Positions 1-64,000 of a stretch of 64,000 bases of DNA are shown here, piece after piece. The notes under the pieces were generated by a model. That model made no database searches. It saw only the letters and a program-made list of their open reading frames with translations, and was not told where the DNA came from. The translations under genes were made by a program, and so were the position numbers. Positions within the stretch are counted from its first letter, which is position 1, and the number at the start of each line of letters is the position of its first letter. Origin of the DNA: a virus; the IMG/VR virus record IMGVR_UViG_3300037247_000847, positions 1-64,000 of that record. The stretch is one strand, 5' to 3'.

Positions 1-167
1 GGTGCCTTCTTGTACTTGTCTATATATGGGTAGACCGCACGTGCTATGTCCCCGTAGATGCCCTCAAAAGATGCTGCTGGGAGTGCATTTCGTATAATGC
101 ATGCACTATCATTGTGCATACAGAGGAGTGTCAAAAGTGACTCCTGCATCGTTTGCGAAAGATCCAT
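1..167 (-). CDS. 5' part of a CDS running off the window edge (MDLSQTMQESLLTLLC...), possibly the N-terminus of a replicative helicase
   Basis: ATG at 167 overlaps the upstream stop (TAATG) and the frame stays open to position 1; product is a guess from position only. Confidence 0.4.
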   Translation of the reverse strand, partial: MDLSQTMQESLLTLLCMHNDSACIIRNALPAASFEGIYGDIARAVYPYIDKYKKA

Positions 168-1450
168 TAGAGTTTCTGCCCCCATTGATTTACAATCTGG
201 TTAAAAGCCTCGACTGGATCGGAGTTGTTTAACATAAGCACAGATTGAAGATCAGCAGCCGGTATAGGATTACTCATTTTCGTAGCAAGAATAGAAGCCA
301 GCTCAGACTCGTCTGGAAAAAAGTTTAGGAACAGACGTCCCATTTCTATTGGATCCAAAGGTTCAATACTCTCGTGCATATCAACACGACCAGGGCGGAT
401 AAGTGCTGCATCTAGTCTATCTGGATAGTTAGTAGTCATGATTAACAAACGACCATCTTTACTGATTACTCCATCTATTCCGTTTAGTAGCCCACTCATA
501 GTGGTCATATTAGTTTTGTTAGGTCCATCCTTCTCGTCTCCCACCTTTAGCTTACTCTCTATCTTAACCTCTCTAGCTCTACCCGCAATATCTACGTCCT
601 CAATGAGTAAAACTCCGTTTACAGGTACTGTGCATATTGCGGAGAATAGCTTGCTATCAGTCCACATATCACCAAGATTGAGAACGTAGATGGGGCGACA
701 AAAATAGCTGGCTAACGCTAATACTAAGGAGGTCTTCCCGCAGCCTGGGGGTCCAGAGAACAGATAACCTCGGCGATATGGCACTCCCCGTTCTCGGTAC
801 CAGTCTGCTGCACCAAAGAACCAATTAGCATCGCGCAGAATGCGTTCTGTTTGCTCCTTTGGAAGGACTACAGAGCTCATTTTCCTGGGTAGTTTAGAGG
901 ATACCCGCTGCCAGTAGTCCTCACTATATAGGAAAATGTCGATCTTATCCTCTTGCTTGCGTAGCTGACTAGCCTCCATCAGTAACTCTCGTATTAGAAA
1001 AGAACTTCTCCCTAGCACGCGAACCTCGATTTGCTCCCGTCTCTTAGAGGAATATTTTGACTCATCACCATCTGAAACTGTTCTTTCAAGCCACAGAGGT
1101 TGTCCTTTGTACCAGAGAAGGTGACCACCAAGTCCTGGTGATAATGACCATTTTCCCTTATTTTTAGAGTCGTCTGTATCAATACCCCAAAAAGTAGTTA
1201 ACCTGAGCCGGCGACTCTTTTGTGCGTAGGGGTGTATCGCGAGCCATTCGTTTATCCAGTCAAATGCATCGTCCTCATTATATACTATCAAGTGACAAGT
1301 GTATTGGAAGATAAAAGTTTTCCATATTTTATTAGGCAATGATCTTAATAGGTAAAGACCGGACATGAATACGGAGCCACCAATGATACCAGCAAAGATA
1401 TCATTATTGGTAAACTGTAGATGTATCCACGTGGTAATCTCTTCAATCAT
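167..1450 (-). CDS. BCS1-like AAA+ ATPase with N-terminal membrane anchor
   Basis: N-terminal hydrophobic segment, WYRERGVPYRRGYLFSGPPGCGKTS Walker A, LLIEDVD Walker B, MSGLLNGIDG and MTTNYPDRLDAALIRPGRVD second region of homology. Confidence 0.9.
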   Translation of the reverse strand: MIEEITTWIHLQFTNNDIFAGIIGGSVFMSGLYLLRSLPNKIWKTFIFQYTCHLIVYNEDDAFDWINEWLAIHPYAQKSRRLRLTTFWGIDTDDSKNKGKWSLSPGLGGHLLWYKGQPLWLERTVSDGDESKYSSKRREQIEVRVLGRSSFLIRELLMEASQLRKQEDKIDIFLYSEDYWQRVSSKLPRKMSSVVLPKEQTERILRDANWFFGAADWYRERGVPYRRGYLFSGPPGCGKTSLVLALASYFCRPIYVLNLGDMWTDSKLFSAICTVPVNGVLLIEDVDIAGRAREVKIESKLKVGDEKDGPNKTNMTTMSGLLNGIDGVISKDGRLLIMTTNYPDRLDAALIRPGRVDMHESIEPLDPIEMGRLFLNFFPDESELASILATKMSNPIPAADLQSVLMLNNSDPVEAFNQIVNQWGQKL

Positions 1451-1992
1451 AACATTTCTTCCTCATCCGATGTGGCACTTGCATTACCTAAACTCAGTAT
1501 TACAGGCATTAATCCTGCTTGTAGATATCCGGGGAATTGTTGGTGTAGTAACGCAGGACAGTTTTGAAGTTGTGCTACGACTGTCTTTATACCAACAGGT
1601 ACATTCTCAAGATTGTGGATGTAGTCTATCGTAATAAGCACAACGATGTGGTAAAATTTGGTGCGTTGTGGAAGCCTAGCTCGTGGTTTGATTTGGCTCA
1701 AGAGTTTGTCAACCACAACCCAACTAGATTTCAAGTCGTGGTATAACTTAGGTGGTAAATAAGACGCGCTCTTCGGGAGTTTCTTACCAACTACTTCCCG
1801 CATGGTCTCGGTGAGTACACCATAGAATAGGAGGAACTTTTCGTCCTCTTCGTGAATGCTCTTAGACCGAGAACTTGGTTCGTCTACCCCCAACGTGGTG
1901 CAGGCTGCTCTAATTCTCCCACGCTCTTTGTCGGAAAGATTAGCAACAGCCATAAGAATATCGTTGACTTTGAGTCGTTTTGATTTTGTCAT
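1447..1992 (-). CDS. hypothetical protein
   Basis: 181-aa ORF coupled to the downstream ATPase (ATGA overlap). Confidence 0.7.
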   Translation of the reverse strand: MTKSKRLKVNDILMAVANLSDKERGRIRAACTTLGVDEPSSRSKSIHEEDEKFLLFYGVLTETMREVVGKKLPKSASYLPPKLYHDLKSSWVVVDKLLSQIKPRARLPQRTKFYHIVVLITIDYIHNLENVPVGIKTVVAQLQNCPALLHQQFPGYLQAGLMPVILSLGNASATSDEEEML

Positions 1993-2048
1993 AGCCTTAT
2001 AAAAGAGACTAAGGTGGGGACGCCAACACTTCCCTGGCTGACGCCCCC

Positions 2049-2124
2049 TGGTTTAGATGACTGGAATTGAACCAGCTACATCCTGCTACAAGGCAGGTGC
2101 TCTATCCAAATGAGCTACATCTGG
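2049..2124 (-). tRNA. atypical or pseudo tRNA, Thr(UGU)-like, with 6-nt anticodon loop and unpaired top of acceptor stem
   Basis: Minus strand CCAGATG TA GCTC ATTTGGATA GAGC A CCTGC CTTGTA GCAGG ATGTA GCTGG TTCAATT CCAGT CATCTAA A CCA; D and T arms canonical, CCA encoded, C1/A72 and C2/A71 mismatched. Confidence 0.7.
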
Positions 2125-2167
2125 TATCGCTCCATCAATCGGAAGCCAACACACCTTGAAACTGAGT

Positions 2168-2245
2168 AATGACCGCTCTACCACTGAGCTACTCCGCCAT
2201 AGAGTATTGGAGGCGGGGGTTGGATTCGAACCAACGTCTGTCATT
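2168..2245 (-). ncRNA. circularly permuted tRNA-like module (YrlA Y-RNA-like)
   Basis: Minus strand order is ATGAC-AGAC-T arm (GTTGG TTCGAAT CCAAC)-CCCCGCC T CCA-9-nt linker-GGCGGAG TA-D arm (GCTC AGTGGTA GAGC)-G-GTCAT, i.e. 3' half before 5' half, open at the anticodon. Confidence 0.85.
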
Positions 2246-2353
2246 TGATTTGGCATGTCCTATCCAATCGAGTTTCGCGGTTACTGACACTTAGGGGACA
2301 AAACAGAGACTTGTAGCTGGGTTGGCGCTATGCGACTTCCCGATGCTACGTTT

Positions 2354-2382
2354 ACTGACACTGAGACTGCCACTGACACTGG
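2354..2382 (-). repeat. tandem 6-nt-period CAGTNN repeats (further copy at 2283-2291)
   Basis: Plus strand ACTGAC ACTGAG ACTGCC ACTGAC ACTGG. Confidence 0.75.
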
Positions 2383-2400
2383 CCCCTATGGACAAACGAA

Positions 2401-3156
2401 TTACCCCAAGATATAATCAATGATAGTCTTACCAACACGAAGATCGACAACCTCCGCTTCGTTGGCTCTCTGACGTGCCTGCTTTACGGCGCGCAAGATA
2501 GTATCAACACGGCCAATCAAGTCGGACTTTTCGGCAGGGCTTATCATGCCACTCCAAACCTGATCGCTGATCGTTCCGCACGGCTTGTCTACGGTCCAGG
2601 TATCAACCTGCGCTGGGAATTCCTTGGTCGGTTGAACGATGACCTTAGATTCCTTGATCTTCTCCGTCTTGAAACGCTTACGTGGTTCGGCGATCTTGTA
2701 CACATGACCAGCGCGGTCCTCATCGCGTACCCAGATAATACCTGGTTGGAGGGTAGGTATCGCCTCACACATGGTCCTGAACTGTCTCAAACGACTCTCC
2801 AAACCCAGTAGAAGAGTTCCGGGCAGAGCGGCAATCAGCACGTTACCATCTACTACCAAGTCGGCTCGTGCTTCTTGATTGGTGCGCTCCTTACGGGAGA
2901 TAGCGTCGTAGTATTTGACGAGATGCTTTCCGACATAGGAAAGTTTGTCACCAACCGTCGTTACCATAGCTTTGTGATCGGTGGTATTCTCGTCTTGACG
3001 CTCCTCATTGTGCATCCGCAATGAGCTGAGTTGCTCAATGAAATGCTCTGCCTTCTTGCTGAAGGTCTGAATTGCCTCCTCGATGACTTTAGTCGCCGTG
3101 TTTTGTAGATCACCTTCAACAGCGATGATCTCGTGAAGCTTCGTAGGTTTTGCCAT
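2401..3156 (-). CDS. conserved helical/coiled-coil protein of unknown function (resembles DUF7873-type proteins)
   Basis: KLHEIIAVE...NQEARADLVVDG...LLGLE...PAQV...WSGMISP...AVKQARQRAN pattern recalled from phage and actinobacterial proteins; GAGG SD. Confidence 0.7.
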   Translation of the reverse strand: MAKPTKLHEIIAVEGDLQNTATKVIEEAIQTFSKKAEHFIEQLSSLRMHNEERQDENTTDHKAMVTTVGDKLSYVGKHLVKYYDAISRKERTNQEARADLVVDGNVLIAALPGTLLLGLESRLRQFRTMCEAIPTLQPGIIWVRDEDRAGHVYKIAEPRKRFKTEKIKESKVIVQPTKEFPAQVDTWTVDKPCGTISDQVWSGMISPAEKSDLIGRVDTILRAVKQARQRANEAEVVDLRVGKTIIDYILG

Positions 3157-3179
3157 TTCGGCCTCCTTTTCCTCGCTAC

Positions 3180-3192
3180 TTACCTATACAGC
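3180..3192 (-). promoter_or_regulatory. candidate phage promoter element GCTGTATAGGTAA (copy 1)
   Basis: Identical 13-mer at 3811-3823; both copies are intergenic and just upstream of minus-strand ribosome-binding sites. Confidence 0.45.
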
Positions 3193-3194
3193 GG

Positions 3195-3590
3195 CTATTT
3201 TTTATTCCAGGGTTTGAAGTTCTTTAGGTTCTCAATAGATGGCCATACTCCGGTGAAAGTGATTGCTCGGTCGTCGATGGTGACGAGAGCTGGTGGCTTC
3301 TCAGTAGGCCATTCGATCTCAGTAAACCAAGGTGGGTCTTGCATGATAATATCTGATTCGACAGCAATGATGTTATCACCAAGCCACGTCCGCATTGCAA
3401 CTTGTCCACCCGGTTGATTACTCCGGCTGGAAAAGATCATGACACGAAAATGCTTGACTACTTCACGCAAGAAGTCAATTGCTCCTGGCACAGGTGGATC
3501 AGAAATTATTCCGGCACCTTGCCAACCACTCGTGTAGCTGTGTATCACACCATCAAAGTCTAAACACAGAATTGGCTTACTCATGATCAT
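3195..3590 (-). CDS. HAD-superfamily phosphatase/nucleotidase-like protein
   Basis: LCLDFDGVI motif I, FSSR motif II, K...IDDRA motifs III/IV. Confidence 0.8.
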   Translation of the reverse strand: MIMSKPILCLDFDGVIHSYTSGWQGAGIISDPPVPGAIDFLREVVKHFRVMIFSSRSNQPGGQVAMRTWLGDNIIAVESDIIMQDPPWFTEIEWPTEKPPALVTIDDRAITFTGVWPSIENLKNFKPWNKK

Positions 3591-3774
3591 TTACTTGGTT
3601 TGTAGCCCAATCTGATAAATTGGCTGCCATAGTGTTCTGGTCAATTGTCTTCTCTTGATCTTTTCCATTCTCATCTATTGCGGTCCACCCAGAGAACCAC
3701 TCGGCGATCTCTATCATCTCGTCATACGTTAGCGCCTGAACCATTTTGGCGATCTTTCTAATTCGCTCACTCAT
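3577..3774 (-). CDS. hypothetical protein
   Basis: ORF with start placed at MSERIRK after a GGAG SD. Confidence 0.6.
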   Translation of the reverse strand: MSERIRKIAKMVQALTYDEMIEIAEWFSGWTAIDENGKDQEKTIDQNTMAANLSDWATNQVNDHE

Positions 3775-3810
3775 CTTTCTGTCTCCTTCCAACTAGAATT
3801 TTTCCTACAT

Positions 3811-3823
3811 TTACCTATACAGC
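3811..3823 (-). promoter_or_regulatory. candidate phage promoter element GCTGTATAGGTAA (copy 2)
   Basis: Identical to 3180-3192. Confidence 0.45.
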
Positions 3824-3835
3824 TACACCCAAAGT

Positions 3836-3992
3836 CCCCTCTCCCTCGCGCGGGCGTACACAGGCAGGCAGGCGCGCTATGTGTGGCTGGGTGTGCACGC
3901 GCTCACACACCCTCCCCCCTTCAGGGGAGAGGAGGGTGGTGTGTAGGCGCACTCGTGACGCCTGCGCGCATGTACACGTAAGGGAGAACTAA
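3836..3992. other. GC-rich imperfect palindrome with alternating purine-pyrimidine tracts; candidate replication origin
   Basis: Non-coding; CACACACCCTCC...GGAGGGTGGTGTG inverted arms, many GCGC/ACAC/GTGT runs. Confidence 0.4.
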
Positions 3993-4029
3993 ACTTTTAC
4001 TCTTACCTGAGACTTAGTCTGATGTAGGC

Positions 4030-4072
4030 AAAAAGAAAGGGCTGTAGTGAGGGGAGACCACTACAACCCTTT
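4030..4072 (-). terminator. intrinsic terminator
   Basis: Minus strand AAAGGGTTGTAGTGG TCTCCCC TCACTACAGCCCTTT followed by CTTTTT. Confidence 0.8.
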
Positions 4073-4081
4073 AAGTTTCTC

Positions 4082-4198
4082 TAGGAGGAGATAGGACGGT
4101 TTCTAGTTATTGATTTTCACTGCCGTCCCAACAGTATCACCTCAATGATACTCTCAAGACAGCAACAAAGTTTATCTCCTCAGATAAATCTCCTCCTA
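4082..4198 (-). ncRNA. candidate multibranched structured RNA closed by an SD/anti-SD helix
   Basis: Perfect 11-bp inverted repeat TAGGAGGAGAT/ATCTCCTCCTA enclosing three hairpins (GGACGG/CCGTCC, GTATCA/TGATAC, TTATCT/AGATAA). Confidence 0.5.
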
Positions 4199-4218
4199 CC
4201 TTGTTTTACACCAGAGGA

Positions 4219-4287
4219 TTATAAAAAGATAAGTATTAATATAATCCAACTGAGAAGACTTAGAAGTATCGCATCAGATGTTTTCAT
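4219..4287 (-). CDS. 22-aa hydrophobic peptide MKTSDAILLSLLSWIILILIFL (not in the ORF track)
   Basis: TAAGGAGG SD 5 nt before ATG at 4287; one transmembrane-length hydrophobic run. Confidence 0.55.
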   Translation of the reverse strand: MKTSDAILLSLLSWIILILIFL

Positions 4288-4297
4288 GATGACCTCC

Positions 4298-4807
4298 TTA
4301 TTCTGATTTTGATAACTCTCTCAGTAACCTCGAAACAACTGCCTCTACGTACATAGTGATGCCTGTGTTCTTGCTTTCTCTATTTCCAGCGACATTAAGT
4401 ATCTCAATGTTGTTCCTTTTTATCCACTTCACCAACCCTGAAATTTCTCGGATAGGTGATCTACGGTTCTCTATACTATATCGGATCCTTTTTATTGGAC
4501 GCTTGTGCCTACGACACAGCTGAAAGGTAAGTCTTGCCCCCGGTGAATTGGTGCTACCAAACCACAAGGTACCGTCGCTACCTAAAACATTACGCTTGGT
4601 GCGGGGAGGATAGGTTGGGGACTTGGTCTCCTTAAGTTTGTATTGTTTACCAAGTATCTTTTTAGGACCAGCCTCAGTACGGAAACCTTTAGGAGCCCAC
4701 CCTCCTGTCTCGATGCCTGGTGCAGTGTACGCACCAAACAAACCACCCATGTCTGCTCCGGTTTGACCTCCGGAAATGACTTTCTTTATCATAACTACTT
4801 CTCCCAT
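4298..4807 (-). CDS. SLOG-family (putative molybdenum-carrier/DprA-like) nucleotide-binding protein
   Basis: KVISGGQTGAD, GGWAPKGFRTE, YPPRTKRNV..SDGTL, LNVAGNRES motifs. Confidence 0.85.
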   Translation of the reverse strand: MGEVVMIKKVISGGQTGADMGGLFGAYTAPGIETGGWAPKGFRTEAGPKKILGKQYKLKETKSPTYPPRTKRNVLGSDGTLWFGSTNSPGARLTFQLCRRHKRPIKRIRYSIENRRSPIREISGLVKWIKRNNIEILNVAGNRESKNTGITMYVEAVVSRLLRELSKSE

Positions 4808-4986
4808 AATTTTCGCTCTTCTCGTCGTTCCTTCTCAACTTTGGCTGTCCACTTTGGCTTTTCCTTTTCCCACTCCTGCAAGAATAGTATACGTTGACGA
4901 GCAATATCACGATTCCGTTCACGTAAGTTACGTACCCATTCTGGTACTAAATGATCCGGCACGTTAGAGTAATCCCTAATACTCAT
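4795..4986 (-). CDS. hypothetical protein
   Basis: 63-aa ORF with AGGAG SD, in operon order. Confidence 0.6.
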   Translation of the reverse strand: MSIRDYSNVPDHLVPEWVRNLRERNRDIARQRILFLQEWEKEKPKWTAKVEKERREERKLWEK

Positions 4987-4987
4987 A

Positions 4988-5236
4988 TCACTCTCCTATG
5001 ACTATCTTTTCAGTTGGAAACGCAGAATTAGGAACATACGCGTGTTCGTGATCTACGGTGTGATAACGTAAGACCGCTGCATCGTCTTTAAATGTAATCC
5101 AGCTTTTTACTGCAGGATAAACGGTCTTGCCACATTCTGGGCAGTGATTAGGTAATCTAGGATTTATCCAACAGAGTTGATGACCACAACACTCCATTAC
5201 AATTAAGCGAAATGGTATTCGTTCGATTACTTTCAT
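4988..5236 (-). CDS. small zinc-ribbon-like protein
   Basis: CCGH...CPECG; AGGAGGA SD; preceded by HHR1. Confidence 0.75.
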   Translation of the reverse strand: MKVIERIPFRLIVMECCGHQLCWINPRLPNHCPECGKTVYPAVKSWITFKDDAAVLRYHTVDHEHAYVPNSAFPTEKIVIGE

Positions 5237-5248
5237 AATCTCCTCCTA

Positions 5249-5317
5249 TTGGTTTATCTCATCAGTACTAGAATAACCAATTCTAGTAGACCAAGACTAC
5301 CTGTCTTGGTTTCGATA
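5249..5317 (-). ncRNA. type II hammerhead ribozyme HHR1
   Basis: TATC GAAA CCAAGAC aggta GTCTTG GTC^ TACTAGAA ttggtta TTCTAGTA CTGATGA GATA AACCAA; loop I pairs with the 3' tail; predicted cut 5289^5288. Confidence 0.95.
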
Positions 5318-5321
5318 CGGT

Positions 5322-5414
5322 TAGACCTATTTTAGGACCGCCTCCAAGGCCTGCAGACGAGGATTTGACCCTTCAAGGGTAAAAACCCTACCTAATTTAG
5401 TTTCGTTGGTCTAC
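5322..5414 (-). repeat. dispersed ~93-bp repeat, copy A
   Basis: Reverse complement matches 63133-63225 with 2 mismatches and 35711-35782 partially; contains the ACCCTTGAAGGGT palindrome. Confidence 0.9.
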
Positions 5415-5437
5415 AGACGGTCCTAGCCTGGTTTCGG

Positions 5438-5596
5438 TTATTTCTTCTTTTTACCTCTCATCAATCTCTCGTGCTCCCGCTGGAGCTTGTCGATCGCCTT
5501 TCGTTTTTGTGTAGCTTCATCCTTGACCCGACTACGATACCTCTTGTCGATCTTTGTCCAGAAGCGACGTTTGGCCTTGGTTTGTGCGGCGGTCAT
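5438..5596 (-). CDS. 52-aa basic protein MTAAQTKAKRRFW... (not in the ORF track)
   Basis: ATG overlaps the stop of the upstream ORF (ATGA); open to TAA at 5438. Confidence 0.55.
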   Translation of the reverse strand: MTAAQTKAKRRFWTKIDKRYRSRVKDEATQKRKAIDKLQREHERLMRGKKKK

Positions 5597-5865
5597 AATG
5601 TTTTATTCACTTCTTCAGCCTTTTTAAGTGCGTCAGCGTGTTCGCTCTCGACTGAGATACGGATTGCATTTAGCACTTCACCCACTGTCAATGTAGGCAG
5701 ATCGGCGATCATATCGATCGCACCTACGACTGCAGTAAGGGTTAGAATGTCGGCCTCGGGTTGCGGGACGTTATGGTACTCAGTGAGTTCGTGTGCCGCG
5801 CCTCGGATGCAGAGACGCACGGCCCCTTGTAACTCGTTGAGGATATGGTTATAGATTGGTAGCAT
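5593..5865 (-). CDS. hypothetical protein
   Basis: AGGAGGAG SD, preceded by HHR2. Confidence 0.75.
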   Translation of the reverse strand: MLPIYNHILNELQGAVRLCIRGAAHELTEYHNVPQPEADILTLTAVVGAIDMIADLPTLTVGEVLNAIRISVESEHADALKKAEEVNKTL

Positions 5866-5884
5866 TTTGATCTCCTCCTATATT

Positions 5885-5964
5885 TGAGATACCTCATCAG
5901 GCTGTAGTCTCTCATACTACAGCGACCACATATCAAGTAATACAACTTGATATGTGGTTTCGGC
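5885..5964 (-). ncRNA. type II hammerhead ribozyme HHR2
   Basis: GCC GAAA CCACATATCAAGT..ACTTGATATGTG GTC^ GCTGTAGT atgagag ACTACAGC CTGATGA GGT aTCTCA; cut 5924^5923. Confidence 0.93.
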
Positions 5965-6360
5965 TCAATCATGGGTAAATAGATCGTGTAGACGACGACG
6001 TAGTCTTTTCATTTTGCGTTTATTTGCTGCTTCCAGCCTCTTTTTAGTAGAGGGACTTAGTCTCTTTCTACGTGCCCTCCTATCTTGTTTCTCGTTGAAT
6101 ATCCTCCGACTTTTTGTGGTCCATGGAAGATGATTTGGACGTTTAGGTTTGTTGCTAACTACAGGTTCCTGTTCTACCCACTTTTTGGCACGACCCTTCC
6201 GCTTTTTTAGTCTAGGACCTTTTTTGATTAGCTTGCGAGGTCCTTTACCTCTTGGCCGTTTGATGGGTTTGACTTCAGCAGTGGTTTTGACACCATCAGC
6301 GATAGCTGGAGGACAATTCTTTACCTTAGTCTTTTTGGAGCGGGTGGACTTCTTAACCAT
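5965..6360 (-). CDS. very Lys/Arg-rich basic protein
   Basis: 131-aa ORF with AGGAGAGG SD; composition suggests nucleic-acid binding. Confidence 0.7.
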   Translation of the reverse strand: MVKKSTRSKKTKVKNCPPAIADGVKTTAEVKPIKRPRGKGPRKLIKKGPRLKKRKGRAKKWVEQEPVVSNKPKRPNHLPWTTKSRRIFNEKQDRRARRKRLSPSTKKRLEAANKRKMKRLRRRLHDLFTHD

Positions 6361-6377
6361 TTTCCCTCTCCTGATTT

Positions 6378-6686
6378 CTAAAGTTTTTCGATTAGAGTGA
6401 TGGGTGTAACGACGGCACCAAGTCCGGTAGCAACCTTAGTGATGGTTTCTTCTTGCTCACGTGGGCAGCGAATAAGAAGTGTGGATTGTTTTAAACCACC
6501 CATCCGCCGAAGGATCCCTTCAGCAGCAATCTTTGTCCAGTAAGGACAAGGCATGCCTCTAAGCCAATTAGATATCGAAGCTATATCCACGCCAAAAGCT
6601 TCGGCGATCTGCTGGGTAGTAAGACCAGTATCGCGAAGTTTTTGTAGATGCATGTTGGACTCAGCCTTCTTGTGGGTCTTAGTCAT
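6378..6686 (-). CDS. XRE/Cro-like helix-turn-helix protein
   Basis: GLTTQQIAEAFGVDIASISNWLRG HTH; preceded by HHR3. Confidence 0.8.
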   Translation of the reverse strand: MTKTHKKAESNMHLQKLRDTGLTTQQIAEAFGVDIASISNWLRGMPCPYWTKIAAEGILRRMGGLKQSTLLIRCPREQEETITKVATGLGAVVTPITLIEKL

Positions 6687-6700
6687 AATCTCCTCCTATG

Positions 6701-6768
6701 TGACTTGTCATCATCAGATACTAAGTAGTCATCTTAGTGTGACCAAGACTACCTGTCTTGGTTTCGAC
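6701..6768 (-). ncRNA. type II hammerhead ribozyme HHR3 (extra U after A9, one C-A mismatch in stem I)
   Basis: GTC GAAA CCAAGAC aggta GTCTTG GTC^ ACACTAAG atgacta CTTAGTAT CTGATGA t GAC aAGTCA; cut 6741^6740. Confidence 0.88.
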
Positions 6769-6769
6769 T

Positions 6770-7987
6770 TTAGTTTATCATCACCATTTCTCCAAATGGT
6801 ATTTCTCTTGCTCGACATTCAGCCGGAATGGTCCAGAGCACTGGAAAGGGTGGCGGAACCTTTGGGAATGATCCGTAAGTGTCAGTCAGATAGATCATAC
6901 CCTTTGGTGTGATACACCTTTCTTCTAACCAAGAGAAGGTTGGTAGAAAGCTTGTACTACCACCACCATAGGTACGTCCCGGCTTAATTGGTAGGTCTTC
7001 TTTACCATATTCGTCAACGTGCTGTACTTTCACATCCACGTACATGATGTGTAACTTACGGAACTTTAGCACGGAGGCGATCTTGGAGACCTCACCAAGA
7101 AATTGTGGGATGTAACGTAGCGTTGAGCCAGACGTATCTAGCACTACGACAAACTCATCTACACCTTCACTCTCAAGTCCTGGCAGGTATATGTCTTGAT
7201 TTAAGAAGCGGCGATCAGGTACTAACCAAGTGAAGTCATCCTGATTGCAGTTCTCCATGAACCTTTCGAGTACCTGTTCCCAACGGATCTTGGGGTTCAG
7301 GATCTCTTCGACTAGTTCATCGAGACTACCAGGTAGCTTCCCCTGAGCCTTGGCGAAGTTCATGGCTTGAGCAATTTGCATCAGGGCTTCAGCTTCATCA
7401 AAATCTGCACCTGATAAAGCTGCGGAAGATGGTTGAGAACCATTCTCGTTATAATCATCCTGGAGACCGGTGAGGCCGGTCTCCGGCTTTTGATCTTTCT
7501 GATCCTGATTTGGTTGTGAAGGATGATCGTGAAGACCACCGCATCCACAGCCTCCCTTTTCTTCGGCCTGCTTGTTGGCCGGATCATCAGGGTCTTGTGA
7601 TAGAATGTTGTAGATCTTCTCTGCATCCATCCCTCGGAACCGATCGTCAATCAGGTAATCGTCTCCTAATTTTAGACCGCTGTCCTGGAGATACAGATTG
7701 ATCCTGTAGTCACAGGCGATATTCCAGCGCTTGGGATCTCGAAGACCTCGACGGAAGCTGTCGAGGAACATCTTGTGTCCACCCTCGTGAGCAAGATCAG
7801 TGACGAGAATGGTCTCGTTCTGCTGCTCTACGTAGTCTGGATTGAAAAACAACCTAACTCCATCTGTCACCATCGTTTGGATAACAGTGGAGGGTTGTAT
7901 CTCAAAGCCCAATATTAGGCTTCCCCAGAAGGGATACATCCTAAGCAGCCTGGTTATGCACCTGTCGACTTTCATTTGTGCATTCAT
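6770..7987 (-). CDS. metallopeptidase-like plus vWA domain protein (DUF2201-like)
   Basis: TMVTDG..FNPDY, AHEGGH (HExxH), WNIACDYRIN, VLDTSGS MIDAS, GGGSTSF, YLTDTYG. Confidence 0.9.
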   Translation of the reverse strand: MNAQMKVDRCITRLLRMYPFWGSLILGFEIQPSTVIQTMVTDGVRLFFNPDYVEQQNETILVTDLAHEGGHKMFLDSFRRGLRDPKRWNIACDYRINLYLQDSGLKLGDDYLIDDRFRGMDAEKIYNILSQDPDDPANKQAEEKGGCGCGGLHDHPSQPNQDQKDQKPETGLTGLQDDYNENGSQPSSAALSGADFDEAEALMQIAQAMNFAKAQGKLPGSLDELVEEILNPKIRWEQVLERFMENCNQDDFTWLVPDRRFLNQDIYLPGLESEGVDEFVVVLDTSGSTLRYIPQFLGEVSKIASVLKFRKLHIMYVDVKVQHVDEYGKEDLPIKPGRTYGGGSTSFLPTFSWLEERCITPKGMIYLTDTYGSFPKVPPPFPVLWTIPAECRAREIPFGEMVMIN

Positions 7988-8003
7988 TTTCTCCTCCTAT
8001 ATT

Positions 8004-8077
8004 TGAGATGTCTCATCAGGTTGTAGTCTCTCACACCACAACGACCACGCCCCGTTTGCACGAGACGTGGTTTCGAC
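8004..8077 (-). ncRNA. type II hammerhead ribozyme HHR4
   Basis: GTC GAAA CCACGTCTCG tgcaaa CGGGGCGTG GTC^ GTTGTGGT gtgagag ACTACAAC CTGATGA GAC aTCTCA; G-U pairs form on this strand only; cut 8043^8042. Confidence 0.95.
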
Positions 8078-8084
8078 TTTAGTC

Positions 8085-8330
8085 TTAATTTGGTTCTTTG
8101 GAGGTAATGATCTCAGCGCAACGAGCTAGGGCATCGTCGGTCATTTCAATCATTGAACCCAGACGATGCCTTAGCACCAAGAGATCCTTAATTAGCAGTC
8201 TGGGCTTACCATATTTGGTCTTTTGGTAACACCGTTTTACAGCTTCAGTGACATCACTAGCTTGGTAAAAGAGACCTCCGCTGCTGGTAGTAAAATCACC
8301 GATTTTGTTGTCTAGTGTTCTCTTAGTCAT
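8085..8330 (-). CDS. hypothetical protein
   Basis: ATGA overlap with the upstream gene. Confidence 0.6.
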   Translation of the reverse strand: MTKRTLDNKIGDFTTSSGGLFYQASDVTEAVKRCYQKTKYGKPRLLIKDLLVLRHRLGSMIEMTDDALARCAEIITSKEPN

Positions 8331-9235
8331 GAGATGTAGCCCTTCATGGATTTCAGGATCGCGTCTGCCGATTTGGCAACCTCCTTGCGATACTTAGGAT
8401 CGTTTCTGAGAGCCTTTACATCGCTGACCGAACAGATTTCCTTTTCAGTCTGCTTGATCATCGCCGCGATCTTAGGATCGTTTAGGACGTTCAGCGATGG
8501 TAGAATTTCAACCAACTCCTGGATGTTACCGATCAACGAGTCCCTGAAGACCGCATCTTTCTCGTGCAGCTTCTCTTGAACGTGTCTCAGCTGTTCATAG
8601 AGACGTATGATTGGTGCCCGGAACGCGTCCTTCATATTGTTCTGGAAGTCTGCGAACATCTGCTTTTTGAGATCCTCAGAAGCATCCGCTGACATCTTGA
8701 CCCTAAAATCATTCGGGTCCTGGATAGGAGAAGTCCGGATGTGGATACCAAACTTGGTCCGGACCCGATTAGGTTCAGGATAGTCGTCTGCGTTGAACAT
8801 ATCACCGAGACCCTTTTTATAGTCTCCTAAACCAGCATGCCACTGTTCTTTGTACTCAGCAACAAACTCATCAGCGGCTTTCATGGCTTCGCGTTGCTTC
8901 TCCCCGATGACTTCCGTGTACTTGAAGTACATGTCAGCCGGAAGGAGACCAACTCCTTCCTCCCAAGGGAGCGTATAGTATTTGTGCAGCTTACGACACT
9001 GGCGGGACAGCTTTCTAAACGTGTCGAGAGCATCACTCTTGAGAAGTTGCTTGGTGAACTTCCCAAGCTCGGCATCTGAGTTCTTACTCTTTGCCACTTC
9101 CATAGCTATCTCACTGTCGTTCCGCTTGGCACCCCAACGGTTGATTTTGAGCCTAACGAGCATGGCTCGTGTACTCAGATCACTTGGGGTAGCCTTTGTC
9201 TTAGCTGACTTCGTGGTCTGCTTTGACTTACTCAT
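8327..9235 (-). CDS. DUF3150-like helical protein (usual partner of MoxR AAA and DUF2201)
   Basis: HKYYTLPW, LGDMFNADDYP, FRDSLIGNI..L..LNVLNDP pattern; gene context. Confidence 0.75.
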   Translation of the reverse strand: MSKSKQTTKSAKTKATPSDLSTRAMLVRLKINRWGAKRNDSEIAMEVAKSKNSDAELGKFTKQLLKSDALDTFRKLSRQCRKLHKYYTLPWEEGVGLLPADMYFKYTEVIGEKQREAMKAADEFVAEYKEQWHAGLGDYKKGLGDMFNADDYPEPNRVRTKFGIHIRTSPIQDPNDFRVKMSADASEDLKKQMFADFQNNMKDAFRAPIIRLYEQLRHVQEKLHEKDAVFRDSLIGNIQELVEILPSLNVLNDPKIAAMIKQTEKEICSVSDVKALRNDPKYRKEVAKSADAILKSMKGYIS

Positions 9236-9247
9236 AATCTCCTCCTA

Positions 9248-9315
9248 TTGGTTTGTCTCATCAGTGTCAAAGTAACCAACCTTGACAGACCTAGACTACC
9301 TGTCTAGGTTTCGAC
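9248..9315 (-). ncRNA. type II hammerhead ribozyme HHR5
   Basis: GTC GAAA CCTAGAC aggta GTCTAG GTC^ TGTCAAGG ttggtta CTTTGACA CTGATGA GAC aAACCAA; cut 9288^9287. Confidence 0.95.
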
Positions 9316-9318
9316 TTA

Positions 9319-9504
9319 CTACCACCTAGCAATATATTCTAAGATTGCCTTGTGTTTGGAGTTGAGGTTCAACACTATTGTTTCACTGGGTTTCTCATCA
9401 GTGAGACATTGACGACAGTCGATGCGTAATTCTACCTTGTCATTGGGATTGCACAACTCCATAGCGTCCCGCATTTCCTTTACGGTTGGCATATTGTTTT
9501 CCAT
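9319..9504 (-). CDS. hypothetical protein (CxxC)
   Basis: TAGGAGGAGATT SD identical to the neighbouring genes. Confidence 0.7.
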   Translation of the reverse strand: MENNMPTVKEMRDAMELCNPNDKVELRIDCRQCLTDEKPSETIVLNLNSKHKAILEYIARW

Positions 9505-9574
9505 AATCTCCTCCTATAGTCTTGATGCGATAGTGCATCACACAGCGCTCCTACCTGAAGCGCTGGTTGCCACA

Positions 9575-10693
9575 CTACAACATGTATTCTTGATTCTCCG
9601 TCGCCCATTGAACAAAAGCTGATGTTTCTAAGAGGCTGTTACCACGGTTCTTCACGAGAAGCATACCGAGGACTTCTACTGGCTTTTGGAACTTGTTGAT
9701 GAGTTCGACGAAGTTGTCCATTCGACCAGCATCGACGATGTCTGCCGTCGAAGTAACGAGAGCGAAGGCAACGTCAGGTCGCTGGGAAATTGGAGCAAGC
9801 CCAGCACTCACGACCTGTTTCGTTTGATCATTCCAAACATAACGCTCGAATGTCATGCCGTCGAGTGTGCTAGGATCATCGAGGATATCTTCGGGATCTG
9901 GCAGGTGAGCCCACAGCTTCAGAAAAGCTAGGAACTCAGTTGCGAAACCCTTGTCAGCTGCTCTCGAGATTAGCTCGAAGGCTGTACTCTCAGTGACAGC
10001 ACCTGAAGCCAGAAGCTGACCAACGTGATGCACCGTTCTTGGTGACCGGCTGTTTTCCAGTCCAGGCTTCGGACTAAAGTTCATCAGCATGTCCCGTTTC
10101 CAAGAGATGAATGCAGGCAAGATCGCTGGCATTGGTTCCTTGCGATCGAGCAGGCCAACATCATCGCACTGCGAAGCCCATTGCACCCAACTGTCAACAT
10201 TTACCTCTAGGTGAACGATGGTCTTGAACCTAGACTTGACATGCTCAAGGATCGGGTTGACGCCGGACTTGTCTTGGGCTCGGTTGGTTGCTGCACAGAT
10301 GCGAATATGATCACTAATTTTATTCTCGCCAATCTGACGAGCGTGGATTAGGTGACAAGTAGCATTCTGGGTAGCTGTCGAGCCTTGTCCAAAATCATCC
10401 ATGAAGAACACGGTTGGTTTCTTGGCCGTAACGAGCCGACGAAGATCGCCGATAGGAACGAAGTCCCACTCGGCTGGCTTCTTACCCGTTGCGGGCCGCG
10501 TCTGGGCTGGTATTCCACCGTAGTCGATTGGACTACGTACTGCTGGATGGGTGATGATAAGGTCCATCCCGACGTTCTTTGCCGCTTGCTCAATAAGGGC
10601 AGTCTTGCCGATGCCTGGCTCTCCTTCCGCTAGGAAGGATAACCCAGACTTGAACATGGTCTCGGCAAAGTTGATGAAATCTTGATAGTTCAT
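9575..10693 (-). CDS. MoxR-like AAA+ ATPase
   Basis: GEPGIGKT Walker A, FFMDDF Walker B, AATNR, SRF, SPRT; preceded by HHR6. Confidence 0.9.
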   Translation of the reverse strand: MNYQDFINFAETMFKSGLSFLAEGEPGIGKTALIEQAAKNVGMDLIITHPAVRSPIDYGGIPAQTRPATGKKPAEWDFVPIGDLRRLVTAKKPTVFFMDDFGQGSTATQNATCHLIHARQIGENKISDHIRICAATNRAQDKSGVNPILEHVKSRFKTIVHLEVNVDSWVQWASQCDDVGLLDRKEPMPAILPAFISWKRDMLMNFSPKPGLENSRSPRTVHHVGQLLASGAVTESTAFELISRAADKGFATEFLAFLKLWAHLPDPEDILDDPSTLDGMTFERYVWNDQTKQVVSAGLAPISQRPDVAFALVTSTADIVDAGRMDNFVELINKFQKPVEVLGMLLVKNRGNSLLETSAFVQWATENQEYML

Positions 10694-10705
10694 TTTCTCC
10701 TCCTA

Positions 10706-10773
10706 TTGGTTTGTCTCATCAGTGCCAAGATAACCAATCTTGACAGACCTAGGCTACCTGCCTAGGTTTCGAC
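10706..10773 (-). ncRNA. type II hammerhead ribozyme HHR6
   Basis: GTC GAAA CCTAGGC aggta GCCTAG GTC^ TGTCAAGA ttggtta TCTTGGCA CTGATGA GAC aAACCAA; compensatory changes relative to HHR5; cut 10746^10745. Confidence 0.95.
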
Positions 10774-10971
10774 TTATATCATTTCATCACCACCGTCGAT
10801 TCTCTTATAGTTAACTGGGTCATCGGTTTCGAGGGTGTGATACCCAGTAGGTTGTGTCCAAACCATGAAACGCGCCGCTGCGCTGCAGTGAGCTTCCAAC
10901 TCGGTAGCAAAACGTTGAGCATTACCCACTACTTCACCGTTTTGAAATTCAAACATTGGTCGGTACGACAT
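10774..10971 (-). CDS. hypothetical protein
   Basis: AGGAGGA SD; flanked by HHR7 and HHR6. Confidence 0.75.
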   Translation of the reverse strand: MSYRPMFEFQNGEVVGNAQRFATELEAHCSAAARFMVWTQPTGYHTLETDDPVNYKRIDGGDEMI

Positions 10972-10987
10972 AATCTCCTCCTATATT

Positions 10988-11054
10988 TGAGATGTCTCAT
11001 CAGGCCGTGAGCTCTCACCTCACAACAAGCGGGGTTACTCACCCCACTTTCGAC
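10988..11054 (-). ncRNA. type II hammerhead ribozyme HHR7 (CUU triplet; overlaps the end of the upstream CDS)
   Basis: GTC GAAA GTGGGGT gagta ACCCCG CTT^ GTTGTGAG gtgagag CTCACGGC CTGATGA GAC aTCTCA; cut 11027^11026. Confidence 0.85.
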
Positions 11055-11635
11055 TTTTTGGTTAAACGCTTCCTGCGTTTGGTAGGTTGTATATCGGCAA
11101 GATGTCTGCGCCGCTTTGGCTTAAAGAGCTGATATTGCCGTGAACTCGGCTTTTCAACATCACCTTTTTGCACCATGTTTTTTAGGCAGCGACGTGCTTC
11201 TCTTGTTTCTAGCCCTGTCTTTTTGCAGACTTGACCTACAGTGGTAGCACCATTCTTCAAAGCAGCGAGTATCAGTTCGCTGTGCGCTGATTGTGTAATC
11301 CCTTTACGTATTTTTCTGCCTTGGCGTTGGTCTAGCCGTTCTCGTCGTTCTGATTTTCTTAGATCACGCAATACTTTATGATGCCGAGCGCGTTTGGCTC
11401 GACCTCTCATTTCTTTTTGGGTGTCCTCACGATCTCTTTGCGCTTGTTTTCTCTCCTGATCTAGTTCGGCCCAGGATTCCTTGTGACGCTTCCACCGCTT
11501 CTTTGTCCACCGTTTGCGGTCTAAAAGCTTTGGTAGTGGGTAGTTGCTGAGGTACTCATTAGCCTCTTTGACCCTCAAGGCAACAGGACCTAGCTCTTTG
11601 GTGCTAGAAAGATGTTTCCTGATTCGAGTAGGCAT
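11039..11635 (-). CDS. basic protein with C-terminal winged-helix domain
   Basis: LILAALKNGATTVGQVCKKTGLETREARRCLKNMVQKGDV wHTH; AGGTGAGG SD. Confidence 0.75.
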   Translation of the reverse strand: MPTRIRKHLSSTKELGPVALRVKEANEYLSNYPLPKLLDRKRWTKKRWKRHKESWAELDQERKQAQRDREDTQKEMRGRAKRARHHKVLRDLRKSERRERLDQRQGRKIRKGITQSAHSELILAALKNGATTVGQVCKKTGLETREARRCLKNMVQKGDVEKPSSRQYQLFKPKRRRHLADIQPTKRRKRLTKKSKVG

Positions 11636-11650
11636 TAGATGTCCTCACCT

Positions 11651-11869
11651 TTATTTGGAGCGTTTCGATTTTTTCTCAGGCTCTTTCTTTTGATTTACAC
11701 CAATACACTTGTCAGCCTCAGCCTTGGTGGTAAAGCGTTCCCGTAATGGGTTCATAGTGTCTTTCGTATTGTGTACCTGGTATCCGAAGATCATACTAGG
11801 ATCTTTGGTGTGTGAATGCTTGACCACCTTCAGGCCTTTTTCCTTATTGTGGCTTACCGTTGTCAACAT
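11651..11869 (-). CDS. hypothetical protein
   Basis: AGGAGGA SD, preceded by HHR8. Confidence 0.7.
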   Translation of the reverse strand: MLTTVSHNKEKGLKVVKHSHTKDPSMIFGYQVHNTKDTMNPLRERFTTKAEADKCIGVNQKKEPEKKSKRSK

Positions 11870-11881
11870 AATCTCCTCCTA

Positions 11882-11968
11882 TTGGTTTGTCATCATCAGT
11901 GTCAAAGTAACCAACTTTGACAGACCCGGCGTATTCTTGTTAGTGGTCTTTTCTAACCGGGTTTCGAC
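11882..11968 (-). ncRNA. type II hammerhead ribozyme HHR8 (enlarged loop III, extra U after A9)
   Basis: GTC GAAA CCCGG [27 nt] CCGG GTC^ TGTCAAAG ttggtta CTTTGACA CTGATGA t GAC aAACCAA; cut 11923^11922. Confidence 0.88.
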
Positions 11969-11970
11969 TT

Positions 11971-12342
11971 TCACACGAAGACGATGATAGGTTGTCCTGT
12001 TGGTAACATGACAGGATCAGATTGTGATTCGCCATAGGACTCAGCGTAGGAGTTCTCGTACATACCATATTTGATAGGAACGCGAACGTGCCCTGGTCGG
12101 GTCTTCCAGGTTTTAGGTTTGCCCGATACACGACATTCTCTAACATCCCCAAATCGATCAAGGAACGTAAGAACGTAACCAGGACGCAGGTTTTGAGCTT
12201 CACCTACGATCATGAAGCGGTATTCTTGATACCCATCGAACCGTGGTGGGTAATACCCTGATTTGGCTTGCATCGTTTTCGTCCTCTCACGTATGTGCGT
12301 AACCATCTTCCTCAATACCAATCCACATTTTCTGCCATTCAA
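11971..12342 (-). CDS. hypothetical protein (start may be internal)
   Basis: ORF in the early operon; CRVSGKPKTWKTRPGHVRVPIKYG motif. Confidence 0.65.
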   Translation of the reverse strand: MNGRKCGLVLRKMVTHIRERTKTMQAKSGYYPPRFDGYQEYRFMIVGEAQNLRPGYVLTFLDRFGDVRECRVSGKPKTWKTRPGHVRVPIKYGMYENSYAESYGESQSDPVMLPTGQPIIVFV

Positions 12343-12511
12343 TCATGATGCATGTATCACCGAAAGCAAATGTGGAGCGCGAAAGAAATTCGTCGAACGT
12401 TTCGTTGGTGTAGTAGTTACGGGTCCTGAGTTCGCTGACTGCTACACGACCGTCTTCCATGGGTTGGCGTTGAAAAATCTCGAACAGGGTCTCGTGCTGT
12501 TGCGGGGTCAT
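12287..12511 (-). CDS. hypothetical protein, first gene of the early operon
   Basis: AGGAGGAG SD, preceded by HHR9; ends MWIGIEEDGYAHT. Confidence 0.75.
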   Translation of the reverse strand: MTPQQHETLFEIFQRQPMEDGRVAVSELRTRNYYTNETFDEFLSRSTFAFGDTCIMIEWQKMWIGIEEDGYAHT

Positions 12512-12524
12512 GGTCTCCTCCTAT

Positions 12525-12601
12525 TAGTCTATCTCATCAGTGTCAGGAGACTATTCCTGACAGACCAGGGTAGGTGATTGCTCACCTACCCTGATTTCGA
12601 T
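12525..12601 (-). ncRNA. type II hammerhead ribozyme HHR9
   Basis: ATC GAAA TCAGGGTAGGTGA gcaa TCACCTACCCTG GTC^ TGTCAGGA atagtc TCCTGACA CTGATGA GAT aGACTA; GNRA loop III; cut 12563^12562. Confidence 0.93.
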
Positions 12602-13020
12602 TTATAGGAGGAGGAGATTTTTTCCCAACCGGGATAGTCCACTTACGAAGTGGAGGGTAACACCCTACGCGCTGCACGTGACCAATTTTCTTGTACTCGT
12701 TCCACCCCGTTGCGGTTCAAAGCGTTATACCACTTGGGGTAGCCATCGGCCTAGGTCCAGTATTGTTGCCCGTTAATGCTGGATTGACTACCAGCGGCGG
12801 TCAGCAGACAACCCGGACTAAGGTCTCTGGGGATCGTTCCACGTGTGCTTACGCAGGTTCACCCGGCTGACAGCGACTTCGCGGGAATTCCTTTCCCATC
12901 GCTGGGCCTCCTGGGGGTTCCGGCTATCCTCGCCACTACGCGTGAGGGGTGAGCTTTGCGCTTCTTCTCCCAGGGCCGCCCCATTCCCAGAGGCCTGGAT
13001 AACTAAATTCTTATCTAACT
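12602..13020 (-). ncRNA. candidate ~420-nt structured leader RNA of the early operon
   Basis: No convincing ORF; GC-rich with many hairpins; lies between a promoter and HHR9. Confidence 0.5.
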
Positions 13021-13031
13021 ATCCTAATACT

Positions 13032-13060
13032 ATTGTGCGCCCTTTTAGGGACTTTCGCAA
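13032..13060 (-). promoter_or_regulatory. sigma70-type early promoter
   Basis: TTGCGA-17 nt-CACAAT; the spacer ends AGGGCG as in the 19349-19377 promoter. Confidence 0.65.
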
Positions 13061-13106
13061 GGACTAAATAGCTCCCGAAAAGGTCAAAGAATTCAAGGAC
13101 TTACGG

Positions 13107-13142
13107 GGCTATTGGCACCACTATCTGGGCTATTGGCACCAC
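13107..13142. repeat. 16-bp direct repeat GGGCTATTGGCACCAC x2, candidate protein-binding sites
   Basis: Seen directly, 20-bp period, in the divergent intergenic region. Confidence 0.7.
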
Positions 13143-13731
13143 GTCCTAACGAATTTTACCACTTTTTGATGGCAGGCAAAAGCGAGCATATTTCAAAGGC
13201 TTAGAAGCTTTTCGGGCTTTCTATTATCCCTTTGTAACCAGAAAGTGTGGTTATTGTGGTAATTAGTGTGTTCTAACTAATACACTAATAAAACACTAAC
13301 CAGCAAAATCAATGGCTTGTGGTAATAGACCACCCACGTTTAGTATAAAAGCCTACGTGGGGCCTTTGCGTCCTACGTTGTCTCAACCTTCATGTCATCT
13401 TGCGACTGTCAGGGTAGATTTCTCTCCGGAGAGGTCTGCCCTGACTTCTTTTTGATTGCTCGGTGCTGCGGCAGCGGTTAGAGCCGTCCCGAGGGCGGCG
13501 CGCTGTAGGGAAGTCGATCAACCATATTCTAGACAATGCGGTTGCGATGGAGCCGGGGGTTGGTTTCCGGCCTGCAGCACTGAGCAATTCATTAGTAGGG
13601 ACATAAAGAACGTGGTAGCTAGACGGAAGCGATTAAATGGTAATATAGGTAGTACCCTCTCTGTTGTACCCACACGCAATCATTTGACATCAGTAATAGT
13701 CTCTAAATATCCCAACATAGCTAGACGTAGA

Positions 13732-14274
13732 ATGGAGAAGATAAAGTTCAATCTCCCACTCTTGGAGCGTCTAGCTATGTTGGGTATGCCTGATAAGGAC
13801 ATTGCTAAGGCACTAGATATTAAACCAGCCAGGTTTAGTAAATATAAAAAGAAGCACTCTTCTATCAGGGCGACACTGCGGAAGGGTCGAATAATATCAT
13901 CAGCTAATGTAGTGGAGTCTCTCTACAAGAAAGCGAATGGTTTTTCGGTTCCTGAGGAGAAGTTGTTCTATAGTGCCAAGTACAATAGAGTGGTAAGAGC
14001 TAATACCCGAAAGTATTATCCACCTGACACTGTTGCTCAGATATTCTGGCTGAAAAACAACTTCCCAGATTTCTGGCGTGATAAGAAGGAGGTAGAGAAT
14101 ACTGGTGGTGTTGGAACAATTCAATCAGTGAAGTTCATATTGGTTCAGCCAGGAACGTCAGGTGAAAAGAGTGAAAAAGTAATTGATGGAGATTTCAAGA
14201 TACTTCCAGGAGCTGGACAAGAGGGGAGAGAACAGCAAGCTGGGTCTGGTAATACGAGTAAGGAAGTAGAATAA
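13732..14274 (+). CDS. terS: terminase small subunit (HTH type)
   Basis: LAMLGMPDKDIAKALDI HTH, VVESLYKKANG, PPDTVAQIFWLKN motifs; start reassigned to ATG 13732. Confidence 0.8.
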   Translation: MEKIKFNLPLLERLAMLGMPDKDIAKALDIKPARFSKYKKKHSSIRATLRKGRIISSANVVESLYKKANGFSVPEEKLFYSAKYNRVVRANTRKYYPPDTVAQIFWLKNNFPDFWRDKKEVENTGGVGTIQSVKFILVQPGTSGEKSEKVIDGDFKILPGAGQEGREQQAGSGNTSKEVE

Positions 14275-14957
14275 TGGGAGATAACCTAGGACGACGACGT
14301 GAGTTTACTTTTTTACCAGATAGTGAGATTGTTAAGACTATGTCTGAGACTATTTTAGTAGTAGGACAAAAGGCTGCTAACCCACCAGTGATGCCAAAAC
14401 CTGATCGCTTTGCTCTGTCCTTAAAAGTTGTGCGGCGTTGGGAAGGTGGTCTAGTTGATCACCCTTCTGACCCTGGTGGTATTACCAAGTGGGGCATTTC
14501 ACTGCGCTTCCTCCGTGCTATTGGTATTGATATTAACGGTGACGGTGTAATTGATGGTAGAGACATTAGGTCTTTGAATGAGAAGCAGGTTGAGAAGCTC
14601 TATCACGATCACTTCTGGTCAAAGTGTCATTGTGATTTTCTACCTGCTGGTGTTGATCTTGCTGTATTCGATTGTGGAGTGAACCAAGGACCAAACCGTG
14701 CGAAGGGGTTCCTCCAGAAAGCTTTGAAAGTCAAGGTTGATGGAAGAGTTGGTCCTATTACGCTCGCTGCTGTTGATAAGGCTGATCCTGCTGAGTTGTT
14801 GGGTGAGTTCATGGTCAGACGAGCTGTACACTATTCTGGTCTAGTAAACATGACCATATTTGGTCTAGGTTGGTTTAGGAGGATCTTTGATATTTACCGA
14901 GAAGCATTGGCTGTATTGAATACTAGTGATAATTTAACAGAAGAGGTGTTGAAATGA
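14274..14957 (+). CDS. endolysin, glycoside hydrolase family 108 with peptidoglycan-binding domain and a portal-derived N-terminal extension
   Basis: WEGGLVDHPSDPGGITKWGIS, FDCGVNQG, DGRVGPITL, FGLGWFRR. Confidence 0.9.
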   Translation: MGDNLGRRREFTFLPDSEIVKTMSETILVVGQKAANPPVMPKPDRFALSLKVVRRWEGGLVDHPSDPGGITKWGISLRFLRAIGIDINGDGVIDGRDIRSLNEKQVEKLYHDHFWSKCHCDFLPAGVDLAVFDCGVNQGPNRAKGFLQKALKVKVDGRVGPITLAAVDKADPAELLGEFMVRRAVHYSGLVNMTIFGLGWFRRIFDIYREALAVLNTSDNLTEEVLK

Positions 14958-15418
14958 CTATAGTGGATGGAATTGCGCGGGATATTGAGAGTATATTTGA
15001 TAGTATCACATCAGATAGGGAGGGATGGGAGCTAATATCTGCGCTACAAGAGGTTGTCGAGGCCCAGGTGAAAAGGGTCGAGGAGAAGGCGTGCGGTAAA
15101 TTCTCCAATCCAGCGAGTGTGAAGTCCTGCTGTCGAGCTACTGTAGTGAAAATAAAAAAGTTTAGTTGTGCTGAGTTGAGAGAAGGTGACGAGATAGTTT
15201 GTGATGACTGTGATGGGCAGATGGTTTGGCGTGAGGGAGCTTGGAGCGTAAATGATCAACGAAGCCGAGCTATGAGATCTTTTACCTGTGATTATAATAT
15301 TGGTGGTGGAGGTGATCCGTGTTGGGTTCAGAGAGGACAAGAATTTGTTTGGAGCCCTTGGTCGGAGGGTTTTCGCTATTGTGTACCACATTTTAAAGAA
15401 ATCTTAAGTGAAGATTAG
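14954..15418 (+). CDS. Cys-rich hypothetical protein
   Basis: ATGA overlap, GAGG SD, several CxxC-like clusters. Confidence 0.65.
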   Translation: MTIVDGIARDIESIFDSITSDREGWELISALQEVVEAQVKRVEEKACGKFSNPASVKSCCRATVVKIKKFSCAELREGDEIVCDDCDGQMVWREGAWSVNDQRSRAMRSFTCDYNIGGGGDPCWVQRGQEFVWSPWSEGFRYCVPHFKEILSED

Positions 15419-15435
15419 AGTAGGAGAATTGGAAA

Positions 15436-15750
15436 ATGACTGATAAATATATGACAGCAACTGAAGTACAAGTCAGGATGAAGGAATCACTCAAACGTTT
15501 TCCAACTCCTAATTTTAATGGTATAATAAATGATATTGCCAGGAGATTACGACGGATAGCTCTTCAAGATGCATTACAAGGTTCATCTCAAGATCGTTTG
15601 AATTATTGTTTCGGTAGAGCAACTGCAAAACCAATTACTGATTTAGCATGTTATGGTACAGCTGTGTATGATCCAAACAAGCTGAGTGAATTGGCTATCA
15701 GGTGGTTCATACGTCTAGAGCGTTTGGCTCGGGGAAAAACAAAATGTTAG
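15436..15750 (+). CDS. small protein made of portal-like motifs
   Basis: MTATEV..R.KE and DL..YGTAV match the portal at 32072-33757. Confidence 0.7.
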   Translation: MTDKYMTATEVQVRMKESLKRFPTPNFNGIINDIARRLRRIALQDALQGSSQDRLNYCFGRATAKPITDLACYGTAVYDPNKLSELAIRWFIRLERLARGKTKC

Positions 15751-15995
15751 AATTTACTCGTCGAAAGTTTATGTGTTTAACTCCAGTCTCAATTGGGGCA
15801 GTTGCTTTGGGAGCTGTGGTTCTGCCGGAGATCACTCCACCGAAACGTAAAGTTACTGAGGCGATGTTAATCGCTGGTCAAAAGGCTGCTAATCCTCCTT
15901 TAATATATGGGCCAAATACTTTCTCAGGTGGTGTTTCATACACCGACTTTGAAAAGATTGGTGATCAATTGTTCTCTAGGGGAGAACTAGAATAA
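15744..15995 (+). CDS. small protein with twin-arginine-like N-terminus and a portal-like motif
   Basis: TRRKFM plus hydrophobic stretch, then LIAGQKAANPP...NTFSGGVSY.D. Confidence 0.7.
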   Translation: MLEFTRRKFMCLTPVSIGAVALGAVVLPEITPPKRKVTEAMLIAGQKAANPPLIYGPNTFSGGVSYTDFEKIGDQLFSRGELE

Positions 15996-15998
15996 ACA

Positions 15999-17252
15999 AT
16001 GGATCTGAGTATTAAGGTTGCAGAGATATTTAGACCTCTCCTGTCTCCGTCAAGATACAAAGGTGCACACGGCGGACGAGGGTCAGGTAAGAGCCATTTC
16101 TTTGCAGGAACTGCAGTCGCACTCTGTATACAATCTCCTGGGTCTCGCATCGTCTGTGCACGAGAGGTTCAGCGATCATTGAGAGACAGTGTAAAACTTC
16201 TCGTCGAGGACAAGATAAGAGAGTTTGGAGTTGAGAATCATTTCAAGATCATGTACGATCATATCAGAACTCCAGGACAGGGTCTGATCGTCTTTCAGGG
16301 ACTACAGGATCATACAGCAGAGAGTATTAAATCTTTAGAAGGATTTGACGCTGCATATTTAGAAGAGGCTCACACGATCACCAAGAGATCTCTTGAGCTA
16401 CTTCGACCAACGATCCGGAAGCCTGGATCTCAGATATGGGCGTCTTGGAACCCAAGACTAGCGACTGATCCAATCGATACACTGTTGAGAGGAGAGTTCC
16501 CTCCTCCTAGCTCGATTGTCGTCAAGGCAGACTGGAGAGACAATCCCTGGTTCCCTGAGTCTTTAGAGGAGGAGCGATCCTACGACGAGATAGTCAATCC
16601 AGTGCGTTATGCTCATATTTGGGAGGGTGAGTACGAACCACAAGTCGTCGGTGCACTCTGGAACCGAGAGATGATCATAGCAGGGAGGGTGAATGCTCCT
16701 CCTCATCTCAAGAGAGTTGTGATTGGGGTTGACCCTCCTACATCGTCTGAGGAGGATGCAGATGAGTGTGGGATCATTGCTGTAGGTTTAGGTGATGACG
16801 GACATGGTTATGTTCTAGCTGATGAAAGTATTCAAGGTAAACCTGAAACTTGGGCGAGACGTGTTGTAGCTCTCCATGATATACTCGAAGCTAATACTGT
16901 TGTAGCAGAGGTGAATCAGGGTGGGGATATGGTTGAACATACGATTCACTCTGTTAGAAAGGCTGTTAGGGTCATTAAGGTTCGTGCGATTAAAGGTAAG
17001 GTTCTGAGAGCAGAACCTATCAGTGCTCTTTATTCATTAGGGAGAATTCATCACGTTGGATCCTTCCCCAAACTCGAAGGTCAGATGTGTCAGATTACCT
17101 CAGATGGATATCACGGTAATGGATCGCCGGATCGTGTTGATGCTATGGTATATGGATTAACTAATTTGTTTGGACCTATGACGCGTCGTCCTCTCCCTCC
17201 AGGAGCTTCAAGACCTAGTCGAACGGTAGCAAGAGCTGGAATGAGGGTGTGA
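15999..17252 (+). CDS. terL: terminase large subunit (PBSX-like ATPase plus RNase H-like nuclease)
   Basis: HGGRGSGKS Walker A, AYLEEA Walker B, SWNP, IGVDP, EVNQGG, SPDRVDA. Confidence 0.95.
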   Translation: MDLSIKVAEIFRPLLSPSRYKGAHGGRGSGKSHFFAGTAVALCIQSPGSRIVCAREVQRSLRDSVKLLVEDKIREFGVENHFKIMYDHIRTPGQGLIVFQGLQDHTAESIKSLEGFDAAYLEEAHTITKRSLELLRPTIRKPGSQIWASWNPRLATDPIDTLLRGEFPPPSSIVVKADWRDNPWFPESLEEERSYDEIVNPVRYAHIWEGEYEPQVVGALWNREMIIAGRVNAPPHLKRVVIGVDPPTSSEEDADECGIIAVGLGDDGHGYVLADESIQGKPETWARRVVALHDILEANTVVAEVNQGGDMVEHTIHSVRKAVRVIKVRAIKGKVLRAEPISALYSLGRIHHVGSFPKLEGQMCQITSDGYHGNGSPDRVDAMVYGLTNLFGPMTRRPLPPGASRPSRTVARAGMRV

Positions 17253-17446
17253 TGATTAGATCTAAATGTTATAGACATATTTGGACTAAGCTGGTTGCAA
17301 CGGTGATATCACCAGTGTATCGAGAGGATGGGATGATAATTACTCGTCCAAATGTGAGATGTAAGTTTTGTAATGTTAGTTATGATAAGTATTTCAGTGT
17401 CTCTCGGTCTGATGATGATCTTCCTCGTGATACTCTAACAAATTGA
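17249..17446 (+). CDS. hypothetical protein (CxxC)
   Basis: GTGA overlap with terL. Confidence 0.5.
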   Translation: MMIRSKCYRHIWTKLVATVISPVYREDGMIITRPNVRCKFCNVSYDKYFSVSRSDDDLPRDTLTN

Positions 17447-17453
17447 GGTGTAG

Positions 17454-17648
17454 GTGGTGTCAATAGGGAAACGTAGTGGTATGAAGTTTATTGCTGAGGT
17501 AAGTAAGAGGGGTAAGTTGTTAGTGTATGAAGATCTTATTTTTGTTATTCGACCTAATTGTCCTATTTGTGAATTAACTGCTGATGGGCTCAGAGAGATA
17601 AACTATGTGCCTCCAAGCTTACTCGCTCATGTTGAGTATGTGTTATAG
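17454..17648 (+). CDS. small protein with tail-tubular-B-like N-terminal motif
   Basis: GAGGT SD; KRSGMKFIAEV resembles RRPGTRFVAEV of 51701-55324. Confidence 0.55.
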   Translation: MVSIGKRSGMKFIAEVSKRGKLLVYEDLIFVIRPNCPICELTADGLREINYVPPSLLAHVEYVL

Positions 17649-17762
17649 TGTACTTGCAGTATGCTCCAGTGGATGTTGTGAAGAGGGAGCATTTTTCACT
17701 AACAGAGTGTTAATCCTAACGTGTGCGTGTGAGCGCGTGCGTAAGGGAGAACTAGGAGGAGA

Positions 17763-17975
17763 GTGATTATGAGGTTGTTTTTCTTTCACAGATATTCTTG
17801 GGACAACTGCGCAATTAGTCTCGCAGGAGGATTTGATTTACGAGTTCTGAAGTGGTGGTTCACCTTTGTACCAAAAGCAATCAAATGGAGTAGACCGAGT
17901 TATTGGTATGTGTCGCGTGATGCTACTCCTAAGACATCTATTGTAGGTAGTCGCTGCAGATATTGGTCGCCGTAG
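17763..17975 (+). CDS. hypothetical protein
   Basis: AGGAGGAG SD before GTG. Confidence 0.55.
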   Translation: MIMRLFFFHRYSWDNCAISLAGGFDLRVLKWWFTFVPKAIKWSRPSYWYVSRDATPKTSIVGSRCRYWSP

Positions 17976-18223
17976 AGCCTAGACCTATTTTTAGACCCAC
18001 TAGGACATACTGTAGACCAACTTCTTACCTCAGAATAGGGTATTCGCCCTTGAAGTCGTCGTCGTTGGTCTACGTCATGTCCTAGAGCTGTATAGTTAAT
18101 TGTGGAGTGTAGAGAGCACTTGTGGTTGCGGGATGCTCGTAAGCACGGCGGATGAGGCGGCGTCACTGGCATCGCAGCTTTCGGTTTCGGACGTATCCGA
18201 GTTGTCAGATCCACAGTTACTTC

Positions 18224-18312
18224 AAGTCGTCGTAAGTCGGCGCCACTGGCGTGTTCTGATGTGGTCTGGTCTGGTCAGCCTTGAAGTCGCAAGTCGTCGT
18301 CGCAAGTCGGCA
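18224..18312. repeat. clustered AAGTCG(TCG) repeats
   Basis: AAGTCGTCGTAAGTCGG...AAGTCGCAAGTCGTCGTCGCAAGTCGG in the convergent intergenic region. Confidence 0.55.
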
Positions 18313-18379
18313 CCCTATCCAGGATCCGTATGCGTATAAGAATAACCAGTTAACGTAAGCGACGCGCCAAAATGCGGGC

Positions 18380-18418
18380 AAAGAAAAACCCCACGAAGCT
18401 TTCGCCGCGTGGGGTTTC
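18380..18418 (-). terminator. intrinsic terminator
   Basis: Minus strand GAAACCCCACG cggcgaaagctt CGTGGGGTTTTTCTTT. Confidence 0.8.
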
Positions 18419-18423
18419 AAGGT

Positions 18424-18738
18424 TTAGCCACCTTTCCCTTCATCCATTTCGGCTTTCAGGACGAGGCAGAAGTAGGAAATTGCATCATACCACATTCCGT
18501 AGGTGGTAAGAACCGTTTCCATTTCGACGTTCTTGACGACTTTTCCATCGATGACGTAAACTTCGCGTACCGTAACACGGCCAGGGTCTTCTAGCTTTTC
18601 ACCTTCGACCATTATTAACGCCTGACCTTCTTCAATATCCAGCGGAATATTAGCAAGGCCTGGATCGTTTTCGTAAACTAGCCGTGGTTCGCAATACGGA
18701 TTTTGGATATCAATCATGTAGTAGTATCGGGTTTCCAT
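18424..18738 (-). CDS. acidic hypothetical protein, candidate immediate-early gene
   Basis: AAGGGG SD; followed by a terminator. Confidence 0.7.
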   Translation of the reverse strand: METRYYYMIDIQNPYCEPRLVYENDPGLANIPLDIEEGQALIMVEGEKLEDPGRVTVREVYVIDGKVVKNVEMETVLTTYGMWYDAISYFCLVLKAEMDEGKGG

Positions 18739-18756
18739 AGCGTTTCCCCTTTCGGG

Positions 18757-18786
18757 AAAAGAAGGGGCGGCGCTAACCGCCCCTTC
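18757..18786 (-). terminator. intrinsic terminator/attenuator
   Basis: GAAGGGGCGG ttagcg CCGCCCCTTC TTTT. Confidence 0.75.
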
Positions 18787-18806
18787 AAAGGTTTCGGGGA
18801 AACTAT

Positions 18807-19175
18807 CTAGCTAAGGCTTACCCGACCTTGCGAAATTTGCGCCCGGATAAACTTTCGCCGCCCGCGAAACCCCTTCGCCTTTTGCGCCGCCAAACAAGCG
18901 GAAACCGTTTGGCCGGTTTTGAAACAAGGCGCGCGGGAAGGGATTTCTTTTCCCTTCAATACGCGAAGCTTCGAATCGTTACCAAAATCGGAAAGGGCTT
19001 TTCCGCCGCCGGTACGGACTTTTCCGTTTGTCCTACCGTTAGCCTTAGAAGCCTTGCGACCCTTCGAAGTCTTGCGGGAAGCCTTGGCGGTCCGCTTAAC
19101 GGCCTTGCGGCCCCTTTGCGCCTTTGCCTTCGCCTTGGAAGGCTTGCGGGTTTCGGTTTTGGTTTTGGTAGTCAT
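18807..19175 (-). CDS. Lys/Arg/Ala-rich histone-like protein, candidate immediate-early gene
   Basis: 122-aa ORF after a strong promoter and GAAAGG SD; followed by a terminator. Confidence 0.75.
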   Translation of the reverse strand: MTTKTKTETRKPSKAKAKAQRGRKAVKRTAKASRKTSKGRKASKANGRTNGKVRTGGGKALSDFGNDSKLRVLKGKEIPSRAPCFKTGQTVSACLAAQKAKGFRGRRKFIRAQISQGRVSLS

Positions 19176-19348
19176 AACAAACGCCTTTCGTAAGCCCGAA
19201 AGAAGTACGAAACGCCAAGGCCGGATTAAAACCGGGCAAGGCTTCGCCTTTTGTAACGGGCGGTATCAAATCGGAAATCCGCGGGTTTCGCCTTTGGCCC
19301 TACTACGGGTAAATCGCCGGGTACCTTTGGGCCGATTTGATAAATAAA

Positions 19349-19377
19349 ATACTACGCCCTAATTTGATTTTTTGCAA
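19349..19377 (-). promoter_or_regulatory. sigma70-type promoter
   Basis: TTGCAA-17 nt-TAGTAT. Confidence 0.8.
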
Positions 19378-19460
19378 GGGGATAGTGGATTTATTCGCGT
19401 ATTTTTGACATTTTATCGAAGGCGTATATTCGGGACTTTCGAAAGTTTTCCCTTTAGAAA

Positions 19461-19504
19461 TGGCGTGGCGTGGCCTGGCGTGATGTGGGATGGAATGGCG
19501 TGGA
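19461..19504. repeat. degenerate TGGCG pentamer tandem repeat followed by a G-run; candidate genome-terminus region
   Basis: TGGCG TGGCG TGGCC TGGCG TGATG TGGGA TGGAA TGGCG TGGA, then GGGGGGGCGGG. Confidence 0.6.
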
Positions 19505-19701
19505 TCCGGCCGCGAAAGTCGATGGGGGGGCGGGCTGCACGATGCCTCACTGATTTCCGTCTACCCAAATGCTAATGAAACCATCATCAGAAAACACTCC
19601 TTGGATCATAGTGAAAAGACAACCGCTAAGTCCAAATTTTTTGGAGATCCAGTGATAAGGAGACTGTATACGTCCCTAGGAATAGAATAGGAGCCTAACC
19701 C

Positions 19702-19911
19702 ATGGAACGACAATCAGTGTCTTCGTCCAATCTCTCGTCCGTAGGTTACGACGAGAGTACCGAAACCTTGGAAGTGCAGTTTCAAAATGGCTCTGTGTTT
19801 CAGTATCACGATGTACCGGCAGAAACCCACGGACAGCTAGTAAATGCTAGGTCGGTAGGGAGTTTCTTCAGCAGCAACATAAGAAATTCCTTTGCACACT
19901 CCAAACTCTAA
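19702..19911 (+). CDS. KTSC domain protein
   Basis: VSSSNLSSVGYD...LEVQF.NG..YHDVP...SVGSFF.NIR. Confidence 0.9.
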   Translation: MERQSVSSSNLSSVGYDESTETLEVQFQNGSVFQYHDVPAETHGQLVNARSVGSFFSSNIRNSFAHSKL

Positions 19912-19926
19912 ACACAGGAGATAAAT

Positions 19927-20052
19927 ATGCCACAACATCCAGGTTCCGGGGGACGTCCAAAGCCGAGACCAAAACCTGTCAAGAAACCGAAGCCTTTTTA
20001 TGCAGGTGATTGGGTAGATAAATTAAACGAAGCTATCGTGAAGAAATCATAA
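19927..20052 (+). CDS. 41-aa peptide carrying a major-capsid motif (not in the ORF track)
   Basis: AGGAG SD; MPQHPGSGGRPKPRPKPVKKPKPFYAGDWVDKLNEAIVKKS; TAATG coupling to the next gene. Confidence 0.75.
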   Translation: MPQHPGSGGRPKPRPKPVKKPKPFYAGDWVDKLNEAIVKKS

Positions 20053-20255
20053 TGGCAACAGTAGTCCCCTATAGTGCCAACAAACAACACGTGCGGCTGT
20101 TTGAGGTAGGAGACACCGCACGTGAAGGGCCTCATAAGACATTTACTCTAAACGCCGGTGAGATACCTGGCTACGAGATGGTACGCGAGGTGAGTGACTT
20201 TATTGGTTCTCCTACTGGTGAAGTAACTGGTGTTCTTACAATCACAGCTACGTAA
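20052..20255 (+). CDS. hypothetical protein
   Basis: Translationally coupled ORF. Confidence 0.6.
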   Translation: MATVVPYSANKQHVRLFEVGDTAREGPHKTFTLNAGEIPGYEMVREVSDFIGSPTGEVTGVLTITAT

Positions 20256-20269
20256 ACCTAATTTTTTGT

Positions 20270-20587
20270 ATGAACACTCTTTTTCGCCTGATGACTTTCC
20301 CTGCGGGGGCCTTTTTCATACTGGCCACCTGCGCCACGCCCGCGCTGACCCAGCCCTCACCGCAGACCTGTGACACCCGTGATAGGGTACTGGCTCATCT
20401 GGCCGCCAAGTACGCCGAGGCCCCGGTGGCGATCGGGGTCACCAACAAAGGAGCGTTGGTCGAGGTGTTGGCCACCAGCAACGGCAGCACTTGGACCATC
20501 ATCGTCTCGATGCCGAACGGCACCTCCTGTATAGTCGCCGCCGGCGAGGGCTGGCGCGGCATGGAGCGCGAGGAACCAGCCACGTGA
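20270..20587 (+). CDS. exported small protein with two Cys, of a type common in Alphaproteobacteria
   Basis: Signal peptide; C..R..V...L..KY.E.P...G; G.TWTII...PNG.SC..AAG.GW. Confidence 0.7.
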   Translation: MNTLFRLMTFPAGAFFILATCATPALTQPSPQTCDTRDRVLAHLAAKYAEAPVAIGVTNKGALVEVLATSNGSTWTIIVSMPNGTSCIVAAGEGWRGMEREEPAT

Positions 20588-20648
20588 TGACAGACCGAAT
20601 CAAGATAAAAGACGACGATGAATTCATATTTCCCACTGAGGACCGGGC

Positions 20649-20978
20649 ATGAACGACAAAATGAAGCAATTCGTCAACGGTGGTGCTCCGGCGCGCTTGC
20701 GGCATGTGCTCTCCCTTGCTGGGACGTTGCTCGCTGGAGCATTTGCCGTGGGGATGCTGTGGTCCGACGTGCTGGCGACGGAGAAAAAGGCCAACGATAA
20801 TTCTAAGCGCGTCCAGGCAATCGAAGCGTCTATTAACGAGGTCACGACGCAGCAACGGCTTCTCCTGCAAAGCTCGGAAACCGACCGAGCGCATAGTAAG
20901 GAATTCCGTGATAAGACCGCCCGCACGCTGGAGCGAATCCTCGAGCGATTGCCACGGTCGAATGGGCTACCACGATAA
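20649..20978 (+). CDS. membrane-anchored coiled-coil protein (holin/spanin-like)
   Basis: One TM segment followed by heptads. Confidence 0.5.
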   Translation: MNDKMKQFVNGGAPARLRHVLSLAGTLLAGAFAVGMLWSDVLATEKKANDNSKRVQAIEASINEVTTQQRLLLQSSETDRAHSKEFRDKTARTLERILERLPRSNGLPR

Positions 20979-21011
20979 TTATCCAGTCCAATTTTCACAG
21001 AGGAGATTACC

Positions 21012-21419
21012 ATGCAAAAGCTTTTCTGCGCCCTGGCCCTGTTTCTCCTCCTCGGTGGTTGCGCCACCTTTGAGAAGGGGGTCCTTGTTGCGAGACAGCA
21101 AGTTCTAACGAGCCCCGAGTTTGCAGAGATGACGCTCAAGGATGTGGAGAACGCAGGGAAGCTTGCACTCTTGACAGATGATAAGCTGTCAATCCTATGT
21201 TGGGACTATATCGAAGACTTTGTGAGAACACACGCTCCAGAGGCTGGGGTCGAGACTGGGGAGGTAGTCGGCCCCCTCTCAGCGTATCAGAAGGCTCGAA
21301 ACATCCGTCGCACTGTGGTTGATATTGAAATATCAGACCCCTTCCGAGTAGCTTGTGGTCCAATGCTAACAGACAGTATGTCTATGATTGGTAAGATTGG
21401 GATTAGGATTGCTCTATGA
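21012..21419 (+). CDS. lipoprotein
   Basis: LLLGGC lipobox; AGGAG SD. Confidence 0.75.
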   Translation: MQKLFCALALFLLLGGCATFEKGVLVARQQVLTSPEFAEMTLKDVENAGKLALLTDDKLSILCWDYIEDFVRTHAPEAGVETGEVVGPLSAYQKARNIRRTVVDIEISDPFRVACGPMLTDSMSMIGKIGIRIAL

Positions 21420-22300
21420 TAACTAATCCCGGTGTCTCGATCCGCGATGAATTAGTTTATCACCTGGACCGTAACGGCATGCCCAAGGGTGCCGGCTGGC
21501 ACAAACAGGCTTTCCCTTGGCTGGGGTTGTGTCAGCGAGCTCGTGGTACTGTACCACTCATCCTTGTTCATGGGTTCGGTTACGACCCTTGGGCAGCTAG
21601 TGATGATAACCCACACTATTTACACCAATCTGGTTTCGGCAAAATCTCGACCTTTGGTCTGTGGCGTCGTGACTTGATTCCAGAGCGCGCCGCTATTGGT
21701 TTTGGTTGGTATTCGGTACCTTTCGGTTGGCGGGGGTTATGGGGGTCCATCCGTCATCGTCGATGGAACAGATATAGATGGGCCTGGGACCTTGCTTGGG
21801 GGGCTGGAGGAGTAATGGCGACCATGCTGCGGCGTATGGATGGTCAGGTCGATGTACTGTGTCATTCACTTGGCTCGCGTGTGGTGCTGGCGGCGCTGGC
21901 TCAGGAGAGTGGACTGCCAGTTCGTAATATTCTGTTTATGAATGGGGCTGAATTCGCTAAGCCTGCACGGATTGAAGCGATGACTAATAGCCATATTAGG
22001 TTCGTGAACCTTGTAGTTAAGGAAGATGATGTACTGTCCAAACTCGATACTCACTTTGCGCCGGTATCTGGTCAAGGTCCACCTATTGGTCTCGACGGCT
22101 TGGGTGGTGCAACACCTGAAAACTGGATTGACATCGCGCTTGACGATCCGGAGGTCCAAGTCTGGGGCGCAAGCCACGGTTGGCACCTGCAAGGTGATAA
22201 TCCGAAGCAATATGCTGATCATTGGTTTACTTACAAACATAAGGGTAATCGTGGTCTGATCCGTGCAGCGTTAGATAGTGAGATTTTAAATCCACCCTAA
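21416..22300 (+). CDS. alpha/beta hydrolase (lipase/esterase-like)
   Basis: LVHGF oxyanion motif, CHSLG nucleophile elbow, DDVL, late His. Confidence 0.8.
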   Translation: MITNPGVSIRDELVYHLDRNGMPKGAGWHKQAFPWLGLCQRARGTVPLILVHGFGYDPWAASDDNPHYLHQSGFGKISTFGLWRRDLIPERAAIGFGWYSVPFGWRGLWGSIRHRRWNRYRWAWDLAWGAGGVMATMLRRMDGQVDVLCHSLGSRVVLAALAQESGLPVRNILFMNGAEFAKPARIEAMTNSHIRFVNLVVKEDDVLSKLDTHFAPVSGQGPPIGLDGLGGATPENWIDIALDDPEVQVWGASHGWHLQGDNPKQYADHWFTYKHKGNRGLIRAALDSEILNPP

Positions 22301-22318
22301 CTTTGAGAAGGTGAAACG

Positions 22319-22804
22319 ATGAAAACCTTACTAACCACACTGGTTGCGGTGCTTCTCTTCGCCAGCCCGGCTCATGCGGTGAGTTTCTGGGTGGTTGACA
22401 GCAACTCCGATTACATCGAACTGACCGAAGGCGGCACGACGTTTCGTATCTATCTCGACACTTTGCGCCAGGGCAGTGATGCCTTGCGGGCCGCGGACTT
22501 GATCGAACGGGTTCAGACCTTCACACAGGTCCGCATGAACAAGGCCGGGATTGCCGATCTGGATGAACCCACCCGTATGGTCGATCCCGGTGGGTATGAG
22601 GGTGGGGGCTTTGGTGAAAAGTTCTTCTGGTGCGATGAGGACGGCACGCCCACGCCAGGAGATCAGGAGGTGACCACCCACGTCTGCGCACAGGGCTCGC
22701 TGGTCAGTGATGCTTTTTGGGATGAGGTGGGCCAGATGTTCGTGTTGACGATCCGCAACTCGCGGGATTGCTCGCAAGATGCTACTTTTGTGAGCTGTCA
22801 ATAA
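22319..22804 (+). CDS. signal-peptide protein, paralog of 22807-23187
   Basis: AHA cleavage site; DEPT..VDP...FGEKFFW. Confidence 0.65.
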   Translation: MKTLLTTLVAVLLFASPAHAVSFWVVDSNSDYIELTEGGTTFRIYLDTLRQGSDALRAADLIERVQTFTQVRMNKAGIADLDEPTRMVDPGGYEGGGFGEKFFWCDEDGTPTPGDQEVTTHVCAQGSLVSDAFWDEVGQMFVLTIRNSRDCSQDATFVSCQ

Positions 22805-22806
22805 CG

Positions 22807-23187
22807 ATGCCTAACTCCTGGATTACCAAGTCAGACTCTAACGAAATCCGCCTCGCGCACCCGCACAACCGCGACGGTATGGCCGATGGCGAGCGCGAGC
22901 GCAGCTACGACCTGATTAACGACCCGCGCTTTCAGGACGCGGACAAGACCAAGACTGCGTTGGTGCTCAAGACGCTGTTGCAGGAGGATCTCACGACCCG
23001 GACCCGCTTGCGTGACTTGCCTGACGACGAGCCGACCAAGACTGTCGATCCCGCGCCGCAGTTTGGCGAGCGGTTCTTCTGGGAGGGCCATGGGGCGAAC
23101 CGCGTGGTGGTGTCCCGCTCGACGATTGTTAAGGACTGTGTTTGGCTGGTCGATCACTATCACTTCGAGTTGCGGCGGGCGCGGTAG
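22807..23187 (+). CDS. hypothetical protein, paralog of 22319-22804
   Basis: DEPTKTVDP...FGERFFW; start reassigned to ATG 22807. Confidence 0.65.
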   Translation: MPNSWITKSDSNEIRLAHPHNRDGMADGERERSYDLINDPRFQDADKTKTALVLKTLLQEDLTTRTRLRDLPDDEPTKTVDPAPQFGERFFWEGHGANRVVVSRSTIVKDCVWLVDHYHFELRRAR

Positions 23188-23189
23188 CT

Positions 23190-24341
23190 ATGGCACTCAC
23201 GCTCAATAATTTCACCGGGTTTGAGACGCAGGGCACGGAGGAAGCAGCAAGTGTTGTAAGCAGTCCTGCGGTAGTAACAACTGATCCTCGCTTTGGTGCT
23301 GCGCATTTGGAACTGACTTCAAACTCTGACAGCTATCGACTGCCGTGGGTTATCGGTACTGATGCCGGGAATGATTACATTGTTGGCGTAGCAATAAAGG
23401 CCCCAGATAATACGTCGGGAGTAGGCCCATATGATCTGATAGTAGTTAGAGACAGCGGCCCTGCTACTGTTTTAAGTCTTGCATTCAAAACAGGTAACGA
23501 GATACTGGTCCGTGATGCAACAGGGGCGACAATTCGAACTATAGGCGCCGCACTTTCGACAACGGAATATAAATATTTCGAGATTTATTTTCAACATTCC
23601 GACCCTGGTACAATTGAGGTTTTCATTGATGACGACTCTCAGGGGGAAGATACGGGCCAGGATTTAACAAACGGAAATTCTTTAGATGATACGGGCCGTT
23701 TGTCTTTAGATGGTTCAGATAGCGCCACAATTCGATTCGACGATGTTTACATCCTCTCTGGTGCTACCTCTGCCTCCGACCGCCTTGGCAACTGGGCCGT
23801 AAAAACCAACCAGTCCACCGATGTAGGCGCGACCGACCAGGGCGACACACTGGCGGACGGCACCTGGGCGCTGGTGAGCGAAACACCGGGCAATAGCGGC
23901 ACGTCAAATGATGCACAGTACCAGGACACGGGGAACCTGACGGGTAGTACGATCACGGACGGAGGCGATAGGCCAGGACCGTCAGGCGACAGCGATGTAA
24001 CCGGCGCGACAATCGTGGGCGCAAAGTACATCTCCAACCTGATGCGCGGTGCGGGCGGCGGACGTGAACATAAAATTCTCTACGGCAACAGTGGCGACGG
24101 TGTAACGGCCACGGCCAATCTGGGGTTGACCACAGATTTTATCATCTATGAAGTGCTGTCGGAATCGGCTTCCATCGTACCTACCGAATCCGAATTTATG
24201 CAAATGGGCTTTAGCAAGGACCTCACCGGAGGCCAGGACGTATTTTGCGGCGATCAGTGGGCCATGCTGGGGTATGTGCCGGCATCAGGGATCACTATGC
24301 CGATTTTCGACCACCATTACCGAGCCATGAGGGCTAGATAG
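23190..24341 (+). CDS. beta-rich (lectin/jelly-roll-like) virion accessory protein
   Basis: GFETQ start, YFEIY, IRFDDVYI; T/G/D/S-rich; start reassigned to ATG 23190. Confidence 0.55.
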   Translation: MALTLNNFTGFETQGTEEAASVVSSPAVVTTDPRFGAAHLELTSNSDSYRLPWVIGTDAGNDYIVGVAIKAPDNTSGVGPYDLIVVRDSGPATVLSLAFKTGNEILVRDATGATIRTIGAALSTTEYKYFEIYFQHSDPGTIEVFIDDDSQGEDTGQDLTNGNSLDDTGRLSLDGSDSATIRFDDVYILSGATSASDRLGNWAVKTNQSTDVGATDQGDTLADGTWALVSETPGNSGTSNDAQYQDTGNLTGSTITDGGDRPGPSGDSDVTGATIVGAKYISNLMRGAGGGREHKILYGNSGDGVTATANLGLTTDFIIYEVLSESASIVPTESEFMQMGFSKDLTGGQDVFCGDQWAMLGYVPASGITMPIFDHHYRAMRAR

Positions 24342-25010
24342 ATGCTTTATTTGAAGCAATCAACTGCCAGCCAAGCTGTCCTGATAGGACCATTCATCGA
24401 CGATACGGATGGCAAGACAGCCGAAACGGGCCTAACCATTGCAAACACGGACATTCGCCTGTCTGCCAACGGTGGCAATATGTTCCCCAAGACTTCCGGA
24501 GGCGGTACACACGACGAGGCCGGTTGGTACACCATTACCCTGGATGCGACCGACACGGCCACCGTGGGACGTTTGCAGATCAGCACGGATGTGACGGGTG
24601 CCCTACCAACATGGTCAGAATTTCAGGTAGTCGAACAAGACACGTATGAATTTCTCTATGCTGATGGCGCTACACCGGACGCGGACATTGCGGCCATTTT
24701 GTCAGACACCACGGTGCTGGTTGATACCCGAATTCCCGATACGATCTCACTGGCCAACATTCTTGCAGAGGTCAATACTGCACTGGATACCGCAATCAGT
24801 GAATTGAGTCAGGGTATTCCAACTGCCACGCCGTCTGTTCGAACTGGAATTATGCTGATGTATATGGCTCTGCGGAACAAGCTGGATGTGGCTACGGTAG
24901 CGACCGACACGCTGGAGATACACAGTGATGACGGAACTAGGATTGCACAGAAGCTGTTGACCGATGATGGCTCGGACTATTCCGAGGCCAAGATGATCTC
25001 GGGGGCATAG
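24342..25010 (+). CDS. putative virion fibre/appendage protein
   Basis: IGPFIDDTDGKTAETGLTI, GWYTITLDATDTATVGRL Ig-like start; operon context. Confidence 0.55.
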   Translation: MLYLKQSTASQAVLIGPFIDDTDGKTAETGLTIANTDIRLSANGGNMFPKTSGGGTHDEAGWYTITLDATDTATVGRLQISTDVTGALPTWSEFQVVEQDTYEFLYADGATPDADIAAILSDTTVLVDTRIPDTISLANILAEVNTALDTAISELSQGIPTATPSVRTGIMLMYMALRNKLDVATVATDTLEIHSDDGTRIAQKLLTDDGSDYSEAKMISGA

Positions 25011-25011
25011 C

Positions 25012-25248
25012 ATGGCCCTGGACAGCAAAGAGAAACGCGCGGGCGTGATCGGCGTTGGCCGGCCGTGGATGCGGGACAAGTTCCCGGTCGCAACCCCTGA
25101 CGAGCAGTGGCGGGCCACCACGGGCCTGACCTACGGCGGTAATGCACTGACGCCAGCCGTGGGGCGCGTCATGTCCAGTCTGGCGGGTCATGGGGGCTTG
25201 GCAGGCCATGGCGGCATTGCTGGGCCTGGCGGAGGGCTGGCTGGATGA
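25012..25248 (+). CDS. small protein with Gly-rich C-terminus (AGHGG repeats)
   Basis: Tightly packed ORF. Confidence 0.6.
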   Translation: MALDSKEKRAGVIGVGRPWMRDKFPVATPDEQWRATTGLTYGGNALTPAVGRVMSSLAGHGGLAGHGGIAGPGGGLAG

Positions 25249-28200
25249 GTCTTGACCGGGTAAAGGGAGACACGTTCACCTTTCGGTTCACCACGCGCGC
25301 TTTCGCAACGGGGATGCCGACAGTGTTGGCTGGCAGTCCCGTGCTGTCAGCGATGGAGGACGCGGTCGACACGCCGTTCACCACGGGCGTCAGCTTCACC
25401 GCGAGTTCGGTGGCGGGTTTGAATCTTTGCACGATTGACAGCAGCCAGGCGGATTTCGAGGCCGGCAAGGAATATGACGTTTACCTTTCCGCCGGTACGG
25501 TCGATAGCGTCTCGGTTATTGGGGAAGTGGTGGGGCATTTCTCACTATCTCGTGAAGCCGCCGCAGTAGACCTGGCCAATGGTACTGATGGCCTTAGCGC
25601 GCTGAAAACTATCGTGGACGCGATCCAGACCGTAACAAATAAGTTTGCCTTTACGGTAGCGAACCAAGTTGATTGCAACCTTTTAAGGTGGATTGGCGTA
25701 GCTCCAGCAGCCTTGGTCACTCAAAAAGTCCAGACGGATGTAGCAGCCATTTCGGGGGATATCAATGCGGCGAATGTTCTAGGAGATTGGCTGAACCGGG
25801 GCAAAATATCCACGGCGGATGCTGGGGGATCAACTACTACCTTAGTAGATACGGCGCTTGGTGCAGGAGTGGATGATAAGTGGAATGGTATGCTACTGCT
25901 GTTTACCAGTGGAAGCAATCTTAACTATACAGCCATTACCACCGATTATGATAGTGCTTCGGCCACTCTTACCTTCACGCCCGCTGTGCCGTTTGCTGTG
26001 ACGGGGGGGACATACGTTCTCGTTCCAGGGTTGAGTTGGTCTGATCTTCAGGCCGCGCTTGGTGACGTGCAGAGTGTGACCGACCTCAAGGACTTCGCCG
26101 ACGCCGGATATGACCCAGGGAGCAATAAGATAACGGGATGTACCCTTACGGATACTGTTACTACAGTCACCAATCAACTCTCAGCGGCGACTATCGGAAA
26201 CCAAGTGTGGGACACGGATGCAACAGGTCGCCAGTCTGCCGGCACATTTGGTCAAGCGATTGGAGACCCAGGCGCGAACGCGGAAACGATGTACGATGCT
26301 GTTGTGACCGATGCCGCCGGAACCAATATCGCGGCGGATATCATCGTGATCGAGGGTCAAACCGATGATATAGGTGTCGCGGGCGCTGGCTTGACAGACC
26401 TCGGCGGAATGTCTGACGGGATGAAGGCCGAGGTAGAGAGTGAGGCCAATGATGCCTTGGTTGCTCAGAAGCTCGACCACCTTGTCGCTGTTGCGGAAAA
26501 TGATGATCCCGTAGACGACAGTATCTTTGCCAAGATCGCCGATGCAGGAACGGGAACATCCGATTGGTCGGCGTTTATACCTGCCGAGGACAGCTTACGT
26601 GCCATTAGCGAGCAAGTAAGGAACGTCGGTTCTGGTGCTGCCGGTGCTGTCAACATCGAGGCCATTGAAGACAACTCTGGCGGTGCCATTATTGACGGCG
26701 TGGTTAAGGTTGGCACAATCACAGGGGATTTCAATAATCTCGACGCAGAGGACGGCTCTATTGTCTCAATTCTCCACGATAACGATGTCATTGATTATGT
26801 CGTTGGTTATCAAGTCGGGGGCAGCAGAACGGCGACGTTCGCTTCTGTTACAGTGAACGTAAATGGCAATAATGATGAAATCGCAGTCAAGGCTTTCGAT
26901 CATGTATCAACTTGGGACGTTATTGGTATTGTTGATGGAAGCGGCGGTTCGACTTATCAAAATGAGAATTTCCCGCTCTTGGTTAAACACACTGGCACCG
27001 GTGCTGAACTAGGCAAGGTTTACATTCGTTATGCTACAGATACGACTACGCCAGCGCTCCTAGAAATTGACAAGGGCCTGGTGCTTGCCACTAACATTGG
27101 ACAATCTTCCGGCTATGCCAACGGCCAGATATGGGTAGATACTGTTTCTGGTGTCGCCGGGACAGAGGCTTATGTCAATGGAACGGCGGATAATCCTGTA
27201 CGGACCTGGGCGGACGCTCTGACCCTTTCGGCTGCTGTAGGTCTTACGGATTTCCACATCATCAACGGATCGACAATTCAACTGTCCGCCAACAGCGATA
27301 ATCATTCTCTGTTTGGTGATAATTGGATATTAGATTTGAACACCCAATCGGTGGATGGCGCGCATTTTGCCGGTGCCATTGTGAGTGGCACATTTACAGG
27401 GACACCTGAATTTTCTCATTGCGAGATTAACGCCCTTACCGGCCCATCGGCACATCTTGATGATTGCGCGCTGAATAATACGATCACGGCGAACGCCGTG
27501 GGTGATTGGGTATTTCATGATTCCAAATCGAATATCGCTGGGCCAACCACGCCGATATTTGATTTTGGCACCGATGTTGGCGTATCGTCGAATGTGATTT
27601 TCGCAGATCATCAGAACGGGATTGAATTTAGAAATTACAACAATTCAGGGACTGATCTTTTAAGTCTTTCTGGAGTAGGGCAGGTAATCTATGCGGCTTC
27701 GAGCAGTGGATCGGTTCAGCAACGGGGTGACTGGAAGGTTACCAACACTGGCGGCGTGACGATTGTCGAGGACGATAACACGGCCAATCTGGCGGCGGTG
27801 TTGGTTGACACCATCGAGATTGGAACAGCCGGTGCCGGTCTGACTGATCTTGGCGGCATGTCAGACGGCATGAAAGCGGAAGTCGAATCGGAAGCCAATG
27901 ACGCGCTGGTCGCTCAGAAGCTCGATCACCTGGTTGCGGCGGCAGACGGCGACGACCCGGTTAATGGTTCGATCATGTCACACATTGTCTCGGTGACCGA
28001 GGACTGGAGCACGTTTGTTCCGAGCACTGATTCCTTGCAGGCCTTGAGGGACCGTGGCGATGCGGCTTGGATTACGGCAACTGGCTTCTCAACACATAAT
28101 GCCGCGGCTGTTTGGTCGGTTGCTACGCGAGCCTTGACCGACAAGGTGGGATTCTCACTCTCGACGGCCGGCATTTTGGCAATTTGGCACCAGGCCGTAA

Positions 28201-29384
28201 GTGCCATCGTGACTGCGGGAACCATCGGGAAACTACTCATAGACGAAATCACCTCCGCTCGCATGGCGACGCTGACAGACTGGATCAACGGTGGAAGGCT
28301 AGATACTATCCTCGATGCTCGCATGGCCGAAGCCTCGATCAGCACGACGGGGGGTGCTGTCGATACGGTAACCAGTGTGACCAACGATGTTGGTATTACG
28401 GCCGCAGCAGTAGACGATATCTGGGATGAGGTACTTTCCATGGCGGCCCACAACGGCGCACAATCCGCTGGTAAGCGTTTGCGGCAAATCAGTACGTCCA
28501 TCACGATAGATGGCACGGTCAACGATGCTTCGGCCTCGACGACGGCATTCGATACGGATTTGACGGGCGCCGACGATTTTTGGAATGACGCTTTAATAAT
28601 CTTTACTTCCGGGGCGCTTGCAGGTCAATCCAGGCCAATACTCACTTATGTAAATGCCAGCGGCCGGATAACGGTTGATGAGGCGTTGACGTCGGCCCCG
28701 GCGAATGGTGTAGAGTTTGTTATCGAGTCTACCCATATTCATCCAATCGCGCAAATCACTGCCGGTGTTTTGGCGGGTAGTCTGTCGAGCGAGACGACAG
28801 CCGGGACGCTTAGTAAGGCAATCTCGGATATTGAAACCGACACAGCGGAGATTGGCACGGCGGGGGCGGGTCTGAGCAACATTGACCTCCCCGATCAAAC
28901 GATGGACATAACCGGCAGTCTTTCCGGATCGGTCGGTAGTGTGACGGGAGCAGTAGGTTCGGTGGCGGGCAATGTCGATGGCAACGTGACGGGCTCTGTC
29001 GGATCGTTGGCGGCGCAAGCCAAAGCTGATGTCCAGGCCGAAGTTGATACATCCTTGGCAAGCTATGACGGTCCGACTAATGCCGAGATGGAAGCCCGCA
29101 CCCTCGACGCTGGCCCGCTTGCCCAGCTTAGCCAGAATCTTGACAACTGTTTAACGGGCACCGCGTCCGGCACGCCGACGACCACCACCATGGTTTCGGA
29201 TATTGGGGTGACGGTGGACGATCAATTCAACGGTCGTATCATCACCTTCGATGACGATACGACGACAGCGGCGCTCCGGGAGCAGTCCACGGACATAACC
29301 GGGTGTACGGCATCCAGTAACACCCTGACCTTTACCGCGCTGACCACCGCTCCGGTTAGTGGTGACACGTTTGTAATTACCTGA
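25245..29384 (+). CDS. 1379-aa acidic A/D/T/G-rich modular fibre-like structural protein
   Basis: Internal ~40-aa duplication; three DD.(W/F)N...FT modules; fibre-like composition. Confidence 0.65.
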   Translation: MSLDRVKGDTFTFRFTTRAFATGMPTVLAGSPVLSAMEDAVDTPFTTGVSFTASSVAGLNLCTIDSSQADFEAGKEYDVYLSAGTVDSVSVIGEVVGHFSLSREAAAVDLANGTDGLSALKTIVDAIQTVTNKFAFTVANQVDCNLLRWIGVAPAALVTQKVQTDVAAISGDINAANVLGDWLNRGKISTADAGGSTTTLVDTALGAGVDDKWNGMLLLFTSGSNLNYTAITTDYDSASATLTFTPAVPFAVTGGTYVLVPGLSWSDLQAALGDVQSVTDLKDFADAGYDPGSNKITGCTLTDTVTTVTNQLSAATIGNQVWDTDATGRQSAGTFGQAIGDPGANAETMYDAVVTDAAGTNIAADIIVIEGQTDDIGVAGAGLTDLGGMSDGMKAEVESEANDALVAQKLDHLVAVAENDDPVDDSIFAKIADAGTGTSDWSAFIPAEDSLRAISEQVRNVGSGAAGAVNIEAIEDNSGGAIIDGVVKVGTITGDFNNLDAEDGSIVSILHDNDVIDYVVGYQVGGSRTATFASVTVNVNGNNDEIAVKAFDHVSTWDVIGIVDGSGGSTYQNENFPLLVKHTGTGAELGKVYIRYATDTTTPALLEIDKGLVLATNIGQSSGYANGQIWVDTVSGVAGTEAYVNGTADNPVRTWADALTLSAAVGLTDFHIINGSTIQLSANSDNHSLFGDNWILDLNTQSVDGAHFAGAIVSGTFTGTPEFSHCEINALTGPSAHLDDCALNNTITANAVGDWVFHDSKSNIAGPTTPIFDFGTDVGVSSNVIFADHQNGIEFRNYNNSGTDLLSLSGVGQVIYAASSSGSVQQRGDWKVTNTGGVTIVEDDNTANLAAVLVDTIEIGTAGAGLTDLGGMSDGMKAEVESEANDALVAQKLDHLVAAADGDDPVNGSIMSHIVSVTEDWSTFVPSTDSLQALRDRGDAAWITATGFSTHNAAAVWSVATRALTDKVGFSLSTAGILAIWHQAVSAIVTAGTIGKLLIDEITSARMATLTDWINGGRLDTILDARMAEASISTTGGAVDTVTSVTNDVGITAAAVDDIWDEVLSMAAHNGAQSAGKRLRQISTSITIDGTVNDASASTTAFDTDLTGADDFWNDALIIFTSGALAGQSRPILTYVNASGRITVDEALTSAPANGVEFVIESTHIHPIAQITAGVLAGSLSSETTAGTLSKAISDIETDTAEIGTAGAGLSNIDLPDQTMDITGSLSGSVGSVTGAVGSVAGNVDGNVTGSVGSLAAQAKADVQAEVDTSLASYDGPTNAEMEARTLDAGPLAQLSQNLDNCLTGTASGTPTTTTMVSDIGVTVDDQFNGRIITFDDDTTTAALREQSTDITGCTASSNTLTFTALTTAPVSGDTFVIT

Positions 29385-29545
29385 TGGCAATTTCCGCAGC
29401 ACGTGTTACTCGGTTAGGTATGAGTGGGTACATGACCAAGCCTTACGGTAGTTTTGCGGGGAAGACACCCACCGTTCCACCGCTAGCTGTTGTGCAACGT
29501 ATCCGTGGCTTTACACGTAATATCGGAAGACTTATGAACCCATGA
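29384..29545 (+). CDS. 53-aa protein MAISAARVTRLG... (not in the ORF track)
   Basis: TGATG overlap with the upstream gene; fills the gap exactly. Confidence 0.65.
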   Translation: MAISAARVTRLGMSGYMTKPYGSFAGKTPTVPPLAVVQRIRGFTRNIGRLMNP

Positions 29546-29557
29546 TGGGAGACTAAC

Positions 29558-29854
29558 ATGGCTACACTCTTTTTCACAGTGTTTTTGGGAGCAGTTGAGA
29601 CTGCTAGTGGTGATCCAATCCAGGAGGATAAGGTTACTATTGGAGCGGGTTCACTTCAGTCGACTGTTATAGATGGAACTGGTAGGAAACGTCGACGTGT
29701 ACGGGTCTTTGCTGATACGAACTGTTTTGCGACGTGGGGGGAGAGCCCGACTGCAAAGGACGATGGCACTGCCGGACGCGCATTGGAAGCTGGTTCTGCT
29801 GAATACTTTGATATTGAGGCAGGTCACAAGATTGCTGTCATTGAGCGTACCTAA
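29558..29854 (+). CDS. small beta-sandwich structural protein
   Basis: VRVFADTNCF..WGESPTA...LEAGSAEYF pattern; GGAG SD. Confidence 0.6.
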   Translation: MATLFFTVFLGAVETASGDPIQEDKVTIGAGSLQSTVIDGTGRKRRRVRVFADTNCFATWGESPTAKDDGTAGRALEAGSAEYFDIEAGHKIAVIERT

Positions 29855-29880
29855 TTGGTTAATATGGAGGAACATGTAAA

Positions 29881-30531
29881 ATGGTAGGATCTGTCGGAAT
29901 GGTTAGGGGTCTTTCTCGTCCTGGTTCATTGGTAATCCAGGAGGCACTCAATCTCCTTTCAGCTTTAGGTGGTGATAGTGAGGGAACTACTACAAAGCTG
30001 CTAATGGAGATGAGAGGTGTTCAAGATAACAACTTGATTGTGTTAGCAAATGCTAAAACAGCAGTAGTAGAAGCTAACAAACGTGAAGCTGAGGTTGTCG
30101 AGGAGGAAGCCGAGCTGGTACGAAATCTTAGGGAGGCAGAAGAGTTATATGCTGGCCGTCTCTCAGATATTGTCAATAGTGAGGAGGGACTTCAACGTAG
30201 GGTGGAGGAAGTTGATGCTCGGGTAAGTGAGGAGAATAATAGTATCAGGGAACGTGAAGGTGAATTGGATCGTAAGCTGGGGGAGTATCGAGAATCTCTT
30301 CGTACGAGTAAAGAGGAACTTGTAAGAAGGGAGAATATACTCAAAGAAGATAGGGATGCTTTAAAAGAACTTGAATCTTCCCTCAAGAATCGTGAGGAAG
30401 ATATCAAAAGTGTTGAAATAACACTGGATGATCTTCAGGTCTCACTGGATGAACGCAAGTTGGAGCTCGATAAGAGAGACGCGCGTGTGCTTGCTGCTAT
30501 GGAAGGTAGGGTTGTTGTCGAGGGAAGATAA
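29881..30531 (+). CDS. coiled-coil protein
   Basis: E/R/L heptads; GGAGG SD. Confidence 0.7.
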   Translation: MVGSVGMVRGLSRPGSLVIQEALNLLSALGGDSEGTTTKLLMEMRGVQDNNLIVLANAKTAVVEANKREAEVVEEEAELVRNLREAEELYAGRLSDIVNSEEGLQRRVEEVDARVSEENNSIREREGELDRKLGEYRESLRTSKEELVRRENILKEDRDALKELESSLKNREEDIKSVEITLDDLQVSLDERKLELDKRDARVLAAMEGRVVVEGR

Positions 30532-30787
30532 GCTCCCTATCACGATCTCTCGACCAACTTGGTTGGGGAAGGTCACAGGTAGGTCTGTTTCAGAAGTAGA
30601 GCTTAAGGATGCAAAGGAGCATATTGAGGCAGATCCTGACTATGCTCGTAATGGTTGGACACCGGAGACTCTCGCTATTTATTTCAAGGAGCGTCGTGAG
30701 GCGCAGTCAAATACTGTGTTACACCGACAGAAGGTAAAACCAACTCGTACACGAGGATGGCATAATGCTCATAAATGGAGAAGGTAA
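30428..30787 (+). CDS. hypothetical protein (start uncertain)
   Basis: Only plus-strand ORF filling the gap. Confidence 0.5.
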   Translation: MIFRSHWMNASWSSIRETRVCLLLWKVGLLSREDKLPITISRPTWLGKVTGRSVSEVELKDAKEHIEADPDYARNGWTPETLAIYFKERREAQSNTVLHRQKVKPTRTRGWHNAHKWRR

Positions 30788-31229
30788 AGAGATAGAGTTC
30801 GCGATATGGTATGATGCTAATGAACATTTAGACCCAATAAACTCATGTGGTGAATCAATCAAAGATGCGTTGGGTGCTATATGTGTCAAGAATAAAATTG
30901 GTCACGGTAAGATTAGTTATGAGATTTTAAAGCCTGGAGATGATCGTGTACCATCTGTTCCGCTTTGGTTAGAGACTACCAATGGTGCTATCCCTAGATT
31001 ACTGGTGGCTACTACTGAGACGTCAAATTGTCTTTATCAGGGACCGATAGGTATTATTGGAGATTTAGACAAGAAGGATATAGCTCGGTTGAGGGTGATA
31101 GTACAACGAGTACATCAGAAATTTCATCCTAAAACTACCCCTCTAACCGATCCAGAATGTGATAAGATTATTGACCAACAAGGTATGGATGTTGTAATGG
31201 ATCAACTTAGGTCCAGTACTGTTAATTAG
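30765..31229 (+). CDS. hypothetical protein
   Basis: GAGG SD, operon order. Confidence 0.6.
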   Translation: MLINGEGKEIEFAIWYDANEHLDPINSCGESIKDALGAICVKNKIGHGKISYEILKPGDDRVPSVPLWLETTNGAIPRLLVATTETSNCLYQGPIGIIGDLDKKDIARLRVIVQRVHQKFHPKTTPLTDPECDKIIDQQGMDVVMDQLRSSTVN

Positions 31230-31269
31230 GGTTGAGTAGTTAGCAGCCGAACTGAAAGGATAAAATATC

Positions 31270-32067
31270 ATGGGACACGCTAAGGACATGGTCCCGGCAT
31301 TGATGATGCCTGGAGAGTTTGCCGTCCCGCCGGACCGGCTGACGCCTGAAACGCTTGCGGCCATCAAGTCTGATTTGAAAGCCAACGGTATTGCCTTCGA
31401 TGACCACATCGTCGGCAGTCCGTCGGTCCCCATCGATCCCGACTCCGGCCTGCCGATGTTCAATGGTGGTGCCGGTGGCGGTGCCGGTAGCGGTCTCGGT
31501 GGTGGTAGTAGAGGTGGTCGGGACCGTGGCGGACGCGCTGGTGGTGTTGGTACCGCGAATGTAGGTGGTGGTTTCAGTAGCACTTCCGCGAACAAGGCTC
31601 GAGCAGAGAGATCACAGAGCCCATCGAAAGCACTTGGCCTAGATCCTATTTCAGCGGCTGCTATTCCTGGTATCGGGGCAGCTGATCTCGCACATAGTCT
31701 TGCTAAGGCAATTGGGCCAGCAATTCAAGGAGCCTTCGAAAGTGTCTTCGGGGTAAAAGGAACTGCTCCTGCTATTGATACAAGTTTCACCGATGTCCCT
31801 GGTGTTGATGACAGGCCTGATCGCCGCCGTGTGAGAAGTTCAATTCTCCTTGCGGACGCACTTGGGAAGATTACACCTATAACAGCCAATGCAGAGAATG
31901 TTGTAAATACCCCTACTTCAGCAGACAAAGCTGCTGAACGAGTACGTTTAGCAGCGAAAAAGAGAAGAGGCAGACGTGCATCGATCTTAGCTAATATTAG
32001 TGAAGAGGAGGCTCAGTTGACTAATATTAGTCGTCCAGGAGCTGGTTCGCTGACCTTTGGTGGTTAG
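31270..32067 (+). CDS. pre-portal virion-associated protein
   Basis: C-terminal KKRRGRRASIL...LTFGG typical of the gene before podovirus portals. Confidence 0.65.
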   Translation: MGHAKDMVPALMMPGEFAVPPDRLTPETLAAIKSDLKANGIAFDDHIVGSPSVPIDPDSGLPMFNGGAGGGAGSGLGGGSRGGRDRGGRAGGVGTANVGGGFSSTSANKARAERSQSPSKALGLDPISAAAIPGIGAADLAHSLAKAIGPAIQGAFESVFGVKGTAPAIDTSFTDVPGVDDRPDRRRVRSSILLADALGKITPITANAENVVNTPTSADKAAERVRLAAKKRRGRRASILANISEEEAQLTNISRPGAGSLTFGG

Positions 32068-32071
32068 AATA

Positions 32072-33757
32072 ATGGCTAGTAATTTGGTAAGAGCGAAACG
32101 CCGTATAGAGCGTTGGAGGAGTTTTAAGACCAATAAAGGTCAGTGGTTGTCACACTGGGAGGACCTTGCACGTCTTATGTTGCCAAGACGTATGGGATTT
32201 ATTACTCAGATGACAGAGGGTGAGCGTCGTACTGAAGAGATTTATGACTCTACTGCTATGCGTGCTGCTCGAGGTCTAGCCAATGCTGTGGGTCAACTAC
32301 TTCGGCCTGAGGGAGAAAAGTTTTTCTTTATCCGAGCTGAGGATGACGGATTGAACCAATCTGATGAGGTCCAAGATTGGTTAAAAAGATCTGAGGACCG
32401 TCTTCATAATTCAATTTTCAATCCCAAAGCTAGATTTAGACAAGCCACTGGTGAAGCCGATATGGACTTGGTAGTTTTCGGTACAGCTGTTAATTTTGTA
32501 GGGCTATCACGTAAGGCACGACGTCTAAAGTTTCTTACCATAGACCTCAAGGATGTTGACATAGTTCTTGATGAAGAAGGTAATCCAGACACGGTTTTTC
32601 AACATCGACGTTTTACCTTGAGACAAGCAGGGCAGAGATTTACTAAAGAGAGATTGAGTGAGGATCTTAGAAGACGTCTTGAAGATCAGAGTGATGCTAA
32701 TCTCGATACGAAATATGACTTCTTACGTGTCGTAGAGCCGCGTGCAAATGGTAAGGTCGACGCTGCCTTGGCGCGAAACATGCCATTTACAAATGATTGG
32801 ATAGAGATCGATTCAGCGCATGAAGTAAGTGAAGGGGGTTTTAGAGAATTCCCGTTTGTAATCCCTCGTTGGGACACTTCTTCTGGAGAAGTCTATGGTC
32901 GTAGTCCTGGTATGATAGCTCTACCAGATAGTGAGACGTCTAATGCTATGTCTGAGACTATTTTAGTAGCAGGACAAAAGGCTGCTGACCCACCATTTTT
33001 TGCACCGAATGATAGTTCATTTGATGCCATAAATTCATTTTCTGGTGGAATATCCTATTATGATGTGGATACTGCAGTACAACTTCGTGGTAATCCCTTT
33101 TTCTCTATGAAAAATGATTATAACTTACCAATTACAAGAGATATGCAGTTTGATACTCGTCAACAGATAGAAGCAGCATTTTTTAAGAACGTATTTAATC
33201 TACCTATACGTGGGCCAGAAATGACAGCTACTGAGGTGATTACTCGTAAGGAAGAGTTTATTCGGGAGATGGGTGCTACATTTGGTAGGCTCGAGAGTGA
33301 TTATTTAGCTCCTCAAGTTGAGAAATCTTTTAGTCTATTACTTAGGGCTGGGGAATTTGACCCCATCCCAGAAATACTGTTAGAACGCGACGTGCGTTTT
33401 GAATATACGTCACCAATTAAGAGGATTCGTGAGCAGGCTGAAGCGGCTGCTACCAGGTTGTGGGTACAGGAGTTAATAGAGCTAGAACCTATCAAACCAG
33501 AAATCATGGATAACGCGAACTTAGACGAAGTTGCTCGTCACGCGGCTCGTGCTCTAGACCTACCAACAGGTGTGGTTACGTCACAAGATGATGTAGTAGA
33601 AATAAGAACCCAACGTGCAGAAGCAGAGAGTGATGCTCTTGAACGAGAAAGGGTTGCTCAAGAAGCAGGGATCGCGGCTACTGGTGGTAAGGCAGTTAAG
33701 GATATAAGTCAGGCTTTGGAGGGGGTTTCCCCTGAAGCTTTGCAGGAGATAGTTTAA
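32072..33757 (+). CDS. portal (head-tail connector) protein, podovirus type
   Basis: IYDSTA, DLVVFGTA, PRW..SGEVYGRSPG, MTATEV..R.EE, FEYTSP motifs. Confidence 0.95.
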   Translation: MASNLVRAKRRIERWRSFKTNKGQWLSHWEDLARLMLPRRMGFITQMTEGERRTEEIYDSTAMRAARGLANAVGQLLRPEGEKFFFIRAEDDGLNQSDEVQDWLKRSEDRLHNSIFNPKARFRQATGEADMDLVVFGTAVNFVGLSRKARRLKFLTIDLKDVDIVLDEEGNPDTVFQHRRFTLRQAGQRFTKERLSEDLRRRLEDQSDANLDTKYDFLRVVEPRANGKVDAALARNMPFTNDWIEIDSAHEVSEGGFREFPFVIPRWDTSSGEVYGRSPGMIALPDSETSNAMSETILVAGQKAADPPFFAPNDSSFDAINSFSGGISYYDVDTAVQLRGNPFFSMKNDYNLPITRDMQFDTRQQIEAAFFKNVFNLPIRGPEMTATEVITRKEEFIREMGATFGRLESDYLAPQVEKSFSLLLRAGEFDPIPEILLERDVRFEYTSPIKRIREQAEAAATRLWVQELIELEPIKPEIMDNANLDEVARHAARALDLPTGVVTSQDDVVEIRTQRAEAESDALERERVAQEAGIAATGGKAVKDISQALEGVSPEALQEIV

Positions 33758-33768
33758 GGAGAAAAAAC

Positions 33769-34053
33769 ATGGCGGCAGATGAACAATTCTGGATTAATCG
33801 AGCGCAAACAGCAGAGGCTAAGTTGGCTACACTCAAGGAGAACCTTGAACCAGCACTGGAACGGGTGAAGAAATTCAAGGCAAACTTTGGTATTCGTGAA
33901 AAGTCTGACGGCTCTATTGATATTGACTTTGAGAAAATGGTTGATAAATTAGGCCCAGAGGCCAGTTTGGAATTGAGATCCGTTATTAATGATAAGTATA
34001 CAATTCGCCCTCGGCGTCACTTGAATCCGCAGATACACATGAATGCTTCTTAG
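33769..34053 (+). CDS. hypothetical protein
   Basis: AAGGAG SD. Confidence 0.65.
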   Translation: MAADEQFWINRAQTAEAKLATLKENLEPALERVKKFKANFGIREKSDGSIDIDFEKMVDKLGPEASLELRSVINDKYTIRPRRHLNPQIHMNAS

Positions 34054-34357
34054 TAAGATGGACGAATATCTAGAGCTTCTAGCTGATCTTTCTGTTCCAG
34101 AGGACTATGATAGTGTGGATCGATACAACGATTTCCGAAAGGTCTTTTTAGAGACTGATCCAGGTCGTAGAGTGCTTAAACAGATATTAGGATGGGGTAG
34201 TTTGCTTAAAGTTCATCCTATGAGATCCCCAATCGATCCATATATGACAGAACGATTAGAAGGACAACGCAATCTCTCGTTAAAGATATTTGCCATTATG
34301 TTGGTCAAACCTAAGAAAAAACCAGATAGGCAGGCTACAGTATCGAAGGAGGAATGA
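34043..34357 (+). CDS. conserved post-portal protein (Bbp19-like)
   Basis: F.TDPGRRVL..I...DPY...EGQR motif. Confidence 0.75.
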   Translation: MLLSKMDEYLELLADLSVPEDYDSVDRYNDFRKVFLETDPGRRVLKQILGWGSLLKVHPMRSPIDPYMTERLEGQRNLSLKIFAIMLVKPKKKPDRQATVSKEE

Positions 34358-34363
34358 ACAGTT

Positions 34364-34567
34364 ATGGCGAAGAAAACAAAGAAGTCTAAATCAGTTGTAG
34401 CAGACGTATCTTCGGACACGGACTTCCATGCCGAGAATGATATGCGTACTCTTATCGACGCTGAGAAGATCAAAAAAGATAAAGGGCGTATGTCTGCTGC
34501 TCTGAAAAAAGGTAAGGAGCAGCGTGTTGCTCTTGAGAGTGTAATAGACAAGAAAAAGGAGACTTAA
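34364..34567 (+). CDS. hypothetical protein
   Basis: AENDMRTLIDAEKIKKDKGR; AGGAGG SD. Confidence 0.65.
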   Translation: MAKKTKKSKSVVADVSSDTDFHAENDMRTLIDAEKIKKDKGRMSAALKKGKEQRVALESVIDKKKET

Positions 34568-34571
34568 TATC

Positions 34572-35669
34572 ATGGCTGATGTTGGAAGTGCTGCTGCAGC
34601 TACTATAGAAGATCTTGACCTTCTCTCTACTTTGGACGTTGGAGAGGGTGAAGAGAAGGGTGAAGAGAAGGGTGAAGAGAAAGGTGAAGAGAAAGGTGAA
34701 GAGAAGGGTGAAGAGAAGGGTGAAGAGAAGGGTGAAGAGGATCCTAAGTGGTTTGAAGAGGGCATCGAAGATCTGAACCTTAGAAAATTTGCCAGTGGAT
34801 TTGAGACCCAAGACGCTCTTATGGAGACTATGAGTGGATTGCAAAAGGCTCTTGGTGTAGAATCTGTTAAGGACTGGCGAAAAGATATAGAAGATGAACA
34901 GTTAAAAGAGCATGCTTATCGCTTTACCTCACCGGCTGACGTTGTAAAACATCATCTTGAGCTACGTCAGATACTGAGTTCAGCATTGATCCCTCCTAGT
35001 AAGAGTACTAGTAAGGAAGACAAGGAAGTCTTTGCATCCAGATTGTCTAAAATGCTTGGCGTTCCAGAAACGTCAGAGGGTTACGAATTTCCAGCCCCAG
35101 CGAAAGGTGTAGAACTTACGGATGAAGATAAGAAGTCTCGTGCGGATTTGGCTAGTTTCTTTCATCAGATACATCTACCTAAGCCTATGGCAGATGCTAT
35201 TCTTAATCGGGGTGTTGAGGAAGCTGTAGCCGCTAAGATAGCTGACAAGGAAGCTGACGACCGTTTCGCTGAAAAGTCTACAGCGCAACTTGAAGTTGAA
35301 TGGGGTGATGATTATGATGTTAATCGCACAGTTGCGGTCAGAGCCGGTAGAGAACTTTTTGGGGATGAATTTGATGATGTCATGCGGGCGAAATTGTCCG
35401 ATGACCGTCTTCTTATGGATAGTACATTCATGTTGCGCGCTCTTGCGCGGGTTGGTCGCGAGATGAGTGAAGGTAGTATGGATGTTATGACCGAAAATGA
35501 GCGTGACACTATTGACGATCAGGTCAAGGATGTGCGGCAACGCGCTGCTGATGCTAAAGATGAAGGTAACACACGATTGGCTAATAAGCTATTCAAAGAG
35601 GAGCAGGAACTTCTCACTAGGGTCGTTGGTAAAAAGCCAATTGTTGGTAGTGGTGCCCGTACCGTTTAG
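34572..35669 (+). CDS. capsid scaffolding protein
   Basis: Acidic; GVPET.EGY, L..EWGDDYD, LARVG..MSE; lies before the capsid gene. Confidence 0.8.
   Translation: MADVGSAAAATIEDLDLLSTLDVGEGEEKGEEKGEEKGEEKGEEKGEEKGEEKGEEDPKWFEEGIEDLNLRKFASGFETQDALMETMSGLQKALGVESVKDWRKDIEDEQLKEHAYRFTSPADVVKHHLELRQILSSALIPPSKSTSKEDKEVFASRLSKMLGVPETSEGYEFPAPAKGVELTDEDKKSRADLASFFHQIHLPKPMADAILNRGVEEAVAAKIADKEADDRFAEKSTAQLEVEWGDDYDVNRTVAVRAGRELFGDEFDDVMRAKLSDDRLLMDSTFMLRALARVGREMSEGSMDVMTENERDTIDDQVKDVRQRAADAKDEGNTRLANKLFKEEQELLTRVVGKKPIVGSGARTV
34647..34742 (+). repeat. 12-bp coding tandem repeat, (GEEK)x7 plus GEED
   Basis: GGTGAAGAGAAR units seen directly. Confidence 0.95.
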
Positions 35670-35710
35670 TATGACCAATCATCTACCTCCAAGGCCCGCA
35701 GGTAGCGGAG

Positions 35711-35782
35711 ACTAAATTAACGGGGTTTTTACCCTTGAAGGGTCAAATCCTCCCCTGCAGGCCTTGGAGGCGGTCCTAAAAT
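35711..35782 (+). repeat. dispersed repeat, copy B (partial)
   Basis: GGGTTTTTACCCTTGAAGGGTCAAATCCTC..CTGCAGGCCTTGGAGGCGGTCCTAAAAT. Confidence 0.9.
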
Positions 35783-35981
35783 ACTATCTAAGCTATTTAT
35801 TAGGTCTTTTCGGTGGCTCCTTACATTATCTATGTAACCCCACTTAAGATCACCGAGGACTCAGACAGCCCACTGATGCGCTAACCACGTTCCAGCATTG
35901 CTGGCCCCCGTGGCTGAGTATTAAGTGCTCCCTGAGTAGAGGTCTTCGCTCTTGCACAATCGCAATAACAGGAGCGAAAAA

Positions 35982-36875
35982 ATGAGTACGTCTATCGATC
36001 AGGCATTTATCACCTCTTTCGAGGCGAAAGTGCATGAAGTGTTTCAGCGGAAGGGAGCCTATCTCAAGGATGCCGTCCGTCTGAAAACCGATGTGGTTGG
36101 TGCCACTGCCGTCTTCCAGAAAGTCGGTAAGGGTACTGCTACGACAAAGTCTCGGCATGGTACAATCGTGCCGATGAACCAAGAGCATACAGCACCGTCT
36201 GTTACTCTGCAAGACTTCTATGCAGGTGACTGGGTGGACAAGCTCGATGAAGCGAAGATTAACATCAATGATCGTGATGTGATCGCTTCAGGCGGTGCTC
36301 AGGCATTGGGTAGGAAGGTTGATGACCAGATTACTACGGTTCTCGATACTACTACCCAGGCCGCAGTCACCCTAACCCTTTCCAACAAAGGTAATGTCCT
36401 TGCCTCACTGTTGGAGTTGGTCGAAGCGGTGTGGGCGAATGACGTGCCAAATGATGGGGAGAACTTCGCTGTTATGACACCTCGTCTTTGGTCTCAGGCC
36501 ATGACGCTCGATCAGTTCAACCGGGCGGAGTACGTAGGAGCTGATGGGATGGTCTTCAAGCAGGGACCTAAAATCGGTGTTGCTGCGTGGAAGAACTGGA
36601 TGAACATCAAGTGGAAGATGCAGACTGGGCTTCCTGGAGCTGCTACGGCTTCAGGCAAGTCTTGGGTCTGGAACATGATGGCTATCGGCTACGCTATCGC
36701 GAAGTCGGCAGGTAATGTTGCTGGACGTGAGTCTGTTTCAGCGGACATCACTTGGCACGGTGATCGTGCAGCTCACTTCGTCAACAACATGATGAGTGGT
36801 AATGCTGTCATGATCGACGATACGGGTGTCATTGAAGCAAACTTCAATGATACAACCGCAATCGTTACGTCGTAG
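35982..36875 (+). CDS. major capsid protein
   Basis: MSTSIDQAFITSF...FQKVGKGTATTKSRHG...DFYAGDWVDKLDE...ALGRKVD; AGGAG SD; start reassigned to ATG 35982. Confidence 0.93.
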   Translation: MSTSIDQAFITSFEAKVHEVFQRKGAYLKDAVRLKTDVVGATAVFQKVGKGTATTKSRHGTIVPMNQEHTAPSVTLQDFYAGDWVDKLDEAKININDRDVIASGGAQALGRKVDDQITTVLDTTTQAAVTLTLSNKGNVLASLLELVEAVWANDVPNDGENFAVMTPRLWSQAMTLDQFNRAEYVGADGMVFKQGPKIGVAAWKNWMNIKWKMQTGLPGAATASGKSWVWNMMAIGYAIAKSAGNVAGRESVSADITWHGDRAAHFVNNMMSGNAVMIDDTGVIEANFNDTTAIVTS

Positions 36876-36889
36876 AGGAGGGATAGAAA

Positions 36890-37189
36890 ATGGCATACGT
36901 ACCAGGAAATCTAGCTCTCCTTAACTCGGTCAATGGTTTTGAGTTGTATCGGTATGATTCGACTGATGGCATTACGACCGTGGATACGGCGGGCTACTTC
37001 AACAACGTTGACGACTCGCTTCTGCTGCGTGCCGGTGCCTTGATCCATGTGATCACGTGGGTTGGGGCGGTACGTACAGGGACTATTGGTGATGTGTCCC
37101 TTGTGATCGTCACAACCGTTGACAGTGAAGGTGTTGTCAACGTTTCGTCGGACATCTTCGAAAAGGGCATTTACTCAAGCGCCGATTAG
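36890..37189 (+). CDS. capsid-associated/decoration protein
   Basis: Y.STD...VDTAGYFN motif; strong SD; directly after the capsid gene. Confidence 0.7.
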   Translation: MAYVPGNLALLNSVNGFELYRYDSTDGITTVDTAGYFNNVDDSLLLRAGALIHVITWVGAVRTGTIGDVSLVIVTTVDSEGVVNVSSDIFEKGIYSSAD

Positions 37190-37753
37190 ATGTCTCGAAC
37201 TTCAAAGGGTGGGGGCCTTGCGTCCCCACCTTACTCTTTATCTCATTCTGGACCTGTACTGGTATGTGGTAATGCTTACAATCTACACGACGACCTCGAA
37301 CGCGCCCGGCAGTTATATCCAAACGCACCTGTGATTGCCGTTAACGGTGCGACGGGAGAATTGCAGGCCTTTGCGTTGTATTCTAAACATCCAGAGAAGA
37401 TGCCACAATGGATTAAACGGCAACGGCAGTTTGGTAATGACTTCACGGTTCATGGCTCGAAATACAATCCCGACTGTCCTTGGGTGAATCATTGGTGGGA
37501 AGATGCCAGAGGTGGTGGTGGTTCGGCCTGGGGTGCACGTAAATTAGCAACCCTAATGGGTTTCTATCCGGTGATCCTTTGTGGTGCACCTCTTGATCCT
37601 GGGGGCTATGTGTCAAGCCCCATTGCTAAACTGATGCGACGTGAGGATGTGATTGACAATTTCAGACGGGAGATTGAGAGTGATGTTGAATGGCATGAGG
37701 GTGTGATGAGTATGTCGGGTTGGACACGAGAATTTTTAGGAGAGCCAAAATGA
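37190..37753 (+). CDS. MptE/DUF115-like (Maf-type transferase fold) protein
   Basis: VLVCGNA..L, VIAVNG, GGSAWGA..LA..MGF.PVILCG. Confidence 0.55.
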   Translation: MSRTSKGGGLASPPYSLSHSGPVLVCGNAYNLHDDLERARQLYPNAPVIAVNGATGELQAFALYSKHPEKMPQWIKRQRQFGNDFTVHGSKYNPDCPWVNHWWEDARGGGGSAWGARKLATLMGFYPVILCGAPLDPGGYVSSPIAKLMRREDVIDNFRREIESDVEWHEGVMSMSGWTREFLGEPK

Positions 37754-37947
37754 AATATATACTGGTTACTATGCTGGCGCAGATTGCCGATGATGAACCC
37801 GCACCAAAAGTTCCTGATGATTGGCCAGATAAGTCATATTGGACTGCTGACTTTTTCAATAATTCTGAGTTAGTAAATAATGTCATGAAAGACGCTCAAG
37901 TGGCTATGGGTCGAAAAATCACGCAGGATGGTATGCCGGGATGCTAA
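37750..37947 (+). CDS. hypothetical protein
   Basis: ATGA overlap, AGGAG SD. Confidence 0.5.
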   Translation: MKYILVTMLAQIADDEPAPKVPDDWPDKSYWTADFFNNSELVNNVMKDAQVAMGRKITQDGMPGC

Positions 37948-38492
37948 CAGTTGCCTGTGTATTATCCGAAGGTCCAAAGCGTGTCTACAATATAGAGCAC
38001 GTTCGCCGCTTGCAAGATATGGTAACACAATATCTCAAAAGGCGTTATCATTTTGTTTGTATTACTGATTCCCCATATCCTGGTTGGTGGGCTAAAGTCA
38101 GCCTATTCGAGCCAGGGCGTTTTAAAGGCCGTGTACTTTACCTCGATTTAGACGTAACCATTGTTGGTTTTCTGAATGATTTAGCACTTTACCCTGCACC
38201 CTTTGTAGCTATCAAGGACTGGCTACGACCAACCATCAATTCCTCCGTTATGGCTTGGGATGCCGGTAAGATGGATCATCTGTTTACCAAGTTTGATAAA
38301 TCCGTCATGGACCGGCTCAAGGGTGATCAGGATTGGATCACTGGGCAGATGCCTAAAGCTGAGACGTTTCCGCGAGATTGGTGTGTATCGTATCGAAAGT
38401 CTGTGAAGATGTTTGGTGTGGTACCACCTAATGCTAAAATAGTTGTATTTCACGGGTTTCCTAAACCTTGGGAGGTTCCTGCAGTTGTTTGA
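37941..38492 (+). CDS. glycosyltransferase, GT-A fold (GT8-like)
   Basis: FVCITD, GWWAKV.LF, YLDLD, NSSVM, GDQDWI, VVFHGFPKPW. Confidence 0.85.
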   Translation: MLTVACVLSEGPKRVYNIEHVRRLQDMVTQYLKRRYHFVCITDSPYPGWWAKVSLFEPGRFKGRVLYLDLDVTIVGFLNDLALYPAPFVAIKDWLRPTINSSVMAWDAGKMDHLFTKFDKSVMDRLKGDQDWITGQMPKAETFPRDWCVSYRKSVKMFGVVPPNAKIVVFHGFPKPWEVPAVV

Positions 38493-39927
38493 TATAGTTT
38501 TAATCAATCCAGGTGCCACGCAAGCTATTTATCAGGGTCTTTCAGATGAATTTACTGCTATTGAGCCTCCAACCTGGGCTCGTATGATTGCTGGCTGGCT
38601 CAGAGATCGTGATTACAAGGTTGCGATCATTGACCAAGAAGCGGAAGCACTTGGTACAGACGATATCTTGACAAGACTTGAGAAAATGGGTAATCCACTT
38701 GTCGCTATTATCGTATCTGGACACCAACCATCTGCGTCGACACAACAGATGGTGGGGGCACATACTGTTGCTAATGCTATTGGAACACAATGTACTACTA
38801 TAATGGTAGGTAATCATCCGTCGGCCTTACCAGAGCGTACATTAGAGGAAGAACCAGTTGAGTTTGTATGTGATGGTGAAGGTCCTATAACCATTGCTGC
38901 AATTTTGGACGGTGTATCTATTGTAGACGTACCTGGTCTTGTTTGGGCAGTTGATCCAAAACTTGATCGTGTTTGCAACCCCCGTGCTCCGCTCATTCCA
39001 ATGGATGAGCTCTATGGCGATGTATGGGATCTTCTGCCAATGGATCGCTACCGTGCTCATAATTGGCAGTGCTTTGATGGTAGCCCACGTCAACCCTACG
39101 CTTCGATCTACACCTCACTTGGTTGTCCGTTTAAGTGTTCGTTTTGTATGATCAATATATTTCAGCATACTAATCGTTATCGTATGCGAGAGCCGAAAAG
39201 TGTGGTTGCGGAAATCGAGATGCTTTACACTGATCATGGTGTACAAACTCTCAAAATTGCCGATGAGATGTTTGTCCTGAACGACCAGCATGTGACGGAA
39301 ATTTGTGAAGGGTTAGCAAAGAAACCGTTCGTTGATGAACTTAACATCTGGGCCTACGCTCGGATCGATACGGTAAAGTCCTACCAGCCGAGATTGCTGC
39401 GCCGTGCTGGCATTCGCTGGTTGGCATTAGGTATTGAGAGTGCTAGTTCACATGTTCGGAATGGTATCTACAAATCGTTCACCCAAGATGATATTTTTGC
39501 GGTTGTTAGAATGATTCAGGAGGCAGGTATCAACGTGATTGGCAATTTTATCTTTGGATTGCCGGATGATACATTAGAATCCATGCGTGAGACCCTGGAT
39601 ATGGCGGAGGAGCTAAACTGTGAGTTTGCGAATTTCTATGTGGCTCAAGGATATCCAGGTAGCAAATTATTTACAGAAACACCAGTTAAGGATTTGCCAG
39701 ATAGTTGGGTAGGATATTCACAACACGCCCATGAAACGTGCCCTCTACCAACAGCTACATTATCGAGTGCAGAGGTACTGAGTTTTAGAGATTGGGCGTT
39801 TCAACATTATTTTACTGGTGAACAGTATCTCGATATGATTAATAAAAAATTTGGTACTAATGTTGTAGAAGAAATCAAGCGTATGACATCTGTTAAGATG
39901 TCGCGAAAACTATTGGAAGTAACATGA
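38485..39927 (+). CDS. cobalamin-binding radical SAM enzyme
   Basis: B12-binding N-domain (GNHPSALP, GEG), GCPFKCSFC, GIES, FIFGLP; start reassigned to TTG after GGAGG. Confidence 0.9.
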   Translation: MFDIVLINPGATQAIYQGLSDEFTAIEPPTWARMIAGWLRDRDYKVAIIDQEAEALGTDDILTRLEKMGNPLVAIIVSGHQPSASTQQMVGAHTVANAIGTQCTTIMVGNHPSALPERTLEEEPVEFVCDGEGPITIAAILDGVSIVDVPGLVWAVDPKLDRVCNPRAPLIPMDELYGDVWDLLPMDRYRAHNWQCFDGSPRQPYASIYTSLGCPFKCSFCMINIFQHTNRYRMREPKSVVAEIEMLYTDHGVQTLKIADEMFVLNDQHVTEICEGLAKKPFVDELNIWAYARIDTVKSYQPRLLRRAGIRWLALGIESASSHVRNGIYKSFTQDDIFAVVRMIQEAGINVIGNFIFGLPDDTLESMRETLDMAEELNCEFANFYVAQGYPGSKLFTETPVKDLPDSWVGYSQHAHETCPLPTATLSSAEVLSFRDWAFQHYFTGEQYLDMINKKFGTNVVEEIKRMTSVKMSRKLLEVT

Positions 39928-40331
39928 TGGAAATAGTAATTGACTTTCCACCGATCTATGACGAGATAAAGTCTGTATTCCCAATGGCTGGTCGCGGTGT
40001 TATTTATGCTTGGGGCAACAAGATCTATAATCCATCTAATGTGTATATTCCACTACAACTTATTGCTCATGAGCGGACGCACGGGCGAAGGCAAGGTAAT
40101 GACGTGGATGGTTGGTGGCGTCGTTATTTAGATGAGAAGAAATTTAGGTTGGTTGAGGAGATATTAGCCCATGCTACCGAGATGGAGTGTTTGTTAGGTC
40201 CAAACCCGAATAGGCAGATGAGACGACAAGTTATTAAATCTACTGCAAAACGTCTTTCAAATCCACTTTATCGTTATGGTATTTCACGAGTACAAGCACA
40301 AGTTCTGTTAAAAAAGAAACTCGCAGCATGA
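39924..40331 (+). CDS. HExxH metalloprotease-like protein
   Basis: AHERTH...Y..D.KFR..EE..A. Confidence 0.55.
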   Translation: MMEIVIDFPPIYDEIKSVFPMAGRGVIYAWGNKIYNPSNVYIPLQLIAHERTHGRRQGNDVDGWWRRYLDEKKFRLVEEILAHATEMECLLGPNPNRQMRRQVIKSTAKRLSNPLYRYGISRVQAQVLLKKKLAA

Positions 40332-40347
40332 ACGGAAGGACGATGAT

Positions 40348-40563
40348 ATGGCAGTCACCTTTACGATGACTTGGGCCGATGGCTTGGATTCCAACGTCAA
40401 TATAGGTTTTGTTCTAACCGATGACCGAGGACGTATTACACCATGGATAGTACCAACCGATTCGATTGGTAACTGTCCAGATCACGCAGCGCGGGCCGTA
40501 GCTGACGAACTTCATAATCAGAGTGGTGCAGCTTCAGGAACGGTTACGGTCACTATCTCATGA
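40348..40563 (+). CDS. hypothetical protein
   Basis: AAGGA SD. Confidence 0.55.
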   Translation: MAVTFTMTWADGLDSNVNIGFVLTDDRGRITPWIVPTDSIGNCPDHAARAVADELHNQSGAASGTVTVTIS

Positions 40564-40784
40564 GGCGCGTTTACGCCCCTTATGGGTTTAACTGGCGGGG
40601 GATCGAGAATAATTCTGTTGCTCGATGTACCAAGTGCAATCTTGAGTACGAGACTCGCCACGCTATCCGCAAGGAGGGTGATGAACTCGTGCAGTATTTT
40701 TCCCATCTTTGTCCTGGGTGCGATAACCTAGATCATATATTTGGTGTTAGTTCCCCACCAGAAAAGATGACCCTTCATGGATGA
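40560..40784 (+). CDS. zinc-finger-like protein
   Basis: CTKC...CPGC. Confidence 0.55.
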   Translation: MRRVYAPYGFNWRGIENNSVARCTKCNLEYETRHAIRKEGDELVQYFSHLCPGCDNLDHIFGVSSPPEKMTLHG

Positions 40785-41376
40785 TCTTATGACTCCTGAT
40801 GACTTGATCGTCTTCGAGGAGGAGATTGCTGCTGAGTTCAACGCTGGTAAGATTCCCTATCCGGTCCATTTGAGCGATGGCAATGAAGCGCAGCTAATCG
40901 AAATCTTCAGGGATGTGCGACCTCAGGACTGGGTTTTCACGACTTGGCGGTCGCATTACCACGCGCTGCTCAAAGGTGTTTCATGTGAAACATTGCGAGC
41001 CGCTATCTTCCGTGGTGAATCCATGCGGCTCCGGTTTCCCGACCATCGTGTCTACGGCTCGTCGATTGTTGGTGGAACAATTTCGCACGCTCTAGGAGTC
41101 TCATTGGCAATTAAGCGTAGAGGCGTTAACGAAAAAGTTTGGGCCTTCGTTGGTGACATGGCTGCCCATAGTGGTGTCTTTTATGAATGTCGTCACTACG
41201 CTGCGGCTCATGATTTACCACTTGAGTTAGTAATCGAAGACAACAGGGCGAGCGTTTGTACTCCAACCTACGATGTTTGGGGCACCTCGCCACCACTACC
41301 ATGGATGTGGGTGAGGAAATATGAATATCAGTCCAAATATCCCCATGCCGGAGCCGGGAAGCGTGTGCAGTTCTGA
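40777..41376 (+). CDS. thiamine-diphosphate-dependent enzyme, E1-alpha-like subunit
   Basis: HLSDGNE, WRSHYH, SSIVGG, GD...EDN ThDP-binding motif. Confidence 0.88.
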   Translation: MDDLMTPDDLIVFEEEIAAEFNAGKIPYPVHLSDGNEAQLIEIFRDVRPQDWVFTTWRSHYHALLKGVSCETLRAAIFRGESMRLRFPDHRVYGSSIVGGTISHALGVSLAIKRRGVNEKVWAFVGDMAAHSGVFYECRHYAAAHDLPLELVIEDNRASVCTPTYDVWGTSPPLPWMWVRKYEYQSKYPHAGAGKRVQF

Positions 41377-41875
41377 CTACCGGGCCGCGCTTTCGCAGGC
41401 TATGGAGGAAATGGCCTGTGATCCCCGCGTGGTGTTCCTGGGTCAAGGGGTACGCGATCCGGGTACGTTCATGTCTACGACCTTGCAGGACGTACCACTG
41501 GATAAGCGTATTGAGATGCCGGTTATGGAGGAAACTCAGCTCGGGATGTCGATCGGTATGACGCTGGCTGGTATGGTACCCGTTTCGATCTTCCCACGGT
41601 GGAACTTCCTCCTACTCGCTGCGAACCAGTTGGTAAACCATCTGGACAAGATGCAGGTCCGTGTGATCGTGCGGGTGGGGATTGGTAGTTCCAAACCACT
41701 CGATCCGGGGGTTCAACATACGTCCGATTTCACCGAGGCCTTTCGCCTCATGATGCCTAATACATACATTAGGAGATTGAACAATGCGAGCGATGTCATT
41801 ACAGAATATCGACAGGCGCTTGAGCGAAAAGGCCCCAGTATCCTCGTCGAAATCGCAGACCTCTATGCAGGTTAA
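41363..41875 (+). CDS. ThDP-dependent enzyme, E1-beta/transketolase pyrimidine-binding subunit
   Basis: FLGQ, EMPVMEE.QLG..IG, NQLVNHLDK, QH; start reassigned to GTG 41363. Confidence 0.85.
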   Translation: MCSSDYRAALSQAMEEMACDPRVVFLGQGVRDPGTFMSTTLQDVPLDKRIEMPVMEETQLGMSIGMTLAGMVPVSIFPRWNFLLLAANQLVNHLDKMQVRVIVRVGIGSSKPLDPGVQHTSDFTEAFRLMMPNTYIRRLNNASDVITEYRQALERKGPSILVEIADLYAG

Positions 41876-43046
41876 GCTCCACGAGCCCACATTTGGTGAG
41901 GATGAGATCGCCGCCGCTGTCGCGGTAATGCGCTCTACTATGGTGACCTCGGGTGCTAAGGTACGGGAGTTTGAATCCCACTTCGGTCCGAACGCGGTCA
42001 TGTGCAACTCGGGTTCGTCAGCCAATCTGCTAGCTATCGCGGCCTTGTGCAATCCGATGACGCCGACCCACCTGGAACCGGGTGACGAGGTGATCGTCTC
42101 GGCGCTGTCATGGTCGACTACCGTCTGGCCGTTGGTGCAGCATGGGCTGGTGCCGAAGATCGTCGACATCGATCCCTGGACACTCAACATCGATGGGGCA
42201 GAAGTCGAGCGAGCTATCGCGCGCAAAACCAGAGCCATCATGCCAGTCCACGTCTACGGCAATCCATGTGACTTGCAGGAGATCAATCTTATCGCCGATA
42301 AACACGGCCTGTACTTGATCGAGGATTGCTGTGAGGCTCTTGGGGCAACCTATCTAAATCAGCCAGTGGGGCACGGTGCGAATTTCGCGACATATAGCTT
42401 CTACTTTTCGCATCACATCACCACGCTCGAAGGTGGTTTGGTTACGACGGCGAGTACTAATATTGATCTCCTCCGCATCCTGCGCGCCCACGGCTGGACC
42501 CGCGATCTTGAGGACGACACGGCCTATCGCGACAAGCACCCCGACATCGACCCCAAGTTCCTGTTCGTCAATGCGGGCTACAACCTGCGGGCCAGCGAGG
42601 TCAACGCGGCCATCGGGCTGGTGCAGTTACCCAAGCTGCCCGGCTTCGTCGAGGCCCGGCGCGCGGCTGCGGCCCATTTGATCGAGGCCTTCCGGCCCCA
42701 CAAGGAGTTTCTGTCGGTCCAGAAGGAGACGCCCGGCGGCAAATCATCTTGGTTTGGCTTCCCGGTGATAGTCAGCAAGGACGCCCCCTTCGAGGCCAAG
42801 GCTCTCAGAACTCACTTCGAGCGCCATGGCATCGAGACCAGGGCCATTATCTGCGGCAACATCGCGCGTCAGCCCGGCATGCAGATTTGGCCGCATGTCA
42901 AGGTCGGCTCGCTCAAGCATGCGGATCATGTGATGAGCCACGGGTTCTCGATTGGCTGCCACCAGGGCGTGGATGCCGCGGCCTGCGATCACGTTCGCAC
43001 CGTCCTCGATGACTTCATGGGTCTGGTCAGATGCGCGCCTTCATAA
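41865..43046 (+). CDS. DegT/DnrJ-family PLP enzyme, 4-keto-6-deoxy-sugar 3-dehydratase type (ColD/E1-like)
   Basis: NSGSSANL, IEDCCEALG, SFYFSHHITTLEGG with His in place of the Schiff-base Lys. Confidence 0.88.
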   Translation: MQVKLHEPTFGEDEIAAAVAVMRSTMVTSGAKVREFESHFGPNAVMCNSGSSANLLAIAALCNPMTPTHLEPGDEVIVSALSWSTTVWPLVQHGLVPKIVDIDPWTLNIDGAEVERAIARKTRAIMPVHVYGNPCDLQEINLIADKHGLYLIEDCCEALGATYLNQPVGHGANFATYSFYFSHHITTLEGGLVTTASTNIDLLRILRAHGWTRDLEDDTAYRDKHPDIDPKFLFVNAGYNLRASEVNAAIGLVQLPKLPGFVEARRAAAAHLIEAFRPHKEFLSVQKETPGGKSSWFGFPVIVSKDAPFEAKALRTHFERHGIETRAIICGNIARQPGMQIWPHVKVGSLKHADHVMSHGFSIGCHQGVDAAACDHVRTVLDDFMGLVRCAPS

Positions 43047-44020
43047 CCGGCATCGCGGGCTTCGTCGGCTCGCACTTGGCCGAATACTTGATGGCGAATA
43101 CGGATTGGGAGATCGCGGGCCTGACGCGCTGGTCCGATCCGCTGGACAACCTCGCGGCCTTGATGCCCTGGATCAACACGGGCCAGCGCGTGCGGCTGAT
43201 CGAGGGTGATCTGAATGACCCCGCGTCGCTTGCTCGAGCGGTCAAGGCTTCACGACCTGATTATGTATTCCATTTAGCGGCGCAGTCCTACGTGCCGGCG
43301 AGTTTTATCAGCCCGGCCGAGACGCTGCGGACCAATATCATCGGGACCAGTAATCTGTTGGAGGCATTGCGGCAGGAGGTGCCGGAAGCCTGGGTGCATA
43401 TCTGCTCGTCCTCGGAGGTCTACGGGCGGGCGCAAGGAACCCTGGCCGAAGATTCACCGTTGCATGCAACAAGTCCCTATTCCGTCTCCAAGATTGGAAC
43501 CGATTTCCTGGGTCGCTTTTACGCCGAGGCCTATGGGCTTAAGACGGTGACGACACGGATGTTTACCCATACAGGCCCGCGTCGAGGCGATGTGTTTGCC
43601 GAATCATCCTTCGCTAAACAGATTGCTATGAAGGAGGTGGGACAACTCAGTGGGCCTATCCAAGTTGGTAATCTGAACGCGGTGCGGACAATAGCGGACG
43701 TGCGTGATGCCGTCCGGGCCTATCATATGCTACTGACCGTCAATCCCCAGGCAGGCGCGGTTTACAACATAGGTGGTACCCATACCTGTACGATCAGCCA
43801 GGTACTCGATATCCTGTTCGAAGTGGCTGGTCAGCGCTACGAAGTTGAAGTCGACCCGGAGCGGTTGCGACCCATCGATGCTGATCATCAGGTGCCGGAC
43901 TGTTCTGCATTCATGGAGCACACAGGTTGGAAGCCAGAGATTTCTTTCGAGCAGACCATGGCCGACCTGCTGAAATATTGGCGTGAGAAGGTCAAACACA
44001 GGAGGCTGTTACAACGATGA
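43031..44020 (+). CDS. GDP-sugar 4,6-dehydratase, closest in motif pattern to GDP-heptose dehydratases (DmhA-like)
   Basis: GIAGFVG, HLAAQS, SSSEVYG, SPYSVSK, THTGPRRGDVF, RLRPIDAD. Confidence 0.88.
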   Translation: MRAFITGIAGFVGSHLAEYLMANTDWEIAGLTRWSDPLDNLAALMPWINTGQRVRLIEGDLNDPASLARAVKASRPDYVFHLAAQSYVPASFISPAETLRTNIIGTSNLLEALRQEVPEAWVHICSSSEVYGRAQGTLAEDSPLHATSPYSVSKIGTDFLGRFYAEAYGLKTVTTRMFTHTGPRRGDVFAESSFAKQIAMKEVGQLSGPIQVGNLNAVRTIADVRDAVRAYHMLLTVNPQAGAVYNIGGTHTCTISQVLDILFEVAGQRYEVEVDPERLRPIDADHQVPDCSAFMEHTGWKPEISFEQTMADLLKYWREKVKHRRLLQR

Positions 44021-44415
44021 TCGTTCTCTGTTCGGGTGGGTTTGACCCACTTCATGCTGGCCACCTTAATCATCTCATGGAAGCAAGCAAGTTAGGCACG
44101 GTTGCCGTGGCTCTGACCTCTGATGATTGGCTAATGCGAAAGAAAGGCTACGTCTTTATGTCGTGGAAGGATCGAGCGTTCATTTTGGCTGGGTTGTCTT
44201 GTGTTGCCTCCGTCCATCCGGTCGCAGATGAGGACGATACGGTTTGTGCGGCATTGAGAACTATAAGGCCGGATATTCATGCCAATGGTGGTGACCGTGT
44301 AGAGCCACTTCCTGCAGAAGATGCAGTCTGCAAAGAGCTTGGAATTAGACAGGTGTTTGGTATCGGTGGCGACAAGACACATTCATCAAGCAAACTCGTT
44401 GAGGCGGTCAGATGA
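44017..44415 (+). CDS. cytidylyltransferase-family nucleotidyltransferase
   Basis: SGGFDPLHAGH, ANGGDR, SSS. Confidence 0.88.
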   Translation: MIVLCSGGFDPLHAGHLNHLMEASKLGTVAVALTSDDWLMRKKGYVFMSWKDRAFILAGLSCVASVHPVADEDDTVCAALRTIRPDIHANGGDRVEPLPAEDAVCKELGIRQVFGIGGDKTHSSSKLVEAVR

Positions 44416-45392
44416 TTATTTCTAGAACTCCCTACAGAATTAGTTTCTTCGGTGGTGGCTCGGATTACGAGGCTCAGTATTCTCGGCATGGTGGCGCGGT
44501 CCTGAGTGCTACGATCGACAAATACTGTTACATCTCGCTCCGGCGCATGCCACCGTTTCTTGGTAGTAAGTACCGGGTTTTTTGGTCGCAAATGGAGGCT
44601 GTCGACCACCGTGAGGACATTCAGCATGCCGGTGTGCGCGGGTGCCTTGAATTTCTCGATATCGATGATGGGATAGAAATAAACCATGCTGGTGATCTTC
44701 CGGCTCGAAGTGGGTTAGGTTCATCCTCGGCCTTTACCGTGGGTATGCTCTCTGCTCTACACGCGCTTCGTGGTGAAACACCTAGCAGAGCACAGCTTGC
44801 AAATGAGGCTATAAAGGTAGAGCAGGAGGTCTTGTGTGAAACTGTTGGTATTCAGGATCAAATTGCTTGTGCCTGGGGTGGGCTAAACATGATTGAGATC
44901 AACCGTGGGGGTAATTACGGTATCATACCTGTATTGTTGCCCGCGGAGCGCCGGACCATGCTAGAAAGTCATTTGATGTTGTTTTTTACCGGCATCCAGC
45001 GTCATGCATCTGAGATAGCTAAGACACAGATTGATAATACCGAGCGGAACGTAGATGCGCTTGGAGCGATTACCGAACAAGTGCGACAGGCGTTTGTTAT
45101 TCTTAAGGAAGGAGATATGGATGAATTTGGTCATTTGCTTGGTGAGGGTTGGAAACTGAAGCGACAATTGAGTGACAAGATATCGAGCCCAGAGATTGAT
45201 GCGCTATATGCTGCCGCCTGTGCTGCCGGTGCGTTGGGGGGAAAAGTGATTGGAGCCGGTGGTGGGGGCTTCATGCTTTTCTACGTTCCTCTTGAGCGCC
45301 AGACCGCTGTACGTGGGGCACTAGGGGGATTGATCGACATCCCGGTTCGGTTTGAGAATGGTGGTAGTCAGATTGTATTAAATGCCCAATAA
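44412..45392 (+). CDS. hddA: GHMP kinase, D-glycero-alpha-D-manno-heptose-7-phosphate kinase-like
   Basis: PYRISFFGGGSD, LPARSGLGSSS, GIQDQ, GGKVIGAGGGGF. Confidence 0.85.
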   Translation: MIISRTPYRISFFGGGSDYEAQYSRHGGAVLSATIDKYCYISLRRMPPFLGSKYRVFWSQMEAVDHREDIQHAGVRGCLEFLDIDDGIEINHAGDLPARSGLGSSSAFTVGMLSALHALRGETPSRAQLANEAIKVEQEVLCETVGIQDQIACAWGGLNMIEINRGGNYGIIPVLLPAERRTMLESHLMLFFTGIQRHASEIAKTQIDNTERNVDALGAITEQVRQAFVILKEGDMDEFGHLLGEGWKLKRQLSDKISSPEIDALYAAACAAGALGGKVIGAGGGGFMLFYVPLERQTAVRGALGGLIDIPVRFENGGSQIVLNAQ

Positions 45393-47199
45393 ATCGGTTT
45401 ACTTTAACGAATATAACATCCGTATGGGGTCACTGTCGTATCTACCCTTGGTATCAGGGTTGTTGCGTGCTCATGCGGAAACGTCGGAGATGGTCAGGCG
45501 GGAATATACGTTCAAGCCATTTATCTATGTTAATGACGCACCACAAACCATTCTTGACCGTTACAACAGCCCAGCGGTTGCCGCATTCTCATCCTTTATG
45601 TGGAATGAGCAACTCAACCATACGATCGCGCGAGAGGTTAAGGCATCTTGGCCTGAGTGCCTGATTGTATTTGGTGGACCGCAAGTTCCTCATCATCCAA
45701 TGGAGTACATGAAAGAACGACCTTGGATCGACGTGTGTGTCCGTGCCGAGGGTGAAGTGGCCTTCACCGAGGTGCTAGAGCGCTTCGTTGAAACAACTGA
45801 TTTCTCGGCTATTCCTGGTATAACATGGCAAGGAGGTGAAAACCATGGGGAGCGTCCTTTCTCACGTGATCTCGACGAATTGCCATCGCCTTATTTGGAG
45901 GGACTCTATGATACGTTGGTTGAAGGTGGAGATAGTTTCCAAGCCATTATCGAAACTAACCGTGGATGCCCCTTTCACTGCACATTCTGCTATTGGGGTA
46001 AGGGTGGCCTTAGTCGAAAATATAAATATTTCGGATTGGAGCGGATCTATCGTGAATTAGAATGGTGTGCCAAACACAAAATAAAGTACATCTTCAATGC
46101 CGACAGTAATTTCGGCATGAACAAACGCGATACCGAGATTGCAGATTTTCTGGTTGATCTCAAGGAACGAACCGGGTTCCCCGATAAGTTCCGCACATGT
46201 TACGGCAAGAATACGGACGAAAAGATATTTGCTATTGGCTCACTGTTTCACAAGCACAAGTTGGAAAAGGGCATCACGTTGGCTCGGCAGTCCAATGACA
46301 AAACGGTGTTGAAGAATATCAAGCGTGGTAATATATCTATGGATACCTACAAGAACCTACAGGAGCGTTTCAACCACGAAAATATCCCAATTTATTCGGA
46401 GTTGATCCTTGGATTACCAGGGGAGACGGTTGAGAGTTGGCGGAATGGTATTGATGAATTGTTGAGGGCTGGGCTCAAGAATCAACTGTTTGTTTATTTC
46501 TGCCAGGTCTACCCAAATACTGATCTCGGAGATCCGGGGTATCAGAAAGAATTTGGTATTGTTACCCAGCAGGTACCACTTAACGAAATTCATGGAACGA
46601 TTCATTATGAAGCATTTTGGGTAACGGAATACGAGGAAATCGTAGTCGCTACTGATAGTATGCCAACCGAGGATTGGCGGCAGATGGCTATTCTATCGTG
46701 GGTCACGATGTTGATGCATAGTCTCAAGCTGGGCTACTTTGTGATGGAGTGGATGCATGACGAACATGACGTACCTCATATTGAGTTTTTGGAATACCTC
46801 GCTACAGGTTTAGGAGATGGTCCGATAGCCCGTGAAATAGCAATTTTCAATGCTACGCTTGATGACATGCTGGTTGGGAAGGGACGTGGTTGTGTCATTG
46901 ATGACTGTGGTAATACCTATTGGGATATCGAGGAAGCCAGTTTTATCCGCTGTATGCGAAGTCCACATGATTTTTATTGGGAAGACCTGTACTTTCAAGT
47001 TAAAATGTTTCTCTTTGATTATTGGAGAAAAAATGGCTTCGGCGAGCGCTCAAAGATAAAAAGAAGTTTATCTGAAGTGATCGAATATCAGAAGTCGCGT
47101 ATACCAACCATCGAGATGTTTGACGGTAACGTAGAACGCTGGGCTCGTGAGACCATCTTATGGGGTCGCAAGAGTGGAACGATGTTGGTGCCTGAATGA
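45382..47199 (+). CDS. cobalamin-binding radical SAM enzyme
   Basis: FGGP, AEGE, ETNRGCPFHCTFC, ADSNFG, ELILGLPGET. Confidence 0.9.
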   Translation: MPNKSVYFNEYNIRMGSLSYLPLVSGLLRAHAETSEMVRREYTFKPFIYVNDAPQTILDRYNSPAVAAFSSFMWNEQLNHTIAREVKASWPECLIVFGGPQVPHHPMEYMKERPWIDVCVRAEGEVAFTEVLERFVETTDFSAIPGITWQGGENHGERPFSRDLDELPSPYLEGLYDTLVEGGDSFQAIIETNRGCPFHCTFCYWGKGGLSRKYKYFGLERIYRELEWCAKHKIKYIFNADSNFGMNKRDTEIADFLVDLKERTGFPDKFRTCYGKNTDEKIFAIGSLFHKHKLEKGITLARQSNDKTVLKNIKRGNISMDTYKNLQERFNHENIPIYSELILGLPGETVESWRNGIDELLRAGLKNQLFVYFCQVYPNTDLGDPGYQKEFGIVTQQVPLNEIHGTIHYEAFWVTEYEEIVVATDSMPTEDWRQMAILSWVTMLMHSLKLGYFVMEWMHDEHDVPHIEFLEYLATGLGDGPIAREIAIFNATLDDMLVGKGRGCVIDDCGNTYWDIEEASFIRCMRSPHDFYWEDLYFQVKMFLFDYWRKNGFGERSKIKRSLSEVIEYQKSRIPTIEMFDGNVERWARETILWGRKSGTMLVPE

Positions 47200-48059
47200 A
47201 GGCTCTATTTGTCACGCCAGAATCTCATGAGCTTGTCTTAGCGTGGAATTCGTGGAATGAGCCAGCTACGCACAAGACGTTTAATGTTTGGGACGAGCCC
47301 GACGATGAAAGCATATTGCAAATTGTTAGAGACACTGCGCCGGATGTGATCTTTTATGTTGGTGGTAATGCAGGTAAAGGCTTACCATCATTCAAGACGT
47401 TTCGGGATCTTCGAAACCTGGCACCTCTTATTCATTTATGTTGGGATGCAACTGACGTCGCTTGGCACGCGACCCTTGCGGAATACAAAAGATACGAGTG
47501 TTTCAATCTCCAGGTTGCAATGGATGGAGGAACGGACTCTCCGGTAGATATGGCTACATTGACGCCGTGTGATCCACGGCCATATGAACGAAGCAGTGAC
47601 GTAAGAAATATCAGGTGTGCTTTTGCTGGGCAGAATGTCAACAGAGCGTTTAATCCTATTGATCAACACCCTCGGTGGAATATCCTGATGCCCCTGGTTA
47701 AAATGAAGTTGGTCAAATACCGGAAACGAAATGCTGGACCATATAGTGATTATGTAGAGTATATTAAGAACTGTCAGATATTGCTCAACATCTCACATAC
47801 TGGATCGGGTAGGGCTCATCATGTCAAGGTACGTGTTATTGAAGCTGGACTTGCTGGATGTGCCCTTTTGGAAATGAGACAAGCACCAACTAGTAAATGG
47901 ATACCGAAGGAATTGTTATTTCAGTATAGAAATATTAAAGAAGCAGCAGAGATAATTCGTTCAGCCGAGATAGAGGACAAGGCTTCTGCATTAGGTACGT
48001 ATGTGCGTGAGAATTATAGTCCACAGCGGATTTACGAAAGCATTCTGGATCGGCTATGA
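47196..48059 (+). CDS. GT-B glycosyltransferase (CgeB-like), paralog 1
   Basis: PDVIFYVG, CFNLQV..DG, HHVKVRVIEAGLAGCALLE. Confidence 0.75.
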   Translation: MKALFVTPESHELVLAWNSWNEPATHKTFNVWDEPDDESILQIVRDTAPDVIFYVGGNAGKGLPSFKTFRDLRNLAPLIHLCWDATDVAWHATLAEYKRYECFNLQVAMDGGTDSPVDMATLTPCDPRPYERSSDVRNIRCAFAGQNVNRAFNPIDQHPRWNILMPLVKMKLVKYRKRNAGPYSDYVEYIKNCQILLNISHTGSGRAHHVKVRVIEAGLAGCALLEMRQAPTSKWIPKELLFQYRNIKEAAEIIRSAEIEDKASALGTYVRENYSPQRIYESILDRL

Positions 48060-48928
48060 AAGCGGTCTTTGTAACGACATTTCCTAATGACGTAGCCAAT
48101 GTGATTGCAGCTTGGGATTGCTGGAATGAGGTTAAATCCGAGCGGATTATTTTTGACTTCCGTCAAGTTATCGACGACGCAGATATTTTGCGCCGTGCGG
48201 AGGCAGCTTCACCGGACGTAATTTTTTATGTTGGTGGTTGTGGTGGACCAATGCACTTACCCACCATTGCGACGCTCCAAGCATTGAAGGAAATGGCCCC
48301 TTCTATTAATTTGATTTTTGACGGTATCGAGGATGCATGGTATGAAATGATTGCGAAATACAAGCAGCATGAATGCTTCAATTTGCAGGTTACTATTGAC
48401 GGGTGTCCCGACGCTCCTGTTGATTTGGTCACCACTGCTCCGGTTGATACGAGGTTGTTTGCGGGGGAAGATCCACCCAAGGATATCCCCTGCGGGATTT
48501 CGGGAAACATTGGCCGTGGTGATAAGAGGTCGAAAATCATCAATCCGTTGATATGGGAAGGTCTAGTAGAAATGAGGAGGAGGGATGTGGTTGGGGATGG
48601 GTTCCCGGAGCACGTTGCCTTTATGCGAAGATGCCAAATGATCATTAACACGTCTTTTACAGGTTCAGGCAACAAACATCATGTAAAGCAGCGTGTGTTC
48701 GAAACCGGGTTTGCTGGAGCTGCCTTACTTGAATGTGAAGCAGCCCCAACACATTTCTGGATACCACAGTCATATTTCTTTAGGTACAAAAATACTTTAC
48801 ACGCAAGTCAGATTATTAAGACACTCGACGCGAGGGAGATTGCGGAAAAGGGTCAAATGTTGCAACAATATGTTAGGGCTCATTATATGCCAGAGCAAGT
48901 ATATGGTGCAATGTTGGATCGATTATGA
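48056..48928 (+). CDS. GT-B glycosyltransferase (CgeB-like), paralog 2
   Basis: PDVIFYVG, CFNLQV..DG, HHVKQRVFETGFAGAALLE. Confidence 0.75.
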   Translation: MKAVFVTTFPNDVANVIAAWDCWNEVKSERIIFDFRQVIDDADILRRAEAASPDVIFYVGGCGGPMHLPTIATLQALKEMAPSINLIFDGIEDAWYEMIAKYKQHECFNLQVTIDGCPDAPVDLVTTAPVDTRLFAGEDPPKDIPCGISGNIGRGDKRSKIINPLIWEGLVEMRRRDVVGDGFPEHVAFMRRCQMIINTSFTGSGNKHHVKQRVFETGFAGAALLECEAAPTHFWIPQSYFFRYKNTLHASQIIKTLDAREIAEKGQMLQQYVRAHYMPEQVYGAMLDRL

Positions 48929-49953
48929 GGGCATTATTCGTTACCAGCTCGACGTCCGATGTAGATAGTCTCGTTCGTGCCTGGGATTGCTGGCAGCCTG
49001 ACAAATCTATCCGCGTGATGTTTCCCCACATGGGGGAGCCTAGAGACGAGAAAATTCTGGCTATAGCTAGGGAAATGCGACCGGATATTATTTTCTACAT
49101 TGGAGCCAATGAAGGTTCAGGTATTCCTTCGATGGAAACGTTTTTGAGACTTCGGGAAATGGCTCCGTCGATCAACCTTTGTTGCGATGCTGGGGATACG
49201 CCGTGGTACGAACCTTTGAAGCGTTACAAAAAAGCGGGGTGTTTCAATCTGCAAGTTGCGCTTGATGGCTATCTTAATGCTCCGGTCGATCTTGTGACCA
49301 TAACCCCGGTCGATCCTGCACCGTACATTCAGCCTGTCGCGTGGAAACGCTTCATCCGGTGTGGGTTTTCGGGAGGGGTATCTTCCAAGGAAAGGCTTGC
49401 TGTTTTCAAAGTAAGCTTTGCAAGCCGGATGCCACCAAAGATCGTTAAGAAGCGCCCTCGCAATGCGTTGCCTGCTTGGAAGCCACTGTATAAGAAACAT
49501 CCCGACATGCCACCTCCAGTGCCAACCACACAGCGGGACAAGATCGTTTGGGGTCTTGAGAACATGAAAGACATTATCACTGTGCGGCGGCGAACATCCA
49601 AGGCCCCTTATTCCGATCACGTCGCATTTATGCAGTCGTGTCATATAATCATAAATACGTCAACCAGTGGAACGGGAGACACACATCAAATTAAGGGGCG
49701 TGTTCTCGAAGCTGGATGGGCTAAATGCGCGCTACTTGAATCAGTAGGCTCGCCAATAGCCGAGTGGCTACCAGAAGAAAGTTATTTCATTTACCGTGAT
49801 GCTGATCATGCGAAGGACCTGATCAAAAGTCTAACAGTTGAGCAAGTCACAAAATCAGCGCTCGTACTAAATGAATATGTGGAGAATCATTATCACCCTC
49901 GTCAGATTTACGGCGAGATTTTGGAGCGAGCTGGTGTGGATTATTCCGTCTAG
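48925..49953 (+). CDS. GT-B glycosyltransferase (CgeB-like), paralog 3, with Pro/Lys-rich insertion
   Basis: PDIIFYIG, CFNLQV..DG, HQIKGRVLEAGWAKCALLE. Confidence 0.75.
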   Translation: MRALFVTSSTSDVDSLVRAWDCWQPDKSIRVMFPHMGEPRDEKILAIAREMRPDIIFYIGANEGSGIPSMETFLRLREMAPSINLCCDAGDTPWYEPLKRYKKAGCFNLQVALDGYLNAPVDLVTITPVDPAPYIQPVAWKRFIRCGFSGGVSSKERLAVFKVSFASRMPPKIVKKRPRNALPAWKPLYKKHPDMPPPVPTTQRDKIVWGLENMKDIITVRRRTSKAPYSDHVAFMQSCHIIINTSTSGTGDTHQIKGRVLEAGWAKCALLESVGSPIAEWLPEESYFIYRDADHAKDLIKSLTVEQVTKSALVLNEYVENHYHPRQIYGEILERAGVDYSV

Positions 49954-50518
49954 GGGGCGACCTCAAAATATTAATCGTTTGGCTGAAGCTTTTCGGGACA
50001 CTGGAGTAACAACGCCCGTTCGGTTACGGCTCGATGATGATGATCCGTGCGGATATGTTTGTCCAGCTCACTGGGAAGTAGTTACTGGGCCGCGAGCACC
50101 TTTAAGCCAATACTACAACGAAGTGTTTGATCGCAGCCTCGATTGGTACGGGCTCTTTGCCGACGATGTAGTACCAGAAACGCCGTACTGGGATATACTT
50201 CTAATCGAAGCTGCCGGTTCCGATGGTGTAGCTTATGGTAATGATGGGATTGGTACTAGGCCAACACACTTTGTGGTCGGTGGGCAGCTTGCCCGCGAGA
50301 TTGGCTGGCTGGCGCTGCCTGGCTTATCACGTATCTACATCGACACGGTTTGGCACGATATCGCGACCAAGCGCAACGTGTTGCGGTTTCTTCCTGATGT
50401 TCGGATTCCGCATCTGCATTTTTCTAACCGGCTGGCGTTGTTCGACCGAACGTATCGCAAGTCTACTAAGGACCAGGACCGCGCTCTCTATCAGGCGTGG
50501 CGCAATCGAGAAGGATGA
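49934..50518 (+). CDS. GT-A (GT2-like) glycosyltransferase
   Basis: IIPSRGRP, DDDD, ADD, YID..W, HLH; start reassigned to GTG 49934. Confidence 0.75.
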   Translation: MWIIPSRGRPQNINRLAEAFRDTGVTTPVRLRLDDDDPCGYVCPAHWEVVTGPRAPLSQYYNEVFDRSLDWYGLFADDVVPETPYWDILLIEAAGSDGVAYGNDGIGTRPTHFVVGGQLAREIGWLALPGLSRIYIDTVWHDIATKRNVLRFLPDVRIPHLHFSNRLALFDRTYRKSTKDQDRALYQAWRNREG

Positions 50519-51048
50519 GTATCATGAGACAGGCGAAACGGGTGTTAAAGCCGCAGGTCATAAATGTGTTTGATAATGCGGTTGTGCAGGTAAAATGTAT
50601 ACCTAGTGAGGACGAAATCGACGTTGCGACCCTCTTGGGTCATTCATTAGCACGATTCGAGTTTATTATTGGTACGTCGTTCGATCTACAATTTCTTTCT
50701 ATGGACGGATCACAGTTGCTAGGTATCCGTCGTTATATTGTTAATGAGGTGACGGACAGAATAGCTGTCAATGATGTTAATCACTACCAAACATTGTCAA
50801 AGACAGTTTTTGATCGGAAGTGTGAACCTATTGGAGATTGGTTCTTTTTCCATGAGGAGGGTAATCAACTACAAAAAAATCTTGTAGGTGATAAACCTAA
50901 TAATAAGACTAAAGACTTTCGTAATATGAGTGTAGCCGATCTCCAGGGTACTATGAAGGGATTGAGAGGGAGTGGATTTAAAGTAGGTACTAAACACGGC
51001 GCAATGGTTAAAGCTATTCGTAAGCACCTATCGACTGTCCAGGAGTAG
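50515..51048 (+). CDS. hypothetical protein
   Basis: ATGA overlap, AAGG SD. Confidence 0.6.
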   Translation: MSIMRQAKRVLKPQVINVFDNAVVQVKCIPSEDEIDVATLLGHSLARFEFIIGTSFDLQFLSMDGSQLLGIRRYIVNEVTDRIAVNDVNHYQTLSKTVFDRKCEPIGDWFFFHEEGNQLQKNLVGDKPNNKTKDFRNMSVADLQGTMKGLRGSGFKVGTKHGAMVKAIRKHLSTVQE

Positions 51049-51053
51049 TATCA

Positions 51054-51674
51054 ATGACTTCTGATATTGATGTAGTTAATGTGGCTCTTCGACGTGTTAG
51101 TGCAAGCCGAATTACTTCATTTACGGAAGATTCAGCGTCAGCTACCGTAGCTAATGATCTTTATGATGAGGTCTTAGACGATCTTCTTCGTCAGCACGCT
51201 TGGAACTTTGCTACGAAGAGAGCAAAACTAGCCCAACTATCGGAAACTCCTACCTTTGAGTTCGATCATGCTTATACGATGCCACCAGACTGGATTAGAA
51301 CAATATCAGTACACCCGAATTCAGCAGGTGCTGGTACTATGTTTTATCGAGAAGAGCAACTTGATGATAAACGGGTGATACTTACGAGTGCTGATGAAGT
51401 ATATTTACGCTATATAGTCAGGGTTACAGATCCCAACTTGTGGCCACCAGACTTTAGAAATGCATTTAGTATGACTTTATCTCGCGACTTTGCAATACCG
51501 CTTGGCAATTCTAACACTATGCATGCTAGTTTTGACAGACTTAGTAGGAGTGCTCTAGCTAGAGCACGCTCTACTGATGCGATGGGATCTTCACCAGAGA
51601 GACGACCACGTGGCTCTTGGGTGACGCGGAGGGGTGGTCCCTCGAGACCAATTGTTGGTAATACAACTACGTAG
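51054..51674 (+). CDS. tail tubular protein A (adaptor)
   Basis: N.AL..V...I, LLRQHAWNFA.KR, Y.MPPD.IR, F...L. Confidence 0.88.
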   Translation: MTSDIDVVNVALRRVSASRITSFTEDSASATVANDLYDEVLDDLLRQHAWNFATKRAKLAQLSETPTFEFDHAYTMPPDWIRTISVHPNSAGAGTMFYREEQLDDKRVILTSADEVYLRYIVRVTDPNLWPPDFRNAFSMTLSRDFAIPLGNSNTMHASFDRLSRSALARARSTDAMGSSPERRPRGSWVTRRGGPSRPIVGNTTT

Positions 51675-51700
51675 GTATGGGTATTTAGAAGGATCGTAAT

Positions 51701-54700
51701 ATGACGAAAATAGATCCCCTCCAAGCCTCATTTAATGCTGGGGAACTGAGCCCACGTCTGCATGCTAGAACAGATTTTGTCAAATACCCATCTGGATTAG
51801 AAGAGTGTCAAAATCTTATTCCTCTACCTGAAGGTGGTTTAACCCGTAGGCCAGGCACACGATTTGTTGCTGAAGTAGCAGACTCTGCCGTAAAAGGTCG
51901 ACTGTTCGGTTTTGAGGCAACTGCAGAGCAACATCACGTATTAGAGTTAGGTGAGAACAAAATACGGTTTTATTTTCGTCAGGGTCAACAGGTTGTCTTA
52001 GATACCGATGCAGTGATTACTAACGGACTGTTTCCGTCAGATATATCTGATTGGGATGATCGCTCGACTGGTGGTGCTGGTAATCAGATAAGTCACGATG
52101 CTACGAACGATCGTCTGACATTGGAGACTAGTGGTGTAGCAGCAGATGATATAGGCTGGGCGGAGCAGGATGTTACTACTACAGATACTGACCAAGAACA
52201 TGTTATAAAATTTGAGGTAATTGGTGATCCAGGTGATAAGATTGAGTTTCAAGTTGGAACTACTTCAACTGGGTCAGAGACACTTGGTCCTGTAGAGAAA
52301 TTGGTGGGATTCCATTGTGTTGCCTTTACTCCTACAACGTCACCGTTCTACATTCAATTCCGTAATCTCGGTAGTAATGCTGATAAAGACATTCAAATTG
52401 ATAACGTGTCTATCATTGATAATTCAGCATTAGAAATAGACTCCCCTTATGTAGAGTTGCAACTTTTTCAGATAATGGGTGCACAGTCCAATGATGTTAA
52501 ATATCTTTTCCGTTCTGGTGTAGCACCTTATAAATTAGAGCGACGTGAGCTTGCCTCCTGGTCTCTGATTAGGGTTGCTTGGCAGGATGGTCCATATATT
52601 ACGCAAAATACTACAGCAACTACCCTAACTCCAGCAGCTACTAGTGGAGTTGCAGTTACGATAACAGCTTCCTCTATTGTAGGTATTAATGATGGCCTAG
52701 GTTTTTTATCAACAGATGTAGGTCGACTCGTACGAATTGATAACGGTGCATTTTGGGGATGGGGTATAATTGTTACTTTCACAAGCACCACAAGCGTTGA
52801 TATTCATGTAAAGAAAGACTTTGCAGATACTATCGCAACTGTTGATTGGAGATTAGGCGCGTGGTCAGATACTACTGGGTGGCCAAAGACAGGTGGATTT
52901 TTTGAGCAGCGTTTATATGTAGCAAGTACTGATGATCAATCACAAACCTTATGGGGCTCTCAAACTGGAGACTTTGAAAATTTCAAACCAGATGATGATA
53001 CTGGTACAATAGAAGCTGATGACGCTCTTAACTTTACCCTCTCAGCTGATAGTGTCAATGAGATTCGCTGGATGTCAGCTGGAGAAGACACTCTAGCTAT
53101 CGGTACTACAGGTGGGGAATGGGTACCATCAGCAAGTGGTATTGTTATAACACCTTTGGATATTACTATTCGTCGACAGACTACACATGGATCAGCTTTG
53201 ATTGCTCCACTTAGAATTGATCACGTAGTCTTGTTCGTACAAAGGGCCAGGCGCAAAATTCGTGAGTTCGTATTCAACTTTGAGATCGATAGTTTTCTAG
53301 CACCTGATCTTACTAGGTTAGCTCAGCATATTACTGCTCCTAGTATAAATGAAATGGCTTTCCAGCAAGAGCCAGATAGTCTAGTATGGATAATACGCTC
53401 AGACGGAGTAATGGCATCTCTAACTTTTAGAAGAGATGAAGACGTTGTTGGTTGGGCGAGGCATGTTATAGGTGGTTCGGGATCCACAGGTGCGGAAGGG
53501 AGTTTTGAGATTACTGGAGGCTCGGTGGGCGCAAGTAATCAGATAACATCCATCACGGTTGCAGGGGAAGAAATTCTTGCCGCGCCAGCCACTTGGGCGG
53601 AGAGCAACGAAGTCACCGCCGAATGGATCAAGACCATTGTTGGTACGTTCATCAAGTTACCACCGGGGCCTGACGTTAATTCCTTCAATCCGGTCGAGAA
53701 CAATTTTCAATCGGGCATGGCCTTCTCCTCTGATGGCACGAAGATGTACCTTAACGTGGGGGCCAATAACGAAATCAGTCAGTATTCTCTTTCCACCCCC
53801 AGGGACATAACAACGGCAACTCTTGATGCCGAGACCTTTGATTACAGCACCGGCGTAGCGTGGGAATCGGAAACCCTCGCCGGTGGTGATGGTACGTCAC
53901 AATTCGGGTTTGGTGATCCAATCGGCATCACGTTTTCTCCAGATGGCCAAACGCTTTGGTTCTGTGACAATACATACAAAACCATATACAAAGTCGCGCT
54001 GGCTACCGCCTGGGATATATCAACCGGGACGCATACCTACGGGCAAAGGTGGCGTGTTCCTAGCGGTCGCCGGCCGCAGAGTGTGGATTTCAATAACGAT
54101 GGCACCAAGATATATGTCTTTGATGACAACACCGTAATTCGCGAATACAATCTTTCCTCCGCGTATAATATCCAAGGTGGCGCTTACGGCGGTGTTGAAT
54201 TTGATCCGGAGGATCAAGTTACTATTGCTGGGGAGGTGAGTTCGGTTTTCCATCCTAATGGATATCAATTCTTTGTTCTCGGCGTTAATGACGGAACAAT
54301 CTATCAATACTCTATGCGAACGCAGTGGGATTTATCCACGGCAATTTACGATGTTAGAACTTTTGTTCCCGGCAGCGTCCAGCCCCAACCAAAGGTGATG
54401 GCCATCAGCCCCGATGGTGGAATAATTTATGTGGCTAGCATTAATAACAGTGCTATTGTTACCCAGTATTCATTCATCACAGCACTCTACGTCGTGAACG
54501 TGATTGGTAGCACGGTGACTATATCTACGGTCAGTGGTTTCACAGGTGCAGGTTCGGAAGTCGTGATTATAACGACTGGAGATATGACGGTTGATAGTAG
54601 TTCTTTTTCCTTGGTCTCGACTGGTATCTCGCTGTCGAACTCGGTCATAACTATCTCTGGTAACGATGATCCAGGCCAGGTGCAAAACTCGGAAGATCGT

Positions 54701-55324
54701 AATGAGGTTTGGATTTTGATCGAGAGAACCATAAATGGTGAAACCAAGCGGTACGTGGAGTTTTTTGAGGGTTATTATGATAATCTTCTACACGACCAAG
54801 AGGATGCCTACTATGCAGACTCTATCATTACTTACGATGGGTTATCAACCAATATTATTACTGGTCTTAATCATCTTGAGGGTGAGACCGTAAAAGTTTG
54901 GGGTGATGGAGCTATTTTACCAGATGTAGTAGTATCTAATGGACAGGTAACTCTATCAACTGCTGTAAAGGTTGCACAAATTGGATTGGCATATACACAT
55001 CGTCTTAAAACTTTGAAAGTAGAAGGTGGGAATCCTGCTGGAACTGCTATGGGTAAGAAAAAGCGTATTAATAGTATAACTTTCGTCCTACAGAATAGTC
55101 ATACTCTTACCTTTGGTCCTGACGACAATAATCTCTTCGAGACAGATTTCAGACTGGTTAGTGATCCTATGGACGCTGGGGTACCTTTGTTTACTGGTGA
55201 ACAATTTAGGGGATTTGATGGTGGTCTGGCTACTGATACACGGATTATTGTGGAATCAGACGATCCAGCACCTTTCACACTTCTTGCAATGATACCGGAA
55301 ATAAAAGTTAATCCTTCTAAATAG
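51701..55324 (+). CDS. tail tubular protein B (nozzle) with inserted domains
   Basis: SFNAGELSP, RRPGT.FV, GWP...FFEQRL, GSQTGDFENF, VVGWARH, LNHLEGETV, IGLAY. Confidence 0.9.
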   Translation: MTKIDPLQASFNAGELSPRLHARTDFVKYPSGLEECQNLIPLPEGGLTRRPGTRFVAEVADSAVKGRLFGFEATAEQHHVLELGENKIRFYFRQGQQVVLDTDAVITNGLFPSDISDWDDRSTGGAGNQISHDATNDRLTLETSGVAADDIGWAEQDVTTTDTDQEHVIKFEVIGDPGDKIEFQVGTTSTGSETLGPVEKLVGFHCVAFTPTTSPFYIQFRNLGSNADKDIQIDNVSIIDNSALEIDSPYVELQLFQIMGAQSNDVKYLFRSGVAPYKLERRELASWSLIRVAWQDGPYITQNTTATTLTPAATSGVAVTITASSIVGINDGLGFLSTDVGRLVRIDNGAFWGWGIIVTFTSTTSVDIHVKKDFADTIATVDWRLGAWSDTTGWPKTGGFFEQRLYVASTDDQSQTLWGSQTGDFENFKPDDDTGTIEADDALNFTLSADSVNEIRWMSAGEDTLAIGTTGGEWVPSASGIVITPLDITIRRQTTHGSALIAPLRIDHVVLFVQRARRKIREFVFNFEIDSFLAPDLTRLAQHITAPSINEMAFQQEPDSLVWIIRSDGVMASLTFRRDEDVVGWARHVIGGSGSTGAEGSFEITGGSVGASNQITSITVAGEEILAAPATWAESNEVTAEWIKTIVGTFIKLPPGPDVNSFNPVENNFQSGMAFSSDGTKMYLNVGANNEISQYSLSTPRDITTATLDAETFDYSTGVAWESETLAGGDGTSQFGFGDPIGITFSPDGQTLWFCDNTYKTIYKVALATAWDISTGTHTYGQRWRVPSGRRPQSVDFNNDGTKIYVFDDNTVIREYNLSSAYNIQGGAYGGVEFDPEDQVTIAGEVSSVFHPNGYQFFVLGVNDGTIYQYSMRTQWDLSTAIYDVRTFVPGSVQPQPKVMAISPDGGIIYVASINNSAIVTQYSFITALYVVNVIGSTVTISTVSGFTGAGSEVVIITTGDMTVDSSSFSLVSTGISLSNSVITISGNDDPGQVQNSEDRNEVWILIERTINGETKRYVEFFEGYYDNLLHDQEDAYYADSIITYDGLSTNIITGLNHLEGETVKVWGDGAILPDVVVSNGQVTLSTAVKVAQIGLAYTHRLKTLKVEGGNPAGTAMGKKKRINSITFVLQNSHTLTFGPDDNNLFETDFRLVSDPMDAGVPLFTGEQFRGFDGGLATDTRIIVESDDPAPFTLLAMIPEIKVNPSK

Positions 55325-55339
55325 GGTGGAGAAATCTGA

Positions 55340-56689
55340 ATGACCTTAACAGCAGGAAACCGTGTTCGATATAATGGTGATGACGTCACCATTTCTTTCC
55401 CTATTACGTTCGTCTTTTGGAAACCTGATGACCCACAAGCCACACTGGCCGACGTCGATGGTGTAGAAACGACTTGGATTAGGGGTACACATTATACCAT
55501 ATCAGGTGGCTCAGGATCGTCTGGTACGTTAACGGTTATTACCTTACCAACCGATTACACTCCTGCTACGGGTGAAACGCTTACAATCAAATCTGATCTT
55601 GCTAATACACAACCTAGTAAATTTCCGTTAGGTGGACCTTTTCCGTCTGTCGCTGTGGAACTACAGCTTGACCAAATCGTCCGTCAAATACAGCAAATAT
55701 CCGAGGAGATTAGTCGCTCTATTCAGCTCAAGATTTCTTCTTCAGAGAGTGATATTTTCATTGATGATCTCTTAGGTAATGCCGCCAAGTTCCTTCGGGT
55801 TAAAACCGCCGAAGAAGGGATTGAGCTCGCTGCAGTCGTACCAAGTGGTTCGATTGGTGTTCCAGTAGCAGTTAATGAGGGTGGCACAGCTGCCACCACC
55901 GCAGCGATTGCGTTGACTAATCTAGGGGCGGCTGGGACAGGTATTACCAACACCTTTATCAAAAACCAAGTATGGAATAAGGGTGCCGATTTGACTAGTG
56001 CCACCCCATTGGTGCTTGGATCGGATGGCAATTTCTGGGATGTAGCTGGCACGATTGGGTTCTCTCAAATCACATGTACGGCTGGCACTCTGTTCATGTT
56101 ACAGTTCGACGACGCGCTTATCATGACTGATGGTGCGAATCTCGATTTAGGTGGGACTAATATTACTACGGCGACCGGGGACCGGGGGTTGTTCTTCGCC
56201 ATCGCGGCCGATACGGCGATACTGCTTACCTTCAAGCACGAATCGCAGCGGCGGGTCATTAACAGCCACGCCAAAATCGGAGCTACGGCAGGCTGGGCAG
56301 TCAATACCACAGACGATATTGGGTTGCTTGCGACCTGTCCAGCTTCGCAGACGAATTCTACGCTGGTCGTGCCGGTATCAGGTCTCAAGGTAGGGGATAA
56401 GATCACCTCATTCAGTATTGTAGGTCAGATCGAGAGTGGTGGTAATGCGGTGACTCTCGATGCTAATCTGCGCAAGATGACCGCTGCCACATCAGATGTG
56501 ACTGATGCTTCGGTGGGTTCAATTACACAGATTTCTGTCACGGCGGATGCTATTATAAGCGCCGAAAAAACTGGACTTACAGAAGTTGTGGGGGCTAACG
56601 AGACTTTTTACATTTTACTTACTGCCACTACTCTAGGTTCGACTGATATCGCACTGCAAGGTGCTACCATCACGGTTTCCGAGGGATAA
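55340..56689 (+). CDS. tail fibre/spike with T7 gp17-like attachment domain
   Basis: YNGDDVTISFP.TF N-terminus, E.QLD....QQ, VAVNEGGTAATTA..A..NLG. Confidence 0.8.
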   Translation: MTLTAGNRVRYNGDDVTISFPITFVFWKPDDPQATLADVDGVETTWIRGTHYTISGGSGSSGTLTVITLPTDYTPATGETLTIKSDLANTQPSKFPLGGPFPSVAVELQLDQIVRQIQQISEEISRSIQLKISSSESDIFIDDLLGNAAKFLRVKTAEEGIELAAVVPSGSIGVPVAVNEGGTAATTAAIALTNLGAAGTGITNTFIKNQVWNKGADLTSATPLVLGSDGNFWDVAGTIGFSQITCTAGTLFMLQFDDALIMTDGANLDLGGTNITTATGDRGLFFAIAADTAILLTFKHESQRRVINSHAKIGATAGWAVNTTDDIGLLATCPASQTNSTLVVPVSGLKVGDKITSFSIVGQIESGGNAVTLDANLRKMTAATSDVTDASVGSITQISVTADAIISAEKTGLTEVVGANETFYILLTATTLGSTDIALQGATITVSEG

Positions 56690-56743
56690 TGTAGTGATAA
56701 ATATACGTAAAGTAGTTACATCTTATAGGGGGGTTATATCACT

Positions 56744-57262
56744 ATGTCGTTAGCAAGTGTAATTTCTGGTGTATCTACGTTAGTTTCTGTTGTAGGATCT
56801 ATTGTTAAAGGTAATGCAGCAGCTAAACGAGTTAAAGCAGAGGCTGAAGCAGGAGCTAGACAAAGTGAGGCACAAGCTGCAGCCGATCGTGAGCAGGCCG
56901 CGCGTGAAAGAGAGGTAGCAGCGCAACAAGAAGGAGATTTTCGTTCAAGACAACGTTTTGCTGCTGGTGCTATAAGAGCAGCGGTTGGTGCGCGTGGTGT
57001 TATGACTGACGTAGGTTCTATCTTACTAACGGCGGAAGATTTTGCTAGGCAGTCTGAAATTCAAGCCCTGCGTATTCGTGAGGGTGGTGAAGTTAGATCT
57101 TCAAGACTAGAACAACAAGCTGATCTCTTAACTAGCCAGGCTGGCTCCATACGCTCGTTAGGTAGTTCGAGGGCTTCTGCGGCTCGTACCGCTGGATTTT
57201 TTGGGGCTGGAACTAGTCTCCTAAGCGGTGGTTTCCGTACAGCTAGGATCTTGCAGGAATAA
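56744..57262 (+). CDS. internal virion (ejection) protein, gp14-like
   Basis: Hydrophobic N- and C-termini flanking an Ala/Gln/Arg coiled coil; gene order. Confidence 0.7.
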   Translation: MSLASVISGVSTLVSVVGSIVKGNAAAKRVKAEAEAGARQSEAQAAADREQAAREREVAAQQEGDFRSRQRFAAGAIRAAVGARGVMTDVGSILLTAEDFARQSEIQALRIREGGEVRSSRLEQQADLLTSQAGSIRSLGSSRASAARTAGFFGAGTSLLSGGFRTARILQE

Positions 57263-57289
57263 TAAACTCTAATAGAAGAGGATAATATT

Positions 57290-60200
57290 GTGGTTAGGAT
57301 CGCTCCTTCAGGTGGCAGAACTCGTAGAAAAGGTGGAGCCATCTCATTAGCAGGTGCTGACGTACCCATTGTAACACCTGCTCGAGACCCTGGGCTAAAC
57401 GTTCCCCTTATTCCAATCCCAGGAGGTGAAATGGGGGGTGTTATAGGGGAGGGACTTCAGTCTTTAGGGAATGTACTTGATCAGGGTGCTAATCTAGCTT
57501 TACAGGTGGTTCAACGCGATGAGGGTCTAGCTAGAGACGCTGACGAGACTTCATATTCTGACACATTGCAGGATACAATTAGGGATCTTCAGAAAACAGC
57601 TGATCTTTCAGACAGCGCACTGGTAGAAGCTGCTGGTGAAAAGATGTTTCAGGAGAAGATGCGTATCCTAAGTGAGCACAAGGGTGGGAAAATAAGTAGC
57701 ACTCTACTCGATAATCGCCTAACAAAAATGCATAATCGTTTCGCTGACACACTTGCAGTAATAAATATTAATGCAGCTGATACCCGTTTGAACCTGGCTG
57801 TTGATAGGAAAATATCATCTATTGCTAGAGATGTACTCACTGATCCTGATGTACTTATGTCAGAAGATCCGTTAGAGTCTTTTCGTTTCCATACAGGTCA
57901 GCTTGAAGAGGAAATAGATTTCCTTGAGCTTAGACCAGATCAAGCTCGTATAGTAAGACAGGTTGGGAGGTCTGAGATTGCTTTGTCAATGATTACACCC
58001 CTTATCAAAAATGGTCAATTTGAGCGAGCTAAGGTGCTGCTACGAAGTGATGAGATAGCAGAGGTATTGTCACCTGGGCAGCATCGCGACGCAATACAGA
58101 GAGTAATTGATGCAGAAAGAAAATCAGTTGAGGTGAAAAACGAAGGACAGGAGTTTCTTAATACAGCTAGGACTATTCTTGGTCCAACTGCTACTGACGA
58201 TGACGTTCGTGATGCAGCTGCACAGATGGCAGGTATGGAACAAGATGGGGGATTTAAGATAGTAGATGTGGGGGGAGGTAAAGTTGTTGCTGTAAATGAA
58301 GATACTTTAGAAGTTCAGACACTTGTTTCAGGTCCAACTGAAGACGAGAAAGTTGCGCTAGAGAGTCGATTAGAGAATGCCAGACTTATAGCAAGAAAAG
58401 ATGTCATGAGTAGTATGGCTGTAGACGCTGGACTTGGTCAGCTGTTTGGAGTAGCACCAACTGAACCTGTTAGTGGTGAAGGAGAAAAATCTAAACCTGC
58501 TGCACCCACTGCAACTGAGAAAGAGGGTGCACCTGCTGGACCAGAAGTGGTACCACCATTATCCGAGGAGGCTGTTTCTACCCCATTTGGTCCTGAAGAG
58601 GAGCCAGCTAGTAGTGATATGCAATCGGTATTAGGCCTAATGGCTCTTTCACGGAGATTTTTCCTTATTGGTGATAATGTATCAGCAAATGGTTTGCTGA
58701 GTCAGGCTCGTATGATCGTAGATAACAGTCGTGAAATACAAGAACAGAGGGAGCTAGACAAACCAATTACAAATGTGGAAATGCTTAGAGAGCTGGGTCT
58801 ACCACTTGGTGCAACAATGAGACAGGGTGCTGGTAGAATGCTACAATCTGCTGAGCAACTCCAGTCAGTTCGACAGAAGGGTGAGCGTATAACTCTTGAT
58901 GAGGCACGTGAATTTCAGGTACCTACAACTATTAATAGAGGTGAGTTAGAGGCTATCCAACGTGATCGAGAGAGATCAGGAGCAGGGTCGGCTGTTCCTC
59001 GTACTTTTGAGGAGAAAGCTCAGGCTGGATCTCTTGCTAGTGCACGTGGTAGGAATCAGGCGCAAGCGGAAGTACAAATGAGATTTGTGTTTGAGACTCA
59101 TCAGCAGGTTACTGATATATTAGAAGAGATAAAAGATGATCCAACTCTAGTGGGTACTGTTGGTGCTATGCGTGCTACAGGTCGTACAGCTCTTACCCTG
59201 TTAGCCGATCTCGGCTTTGATAATTTCGTAGATGCGGCTAGGGATATCGCATCTGACCAGTCCGATTTGGGGGCTGATGAGATATTTGATTTCTTCGATG
59301 ACCCTTTACTATCGGCTCTTGACCTTTTGTCTAATTCGATTGGTATAAATCGGGCTCGCTTACGTAATCCCATTGGTCGCGTACCTGTTGAGATTATTAA
59401 GAGGTCCATTAAGGATTCTGACCTAACAAAATTTGGTGGTTCCGAAAAGATTATTGATGTGTTGAATAGAGTTCTTAAGGACGAGCTAGGTCGTCGTAGG
59501 AATGTTCTTAAGAAGCAATTCCCAGGTATGTTTGATCCTTTCGAGGACGGGGGTGAAATTTCTGAGGAACAAGTTATCCCACCTGGCATTCCTGAGTTCC
59601 GTCTTGAGGGTGGTAAATTCGTTCCTGTAATTCCTGATGAAGCCTCAGGAGGTGGCTCCCCGGAGATCCCTTTTAAGGGTGAAGTGGAACAAGATGAGAT
59701 TGATAAAGCTCGTTTGGAAGCTGAAGAGCGTTTCCCCTTTATCAAGCAATTTAGTCAAGTGCAGGTTGCACCCTCAACCGTGCAGAATAAGGGAGGTTTG
59801 GGTGAATTTGTCGAGCCAGATAGCCCAGACAATCCTTTACCGGGTCAGTTTACTATTACTATTGGAGAGGGATCACGAGGCTTACAGGGTGGAGTAGCTG
59901 ATACGGTTGTCGCCGATATGGTACACGCTGCTGCTGAGTTCAGCCCTGAATTCCAATCTCTTAAGAAAAAGTTGGTTAAAAGTTTTAGTAAAAGTGAGTT
60001 GGAGCTTGCACGACGCAGATACAACGACGACTTTAAGGGAAAGTTTACTGGATCAAACTTTTCAACATTTGAAAATTTCCTGGAGAGTTTTTGGACGGAG
60101 GGCATGGTTCAGCATCTCTTATTGCCTGAAAATTCTGAAATTGGGTCTATCCAAAAAAATAATCCGAAGGCAGTTCCCATATTGAACGACATTGAAGCAT

Positions 60201-60778
60201 TGTTCAAGAGAGAGCCGGTTAGTCCTACAGATAGTTCGGGAGAAATTTCTGGTAGTGAAGGTGTAGATGAGTTACGAGGTGAAGCCCCCAACGCGTCTCT
60301 TGAAACGATCTTGGTCTCTAACGCCAGTGGCGAATCAACTGTTGACGAAACCGTGGCTGCGGTTGATCAACTATTTGGTGGTGGTGAATTTCTCAAGCGT
60401 GTGGCCAAGGTAGAAAGTAATTTTGGTGCTGATAAAGGTACCTTTAGAAAGAGGGGTGACCGGGGTATTTGGCAGCTCAATCAAAAGACAGGCTTCGAGG
60501 CAACTAAAGACGTCAAAGCACATCCTGGTCTTAAAAAGGCACATGAAAAAATTCGTGAGGAATTTGGGATCGACTGGAATGAGGTATCGTTCGAGGACTT
60601 AGGGAAGCCACTAATCTCCGCCCTTGCGGCGCGGTTGTTCCTGCTCACTATCCCTGAGAAAATCCCCGATACACTTGAAGGACAAGCTGTGTACTGGAAG
60701 AAGCACTATAATACGGTTAAAGGTAAAGGTACGACTAAGAAGTTTATCGAGGACAACTCAATCGAAGTTGAAGGGTAG
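57290..60778 (+). CDS. large internal virion (ejection) protein with C-terminal lysozyme-like domain
   Basis: Helical 1162 aa; C-terminal AKVES.FG...GIWQL...AARLF...YWKKHYNT. Confidence 0.7.
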   Translation: MVRIAPSGGRTRRKGGAISLAGADVPIVTPARDPGLNVPLIPIPGGEMGGVIGEGLQSLGNVLDQGANLALQVVQRDEGLARDADETSYSDTLQDTIRDLQKTADLSDSALVEAAGEKMFQEKMRILSEHKGGKISSTLLDNRLTKMHNRFADTLAVININAADTRLNLAVDRKISSIARDVLTDPDVLMSEDPLESFRFHTGQLEEEIDFLELRPDQARIVRQVGRSEIALSMITPLIKNGQFERAKVLLRSDEIAEVLSPGQHRDAIQRVIDAERKSVEVKNEGQEFLNTARTILGPTATDDDVRDAAAQMAGMEQDGGFKIVDVGGGKVVAVNEDTLEVQTLVSGPTEDEKVALESRLENARLIARKDVMSSMAVDAGLGQLFGVAPTEPVSGEGEKSKPAAPTATEKEGAPAGPEVVPPLSEEAVSTPFGPEEEPASSDMQSVLGLMALSRRFFLIGDNVSANGLLSQARMIVDNSREIQEQRELDKPITNVEMLRELGLPLGATMRQGAGRMLQSAEQLQSVRQKGERITLDEAREFQVPTTINRGELEAIQRDRERSGAGSAVPRTFEEKAQAGSLASARGRNQAQAEVQMRFVFETHQQVTDILEEIKDDPTLVGTVGAMRATGRTALTLLADLGFDNFVDAARDIASDQSDLGADEIFDFFDDPLLSALDLLSNSIGINRARLRNPIGRVPVEIIKRSIKDSDLTKFGGSEKIIDVLNRVLKDELGRRRNVLKKQFPGMFDPFEDGGEISEEQVIPPGIPEFRLEGGKFVPVIPDEASGGGSPEIPFKGEVEQDEIDKARLEAEERFPFIKQFSQVQVAPSTVQNKGGLGEFVEPDSPDNPLPGQFTITIGEGSRGLQGGVADTVVADMVHAAAEFSPEFQSLKKKLVKSFSKSELELARRRYNDDFKGKFTGSNFSTFENFLESFWTEGMVQHLLLPENSEIGSIQKNNPKAVPILNDIEALFKREPVSPTDSSGEISGSEGVDELRGEAPNASLETILVSNASGESTVDETVAAVDQLFGGGEFLKRVAKVESNFGADKGTFRKRGDRGIWQLNQKTGFEATKDVKAHPGLKKAHEKIREEFGIDWNEVSFEDLGKPLISALAARLFLLTIPEKIPDTLEGQAVYWKKHYNTVKGKGTTKKFIEDNSIEVEG

Positions 60779-60783
60779 ACGTC

Positions 60784-62649
60784 ATGGGTGAAATGTTAAT
60801 ACGGGATGAAGAAGGAAATGCTATTGGTATTTTCAATATTGAAGGTGATAGCCCTAATGAGGTGGAGACACAAGCTCTTATTGAGTTTATGGGGCGTTCT
60901 GAAGATGAAGGCGAAGAAGATCCTCTTCCTTTACCTACACGTACTGTTTCTAACATTAGGGGTGGTGGTCGTACTGGGGTCCTAAGTATTGTAGAGGGAT
61001 TAGAACCACCACCTGTTAATATTCCAGATCGTGAAGGACCTCTCGGTCTGATGCCACTTGAATCTAGAATGGGTGTTAGAAGGGGAGTTGAAGCGCAGCC
61101 AGGTCTCGTTCAGTTTGTTACCGAAATGACACCTAGTGCTTTAGGAACTGCTGGTGGTGCGACCCTAGGAGGAGTACTCACGGCTGGTAATCCTCTCGGG
61201 ATCATAGGTGGTGGTGTATTAGGAGGTTTTCTTGGTGAGCTTGCTGCTCAGGAGACTGGTATCGCTCCGACGAGTGAACTAAATCTATTACTTGCAGGTG
61301 GAGGTCCCTTAGGAGGCCCACTCGTGGGTGGAGTTCTAAAAGGGATTAAACGTGGGGCTGGCGCTGGGTTTACGAAGTTATTTCCTGCTGCTAGAGTAGC
61401 TAGAGCTCGTAATGTCATGGGTCGTGCTGTGAGTGAATTTGAAAGTATCGGTGCGACTATACTTAATAAAATATCAGGTGTATCTACTCTTCCTGCTAGT
61501 GAACTCTATAAGGCAACCGCTCGAGCAAAAATTCGTATCCCTGTTGACCAATTAAAGAGCACACGAGATGAGATTGCTGCACTAGTTAAAAGGCTCACTC
61601 CTTTATCTGCACTACCCGACGTAGGGCAGTCTCTAAAGGCTTTAGAGCAAGTTAGCGCGACTATGTTGAATAATCCTAAAGGGGTTCTTTTATCAGAGTT
61701 TATTGAAGCTCGTGGTTTTATTGGTGCTATTATTGGTAACTTGACAAAGAAAGGTGGAACCAAGTTAAATGTCTCTAAGAGAGTCTTTGCTAAAATGACT
61801 GACGATCTAGATAGGTTCGCTAAGAGTCCTTTCAGAAAGGGTCGTCAAGCACGTTTGGCTAAATCAGCTATTAAGAGAGCAAAACTAGAATTTGCTGTAG
61901 AGAGAATACAAGGAAAGGTAGCACAATTTACTCAACGAAACGTCAAGGGTATTCCACCAGATGATACAGTAGTTAATTTTAAGAGTTTATCGAAATGGCT
62001 TGATGATGTTACCAATCCAAAACATAAGGCAAAATTTGACAAGAACTTTACAGAATCGCTGAAAGAACTCCTACCTGAGTTAAAAAAGAGAATAGATGTG
62101 CTTGCCAAGATGAGTGCAACTGGTAGTCCAGCTGGTCCTGGTTCTATCGTAATTCGAGGACAATCAGCAAAGCTTGGTAGAGGACTCGTTGGTGGTGCAC
62201 TAGGTTTTCTAGGTACAGGAGGTTCTGCAGCAGGCGCCGCAATCGGTGGCTTAGCATTTGCTCAGCTTCCAGAGATGATGGTTGCAATGCTTGTAACTAA
62301 GCCAGGTGCTGCTTTCTTAGAAGCTGCTGCAAAAGCGGGTAAGGGTACTATTAATCATCGTGCTTGGCTTACGGCCTCAGAGATCGTGTTCCGTGTTCTT
62401 GGAGAAACTGGGGCGGGTAAAGGTGGTGTCCTTCGAGATGTCCTTGAGGATCTTGAGCCTTCTGCGGTTAAGAAGGGTGTATCCCCAAGAGGTGGGGGTC
62501 GAACAGGACCTTCGTCTAAATCCAAGGTCAAGACCAAAGCCAAAGCCAAAGAGACAGCTACTGGTGAAGTTACTATCGAGCCGAAGCGTACTCGTAAGCG
62601 TCTCTCGGAAGAGACAAAGGGTTTTTTGCGACCGCCAATCGCTAACTAA
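60784..62649 (+). CDS. internal virion (ejection) protein with Gly-rich membrane-type segments
   Basis: Glycine-zipper segments; gene order. Confidence 0.65.
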   Translation: MGEMLIRDEEGNAIGIFNIEGDSPNEVETQALIEFMGRSEDEGEEDPLPLPTRTVSNIRGGGRTGVLSIVEGLEPPPVNIPDREGPLGLMPLESRMGVRRGVEAQPGLVQFVTEMTPSALGTAGGATLGGVLTAGNPLGIIGGGVLGGFLGELAAQETGIAPTSELNLLLAGGGPLGGPLVGGVLKGIKRGAGAGFTKLFPAARVARARNVMGRAVSEFESIGATILNKISGVSTLPASELYKATARAKIRIPVDQLKSTRDEIAALVKRLTPLSALPDVGQSLKALEQVSATMLNNPKGVLLSEFIEARGFIGAIIGNLTKKGGTKLNVSKRVFAKMTDDLDRFAKSPFRKGRQARLAKSAIKRAKLEFAVERIQGKVAQFTQRNVKGIPPDDTVVNFKSLSKWLDDVTNPKHKAKFDKNFTESLKELLPELKKRIDVLAKMSATGSPAGPGSIVIRGQSAKLGRGLVGGALGFLGTGGSAAGAAIGGLAFAQLPEMMVAMLVTKPGAAFLEAAAKAGKGTINHRAWLTASEIVFRVLGETGAGKGGVLRDVLEDLEPSAVKKGVSPRGGGRTGPSSKSKVKTKAKAKETATGEVTIEPKRTRKRLSEETKGFLRPPIAN

Positions 62650-62695
62650 TTAGGTTCCTGTATTCATGTATATGAGGTTATACAGAAAATAGGAG

Positions 62696-63106
62696 GTGGC
62701 TGTGCATGAAGTAATTGAAAGTGGTATGATCAAACCACTAATGTATGGTGAGGTATCAACTACTTGTCCTTGTTGTGGTCATGTGTCATACTCAACAACT
62801 GGTTTAATCAGTTTTGATTATTGGAAGGGGTTGGTCTTTAAGAAAGATAAACGGATATGTTTAGAGCCTATGGAAGCTGATCTGTTAAAGATCTTGCTAG
62901 ATAATTGGCCTAAAATCTGCTCTAGAGAGAAATTATTAGTAGGTCTCTACGGGGGTAATTATTGTGAAAGAGTATCTAGTGATAATGTTGGTGTACTTAT
63001 ATCTAAGCTTAGACATAAGATCAAGATATTTGATATTGAAATAAAGAACACTAAACGTCGGGGGTGGTTGCTTGTTAAGAAACCTACAGAACGACGATTT
63101 AATTAA
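62696..63106 (+). CDS. stand-alone OmpR/PhoB-type winged-helix DNA-binding protein with CPCCG motif
   Basis: L.PME..LL..L, SREKLL..LYG, V.VLISKLR.K, I.N...GW.L; AGGAGG SD. Confidence 0.8.
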   Translation: MAVHEVIESGMIKPLMYGEVSTTCPCCGHVSYSTTGLISFDYWKGLVFKKDKRICLEPMEADLLKILLDNWPKICSREKLLVGLYGGNYCERVSSDNVGVLISKLRHKIKIFDIEIKNTKRRGWLLVKKPTERRFN

Positions 63107-63132
63107 GAGATAAAGAGACCCCTCACAAGCCC

Positions 63133-63225
63133 GTAGACCAACGAAACCAAATTAGGTAGGGTTTTTACCCTTGAAGGGTCAAATCCTCGTCTGCAGGCCT
63201 TGGAGGCGGTCCTAAAATAGGTTTA
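63133..63225 (+). repeat. dispersed ~93-bp repeat, copy C
   Basis: Inverted near-identical copy of 5322-5414. Confidence 0.9.
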
Positions 63226-63241
63226 GACCTACATACGAAGA

Positions 63242-63274
63242 TAGCCCCGGCACCTGTAATGGATGCCGGGGCTA
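63242..63274. terminator. hairpin between convergent transcription units
   Basis: TAGCCCCGGCA...TGCCGGGGCTA 11-bp stem. Confidence 0.65.
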
Positions 63275-63293
63275 CATTCACGACCGGGTTTTG

Positions 63294-63716
63294 CTAGATT
63301 TCTCCAGCAGCCGCTTTTTTGAGATTCACAAGGGCGCGAATTTTTACCCGCTTAGACGCTGGGCGGCCCTTACTCGGGACCATCCCACCAGTTGCAGGTG
63401 AACGAACCATAGTACCCTTCTTAATCGCAGGTTTGGTTTTCAGAGTGACTTTGAACAGTCTTGGCATCATGAATTCACCTGCACCACCTGGACGAATAGA
63501 CTTTTGGATGGCGTCAGTAAGACCGTCCATTGTCGCAGTTATGAGTTTCTTCATACTCTTCGACGTTATTTCTGATGTGATCTCTTCTTCTTGTTCCTCA
63601 ACGTAATTCACCAAATAACCAACGAGTTGTGATTTGGTCATCTTGGTCTTGATAGTCTTCGATCCTGCCATTTTAGCTGCAGGACGAGACCCTTTGTTCT
63701 TACGCTTTTTTGCCAT
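63294..63716 (-). CDS. HU/IHF-family DNA-binding protein
   Basis: MTKSQL, F.MPRLFKV, RSPATG, PASKRVKIRAL..LK. Confidence 0.88.
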   Translation of the reverse strand: MAKKRKNKGSRPAAKMAGSKTIKTKMTKSQLVGYLVNYVEEQEEEITSEITSKSMKKLITATMDGLTDAIQKSIRPGGAGEFMMPRLFKVTLKTKPAIKKGTMVRSPATGGMVPSKGRPASKRVKIRALVNLKKAAAGEI

Positions 63717-63775
63717 TGGTAGTACTCCTTTAGAGGTTTGAGATTACTTATCACTCTTATAATACAGGAAAACTA

Positions 63776-64000
63776 CTAAATCTTGTTAGATAGTCTCTTA
63801 CGGTGACGAGGGATAATAGATTTATCTCTTCCGAGTATACCTTGTAACCATGGATCCCATCCTGGTAACCCAGCTCGAAAACAGGCTTCTATACTAGCAT
63901 ACATGGAGCCATTCTTATTTATTATGTCAGCACGAACTTGTTTGTATTGAATACCAGGGAACTGAGTTTCCCAACTTTTAACAACACGTTTTGCCTCTCG
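63776..64000 (-). CDS. 3' end of a CDS entering from outside the window
   Basis: Open frame REAKRVVKSW...RKRLSNKI* from the window edge. Confidence 0.55.
   Translation of the reverse strand, partial: REAKRVVKSWETQFPGIQYKQVRADIINKNGSMYASIEACFRAGLPGWDPWLQGILGRDKSIIPRHRKRLSNKI

Follow-up and report, generated by a model that had tools for sequence, protein, structure and literature searches.

An array of nine predicted type II hammerhead ribozymes in a phage operon and its proposed role in transcript processing

Hammerhead ribozymes that lie in clusters, bordering individual genes or small groups of genes, have been described in prophages of Clostridium scindens, Azorhizobium caulinodans and Agrobacterium tumefaciens (Perreault et al. 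2011, PMC3088659). In that report, long phage transcripts were proposed to be processed into single-gene mRNAs, triple arrays cleaved polycistronic RNA both in vitro and in Escherichia coli, the genes flanked by hammerheads were not constant, and spliced or circular products of the clustered hammerheads were sought and none was found. Type II hammerheads beside phage genes also cleave in vivo in Desulfovibrio vulgaris (PMC8782182).

Here we analysed a stretch of 64,000 nt (the window) from a 95,947-bp phage genome (about 96 kb; IMG/VR record IMGVR_UViG_3300037247_000847), the minus strand of which carries nine type II hammerheads in one operon. A preliminary description had suggested that no operon-wide array of this kind had been described, a claim that goes too far, as clustered phage hammerheads with the same proposed role already appear in the 2011 report (PMC3088659). 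The array belongs with the clustered hammerheads known from phages since 2011, among which it is large and very regular; it is not the extreme case, as another IMG/VR contig has about 25. As in the prophage clusters, several co-oriented hammerheads flank genes in phage DNA; the scale is larger, with nine in this operon and, in other contigs, about 10 or about 25, compared with the three tested in 2011. All copies in the present operon are type II and stand at a fixed distance from a strong Shine–Dalgarno (SD) sequence and AUG, upstream stop codons adjoin or lie inside the ribozymes, and the first copy is predicted to be clamped by an anti-SD sequence, regularities that the accessible portions of PMC3088659 do not state.

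Identity and pairing of the nine elements

On sequence grounds, the nine elements are bona fide type II hammerheads of the Rfam RF02276 kind. The CUGAUGA motif (minus-strand starts at 5259, 5894, 6711, 8013, 9258, 10716, 10997, 11893 and 12534), the GAAA motif and the A15.1–U16.1 and C11.1–G10.1 pairs are present in all nine, and the cleavage-site nucleotide is never G (GUC in eight copies, CUU in HH7). Pairwise identity among the copies is 40–92%; 99.1% of the cells in the nine-copy alignment are paired, compared with 70.5% in shuffles, and compensatory changes that alter both sides occur in 20 of 24 pairs, including four of the five pseudoknot pairs. The pseudoknot, in which loop I pairs with the 3′ tail over 5 bp, is found in every copy, in the versions UUGGUU (four), UGAGA (three), UGACU and UAGUC, and stem II reads GUC/GAC in six copies and is compatible in the remainder. 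The identity matrix reveals subfamilies (HH5/HH6, 92% identical; HH5/HH8, 85%; HH2/HH4, 73%). HH3 has one C·A mismatch within stem I, and in both HH3 and HH8 one additional U separates CUGAUGA from stem II, an insertion that recurs in 17 of 60 elements from other arrays. Like RF02276 (PMC3088659), the elements have the permutation with stem II open, the core, a short stem II and a pseudoknot that joins loop I to the segment just past that stem, but some have long stem III inserts (loops of up to 29 nt) and two have the extra U.

A descriptor scan of the whole 95,947-bp genome found eight elements and no hammerhead outside the operon, whereas 30 shuffles gave 0–1 each (mean of 0.13). The strict descriptor missed HH3 owing to its stem I mismatch, and the HH3 cut was placed by alignment. 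A covariance model, R1, built from eight copies with HH8 left out of the seed, recovers all nine at 64–86 bits, with the next match at only 13 bits. RF02276 itself (cut-off 37) reports four copies, at 40.8, 40.6, 38.7 and 35.9 bits, three of them above the cut-off, and its search leaves the other five unreported altogether, indicating that such arrays are under-annotated. The preliminary description was borne out on the nine minus-strand elements with a full core, on their paired stems of differing sequence and on the counts of the four covarying pseudoknot versions, and the Infernal-type check against Rfam that it had suggested recovers four copies and leaves five unreported. From the first hammerhead of the operon to the last, the elements and the cassettes that they lead are as follows.

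12523–12603, minus strand: HH9, the operon's first hammerhead (Rfam 40.8 bits, R1 67.8 bits); stem II AUC/GAU, 14-bp stem III, pseudoknot UAGUC/GACUA, predicted cut after 12563; SD at 12522–12515, AUG at 12511; 74-aa ORF, then 111-aa ORF.
11881–11970, minus strand: HH8 (R1 64 bits, though absent from the seed alignment); stem II GUC/GAC with the extra U, 29-nt stem III loop, pseudoknot UUGGUU/AACCAA, predicted cut after 11923; preceding stop codon adjoins the element; AUG at 11869; 72-aa ORF, then 198-aa wHTH-like ORF.
10983–11056, minus strand: HH7 (R1 80 bits); triplet CUU, pseudoknot UGAGA/UCUCA, predicted cut after 11027; stem III loop contains the stop codon (11041–11039) of the preceding 198-aa ORF; AUG at 10971; 65-aa ORF.
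10705–10775, minus strand: HH6 (Rfam 40.6 bits, R1 86.2 bits); pseudoknot UUGGUU/AACCAA, predicted cut after 10746; AUG at 10693; 372-aa MoxR-like AAA ATPase, then 61-aa ORF (Pfam/PHROG matches).
9247–9317, minus strand: HH5 (Rfam 38.7 bits, R1 85.1 bits), 92% identical to HH6; predicted cut after 9288; AUG at 9235; ORFs of 302 aa, then 81 aa.
7999–8079, minus strand: HH4 (R1 78.5 bits); 12-bp stem III, pseudoknot UGAGA/UCUCA, predicted cut after 8043; AUG at 7987; 405-aa DUF2201 metallopeptidase/VWA-like protein.
6698–6770, minus strand: HH3 (R1 78.8 bits); pseudoknot UGACU/AGUCA, predicted cut after 6741; AUG at 6686; 102-aa HTH protein, then 131 aa.
5880–5966, minus strand: HH2 (R1 69.4 bits); stem II GCC/GGU, 14-bp stem III, pseudoknot UGAGA/UCUCA, predicted cut after 5924; preceding stop codon overlaps the stem II strand; AUG at 5865; ORFs of 90 aa, then 52 aa.
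5248–5318, minus strand: HH1, the last hammerhead (Rfam 35.9 bits, just under the cut-off; R1 80.9 bits); stem II UAUC/GAUA, pseudoknot UUGGUU/AACCAA, predicted cut after 5289; AUG at 5236; ORFs of 82 aa and 63 aa, then a 164–169-aa cpYpsA SLOG protein.

Cassette layout here and in other phages

As the preliminary description had stated, every ribozyme is followed within a few nucleotides by the same ribosome-binding site and a start codon: AUAGGAGGAG, 3–6 nt and AUG come after all nine elements, the SD begins 1–5 nt past the pseudoknot tail, and each AUG opens an ORF of 65–405 aa. Second and third cistrons of the cassettes have weaker SDs or overlapping stop and start codons. The AUAGGAGGAG 10-mer occurs ten times on the minus strand, only within the operon, and the tenth cassette has the following place.

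9505–9574, minus strand: tenth AUAGGAGGAG-AUU-AUG cassette, opening a 61-aa ORF (9504–9319).

Two hairpins precede it without a GAAA or CUGAUGA core, and R1 gives no match at 9505–9574; it is predicted to be inactive and may represent a hammerhead that has decayed.

Eight of the nine previously predicted cuts were obtained again from the descriptor scan and that at 6741 by alignment. The 51–58-nt leaders were reproduced on recomputation, and the fragments of 640, 896, 281, 1458, 1245, 1302, 817 and 635 nt follow from subtraction of the cut sites. One ribozyme does stand before each cassette; the cassettes are not restricted to one or two genes, as had been proposed, and hold one to three. In folds of the predicted 3′ products, stem I lies at the 5′ end in all nine cases, flush or within 2 nt, and in seven the SD is no less accessible than it is in the precursor. 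The predicted 3′ ends of the upstream pieces lie 12–45 nt past a stop codon that usually adjoins or falls inside the ribozyme.

Arrays of about 7, 8, 10 and 25 hammerheads are present in other IMG/VR phage contigs. The largest, in contig G005, comprises 23–25 hammerheads, each with UUAGGAG and then AUG; nine of about ten in contig G001 precede the same AUAGGAGGAGAU(C/U)AUG, and AAGGAGG and then AUG follow seven of eight in contig L056. An SD and start codon within 30 nt were found for 52 of 60 hammerheads compared with 8% of controls, and for 23 of 38 in a second set compared with 7% of controls, neither set having been selected for the presence of an SD. At the sequence level, the order of ribozyme, SD and start codon is thus general, and it is conserved in phage contigs unrelated to this one. 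The genes between hammerheads vary widely across arrays, and shared genes are reordered in G005, in which distant homologues (22–27% identity) of the MoxR-like and DUF2201 genes are also led by hammerheads. No hammerheads were found in the cultured Thermus phage phiFa, which has homologous ATPase and DUF2201 genes, showing that these genes do not need them.

Operon boundaries and the region upstream of HH9

The operon is bounded by the following features.

4036–4072, minus strand: terminator-like hairpin of 15 pairs with a U-run, after the cpYpsA gene.
12604–12617, minus strand: anti-SD UCUCCUCCUCCUAU, directly 5′ of HH9.
12618–13010, minus strand: GC-rich (0.55–0.68) stretch upstream of HH9, the presumed 5′ leader.

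The transcription unit punctuated by the ribozymes probably ends at the hairpin, and there is no strong minus-strand terminator inside the operon. Given that the hammerheads are also co-oriented with the genes and placed between expression cassettes, self-processing is the natural reading. The operon encodes small ORFs that belong to no known family, HTH proteins and the MoxR-like ATPase/DUF2201 pair, and a long non-coding, ORF-less region precedes HH9; this gene content and adjoining region fit an early operon. Replication genes lie on the strand of the operon and virion genes on the opposite strand. Layout, terminator and gene content partly support the self-processing early transcript that had been suggested, although not one yielding exclusively one- or two-gene mRNAs.

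The stretch at 12618–13010 has no convincing ORF and no Rfam match, and its fold z score is only −1.6; about 60 nt of it are conserved as a block in the G001 leader. HH9 would presumably cut this leader off. No promoter-like site with at least 9 of 12 matches was found upstream of HH9. HH9's own AUAGGAGGAG is perfectly complementary to the last 10 nt of UCUCCUCCUCCUAU; the two are paired in the minimum free energy fold (z of −5.5), and the probability that the SD is unpaired is 0.00 in the precursor compared with 0.45 in the free 3′ product. In the related G001 array, the same 14-nt anti-SD adjoins the first hammerhead, and on inspection neither phage sequence has a start codon on the opposite strand within about 30 nt of it. 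In these folding models, the conserved upstream anti-SD clamps the first hammerhead by pairing with its ribosome-binding site. After HH9 cleavage it would stay paired with the SD (about 13 bp in all), such that cleavage alone would not obviously free this site.

Proposed processing and its alternatives

We consider it likely that active type II hammerheads self-process one leftward, probably early unit of about 8.6 kb into cassette mRNAs, and it is plausible from the sequence that a polycistronic and probably early RNA is processed into mRNAs with one to three genes each. Cleavage itself, a single promoter, early timing, stabilisation and an effect on translation are the elements of this model that we infer. 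Transcription would run from above 12603 leftward to the hairpin at 4072–4036, from a presumed single promoter upstream of HH9, beside which there may be internal promoters. Each element would fold as RNA polymerase passes, with stems III and I as local hairpins, a 3–4-bp stem II, and the 5-bp pseudoknot docking stems I and II. The RNA would then cut itself after the H17 nucleotide with no host factor, dividing the transcript into a leader and nine mRNAs. Each upstream piece would have the stem III hairpin and a 2′,3′-cyclic phosphate at its 3′ end, and each downstream piece would start with a 5′ OH flush on the 8–9-bp stem I hairpin, in a uniform 51–58-nt leader presenting the genome's strongest SD (AGGAGGAG) 1–5 nt past the pseudoknot tail. 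If so, the cassettes would be likely to gain hairpin-protected ends, a standard, context-independent translation start resembling a natural insulator, and expression uncoupled from that of their neighbours.

RNase III reportedly cuts the T7 early transcript between genes, as Dunn and Studier are said to have shown in 1973. The proposed scheme would likewise cut a long early transcript between genes into stable mRNAs with hairpin 3′ ends; however, T7 needs a host protein and long imperfect duplexes, whereas here the RNA would cut itself, its stems are only 8–14 bp, and the ends would be 5′ OH and 2′,3′-cyclic phosphate. RiboJ-type synthetic ribozyme insulators, reportedly introduced by Lou et al. 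in 2012, similarly place a hammerhead directly upstream of the ribosome-binding site and remove variable upstream RNA to leave a standard leader. RiboJ is a type III sTRSV hammerhead with an added hairpin that exposes the ribosome-binding site; the present elements, by contrast, are type II without an extra hairpin, and their pseudoknot tail adjoins the SD. Like glmS (PMC7967978), they would generate a 5′-OH mRNA by self-cleavage in the 5′ leader, with its fate set by host 5′ nucleases; glmS, however, is ligand-dependent and destabilises its mRNA, whereas these ribozymes have no ligand pocket and the 5′ end would be buried in a hairpin.

The fate of such ends bears on a different reading, which we regard as unlikely: that the ribozymes tune or limit expression, either because a 5′ exonuclease (RNase J1, for example) can attack the 5′-OH ends, as for glmS, or because cleavage competes kinetically with ribosome loading, leaving each cassette with a short lifetime of its own or shutting early genes off at a set time. 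5′-OH RNA is stable in E. coli-like hosts, which the stabilisation put forward in the preliminary description fits. In Gram-positive bacteria, however, RNase J1 rapidly degrades ribozyme-cleaved 5′-OH RNAs, and hosts with this enzyme could decay the products (PMC7967978). The SD and the pseudoknot are so near to one another that ribosome binding is probably incompatible with the active ribozyme fold, which makes the efficiency of cleavage in vivo uncertain and would set the two in competition; the anti-SD clamp on the first cassette likewise suggests negative translational control. Against tuning, the ribozyme-led genes carry the genome's strongest SDs, fitting high expression, and every product is predicted to begin directly at an 8–9-bp hairpin or no more than 2 nt from one. 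Hairpins of this kind block 5′-end-dependent nucleases in bacterial mRNA decay, and in the modelled products the flush stem I would be a more general protector than the 5′ OH itself. Self-processing into cassette mRNAs can also accommodate much of a further proposal, that the ribozyme–SD modules are mainly duplicated boundary repeats that promote cassette shuffling by recombination, like the promoter/stem–loop repeats between T4 early genes, with cleavage secondary. The subfamilies of copies, the differing genes between arrays and their other order in G005, the inconstant flanked genes of Perreault et al. (PMC3088659) and the core-less relic at 9574–9505 all speak for shuffling. It nevertheless fails to explain an invariant core and compensatory changes across three helices and a pseudoknot in copies down to 40% identity; it is compatible with self-processing rather than an alternative to it, and as the principal explanation we think it quite improbable.

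Two other readings concern the cut itself. Each internal fragment would bear a 5′ OH and a 2′,3′-cyclic phosphate, and the type II halves are self-contained hairpins linked only by stem II, which is GUC/GAC in most copies and compatible in the others, so that hybrid hammerheads could form across junctions; fragments might then be joined into circular or spliced RNAs by hammerhead ligation or an RtcB-type ligase. We judge this very improbable, as only 3 bp would hold ends 281–1458 nt apart, Perreault et al. sought such products and found none (PMC3088659), and the part of the proteome that was scanned showed neither RtcB nor another RNA ligase. We give least credence to hammerhead-like folds without useful cleavage in vivo, serving as paired hairpins for stability or spacing between genes. 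The tenth cassette keeps two hairpins and an SD without a core, HH3 has its stem I mismatch, HH3 and HH8 have the inserted U, and not all hammerheads predicted by bioinformatics have worked in vitro (cited in PMC7967978). Yet all 13 core nucleotides, the A15.1–U16.1 and G10.1–C11.1 pairs and the pseudoknot are kept in the nine divergent copies and in 89 distinct relatives, a degree of conservation not easily accounted for unless catalysis is under selection.

Anatomy and detection of the nine hammerheads

Nine elements, all on the coding (minus) strand and within 7.4 kb, separate cassettes of one to three genes in the complete 95.9-kb phage genome, which has terminal repeats. They are numbered from HH9, the first in the operon, to HH1, the last:

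12603–12523, minus strand: HH9, predicted cut at 12563
11923, minus strand: predicted cut of HH8
11027, minus strand: predicted cut of HH7
10746, minus strand: predicted cut of HH6
9288, minus strand: predicted cut of HH5
8043, minus strand: predicted cut of HH4
6741, minus strand: predicted cut of HH3
5924, minus strand: predicted cut of HH2
5318–5248, minus strand: HH1, predicted cut at 5289

Reading the minus strand bore out the claim of the preliminary description that complete type II hammerheads stand at nine CUGAUGA sites. Each element has the order II′–GAAA–III–NUH–I–CUGANGA–II, in which loops close stems I and III, leaving stem II open; stem I spans 8–9 bp, stem III 7–14 bp and stem II 3–4 bp. 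CUGAUGA and GAAA are invariant across the nine copies, as are the closing pairs A15.1–U16.1 (AU in 9/9) and C11.1–G10.1 (CG in 9/9), and H17 is never G (C in eight copies, U in HH7). HH3 and HH8 carry one extra U after A9. The tail beyond the 3′ strand of stem II pairs with the 6–7-nt stem I loop, forming a pseudoknot of five in-register pairs that is 100% paired in all nine copies.

Pairwise identity among the copies is only 40–92%. In their alignment, 98.8% of the cells in nested pairs are paired, with compensatory changes in 16 of the 19 pairs. When the pseudoknot is included, 99.1% of cells are paired, compared with 70.5% in shuffles and 29–49% in slid controls, and both sides have changed in 20 of 24 pairs, among them four of the five pseudoknot pairs. 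The pseudoknot occurs in four sequence versions, as had been claimed. The idea that these versions are interleaved so as to avoid cross-pairing of neighbours was dropped: same-version pseudoknots are adjacent once, against about two adjacencies expected by our own arithmetic, which is not significant.

A strict descriptor was run over the whole 95,947-bp genome, a complete IMG/VR record bearing direct terminal repeats, of which the window is the first 64 kb. It returned eight elements, all within the array, and no other match genome-wide; HH3 was missed solely because of one C·A mismatch in stem I. In 30 shuffled genomes there were 0–1 matches each (mean 0.13). Moreover, a covariance model built from eight of the nine copies recovered all nine at 64–86 bits, including HH8, which was absent from the seed alignment, and the next-best match in the genome scored 13 bits. 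The Rfam type II model (RF02276; gathering cut-off 37 bits), named in the preliminary description as a means of corroboration, gave a divided outcome. It placed three copies above the cut-off (40.8, 40.6 and 38.7 bits) and one at 35.9 bits, and the remaining five went unreported even at E ≤ 10 in positions 5200–12650 of the window. With four of nine copies reported at that threshold, routine Rfam annotation would therefore miss the array.

Other identities do not fit the elements. RNase III sites of the T7 early-transcript type are intergenic imperfect duplexes of about 20 bp, acted on by host RNase III and without a catalytic RNA core. The elements here do not match them: helices of 8–14 bp, a full hammerhead core and covariation exclude this identity, and the complete catalytic core and covariation likewise rule out plain terminators. 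The RiboJ-type insulator was compared as a functional analogue only; in it, a ribozyme lies directly 5′ of the ribosome-binding site and a following hairpin keeps that site exposed. As in RiboJ, the ribozyme abuts the Shine–Dalgarno sequence (SD) in all nine elements; however, there is no added hairpin, it is the pseudoknot tail that abuts the SD, and the ribozymes are of type II, not III. The elements are thus not members of the RiboJ design, although they may work in an insulator-like way.

Operon layout and predicted self-processing

Each of the nine hammerheads is followed by AUAGGAGGAG, then 3–6 nt and an AUG, as the preliminary description had stated, and the ORFs so opened encode 65–405 aa. 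The 10-mer AUAGGAGGAG occurs ten times on the minus strand genome-wide, always inside the ribozyme operon. The tenth occurrence, at 9517, belongs to a cassette without a hammerhead:

9505–9574, minus strand: AUAGGAGGAG-AUU-AUG cassette heading a 61-aa ORF

Two hairpins precede this cassette, with neither GAAA nor a CUGAUGA core, and it may be a decayed hammerhead copy. Later cistrons of the cassettes have weaker SDs or overlapping stop and start codons. The recognisable operon products are a MoxR-like AAA ATPase (372 aa), a DUF2201 metallopeptidase/VWA-like protein (405 aa), two HTH-type proteins and a cpYpsA SLOG protein; what remains are small ORFs of no known family.

For seven of the eight internal elements, the stop codon upstream is either inside the ribozyme or no more than about 6 nt away from it; that of HH7 falls within the stem III loop. 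No strong terminator-like site was found on the minus strand between 12.6 and 4.1 kb, where the sole match has a stem of 5 bp; at 4072–4036 (minus strand) there is a hairpin of 15 pairs and a U-run. Terminase, portal-like, tail and lysis functions occupy the plus strand from 13.4 to 63 kb, and the minus strand runs on across the terminal repeat into replication and nucleotide-metabolism genes. This strand layout of virion and replication genes makes the ribozyme block the promoter-proximal portion of the leftward arm, a position that would fit early expression.

Three further features lie outside the ribozyme block, two of them downstream of the operon and one beyond its upstream end:

2049–2124, minus strand: tRNA-like gene with a shortened anticodon loop (no anticodon by ARAGORN; Rfam tRNA, 48 bits)
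2140–2256, minus strand: weak YrlA/Y-RNA-like match (34.8 bits against a cut-off of 69)
13408–13445, plus strand: strong terminator-like hairpin (17 pairs and a T-run) with no obvious gene upstream, just before a 272-aa ORF starting at 13456

The most likely course of events, judged from the sequence, is that a single transcript would cleave itself co-transcriptionally at each element, yielding a leader and nine mRNAs. Each upstream product would keep its stop codon and terminate with a cyclic phosphate on the stem III hairpin, and each downstream product would start with a 5′ OH on a flush stem I hairpin and bear a uniform leader and a very strong SD. The stem I hairpin forms in all nine predicted 3′ products. 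The predicted cut sites, the leaders of 51–58 nt and the fragments of 640, 896, 281, 1458, 1245, 1302, 817 and 635 nt (obtained by subtracting predicted cut sites) all reproduce, and the observation in the preliminary description was, as a whole, confirmed in every detail. The SD starts 1–5 nt past the pseudoknot, and ribosome binding and the active fold are therefore probably mutually exclusive. The earlier argument that 5′-OH ends would stabilise the mRNAs holds, as a prediction, for hosts without a 5′ exonuclease. Hosts with RNase J1 degrade 5′-OH ribozyme products (PMC7967978), and in such a host protection of the mRNA would have to come from the terminal hairpin rather than the hydroxyl.

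Precedent and arrays in other phages

Type II hammerheads and their pseudoknot were defined by Perreault et al. (2011, PMC3088659), who reported that prophage genes, singly or in short blocks, are often flanked by multiple hammerheads, and proposed processing of long phage transcripts into mRNAs the length of one gene or one operon. In that study, three tandem arrangements cleaved in vitro and one triple arrangement in E. coli; spliced or circular products were sought and none found. Circular mRNAs, which the fragment ends and the interchangeable stem II would permit in principle, are therefore unlikely in the present operon as well, all the more so as the contact would span only 3 bp. In vivo cleavage of type II hammerheads near phage genes has since been shown in Desulfovibrio vulgaris (PMC8782182), and a 2019 review regarded the role of the thousands of bacterial and phage hammerheads as still unresolved (PMC6765202). 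The present array matches the clustered arrangement of 2011, with nine co-oriented elements between cassettes of one to three genes in a complete phage genome, and it is an unusually large and regular case. The self-processing interpretation is reasonable and agrees with the published hypothesis. The preliminary description had taken the arrangement as undescribed, which is correct only in part: clustered phage hammerheads were already in print in 2011, but arrays of at least nine, or a systematic ribozyme–SD fusion, were not found described in the full texts searched, which is weak evidence given that most subscription journals lay outside that scope.

An IMG/VR pattern search (a hammerhead followed by AGGAGG) returned 65 loci, in which the covariance model found 133 hammerheads, often several per locus. 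Four IMG/VR contigs with arrays are listed below.

Hammerhead arrays in other IMG/VR phage contigs
G005, 64.8 kb (locus L066, G005:42500–62000): 25 hammerheads on one strand within 18.3 kb according to the model, 23 according to the descriptor
G001, 79.8 kb (locus L067, G001:26000–35000): 9 by the model and one variant-core copy
L056, a 12.8-kb contig: 8 hammerheads, 7 of them followed by AAGGAGG and AUG
G006, 77.4 kb (locus L114, 9.9 kb of the contig): 7 by the descriptor

In these arrays, nearly every copy precedes an SD context specific to its lineage (UUAGGAG, AUAGGAGGAG or AAGGAGG) and an AUG. In G005, each hammerhead is followed by its own pseudoknot tail, UUAGGAG and AUG; in G001, nine are followed by AUAGGAGGAGAU(C/U)AUG. 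The first G005 element (L066:116–190) has CCGAUGA instead of CUGAUGA, and this U4-to-C copy may be inactive; the first G001 element has CUGACGA. In a set of 89 distinct sequences, pairing in the three helices reaches 95.8%, and compensatory changes are abundant.

The ribozyme–SD link is not an artefact of the search pattern, as two tests showed. Among 60 non-redundant hammerheads from the 65 loci, chosen independently of that pattern, 52 have an SD and start codon within 30 nt, compared with 8% of random positions. In a second sample, collected with a pattern lacking the SD requirement, the figure was 23 of 38, compared with 7% of controls, and 4 of 21 hammerhead-bearing loci held 3–7 copies. 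This strong statistical link suggests that ribozyme and translation start evolved jointly, as a single module. Nature would then have reached the insulator design of synthetic biology first, and the elements would be a source of compact, orthogonal parts, with four pseudoknot versions in the one operon of the window. With nine regular ribozyme–SD–gene cassettes in a complete genome, the window offers an unusually clean test system for the processing and insulation hypothesis, which predicts eight fragment sizes, nine 5′-OH ends and nine cyclic-phosphate ends; the relatives, in which cassettes number up to about 25, broaden it. Standard Rfam scans undercount such arrays.

The G005 array encodes distant homologues (22–33% identity) of the ATPase, 302-aa and DUF2201 proteins of the window, and its ATPase and DUF2201 genes are hammerhead-led, as they are in the window; the remaining genes in other arrays are small and mostly without families. 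The portal-like protein had no match in G001, G005, G006 or a further array-bearing contig, G002, which are not close relatives in structural genes, or are incomplete. Megablast and blastn searches of 50,697 phage records with the region, one element, the leader and two other arrays gave no match, and the 405-aa protein retrieved no related locus among viral contigs. Identity to the DUF2201 protein is only about 30% even in its closest cultured homologues; the best is from Thermus phage phiFa, which carries homologous ATPase/DUF2201 genes and has no hammerhead. No cultured phage resembling the window or the other arrays emerged from the searches run. A pattern scan of prokaryote genomes returned 20 loci, among which the Streptococcus matches were chance matches, not hammerheads. 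The true arrays (2–4 copies) lie in MAG contigs from several phyla and therefore give no host clue.

The anti-SD and presumed leader upstream of HH9

Two features immediately precede the first hammerhead:

12617–12604, minus strand: UCUCCUCCUCCUAU (14 nt), the anti-SD, directly 5′ of HH9
12618–13010, minus strand: GC-rich stretch (0.55–0.68), the presumed leader, with no convincing ORF

The anti-SD was missing from the preliminary description. The final ten bases complement HH9's own AUAGGAGGAG exactly, and in the minimum-energy fold a 10-bp anti-SD/SD helix encloses the whole of HH9 (z −5.5). The predicted unpaired probability of the HH9 SD is 0.00 in the precursor versus 0.45 in the free 3′ product. 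Such a partner exists for HH9 only and is lacking at the other eight elements. In the G001 array, the identical 14 nt lie directly beside the first hammerhead (L067:1646–1659, plus strand), the sole match in a search for the anti-SD–hammerhead junction, and about 60 nt of the GC-rich leader can be aligned as a block with the G001 leader. The G005 leader has no anti-SD and could not be aligned to that of the window. G001 has a promoter-like site (TTTACA-17-TATATT) about 350 nt upstream of its first hammerhead; no site with at least 9 of 12 matches was found upstream of HH9. The leader at 12618–13010 matched no Rfam family and no tmRNA, and its folding z-score is weak on both strands.

Read on the opposite strand, the anti-SD would be a ribosome-binding site. 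On that strand, the next 30 nt or so contain no start codon in either phage (the window or G001), which rules out this reading, and the anti-SD is therefore an RNA-level feature. It might clamp the first ribosome-binding site, stabilise the first ribozyme beside a long structured leader, or serve as the active end of a leader RNA once released.

The generality of the ribozyme–SD–start cassette, arrays of up to about 25 copies and the conserved, putative anti-SD clamp on the first ribozyme go beyond what we found in print; the clamp points to an extra layer of control. Tentatively, and with some doubt, we read these observations jointly: dense ribozyme–SD–start arrays, up to about 25 per genome, may be a widespread phage expression strategy without a description in the literature searched, in which nearly every early gene block would become a separate mRNA headed by a standard, hairpin-capped leader. 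Rfam would undercount such arrays (4/9 here), and the first cassette would also be controlled by a conserved anti-SD clamp ending a long leader RNA that the first ribozyme cuts off. More speculatively, the leader, which includes an exact complement to the AUAGGAGGAG common to all ten cassettes, might on release shut off early translation in trans.

Two direct copies of GTGGTGCCAATAGCCC, 21 nt apart, also lie in the non-coding region upstream of HH9 (13142–13127 and 13121–13106, minus-strand reading) and are possibly a regulator-binding site.

Follow-up and report, generated by a model that had tools for sequence, protein, structure and literature searches.

The window analysed here, a stretch of 64,000 nucleotides, is the first 64 kb of a 95.9 kb, podovirus-like phage genome with terminal repeats. 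The genes and segments considered below are the following:

14274..14957, plus strand, endolysin (GH108 + PG_binding_3; Pfam PF05838 E 3e-24, PF09374 E 5e-9; PHROG 315 endolysin)
14313..14387, plus strand, portal-derived patch in the endolysin N-terminus (58.3 bits to portal residues 289-313; 89% DNA identity)
15436..15750, plus strand, conserved 104-aa protein with a portal-like N-terminus (17 homologs; family-profile matches to portal)
15744..15995, plus strand, Tat-signal motif-string protein of 83 aa (hhalign match to portal; 34 related clusters)
15999..17252, plus strand, large terminase subunit (Pfam Terminase_3, Terminase_6C; PHROG 3717), given as context and not as a motif donor
17454..17648, plus strand, small ORF with an unsupported claim to a tail tubular B motif (best E 38 to 51701-55324)
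19927..20052, plus strand, Pro/Lys-rich 41-aa ORF with its own ribosome-binding site and a 13-residue capsid motif at 19996-20034, in its C-terminal half
32903..33103, plus strand, portal donor segment, residues 283-349 (loop, first stem helix, clip), within the portal gene 32057-33757
36216..36254, plus strand, capsid donor motif, residues 89-101, within the major capsid protein gene 35952-36875 (PHROG 3437 major head protein; PDB 9eg4)
54857..54898, plus strand, nozzle donor motif, residues 1053-1066, within the tail tubular B gene 51701-55324 (PHROG 376 E 4e-184)

The endolysin has an N-terminal extension of 50 residues, and the start of its gene overlaps the stop of the small terminase gene. 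The start of ORF 15744-15995 overlaps the stop of ORF 15436-15750, and the ORF ends 4 nt before the large terminase gene, directly upstream of which it lies in the late operon.

The first-pass annotation had proposed that at least five genes in this region carry short motifs of the phage's own virion proteins, mostly differing from the originals at synonymous positions. As a control, each ORF was shuffled 100 times (900 shuffles in total), and the top score never exceeded 29.5 bits. Three matches stood far above this level, namely endolysin to portal (58.3 bits), ORF 15744-15995 to portal residues 300-336 (48.1 bits) and ORF 19927-20052 to capsid (44.3 bits), and in a genome-wide all-against-all comparison these were the only short significant matches apart from those between true paralogs. 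The endolysin match joins residues 14-38 to portal residues 289-313, a segment that runs from the first stem helix into the beginning of the clip, with 19 of 25 residues identical (E 7e-12; own shuffles at most 26.9 bits); at the DNA level 14314-14387 is 89% identical to 32922-32995. Residues 24-36 of ORF 19927-20052 agree with residues 89-101 of the capsid protein at 12 of 13 positions, against shuffles of no more than 25.7 bits.

ORF 15436-15750 gave only 23.5 bits to the portal on its own, within the range of its shuffles, and enters the set through family profiles. When a profile of 18 sequences was compared with the portal alignment by hhalign, matches were found at portal residues 389-405 (P 0.0013) and 136-145 (P 0.0056). 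At the N-terminus the protein is similar to the tunnel loop and valve helix of the portal, and a second, weak portal-like motif is found at residues 68-77. The 17 homologs are 61-74% identical and their TATE residues never vary; several of them (P0005, P0011, P0014 and L089) carry an extra N-terminal copy of portal residues 270-292 (E 2e-6). The fifth proposed case, ORF 17454-17648, dropped out, since no supported match to tail tubular B was found (best E 38) and its best match anywhere in the genome, 18.9 bits, lay under the shuffle mean of 21.

The base changes tell two stories. The patch in ORF 19927-20052 differs from 36216-36254 at 10 bases, giving seven synonymous codons and one replacement, and the copied core in ORF 15744-15995, with 31 of 42 bases identical, likewise agrees with the proposed excess of synonymous differences. 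The endolysin patch does not, as its 8 base changes fall in 6 codons and all of these are replacements.

The idea of genes built from copied virion motifs turned out to reach further than first proposed, extending to a whole family of small proteins assembled from portal, capsid and nozzle motifs. Residues 1-28 of ORF 15744-15995 form a putative twin-arginine leader, and residues 21-77 are homologous to portal residues 283-349 (stem helix and clip), which the family profile matches with an hhalign probability of 97% (E 8e-11). The family comprises at least 34 clusters with less than 50% identity and proteins of 65-113 aa, among which the leader and the stem-helix motif are kept. Neither arginine of the leader ever varies, and the Phe after them is almost always kept (consensus Ser/Thr-Arg-Arg-x-Phe-Leu), and 27 of the 34 members match TIGR01409 and 25 match PF10399, the Rieske Tat signal. 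ORF 15744-15995 itself matches PF10399 with E 0.0012 and scores 18.6 bits against the Tat profile, under the curated cut-off of 24. The leader motif is followed by a moderately hydrophobic region of about 16 residues (mean Kyte-Doolittle 1.59), which is missing from P0001, a near-identical variant. ORF 15744-15995 has no Ala-x-Ala cleavage site; in some family members a site of similar kind comes after the hydrophobic region.

Behind the leader, the tails are mosaics of segments of 8-40 residues, homologous to the best-conserved stretches of the virion proteins, and both the segments and their order differ between members. In P0045, P0049, P0052 and P0028 the segments abut directly, without non-conserved flanks, which speaks for constraint. 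The capsid and nozzle motifs that recur in several members consist of the conserved core alone and are always read forward and in frame. An AlphaFold2 model of ORF 15744-15995 is mostly unfolded (pLDDT 63). Judged by its sequence, this ORF is a member of an undescribed family of small phage proteins with a predicted Tat signal or signal-anchor and a largely unstructured mosaic tail, and this family is the only one here under clear selective constraint. Single patches of a like nature sit in nearby genes, namely the endolysin N-terminus, ORF 15436-15750 and ORF 19927-20052.

In order to identify donors, the variable parts of the family, and shuffled versions of them as control, were searched against the proteins of this genome. 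A threshold of E <= 0.01 left 17 matches to portal, a number biased by the inclusion of the portal stem motif in the retrieval profile, 4 to capsid and 5 to nozzle, both of which are free of this bias, and none to other proteins; the shuffled parts gave means of 0, 0 and 0 for these three and 0.25 for other proteins. Relaxing the threshold to E <= 1 gave 22 matches to other proteins, with 21.5 expected from shuffles. No terminase-derived segments were found in the variable parts, even though terminase is well conserved; conserved donor segments alone are detectable when strings are compared across phages.

The portal (PHROG 332 E 6e-103; PDB 8ck0 E 3e-49) contributes residues 283-349 and a further site at residues 387-403. 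Its predicted secondary structure (helix 292-309, clip 310-360, helix 361-380, a loop, helix 391-430) agrees with helix alpha7, clip, and helices alpha9 and alpha10 of the T7 portal (PMC6702177, PMC13483052). On this structure the donor sites fall in the stem, the clip and the valve helix, parts that form the channel and the docking site (PMC6702177). Capsid residues 89-101 are a beta-strand motif kept in the capsid proteins of the relatives L005, L084 and L086, and a second capsid site, the N-terminal helix at residues 12-43, is used by other family members. The same capsid motif as in ORF 19927-20052, with the same Asp-to-Asn change, ends the family members P0028 and P0039, while the capsid proteins lack the change. 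Six members of the family, all of them from other phages, contain a copy of the nozzle motif 1053-1066 (E down to 1.5e-6), and the small genes of this window have none; weaker nozzle sites lie at residues 67-93, 472-493, 519-525 and 711-717.

A close relative, L089, with a terminase 87% identical to that of the window, has neither the endolysin patch nor the capsid patch, and ORF 14954-15418 and ORF 15744-15995 are missing from it as well. Where the endolysin patch would lie, a microhomology of 11 of 12 bases remains, only at the 3' junction; a hydrophobic ORF of 36 aa takes the place of ORF 15744-15995, and the homolog of ORF 19927-20052 stops before the capsid motif. L089 also carries a portal-derived insert of 48 nt of its own, flanked by a 21-nt direct repeat (1028-1048 and 1097-1117), with microhomology at the junction, while the window has the empty site. 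The 21-nt target duplication points to short templated insertions, and the junction anatomy supports this as the way in which the pieces arise: replication or repair would switch template at a microhomology of a few bases, copy 40-75 nt of a virion gene and go back to the template it had left, at times with a duplication of the target, and the pieces would later be shuffled among family members. A dedicated recombinase or reverse transcriptase was not found. Selection would then retain the pieces in the Tat family, and the patches in the endolysin and in ORF 19927-20052 are lineage-specific and may be neutral. We hold this description of the virion-motif strings and of their origin with good confidence.

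As to function, we infer, tentatively, that the family acts as periplasmic bait, which is possible rather than probable. Late in infection the peptide would be exported to the periplasm, where it would display copies of virion surfaces conjectured to face the DNA channel and the capsid interior, and there serve as bait when related phages arrive and eject their proteins; the second phage would be excluded, or a signal would adjust the timing of lysis. An incoming phage does not eject its portal, capsid or nozzle into the periplasm, and the idea therefore holds only if ejected proteins bind to the copied segments. Known exclusion genes, moreover, are usually expressed early or from prophages, while the family gene lies in a late operon. 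Both points count against the idea. The composite of description, origin and bait function is our best explanation overall, which as a whole we place somewhat short of even. The gene is dispensable and missing from the close relative L089, which counts against that explanation, as do, with regard to export, the Tat score of ORF 15744-15995 under the cut-off, its missing cleavage site and the variant P0001.

The mechanism of insertion leaves room for a reading without function, in which the terminase interval is an indel hot spot where in-frame filler from virion genes is tolerated at repair junctions. The first-pass annotation had named fragment capture as the main alternative, and it was partly right, given the endolysin and capsid patches missing in L089 and the portal insert there with its target duplication and junction microhomology. 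The absence from L089 of all four features listed above fits this reading, as does the endolysin patch, where six of six changed codons are replacements, without a sign of purifying selection; nor does ORF 19927-20052 have small homologs elsewhere. We nevertheless consider it rather unlikely, because the leader and stem-helix motif persist across 34 clusters that share less than 50% identity, copies of the capsid and nozzle motifs recur core-trimmed, in frame and forward, the donors are three virion proteins only, and the capsid patch combines seven synonymous changes with one replacement whose derived residue is common to family members. The peptides could instead work in the cytoplasm as modulators of assembly or packaging, by copying docking sites and the contact faces of subunits (stem and clip of the portal, for instance, bind terminase and adaptor). 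They might serve as caps or chaperones for subunits not yet assembled, poison assembly in competing phages or bring partners to the membrane by Tat 'hitchhiking'. The copied stem helix and clip make inter-subunit contacts and dock the adaptor in T7, terminase docking on the portal has been suggested to be similar to that of the adaptor (PMC6702177), and the family gene immediately precedes the large terminase gene in the window and, in L092, the adaptor and nozzle genes among tail genes; P0001, without the hydrophobic region, would remain cytoplasmic. Yet the invariant twin-arginine signal argues for leaving the cytoplasm, the L092 member has no clip segment despite adjoining the adaptor gene, and an assembly-blocking peptide would hurt the phage's own virions most, making this role distinctly unlikely.

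We regard control of lysis as very unlikely. In this reading the gene product would resemble a class III holin or an antiholin, a membrane protein whose tail lies in the periplasm and which could set or delay lysis, its virion-like segments being incidental or sensors of superinfection, and the small size, the single N-terminal hydrophobic helix and hydrophilic tail, the position 0.8 kb downstream of the endolysin and the lack of an identified holin nearby are compatible with it, as are the hydrophobic ORF at the same position in L089 and the joint presence in the window, and joint absence from L089, of the endolysin patch and ORF 15744-15995. Tat consensus signals, however, are not normal in holins, the L092 member is not among lysis genes, and the capsid and nozzle motifs would be left unexplained. 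Most improbable of all appears the function first proposed for the motifs, that of cytoplasmic decoys occupying host immune sensors of portal and capsid (Avs4, CapRel, Lit). Each of the three donor proteins is sensed by Avs families, short capsid motifs are read by Lit and CapRel (PMC13581612), and what has been copied are the best-conserved segments of known sensor triggers. The decoy function nevertheless fits poorly with an export signal that is invariant in its twin arginines, matches TIGR01409 in most members and would put the peptides outside the cytoplasm. Avs proteins recognise whole folds over large interfaces and not short peptides (PMC13581612), and the peptide is modelled as largely unfolded; a free motif would probably trigger Lit or CapRel as readily as block them, and the patches are absent from L089.

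We found no precedent in the literature searched for exported peptides that copy virion motifs. The family resembles Tat signals, especially the uncleaved Rieske-type anchor (TIGR01409, PF10399), in its consensus, its moderately hydrophobic stretch and its profile matches. It differs from Tat proteins in its passenger, a largely unstructured string of virion segments of 45-80 residues and not a folded cofactor enzyme, and in being phage-encoded in a late operon, with export here predicted. Among superinfection exclusion proteins, T4 Imm and Sp and HK97 gp15 are located in the envelope. P22 SieA and the Ltp lipoproteins are small phage proteins of the inner membrane or periplasm that target the apparatus with which incoming phages deliver their DNA (PMC10883804, PMC3952083). 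None of these exclusion proteins is known to consist of copied pieces of its phage's structural proteins. The family is like all of these in being small and phage-encoded, but theirs are expressed early or from prophages, and for the family we only infer an exclusion role. In T4 lysis inhibition, the antiholin RI, which has a signal-anchor-release domain, senses superinfection in the periplasm; the family likewise consists of small phage proteins with a putative periplasmic domain, encoded here near lysis genes, that could respond to superinfecting virion material, but it has no homology to RI, which lacks a Tat signal. Templated insertion, copy-choice switching and pilin antigenic variation all copy short donor tracts into an acceptor gene. 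The junction microhomology and target duplication found here are similar, although, unlike those of pilin-type cassettes, the donors are essential virion genes and not silent cassettes, and the tracts come from several unrelated proteins. Finally, the Gol peptide of the T4 capsid with Lit, and capsid with CapRel, are similar cases of short conserved capsid segments active alone (PMC13581612), but those triggers lie within the capsid protein itself and activate host suicide in the cytoplasm, whereas the family motifs sit in separate genes behind a predicted export signal.

The phage genome is 95,947 bp long with direct terminal repeats of 127 bp, the window covers its bases 1-64000, and cultured phages include distant relatives only. 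The genes that matter here are the following:

167-12342, minus strand: minus-strand genes
ending at 14274: small terminase subunit
14274-14957: endolysin (GH108 plus PG_binding_3)
14954-15418, 15436-15750 and 15744-15995: three small ORFs
15999-17252: large terminase
32057-33757: T7-type portal, far downstream
35952-36875: major capsid protein, far downstream
51054-51674: adaptor, far downstream
51701-55324: nozzle (tail tubular B protein), far downstream

Several small ORFs near the terminase had been described in the first-pass annotation as carrying copied motifs of the portal, capsid and nozzle. We compared the small ORFs with all 153 candidate ORFs of the genome by short-peptide BLAST, using 100 shuffles of each small ORF as controls. 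Residues 14-38 of the endolysin matched portal residues 289-313 (58.3 bits), ORF 15744-15995 matched portal residues 300-336 (48.1 bits) and residues 24-36 of ORF 19927-20052 matched capsid residues 89-101 (12 of 13 identical, 44.3 bits), against a maximum of 29.5 bits among all shuffles. Genome-wide, these were the sole short significant matches besides true paralogs, and no additional piece of a virion gene turned up when non-coding and out-of-frame DNA was searched in six frames.

The original observation was therefore largely real, with three of its five matches solid. ORF 15436-15750 taken alone scored inside the shuffle range, and its likeness to the portal appeared at the family level (see below), whereas the tail tubular B motif proposed for ORF 17454-17648 had to be dropped, as its best E-value was 38 and no score rose above chance; this ORF gave a weak match to P0030, a member of the family described next (E 0.08). 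The accompanying claim that most copies differ from their donors at synonymous positions holds for ORF 15744-15995 and ORF 19927-20052, whose DNA differences are mainly synonymous (seven synonymous codons and one replacement in the capsid patch of the latter), but not for the endolysin patch, which is 89% identical to the portal gene in DNA and in which all six changed codons alter the residue.

ORF 15744-15995 has three close homologs, and its profile aligns with portal residues 283-349 (97% probability, E 8e-11). A search with its family profile against 1.84 billion representative proteins retrieved 34 clusters of 65-113 residues; the phenomenon extends to this sizeable family, undescribed before. 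Two arginines of the leader (15744-15827 in the window's member) are invariant in 34 of 34 clusters and the next phenylalanine is present in at least 90%; the N-terminal region follows the Tat consensus Ser/Thr-Arg-Arg-x-Phe-Leu-Lys, which in the window's member reads Thr-Arg-Arg-Lys-Phe-Met. The Tat signal profile TIGR01409 matches 27 of the 34 members (best E 4e-5) and the Rieske Tat signal PF10399 matches 25 (best E 4e-6); the member encoded here scores 18.6 bits with the Tat signal profile, whose cut-off is 24 bits, and has no NCBIfam hit. The hydrophobic region has a mean Kyte-Doolittle value of 1.59 over 16 residues. An Ala-x-Ala-like site just past it was seen by eye in fewer than half of the members; since the window's member has none, it may stay anchored in the membrane, as Rieske proteins do. 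No second leader-bearing gene was found in this genome.

Behind the leader, the tails vary among members and consist of strings of recognisable virion segments. The portal stem-helix motif occurs in most members and the portal clip motif in many; the second of the portal's stem helices is present in P0026, its tunnel loop together with the valve helix in P0052, and a portal N-terminal motif in P0003 and P0039. The capsid N-terminal helix is found in at least five members, the 13-residue capsid motif of ORF 19927-20052 forms the C-terminus of P0028 and P0039, and nozzle residues 1053-1066 recur in six members. Nozzle, portal and capsid segments follow one another without spacers in P0045. The structure model of the window's member is mostly unstructured except for the leader helix and a stem-like helix (pLDDT 63). 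T7-type portals have a wing-stem-clip-crown fold of about 500-570 residues and can form dodecamers; here some 57 residues align (21-77 to portal 283-349), the model contains no compact fold and PF12236 (Head-tail_con) is touched weakly by four of the 34 members. The protein is thus a portal derivative and not a portal. When the small-protein families were used as queries for relatives, the viral contig collection returned portals only, or nothing, and two metagenome scans yielded no contig and one 1.4-kb contig, respectively.

As a formal test of the donors, we compared the family parts behind residue 28 with this genome, after removal of the patch-bearing ORFs and with 20 shuffles as controls. 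At E <= 0.01 there were 17 portal, 4 capsid and 5 nozzle matches and none to other proteins, where the shuffles gave means of 0, 0, 0 and 0.25; the portal count is biased, the portal stem motif being part of the profile used for retrieval, a bias from which the capsid and nozzle counts are free. At E <= 1, matches to other proteins numbered 22 versus a shuffle expectation of 21.5. No terminase-derived segments were found in the family tails, although the terminase is well conserved. An AlphaFold2 monomer model of the portal, of low confidence in the donor region but with the canonical order kept, places a helix at 292-309, the clip region at 310-360, a helix at 361-380, a loop and a 40-residue helix at 391-430. 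The T7 counterparts are the stem helices alpha7 and alpha9, the clip and the valve helix alpha10 (boundaries in PMC13483052). On this mapping, ORF 15744-15995 carries a copy of the clip and of the first stem helix. In T7, subunits touch one another through the clip, which the adaptor grips, and the authors of that study suggested that the terminase docks in a similar manner (PMC6702177).

ORF 15436-15750 belongs to a family of its own, with 17 homologs at 61-74% identity and an invariant Thr-Ala-Thr-Glu. Its profile resembles portal residues 389-405 (P 0.0013) and 136-145 (P 0.0056), and portal 270-292 is copied at the N-terminus of four homologs (E 2e-6). No cultured phage carries such a protein, and the protein atlas gave no lead for it. 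We also noted that the 13 residues preceding the endolysin patch (14274-14312) include Arg-Arg-Arg-Glu-Phe-Thr-Phe and that Pro-Pro-Val-Met follows the patch; the endolysin N-terminus resembles a Tat-family member minus the hydrophobic region, as in the variant P0001, which could be chance.

The origin of the patches was addressed with L089 (JAAKFP010000055.1), the nearest relative for this interval and the sole find in the genome collection; it is a contig of 9.7 kb, and its large terminase shares 87% identity with that of the window. The metagenome-assembled genome into which it was binned is labelled Chlamydiae and contains no portal gene, so the placement is either a faint pointer to the host or an error in binning. 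Compared with this contig, the terminase interval is mosaic, with blocks conserved at 79-95% DNA identity and others replaced completely; the window intervals listed for the comparison are 14283-14375, 14960-15421, 15724-15998, 17259-17757 and 19996-20034, and L089 has in turn a 1-kb insertion (6547-7603) without a window counterpart. L089 has a 70-residue zinc-ribbon-like ORF in place of the endolysin patch and lacks ORF 14954-15418 and ORF 15744-15995; the capsid motif is missing too, as the L089 counterpart of ORF 19927-20052 ends just short of that motif. The 5' end of the L089 homolog of ORF 15436-15750 does hold a portal-derived insert, with 89% identity to window 32876-32930. Copies of a 21-nt direct repeat lie on either side of the insert (L089 1028-1048 and 1097-1117), each junction shows 3-4 bases of microhomology, and the corresponding site in the window is empty. 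At the endolysin junction 11 of 12 bases are common to the portal and the L089 sequence, and the two portal-derived tracts, one from the window and one from L089, meet in the portal gene within a single stretch of 9 bases. The direct repeat and junction microhomology are marks of short templated insertions by template switching, and an origin of the patches by templated insertion is supported. A retroelement origin was rejected, as the genome encodes no reverse transcriptase; with regard to a diversity-generating retroelement, there was no RVT_1 match in the genome and the differences between copies were not adenine-specific. We likewise rejected a decayed second portal gene, given that the motifs are out of portal order, the ORFs are intact and translationally coupled, and an intact terminase gene lies between the motifs.

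Other features of the genome were recorded in passing. Two type II hammerhead ribozymes at the Rfam gathering score (10705-10774 and 12523-12602, both minus strand) are part of a family of ~85-nt repeats between the minus-strand genes (5232-5315, 6683-6767, 9232-9314, 10689-10772, 11867-11914 and 12508-12541). A second dispersed family of ~100-nt repeats, mostly intergenic, 82-98% identical and in both orientations, has copies in the window (5313-5416, 35686-35783 and 63117-63226) and beyond it (genome coordinates 65285-65399, 75417-75511 and 87863-87970). A tRNA-like gene at 2049-2124 (minus strand) scores 48 bits with the Rfam tRNA model and has an undetermined anticodon according to ARAGORN. 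On the minus strand, 18807-19175 encodes a histone-like protein of 122 aa, rich in lysine, which has a conserved counterpart in L089 (5224-5604) and no match among the PHROGs. An exact 35-nt repeat at 34645-34739 encodes a Glu-Glu-Lys-Gly repeat near the N-terminus of a 365-aa protein between portal and capsid, probably the scaffold (candidate at 34572-35669). Candidate internal virion proteins are encoded at 56744-57262 (PHROG 418) and, judged by position alone, at 57290-60778 and 60784-62649. A sugar-modification island (41784-49953) with an aminotransferase, a nucleotide-sugar epimerase and three paralogous proteins of ~290-340 aa (47196-49953) lies within the structural gene block. Beyond the window, 73090-74271 and 89537-90532 (both minus strand) encode paralogous proteins in which long Asp/Glu runs alternate with Lys-rich runs, and the two loci have DNA repeats in common.

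The patches in the small genes could be neutral scars of templated insertion. This alternative is allowed for those in the endolysin and ORF 19927-20052, because they are absent from L089 and the endolysin changes are replacements only. However, the capsid patch has an Asp-to-Asn change in common with P0028 and P0039 that is absent from the capsid proteins of four phages, which suggests that constraint acts on this patch as it moves around in the small-gene pool. Neutral scarring alone is an unlikely account of the Tat family, because 34 clusters have kept the leader and the stem motif, motifs trimmed in the same way occur repeatedly, and three virion proteins are the only donors.

The strongest clue to function is the predicted export signal. 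Any function must also account for three features. All donors are components of the mature virion; the gene has a late-operon location, upstream of the terminase and near the endolysin in the window and immediately ahead of the adaptor and nozzle genes in L092; and the gene is dispensable and fast-evolving. The first-pass annotation had proposed decoys for cytoplasmic immune sensors, which we consider less likely: the predicted export signal argues against a cytoplasmic target, Avs proteins recognise whole folds across large interfaces (PMC13581612) and, in our judgement, a free motif would be as likely to trigger as to block sensors of short motifs of the Lit or CapRel type. A lysis component, such as a membrane-permeabilising holin, is an alternative; the protein of ORF 15744-15995 has a single hydrophobic helix and its gene is near the endolysin, and no holin family in Pfam or PHROGs gave a match. 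Cytoplasmic assembly modulators, or peptides that hitchhike on the Tat pathway, are further alternatives. We prefer, tentatively and with considerable doubt, a reading in which the peptide would be a periplasmic bait. It would copy virion surfaces, by conjecture those facing the channel and the capsid interior, and catch the proteins that incoming related phages eject, and the outcome would be exclusion or a lysis-timing signal. The general form of this proposal, which we regard as improbable, is that podovirus-like phages may carry modular, fast-evolving, Tat-exported 'self-mimic' peptides, cut and pasted together from conserved motifs of their own portal, capsid and nozzle genes, which would bind components of incoming related virions in the periplasm and thereby serve kin-directed superinfection exclusion or lysis-timing sensing.

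Our literature search found no account of a phage protein in which motifs of the phage's own virion follow an export signal. Should the family prove functional, phages would be recycling short conserved pieces of their own structural proteins behind such a signal, a new route to accessory proteins, and the copied segments would mark interaction surfaces of portal, capsid and nozzle that are relevant outside the assembled particle; a way in which related phages compete, or in which lysis is controlled, may come to light here. Whatever the function, the junctions document that phage genomes acquire short templated insertions with target duplication, a process that makes new coding sequence out of existing genes, and short 'portal-like' or 'capsid-like' matches in small ORFs are not necessarily pseudogenes and should be annotated with caution. 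The periplasmic bait that we propose would resemble the envelope-located exclusion proteins (PMC10883804, PMC3952083) in logic but not in sequence.

Follow-up and report, generated by a model that had tools for sequence, protein, structure and literature searches.

A small protein encoded between the terminase genes of a sediment phage probably joins a portal-like N-terminal helix to the core of an unannotated protein family

ORF104, a 104-residue protein encoded between the two terminase genes of this virus, comes from a real small phage gene under moderate constraint, and is probably a chimera of a portal-like N-terminal helix and the core of a stand-alone small-protein family, carried in a recombination-prone cassette. 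An earlier note, made from the sequence alone, had described it as a scrambled mini-portal. The ORF and every motif string quoted in that note are present in the sequence; because only the first ~25 residues resemble the portal, however, a two-part chimera describes the protein better. The window, i.e. the whole 64,000-nucleotide stretch analyzed here, covers the opening 64 kb of a virus record that measures 95,947 bp and carries direct terminal repeats, and the gene and its parts lie within it as follows:

15436–15750, plus strand: ORF104, a protein of 104 aa (pI 9.95) predicted to form four helices and devoid of membrane segments
15422–15426, plus strand: AGGAG ribosome-binding site of ORF104, 9 nt 5' of the ATG, read from the sequence
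15451–15501, plus strand: ORF104 N-terminal helix, residues 6 to 22, MTATEV..R.KE, resembling the start of the portal long helix after the tunnel loop
15520–15738, plus strand: ORF104 core domain, residues 29 to 101, belonging to a widespread unannotated ~80-aa family

The reality of the gene is supported by its 17 homologs (60–74% identity), by pairwise dN/dS values of 0.2 to 0.7 across seven loci, by the ribosome-binding site, and by a Logan assembly, made independently from what is probably the source run, that spans positions 13763–15683 and 15654–16339 with zero differences from the window. Structurally, the AlphaFold2 model built from an 18-sequence alignment (mean pLDDT 82.7) comprises helices at residues 8 to 21, 28 to 48, 51 to 73 and 80 to 103. 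The maximum 19-residue Kyte-Doolittle hydropathy is 0.39, and the protein lacks the membrane segment or lipoprotein signal expected of a holin or spanin.

Residues ~29 to 101 of ORF104 constitute a three-helix, arginine-rich domain that is common elsewhere as a stand-alone protein of ~80 aa. A profile seeded from ORF104 and its 17 close homologs, compared by HMMER with 1.84 billion representative proteins, returned 73 matches, all of them small (46–175 aa) and most aligned only to ORF104 residues 30 to 101, with no portal-length protein among them. The core profile reaches members down to ~25% identity, with E-values as low as 1e-17, and its consensus reads R..RR..L..AL.G...DR..YC..RA....L..YG....WF.RLER. 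The ORF104 core matches this profile over its full length, including the R..RR, DR..YC..RA, YG and WF.RLER motifs, and its residues W90, R93 and L94 are conserved residues of the small family itself. When ORF104 and 41 family members were scanned with Pfam and PHROG, nothing usable emerged. Likewise, tblastn with ORF104 or its homolog P0025 found zero matches among GenBank phages, the ESM Atlas offered no usable lead for the core family, IMG/VR scans with the queries A1, A6 and P0029 found no relatives, and a scan of 80 viral loci anchored on TerL with the core HMM brought up no family member. For the four-helix model, the matches listed by Foldseek (PDB, BFVD) and by VIA-align wide were generic helical hairpins only (Z<6) and included no portal, small helical models being poorly discriminated in such comparisons.

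Since the family alignment shows both SQDRL..YC..YGTAV and FIRLE conserved, these stretches are the small family's own core, and this bears directly on the mini-portal proposal, according to which the whole of ORF104 would be a mosaic of at least three conserved portal epitopes in rearranged order. The comparison is with the virus's own portal:

32057–33757, plus strand: resident T7-type portal, 566 aa (PF12236, E=2e-107; PDB 8CK0, E=3e-49)

All three proposed motif pairs exist, the best gapped alignment of the core to the portal has a composition-shuffle p of 0.0035, and the portal ranks first among the window ORFs for the core-family HMM, at a non-significant 0.9 bits (E ~1.5). Taken together, the shuffle value and the first rank are at most a weak hint of a similarity that may be due to chance. 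In the other direction, the ORF104 core scores −2 bits against the portal HMM, which is noise level, so that the core-to-portal scores range from −2 to +0.9 bits (E ~1–3), and hhalign of the core against the portal reported nothing. Aligning SQDRL...YGTAV with portal residues 111 to 145 requires a 7-residue gap and yields a tblastn E-value of 5, while FIRLE and its supposed counterpart FGRLE (portal residue 409) were aligned by no tool. The SQDRL..ACY stretch occupies one continuous helix in the ORF104 model, whereas the corresponding part of the portal model is, at low confidence, a helix-loop-helix-strand; the portal monomer was modelled at low quality (pLDDT 55), and nothing but the succession of its secondary-structure elements was taken from that model. 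Furthermore, the core motifs are conserved in ~70 stand-alone small proteins. Two of the three motifs thus belong to an unrelated ~80-aa family, the link to the portal is N-terminal only, and the portal pieces that are supported are collinear (see below), which is why the scrambled-mosaic proposal is not supported. We consider it largely refuted and highly improbable.

What survives of the proposed portal connection is a portal-derived N-terminal piece, and the similarity is confined to it. Of the three portal-like motifs, MTATEV alone is borne out by profile comparison, its counterpart being located in the portal gene:

33212–33277, plus strand: portal residues 386 to 407, where the tunnel loop ends and the long helix begins; the ORF104 N-terminal helix corresponds to this piece

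The N-terminal helix MTATEVQVRMKE matches the start of the portal long helix after the tunnel loop, with MTATEV at ORF104 residue 6 and portal residue 389. In the local HMM alignment, which favors the portal for the N-terminus and places the core at noise, ORF104 residues 3 to 22 align with portal HMM positions 365 to 386 at 13.7 bits (E=0.004–0.008 among 9,321 ORFs). These ORFs, a control set from 95 loci, contain no unrelated short ORF scoring above 4.1 bits; the HMM itself is shallow, built from seven sequences including the resident portal. All seven ORF104 orthologs score 5 to 13.7 bits, against the background maximum of 4.1. An hhalign comparison of the ORF104 N-terminus with the portal gives E=0.01 (probability 4%), pairwise BLASTP of the MTATEV region gives E=0.096, and a 6-mer in common between ORF104 and the portal arises in 0.3% of shuffles. 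The portal long-helix motif MTATEV..R.EE is therefore recovered at the ORF104 N-terminus by both the portal HMM and hhalign; Pfam PF12236 returns no match to ORF104 even at E≤10 (gathering score 27 bits). All 18 ORF104 homologs share the residues T7, A8, T9, E10, R14 and E17, and these invariant positions fall opposite the portal's own invariants A391, E393 and R397. In another possible alignment, also collinear, residues 6 to 30 of ORF104 fall on portal residues 298 to 327.

At the level of sequence, the N-terminal similarity to the portal is real but short (~20 residues) and thinly supported. TATEV-type N-termini are found in family members down to 27% identity, and for this reason the TATE motif of ORF104 may be old and convergent instead of copied. 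Its invariance in ORF104 indicates that the motif is probably functional, and suggests that ORF104 might use its N-terminal helix for the same contact that the portal makes with it.

Close homologs of ORF104 add a second portal segment, which is absent from the window's ORF104 and corresponds to the following part of the resident gene:

32870–32926, plus strand: portal residues 272 to 290, which directly precede MTATEV in five ORF104 homologs

In these five homologs (P0002, P0008, P0011, P0021 and the ORF of the relative L001), an extension of 21 to 24 residues lies directly upstream of MTATEV; the P0002 and L001 versions include GEVYGRSPGMIALPD, which agrees at 15/15 positions with residues 277 to 291 of the window's portal. 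The extension matches portal residues 269 to 291 by hhalign (E=3e-6) and scores 20.9 to 22.7 bits against the local portal HMM, and an extension-bearing homolog matches Pfam PF12236 at E=8e-4, the best score of 18.4 bits lying below the 27-bit gathering score. Two portal-HMM domains, 255–275 and 367–387, abut in these proteins. Portal residues 272 to 290 are thus followed directly by 386 to 407, with the portal order kept and the stem-clip-stem region (~291–385) missing. This contradicts the earlier claim that the motif order is scrambled relative to the portal, as the two supported portal pieces are collinear. At the DNA level, the L001 extension is 69 nt long and is bordered by a 21-nt direct repeat. 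The extension-bearing homologs are scattered on a poorly resolved tree, in which L001 adjoins an extension-less twin. All five extensions have one common junction and two of the five have diverged, which favors an old insertion; a single such event followed by repeated slippage losses would be the simplest history.

In the resulting model, ORF104, the one gene always present between terS and terL in a group of related marine-sediment phages whose portal is of the T7 type, would be a chimera of two parts. Residues ~1 to 28 would be an added N-terminal helix, whose conserved TATE..R..E would copy the start of the portal long helix after the tunnel loop. The five homologs probably preserve the ancestral form, in which portal residues 272 to 290 would stand directly before this helix, so that the ancestral N-terminal ~45 residues would be a collinear portal fragment without stem-clip-stem (291–385). 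The window's ORF104 would then have lost the first portal piece, most simply through slippage between the 21-nt direct repeats.

Alternatively, ORF104 might have no portal ancestry, the TATEV likeness being due to chance or convergence and the GEVYGRSPGMIALPD extension being a later patch guided by microhomology. The occurrence of TATEV N-termini in distant members without the extension, the lack of the extension in the window's own ORF104, the absent Pfam match and the marginal BLASTP value all fit such an origin. It accounts less well for the shared junction and the divergence of the extensions, for an HMM match far above the empirical null, and for the coincidence of invariant residues in ORF104 and the portal. 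We therefore hold an origin apart from the portal to be fairly unlikely, and retain the chimera of a portal-like helix and a family core.

The genomic setting of ORF104 is defined by the terminase genes and by two further copies of portal sequence:

13456–14274, plus strand: small terminase subunit (terS), phrog_309, E=9e-39
15999–17252, plus strand: large terminase subunit (terL), PF04466, PF17289 and phrog_3717
14277–14453, plus strand: in-frame copy of portal residues 277 to 332 at the N-terminus of a GH108 lysin (ORF 14274–14957), tblastn E=2e-7
15810–15953, plus strand: in-frame copy of portal residues 285 to 338 in the C-terminal half of ORF97, tblastn E=9e-6

The true start of terS is probably ~50 codons downstream of the listed TTG; its ortholog in locus L088 has 220 aa. 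ORF104 is the sole constant gene between terS and terL (7/7 loci). It is the only occupant of the slot in L086 (terS-ORF104-terL), and in the relative L005, terS overlaps terL directly and the portal follows 2.5 kb downstream. The GH108 lysin, ORF154 and ORF97 come and go, and L088 and L089 encode membrane/coiled-coil ORFs: the terS-terL slot doubles as a lysis cassette. ORF97 is likely encoded at 15744–15995 and has one membrane or Tat-like segment, as judged from hydropathy and a Pfam Tat-signal hint. ORF154 (14954–15418) is acidic, with nine cysteines and no Pfam or PHROG match; it is absent from L001, and its region is skipped in contigs from other samples (~504–524 nt). The ORFs between ORF104 and terL in L088 (2275–2580) and L089 (1287–1616 and 1631–1942) include membrane-anchored coiled-coil proteins of spanin- or holin-like character in both loci and, in L089, an additional Tat-signal ORF.

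The portal copies are themselves variable. Within the lysin patch, the core at 14314–14387 is close to portal DNA and its last ~50 nt (14338–14387) are nearly identical to it, and contig loose ends at 14314 and 14387 continue as portal sequence. L088 and L089 have the patch as well, L085 and L087 lack it, and L001 has unrelated DNA in its place; these alternatives also appear among contigs from other samples. Its divergence is not above that of the lysin body. The ORF97 copy differs from the resident portal gene mostly at synonymous sites. The portal 277–338 segment occurs in exactly three copies in the whole 96-kb genome, the portal's own included, and the patches vary among genomes that are 83–95% identical in their flanks. 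The terS-terL cassette would accordingly be a recombination hot spot, with in-frame pieces of portal residues 272 to 338 captured in three genes. The replacement in L001 (positions 236–448, ~200 nt) encodes a 70-aa ORF with a zinc-ribbon-like CxxC...C..H pattern. L001 itself is a near-identical locus binned in a Chlamydiae MAG; among 400 genomes of the MAG's phylum, a match was found in this MAG alone. An Rfam scan of the 13–17 kb interval found no intron-like RNA.

Several observations concern other parts of the window. A small ORF at 19927–20052 contains FYAGDWVDKLNEA (19996–20034), which matches major capsid residues 93 to 105 with 12/13 identities (E=0.016); its DNA differs from the capsid gene at ~8 positions, nearly all synonymous. 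The minus strand carries two type II hammerhead ribozymes (10705–10774 and 12523–12602; 40.6 and 40.8 bits, above the Rfam gathering threshold). Positions 18000–30000 have a G+C content of 0.50–0.56 versus 0.43–0.45 in the flanks, and the TerL-to-portal distance is 15 kb in the window versus 2.5 kb in L005; both features suggest a large insertion in this region, including a 1379-aa ORF without a PHROG match. A tail-tubular-B motif was not detected at 17454–17648 at E≤5.

Recurrent portal pieces in one cassette raise the question of functional mimicry, in which the portal-like peptides of ORF104, the lysin and ORF97, together with the capsid-like peptide at 19996–20034, would be selected as such; they could serve as decoys that divert host sensors recognizing virion proteins, or could dock or compete at the portal vertex. 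Consistent with selection, every copy keeps the reading frame and the sense orientation, most differences that separate the ORF97 and capsid-like copies from the resident genes are synonymous, MTATE is invariant in ORF104, and the lysin patch has diverged no further than the lysin body. Host sensors recognizing phage portal and capsid are also documented (bioRxiv 10.64898/2026.01.04.697583). The patches are nevertheless dispensable, being absent or replaced in close relatives, and the literature searched yielded no such decoy. Moreover, in-frame, sense capture is partly expected, because inserts in the native frame are the likeliest to stay stop-free, and a synonymous bias can also come from the donor gene of a related phage or from gene conversion. 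For these reasons, neutral patching ranks above selected mimicry for the patches of ORF104's neighbors, and mimicry is in our estimation unlikely. The same low standing applies to the more specific proposal that the cassette proteins deliberately display short conserved portal (and capsid) peptides, the TATE..R..E helix being one such display. If this doubtful proposal were true, the displayed peptides would be mimics, for example blunting host sensors of virion-protein motifs or competing at portal subunit interfaces.

For annotation, a defined two-part architecture replaces the label ‘mini-portal’. An unannotated small-protein family is delineated, and ORF104 is identified as the conserved terS-terL occupant in a clade of large sediment phages. 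Its function could, very tentatively, be that of a basic helical accessory protein of the packaging or late module. A 70-residue portal region has been captured repeatedly and in frame by three adjacent genes, in a pattern that varies between near-identical genomes; this is either a clear case in nature of patch-wise recombination giving rise to chimeric ORFs in a phage or, with lower likelihood, a sign that peptides mimic virion proteins.

Compared with known systems, ORF104 stands closest over most of its length to the unnamed ~80-aa family (73 clusters at 50% identity, without a Pfam or PHROG match), which aligns in full length to residues 29 to 101 and shares the invariant or near-invariant R36, R40, L43, G49, Y57, R61, G74, R93 and L94. 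Unlike ORF104, most members lack the N-terminal helix, and annotated context is absent from all of them. With the T7-type portal (PF12236; nearest solved structure PDB 8CK0), the ~20 N-terminal residues share the M-T-A-T-E-V..R..E helix start, and some homologs carry portal residues 272 to 290 verbatim. However, T7-type portals have ~500–700 aa with wing, stem, clip and crown (~550 aa in the direct comparison), whereas ORF104 has 104 aa and none of these parts, no Pfam match and no portal among its listed fold matches, and ~75% of its length from another family. In T7-like phages, the 18.5/18.7 spanin genes lie between gene 18 and gene 19. ORF104 occupies the same genomic slot, which here additionally holds the GH108 lysin and membrane/coiled-coil ORFs; in contrast to the spanins, it has no membrane segment or signal peptide, and it persists where lysis genes are absent (L086). 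Finally, the short, sharp-edged variable patches, one of them bordered by a 21-nt repeat, resemble the phage mosaicism produced by illegitimate recombination or gene conversion, but differ from it in that one 70-residue region of one essential gene has been captured repeatedly, in frame, in three neighboring genes.

Follow-up and report, generated by a model that had tools for sequence, protein, structure and literature searches.

A conserved phage micro-gene with a tail probably captured from a foreign capsid gene

Between a KTSC-domain gene and orf67, an uncultivated viral genome carries an ORF of 41 codons that begins with ATG at position 19927 and ends with TAA at positions 20050–20052 (Table 1). 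The genome (95,947 bp, with direct terminal repeats; IMG/VR record IMGVR_UViG_3300037247_000847) comes from a marine-sediment metagenome, and the window analysed here is its first 64 kb (64,000 nucleotides). An earlier note on this DNA had described the ORF as having a Shine–Dalgarno (SD) sequence of its own, AGGAG, and a TAATG coupling to the next gene; re-reading the coordinates confirmed this layout. No terminator-like site was found from the KTSC gene to orf67, and it is plausible that this stretch forms a single transcription unit. An independent Logan contig from the source run covers the region without differences, and in contigs from three sequencing runs the KTSC contigs of relatives part from this sequence after position 19906. 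Neither the 41-residue peptide nor orf67 gave a match in Pfam or PHROGs, and for orf67 a protein atlas returned nothing beyond sub-threshold leads. The 41-residue peptide alone was predicted to be extended over residues 1–25 and helical over residues 26–40.

Table 1. Coordinates of the micro-ORF, its parts and neighbours, and of other features in the same genome (window positions unless marked as genome positions)
Feature	Position	Strand	Remarks
KTSC-domain gene	19702..19911	+	PF13619, E 6.5e-24; syntenic in most relatives
Shine–Dalgarno sequence AGGAG	19916..19920	+	6 nt upstream of the micro-ORF ATG
Conserved part of the micro-ORF	19927..19990	+	Met to ..VKKP plus the first base of the next codon; common to 16 relatives
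Direct repeat CGAAGC	19988..19993, second copy 20028-20033	+	Flanks 40 nt that include the capsid-like piece
Lineage-specific 59-nt block	19991..20049	+	Extends the ORF to 41 aa; absent in 16/16 relatives
Capsid-gene-like 39-nt piece	19996..20034	+	In the capsid frame; 12 of its 13 residues as in the resident capsid
Five more codons and TAA	20035..20052	+	TAA overlaps the orf67 ATG (TAATG)
orf67	20052..20255	+	Conserved partner gene, 67 aa
GH108 endolysin	14274-14957		
Large terminase (terL)	15999-17252		
T7-type portal	32057-33757		PF12236
Major capsid protein gene	35982..36875	+	HK97 fold, PF19821; resident motif copy at 36216-36254
Dispersed repeat copies	5325-5423	+	
	63106-63222	-	
	35675-35776		
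	87876-88073 (genome)		
	75383-75538 (genome)		

Residues 24–36 of the ORF are identical to the resident major capsid protein in all but one position; seven codons (for F, D, V, D, K, L and A) differ only synonymously from those of the capsid gene, and one differs non-synonymously (N versus D). This 13-residue motif, which the earlier note had reported in the same terms, proved real and lies far beyond chance. Self-BLAST of all six-frame ORFs returned the pairing of ORF and capsid with an E value of 3.8e-8, whereas 20 shuffled capsids reached at most 8 of 13 matches to the motif. A hidden Markov model (HMM) of the capsid clade, run over six frames, recovered the ORF (E 2.5e-5) and had no other match outside the capsid gene. 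On the ORF, that model covers profile positions 79–94 only, and a Pfam search with the 41-residue sequence gave no match to PF19821, the full domain of which is about 290 residues long. The ORF contains a fragment of a capsid and is not a PF19821 capsid protein.

The capsid gene itself is genuine. It matches PF19821 with an E value of 3e-45, and its AlphaFold model (pLDDT 83) is a plain HK97 fold for which the best solved match in Foldseek is the LME-1 phage capsid 9eg4 (TM 0.70). Its start is more likely the ATG at 35982, giving 297 residues, than the TTG at 35952 chosen by the ORF tool. About 1.5 kb downstream, in the structural module, lies a gene for a B12-binding radical SAM protein (PF02310 and PF04055; 38443–39927).

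When IMG/VR was searched with a degenerate DNA pattern for the first nine residues of the motif, the motif was found to be invariant in at least 120 capsid genes of one PF19821 sub-clade. In all the matches listed it stands about 80–130 codons into the open frame of a capsid gene of about 300 codons. The listed capsids are 43–76% identical overall to the resident capsid, and the residues on either side of the pattern, on which the search set no condition, are kept in them as well. The motif is the most conserved block of the sub-clade and is absent from the more distant capsids reached via the terminase; by this comparison, it is an invariant block of one large capsid sub-clade. Since the block is invariant across the clade, any two capsid genes of the clade are expected to differ there only synonymously. 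No copy outside a capsid gene was found elsewhere in IMG/VR, and the pattern combined with a preceding codon that does not begin with G gave 0 matches.

Mapping the motif on the capsid model, a check that the earlier note had proposed, placed it in a strand (residues 77–86) and the turn that leads into the spine helix (residues 95–121). According to the model, the segment is part of the core of the fold, in the P-domain/E-loop sheet, rather than an epitope exposed loosely at the surface. The single D-to-N replacement in the ORF concerns a residue with a conservation of at least 90% among the capsids.

Searching public metagenome contigs with orf67 brought up 16 relatives (L208–L223), all of them contigs from marine sediment, in which orf67 is 81–99% identical in protein and 74–92% in DNA. 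The order of the KTSC gene, a histone-like gene and orf105 is conserved among them. Every one of the 16 has, upstream of orf67, a micro-ORF of 22–27 codons with the same start region as the 41-codon ORF. The encoded peptide is basic and rich in proline and lysine, with a core, HPG(S/P)GGRPKPRPKP, that is identical or nearly so in our phage and all 16 relatives; the length of the Lys-Pro run varies among the relatives, and an end directly behind that run belongs to our definition of the family. The SD of the micro-ORF is strong in all 10 relatives for which the anti-SD duplex was computed (−7.4 to −11.6 kcal/mol). Over a core of 14 codons, pS is 0.44 and pN 0.03 (pN/pS 0.07); third positions vary while the peptide is kept. 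By this pattern of change the micro-ORF is a real coding gene, and the ORF at 19927–20052 is probably translated.

The micro-ORF stands between the KTSC gene or variable genes on one side and orf67 on the other, and it is the immediate upstream neighbour of orf67 in 13 of the 16 relatives. In the remaining three another ORF stands between the two, which argues that the micro-protein is more than a leader of orf67. The Pro/Lys-rich part of the 41-residue peptide, taken for a leader in the earlier note, is the conserved gene itself; what has been added is the capsid-like part. The description of the peptide as unannotated held in one sense and failed in another. Its 41-residue form, for which a second contig is on record, is already present as a predicted protein in a collection of 5.8 billion predicted proteins, and the conserved micro-gene to which it belongs has been missed by gene callers. 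The micro-ORF is too short for such programs, so a search of that collection returned the 41-residue form only; the collection held no other protein of 22–72 residues with the capsid motif. What comes newly into view is a strongly constrained micro-gene for a Pro/Lys-rich peptide of 22–27 residues, in a group of marine-sediment phages and below the length that gene finders report.

Searches of reference collections brought little more. A pattern scan of IMG/VR for the micro-ORF core gave 0 matches and a search of IMG/VR with orf67 found no relative; among phage records, the region had no blastn match and the peptide only a chance match by tblastn (E 6). The KTSC gene led to three loci in IMG/VR, none syntenic with ours. 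TerL led to 80 loci of at most 62% identity, on podovirus-like contigs of 35–45 kb without the small ORFs. In these terminase relatives the genes for capsid and portal are no more than a few kb away from terL; in our genome terL is about 15 kb from the portal gene, and a block of higher GC content (52–56%, at about 20–30 kb) separates the two.

What the micro-protein does can be guessed at from its composition. The peptides of the relatives gave weak compositional matches to PF16031 in Pfam (E about 0.8–1; 10.4–10.8 bits against a cut-off of 33). With the Lys-Pro repeat rod of TonB, which that family describes, the micro-peptide has only its Lys-Pro composition in common, and it carries no TonB domain. 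The alternation of lysine and proline suggests an extended segment of polyproline-II type. The peptide also contains G-G-R-P-K-P, a very short motif; Pfam, with E values up to 10, gave no match to the AT-hook family PF02178 for our peptide or those of four relatives, which for so short a motif says little. A literature search on the micro-ORF motif returned only unrelated substance-P constructs. Our guess would be a basic peptide of polyproline-II type that binds nucleic acid or an acidic partner.

None of the 16 relatives has the capsid-like tail, and the capsid HMM finds nothing in their loci. DNA alignment with the nearest type of relative shows a shared sequence up to position 19990, then 59 nt in our phage against 5 nt in the relative, and rejoins at TAATG. 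The net insertion of 54 nt (18 codons), made up of the 39 capsid-like nucleotides and a few codons on each side, is the reason that our copy has 41 codons. Two alignments fit the junction, one with an in-frame insertion of 54 nt and the other with an insertion of 40 nt and a change of frame. Downstream of the piece, positions 20035–20052 bear a partial likeness to the old 3′ end and intergenic stretch of the relatives, minus their GAGG ribosome site. Besides the CGAAGC pair, the junction has a further direct repeat, AAGAAA, at 19981 and 20041; the CGAAGC copies are possibly the microhomology used in the insertion. Other insertions occur at the same place in three relatives. In L211 (2856–3000) an ORF of 44 codons starts on the micro-ORF stop (TGATG) and finishes on what was formerly the end of the micro-ORF; between the micro-ORF and orf67 of both L213 and L218, at about 2600–3000, lies an ORF for a basic protein of about 110 residues. 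On the evidence of these three, the junction of micro-ORF and orf67 is a recurrent insertion site.

The capsid-like piece is no closer to the resident capsid gene than to other members of the family. Its DNA is identical to that gene in 29 of 39 positions, against a mean of 28.8 of 39 over 120 listed family members and a best value of 34 of 39, and the DNA that flanks it has only random similarity to capsid genes. Between the piece and the resident gene, 8 of 12 informative third positions differ, and silent sites are saturated. For orf67, 18–27% of third positions differ between our phage and its nearest relatives (pS 0.25–0.34), and the contrast with the piece has a binomial P of 0.0003–0.005; the age bound that follows rests on the premise of a common history for orf67 and the insertion, and the region is plainly a mosaic. 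Because the tail is absent from all relatives, the insertion postdates the split from those sampled, and because the silent divergence of the piece from the resident capsid gene is greater than that of orf67, a copy of the resident gene is an unlikely source. The simplest account of these distances is that the piece would stem from the capsid gene of a different clade member, met, for example, in a co-infection. An exact search of IMG/VR with the first 26 nt of the piece gave 0 matches, so the donor gene was not found there. Mutagenesis of the type caused by diversity-generating retroelements (DGR) is ruled out, the differences not being adenine-specific.

In the relatives, orf67 has an SD inside or just after the end of the micro-ORF (−3.0 to −8.2 kcal/mol); in our phage alone it is lost (−1.0 kcal/mol). 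orf67 is under strong purifying selection (pN/pS about 0.02–0.15). From the loss of its SD, this selection and the lack of a terminator, we infer that orf67 is now made by termination–reinitiation at TAATG. Selection would then probably keep the frame open as far as TAATG and need not keep the capsid-like amino acids. A piece of this kind has a priori a chance of about 1 in 6 of lying in the sense orientation and in the capsid frame without a stop; selection for an open frame to TAATG would account for part of the sense and in-frame fit, though not for the choice of the capsid frame.

Taken together, these observations make it likely, in our judgement, that the ORF consists of a conserved micro-gene and a recently captured fragment of a foreign capsid gene, and that it arose from an accident of recombination and is not a capsid decoy. 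Its two parts would be of different ages, the first 22 or so codons being an old conserved gene and the last 18–19 codons belonging to this phage alone. Illegitimate recombination, probably assisted by microhomology, would have inserted about 40 nt of capsid-gene DNA at the 3′ end of the micro-ORF, the donor being a clade member other than the resident gene. The piece would have landed in the capsid frame and removed the old stop and the SD of orf67, leaving an ORF that now ends at the TAA overlapping the start of orf67, with ribosomes carried on to TAATG. The synonymous-only differences from the resident capsid would then have arisen under selection in two capsid genes, prior to the capture. 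As to origin, the earlier note had suggested that the peptide was under selection or else captured from a related phage, and as to role, that it was a capsid-epitope decoy or assembly modulator. Capture is supported by the saturation of silent sites and by the equal distance to the capsids of the clade; selection on the peptide does not agree with a tail that is absent from 16 of 16 relatives, and the decoy or modulator is unsupported, given a D-to-N change at a near-invariant position and this absence of the motif, which is among the observations that the earlier note had listed as refuting its idea.

Could the tail nevertheless be a new functional mimic of the capsid, mounted on a basic peptide, that binds a capsid partner and tunes assembly or blunts a capsid-triggered defence? 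The piece is in frame and in the sense orientation behind a strong SD, and the block that it represents is the best conserved in the sub-clade; in-frame patches of the portal protein also occur in the endolysin N-terminus and in a 97-residue ORF. Short capsid segments that meet host factors have precedents in the Gol region of T4 gp23 and in the capsid protein that CapRel is said to sense; we know of no free-standing Gol gene. In gp23, the major capsid protein of T4, it is the Gol region that binds EF-Tu and switches on the Lit protease (PMC3014915). The parallel would be that a short stretch of the N-terminal quarter of a capsid protein with HK97 fold can by itself serve as ligand of a non-phage protein; Gol differs in being part of the capsid protein itself, in triggering a defence and in having no sequence similarity to the peptide. 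Against a mimic stand the lack of the tail in every relative, its being the only non-capsid copy in IMG/VR, and the fact that no selection on the tail is demonstrable and that its sole amino-acid change hits a position so conserved in capsids. In the capsid model, moreover, the segment is part of the fold, a P-domain/E-loop strand running into the spine helix, whereas the lone peptide is predicted to be helical there and need not copy the capsid conformation. Co-folding of the capsid with the 41-residue peptide scored 0.00, under the mark, which carries no weight either way, and a literature search on phage capsid mimics or decoys found nothing specific. We regard a functional mimic as unlikely.

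Two patches of portal sequence were seen elsewhere in the genome. At its N-terminus the GH108 endolysin is extended by about 44 residues that are homologous to portal residues of about 290–314, and the endolysin DNA at 14314–14387 matches the portal gene at 32922–32995 in frame, with a core of 46 of 48 nt. Directly before terL, a 97-residue ORF with a Tat-like signal (15702–15995) has, at 15856–15901, another copy of that portal segment, one that has diverged further. With tblastn, both patches match the portal genes of other phages. They could point to something more systematic than accident. An adaptive capture, in which the tail would be a nascent mimic of a structural protein parallel to the portal-segment grafts on the endolysin and the Tat-signal mini-protein, nevertheless seems to us quite improbable.

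It is very unlikely that the peptide is an ancient copy of the phage's own capsid segment, kept under purifying selection since the duplication. The count of ten synonymous nucleotide changes to one non-synonymous change (P about 3e-7 under neutral drift) would fit such a history, but the tail, missing in all relatives, can only have been copied after the split from them, while its silent divergence is greater than such a date permits, and the resident capsid is no closer to it than are other clade members. There is a caution here for the reading of such comparisons: in a block that is invariant across a clade, synonymous-only differences do not show selection on a new copy, and relatives are needed.

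It is equally hard to credit that there is no gene product at all, the ORF being untranslated, an assembly chimera or the relic of a decayed second capsid gene: the genome is indeed an uncultivated metagenomic assembly, but the core of the micro-ORF is under strong purifying selection and always has its SD, the independent contig from the source run crosses the site, and a chimera is unlikely for a piece that, at 39 nt, falls short of the length of a read. The relic is rejected outright, since the capsid HMM finds no further remnants near the site and the loci of the relatives, which hold none either, show that there was never a capsid gene in this place.

Seen as a foreign fragment captured by a micro-gene, the locus is what phage mosaicism ordinarily produces, here with a mechanistic twist. 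Illegitimate recombination makes mosaic junctions in phage genomes, as in the view of Hendrix and Hatfull. Our locus shares with such junctions a short foreign piece near a gene boundary, direct repeats, a variable site and neighbours that must still work; it differs in that only about 40 nt were involved, taken from the best-conserved block of a capsid gene, which kept their original frame and became the tail of a micro-protein. Translationally coupled, overlapping genes with termination–reinitiation at TAATG or ATGA are likewise common in phage operons. The overlap of the ORF's stop with the start of orf67, which here has no usable SD, is of this kind; what sets it apart is that orf67 has its own SD in most relatives, and dependence on coupling, as judged from sequence, would be new in our phage. 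The locus thus offers an example of the birth of a gene tail, in which a fragment of about 40 nt makes a new tail and would leave the next gene dependent on coupling in place of a ribosome site of its own. Should the tail turn out to be functional, the locus would record how a capsid-mimic peptide comes into being.

Other features of the window were noted in passing. Two type II hammerhead ribozymes lie on the minus strand at 10705–10774 and 12523–12602 (40.6 and 40.8 bits, against an Rfam gathering score of 37). A tRNA gene at 2049–2124, also on the minus strand, reaches the Rfam tRNA score (48 bits), and ARAGORN names no anticodon for it (‘tg’ at position 35). Identical ‘ORF’ translations in the self-comparison brought to light a family of dispersed repeats of about 90–100 nt that occur on both strands and reach up to 100% identity between distant sites. 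Two adjacent paralogous genes, at 47196–48059 and 48925–49953, encode proteins of 287 and 342 residues that are about 40% identical over their full length.
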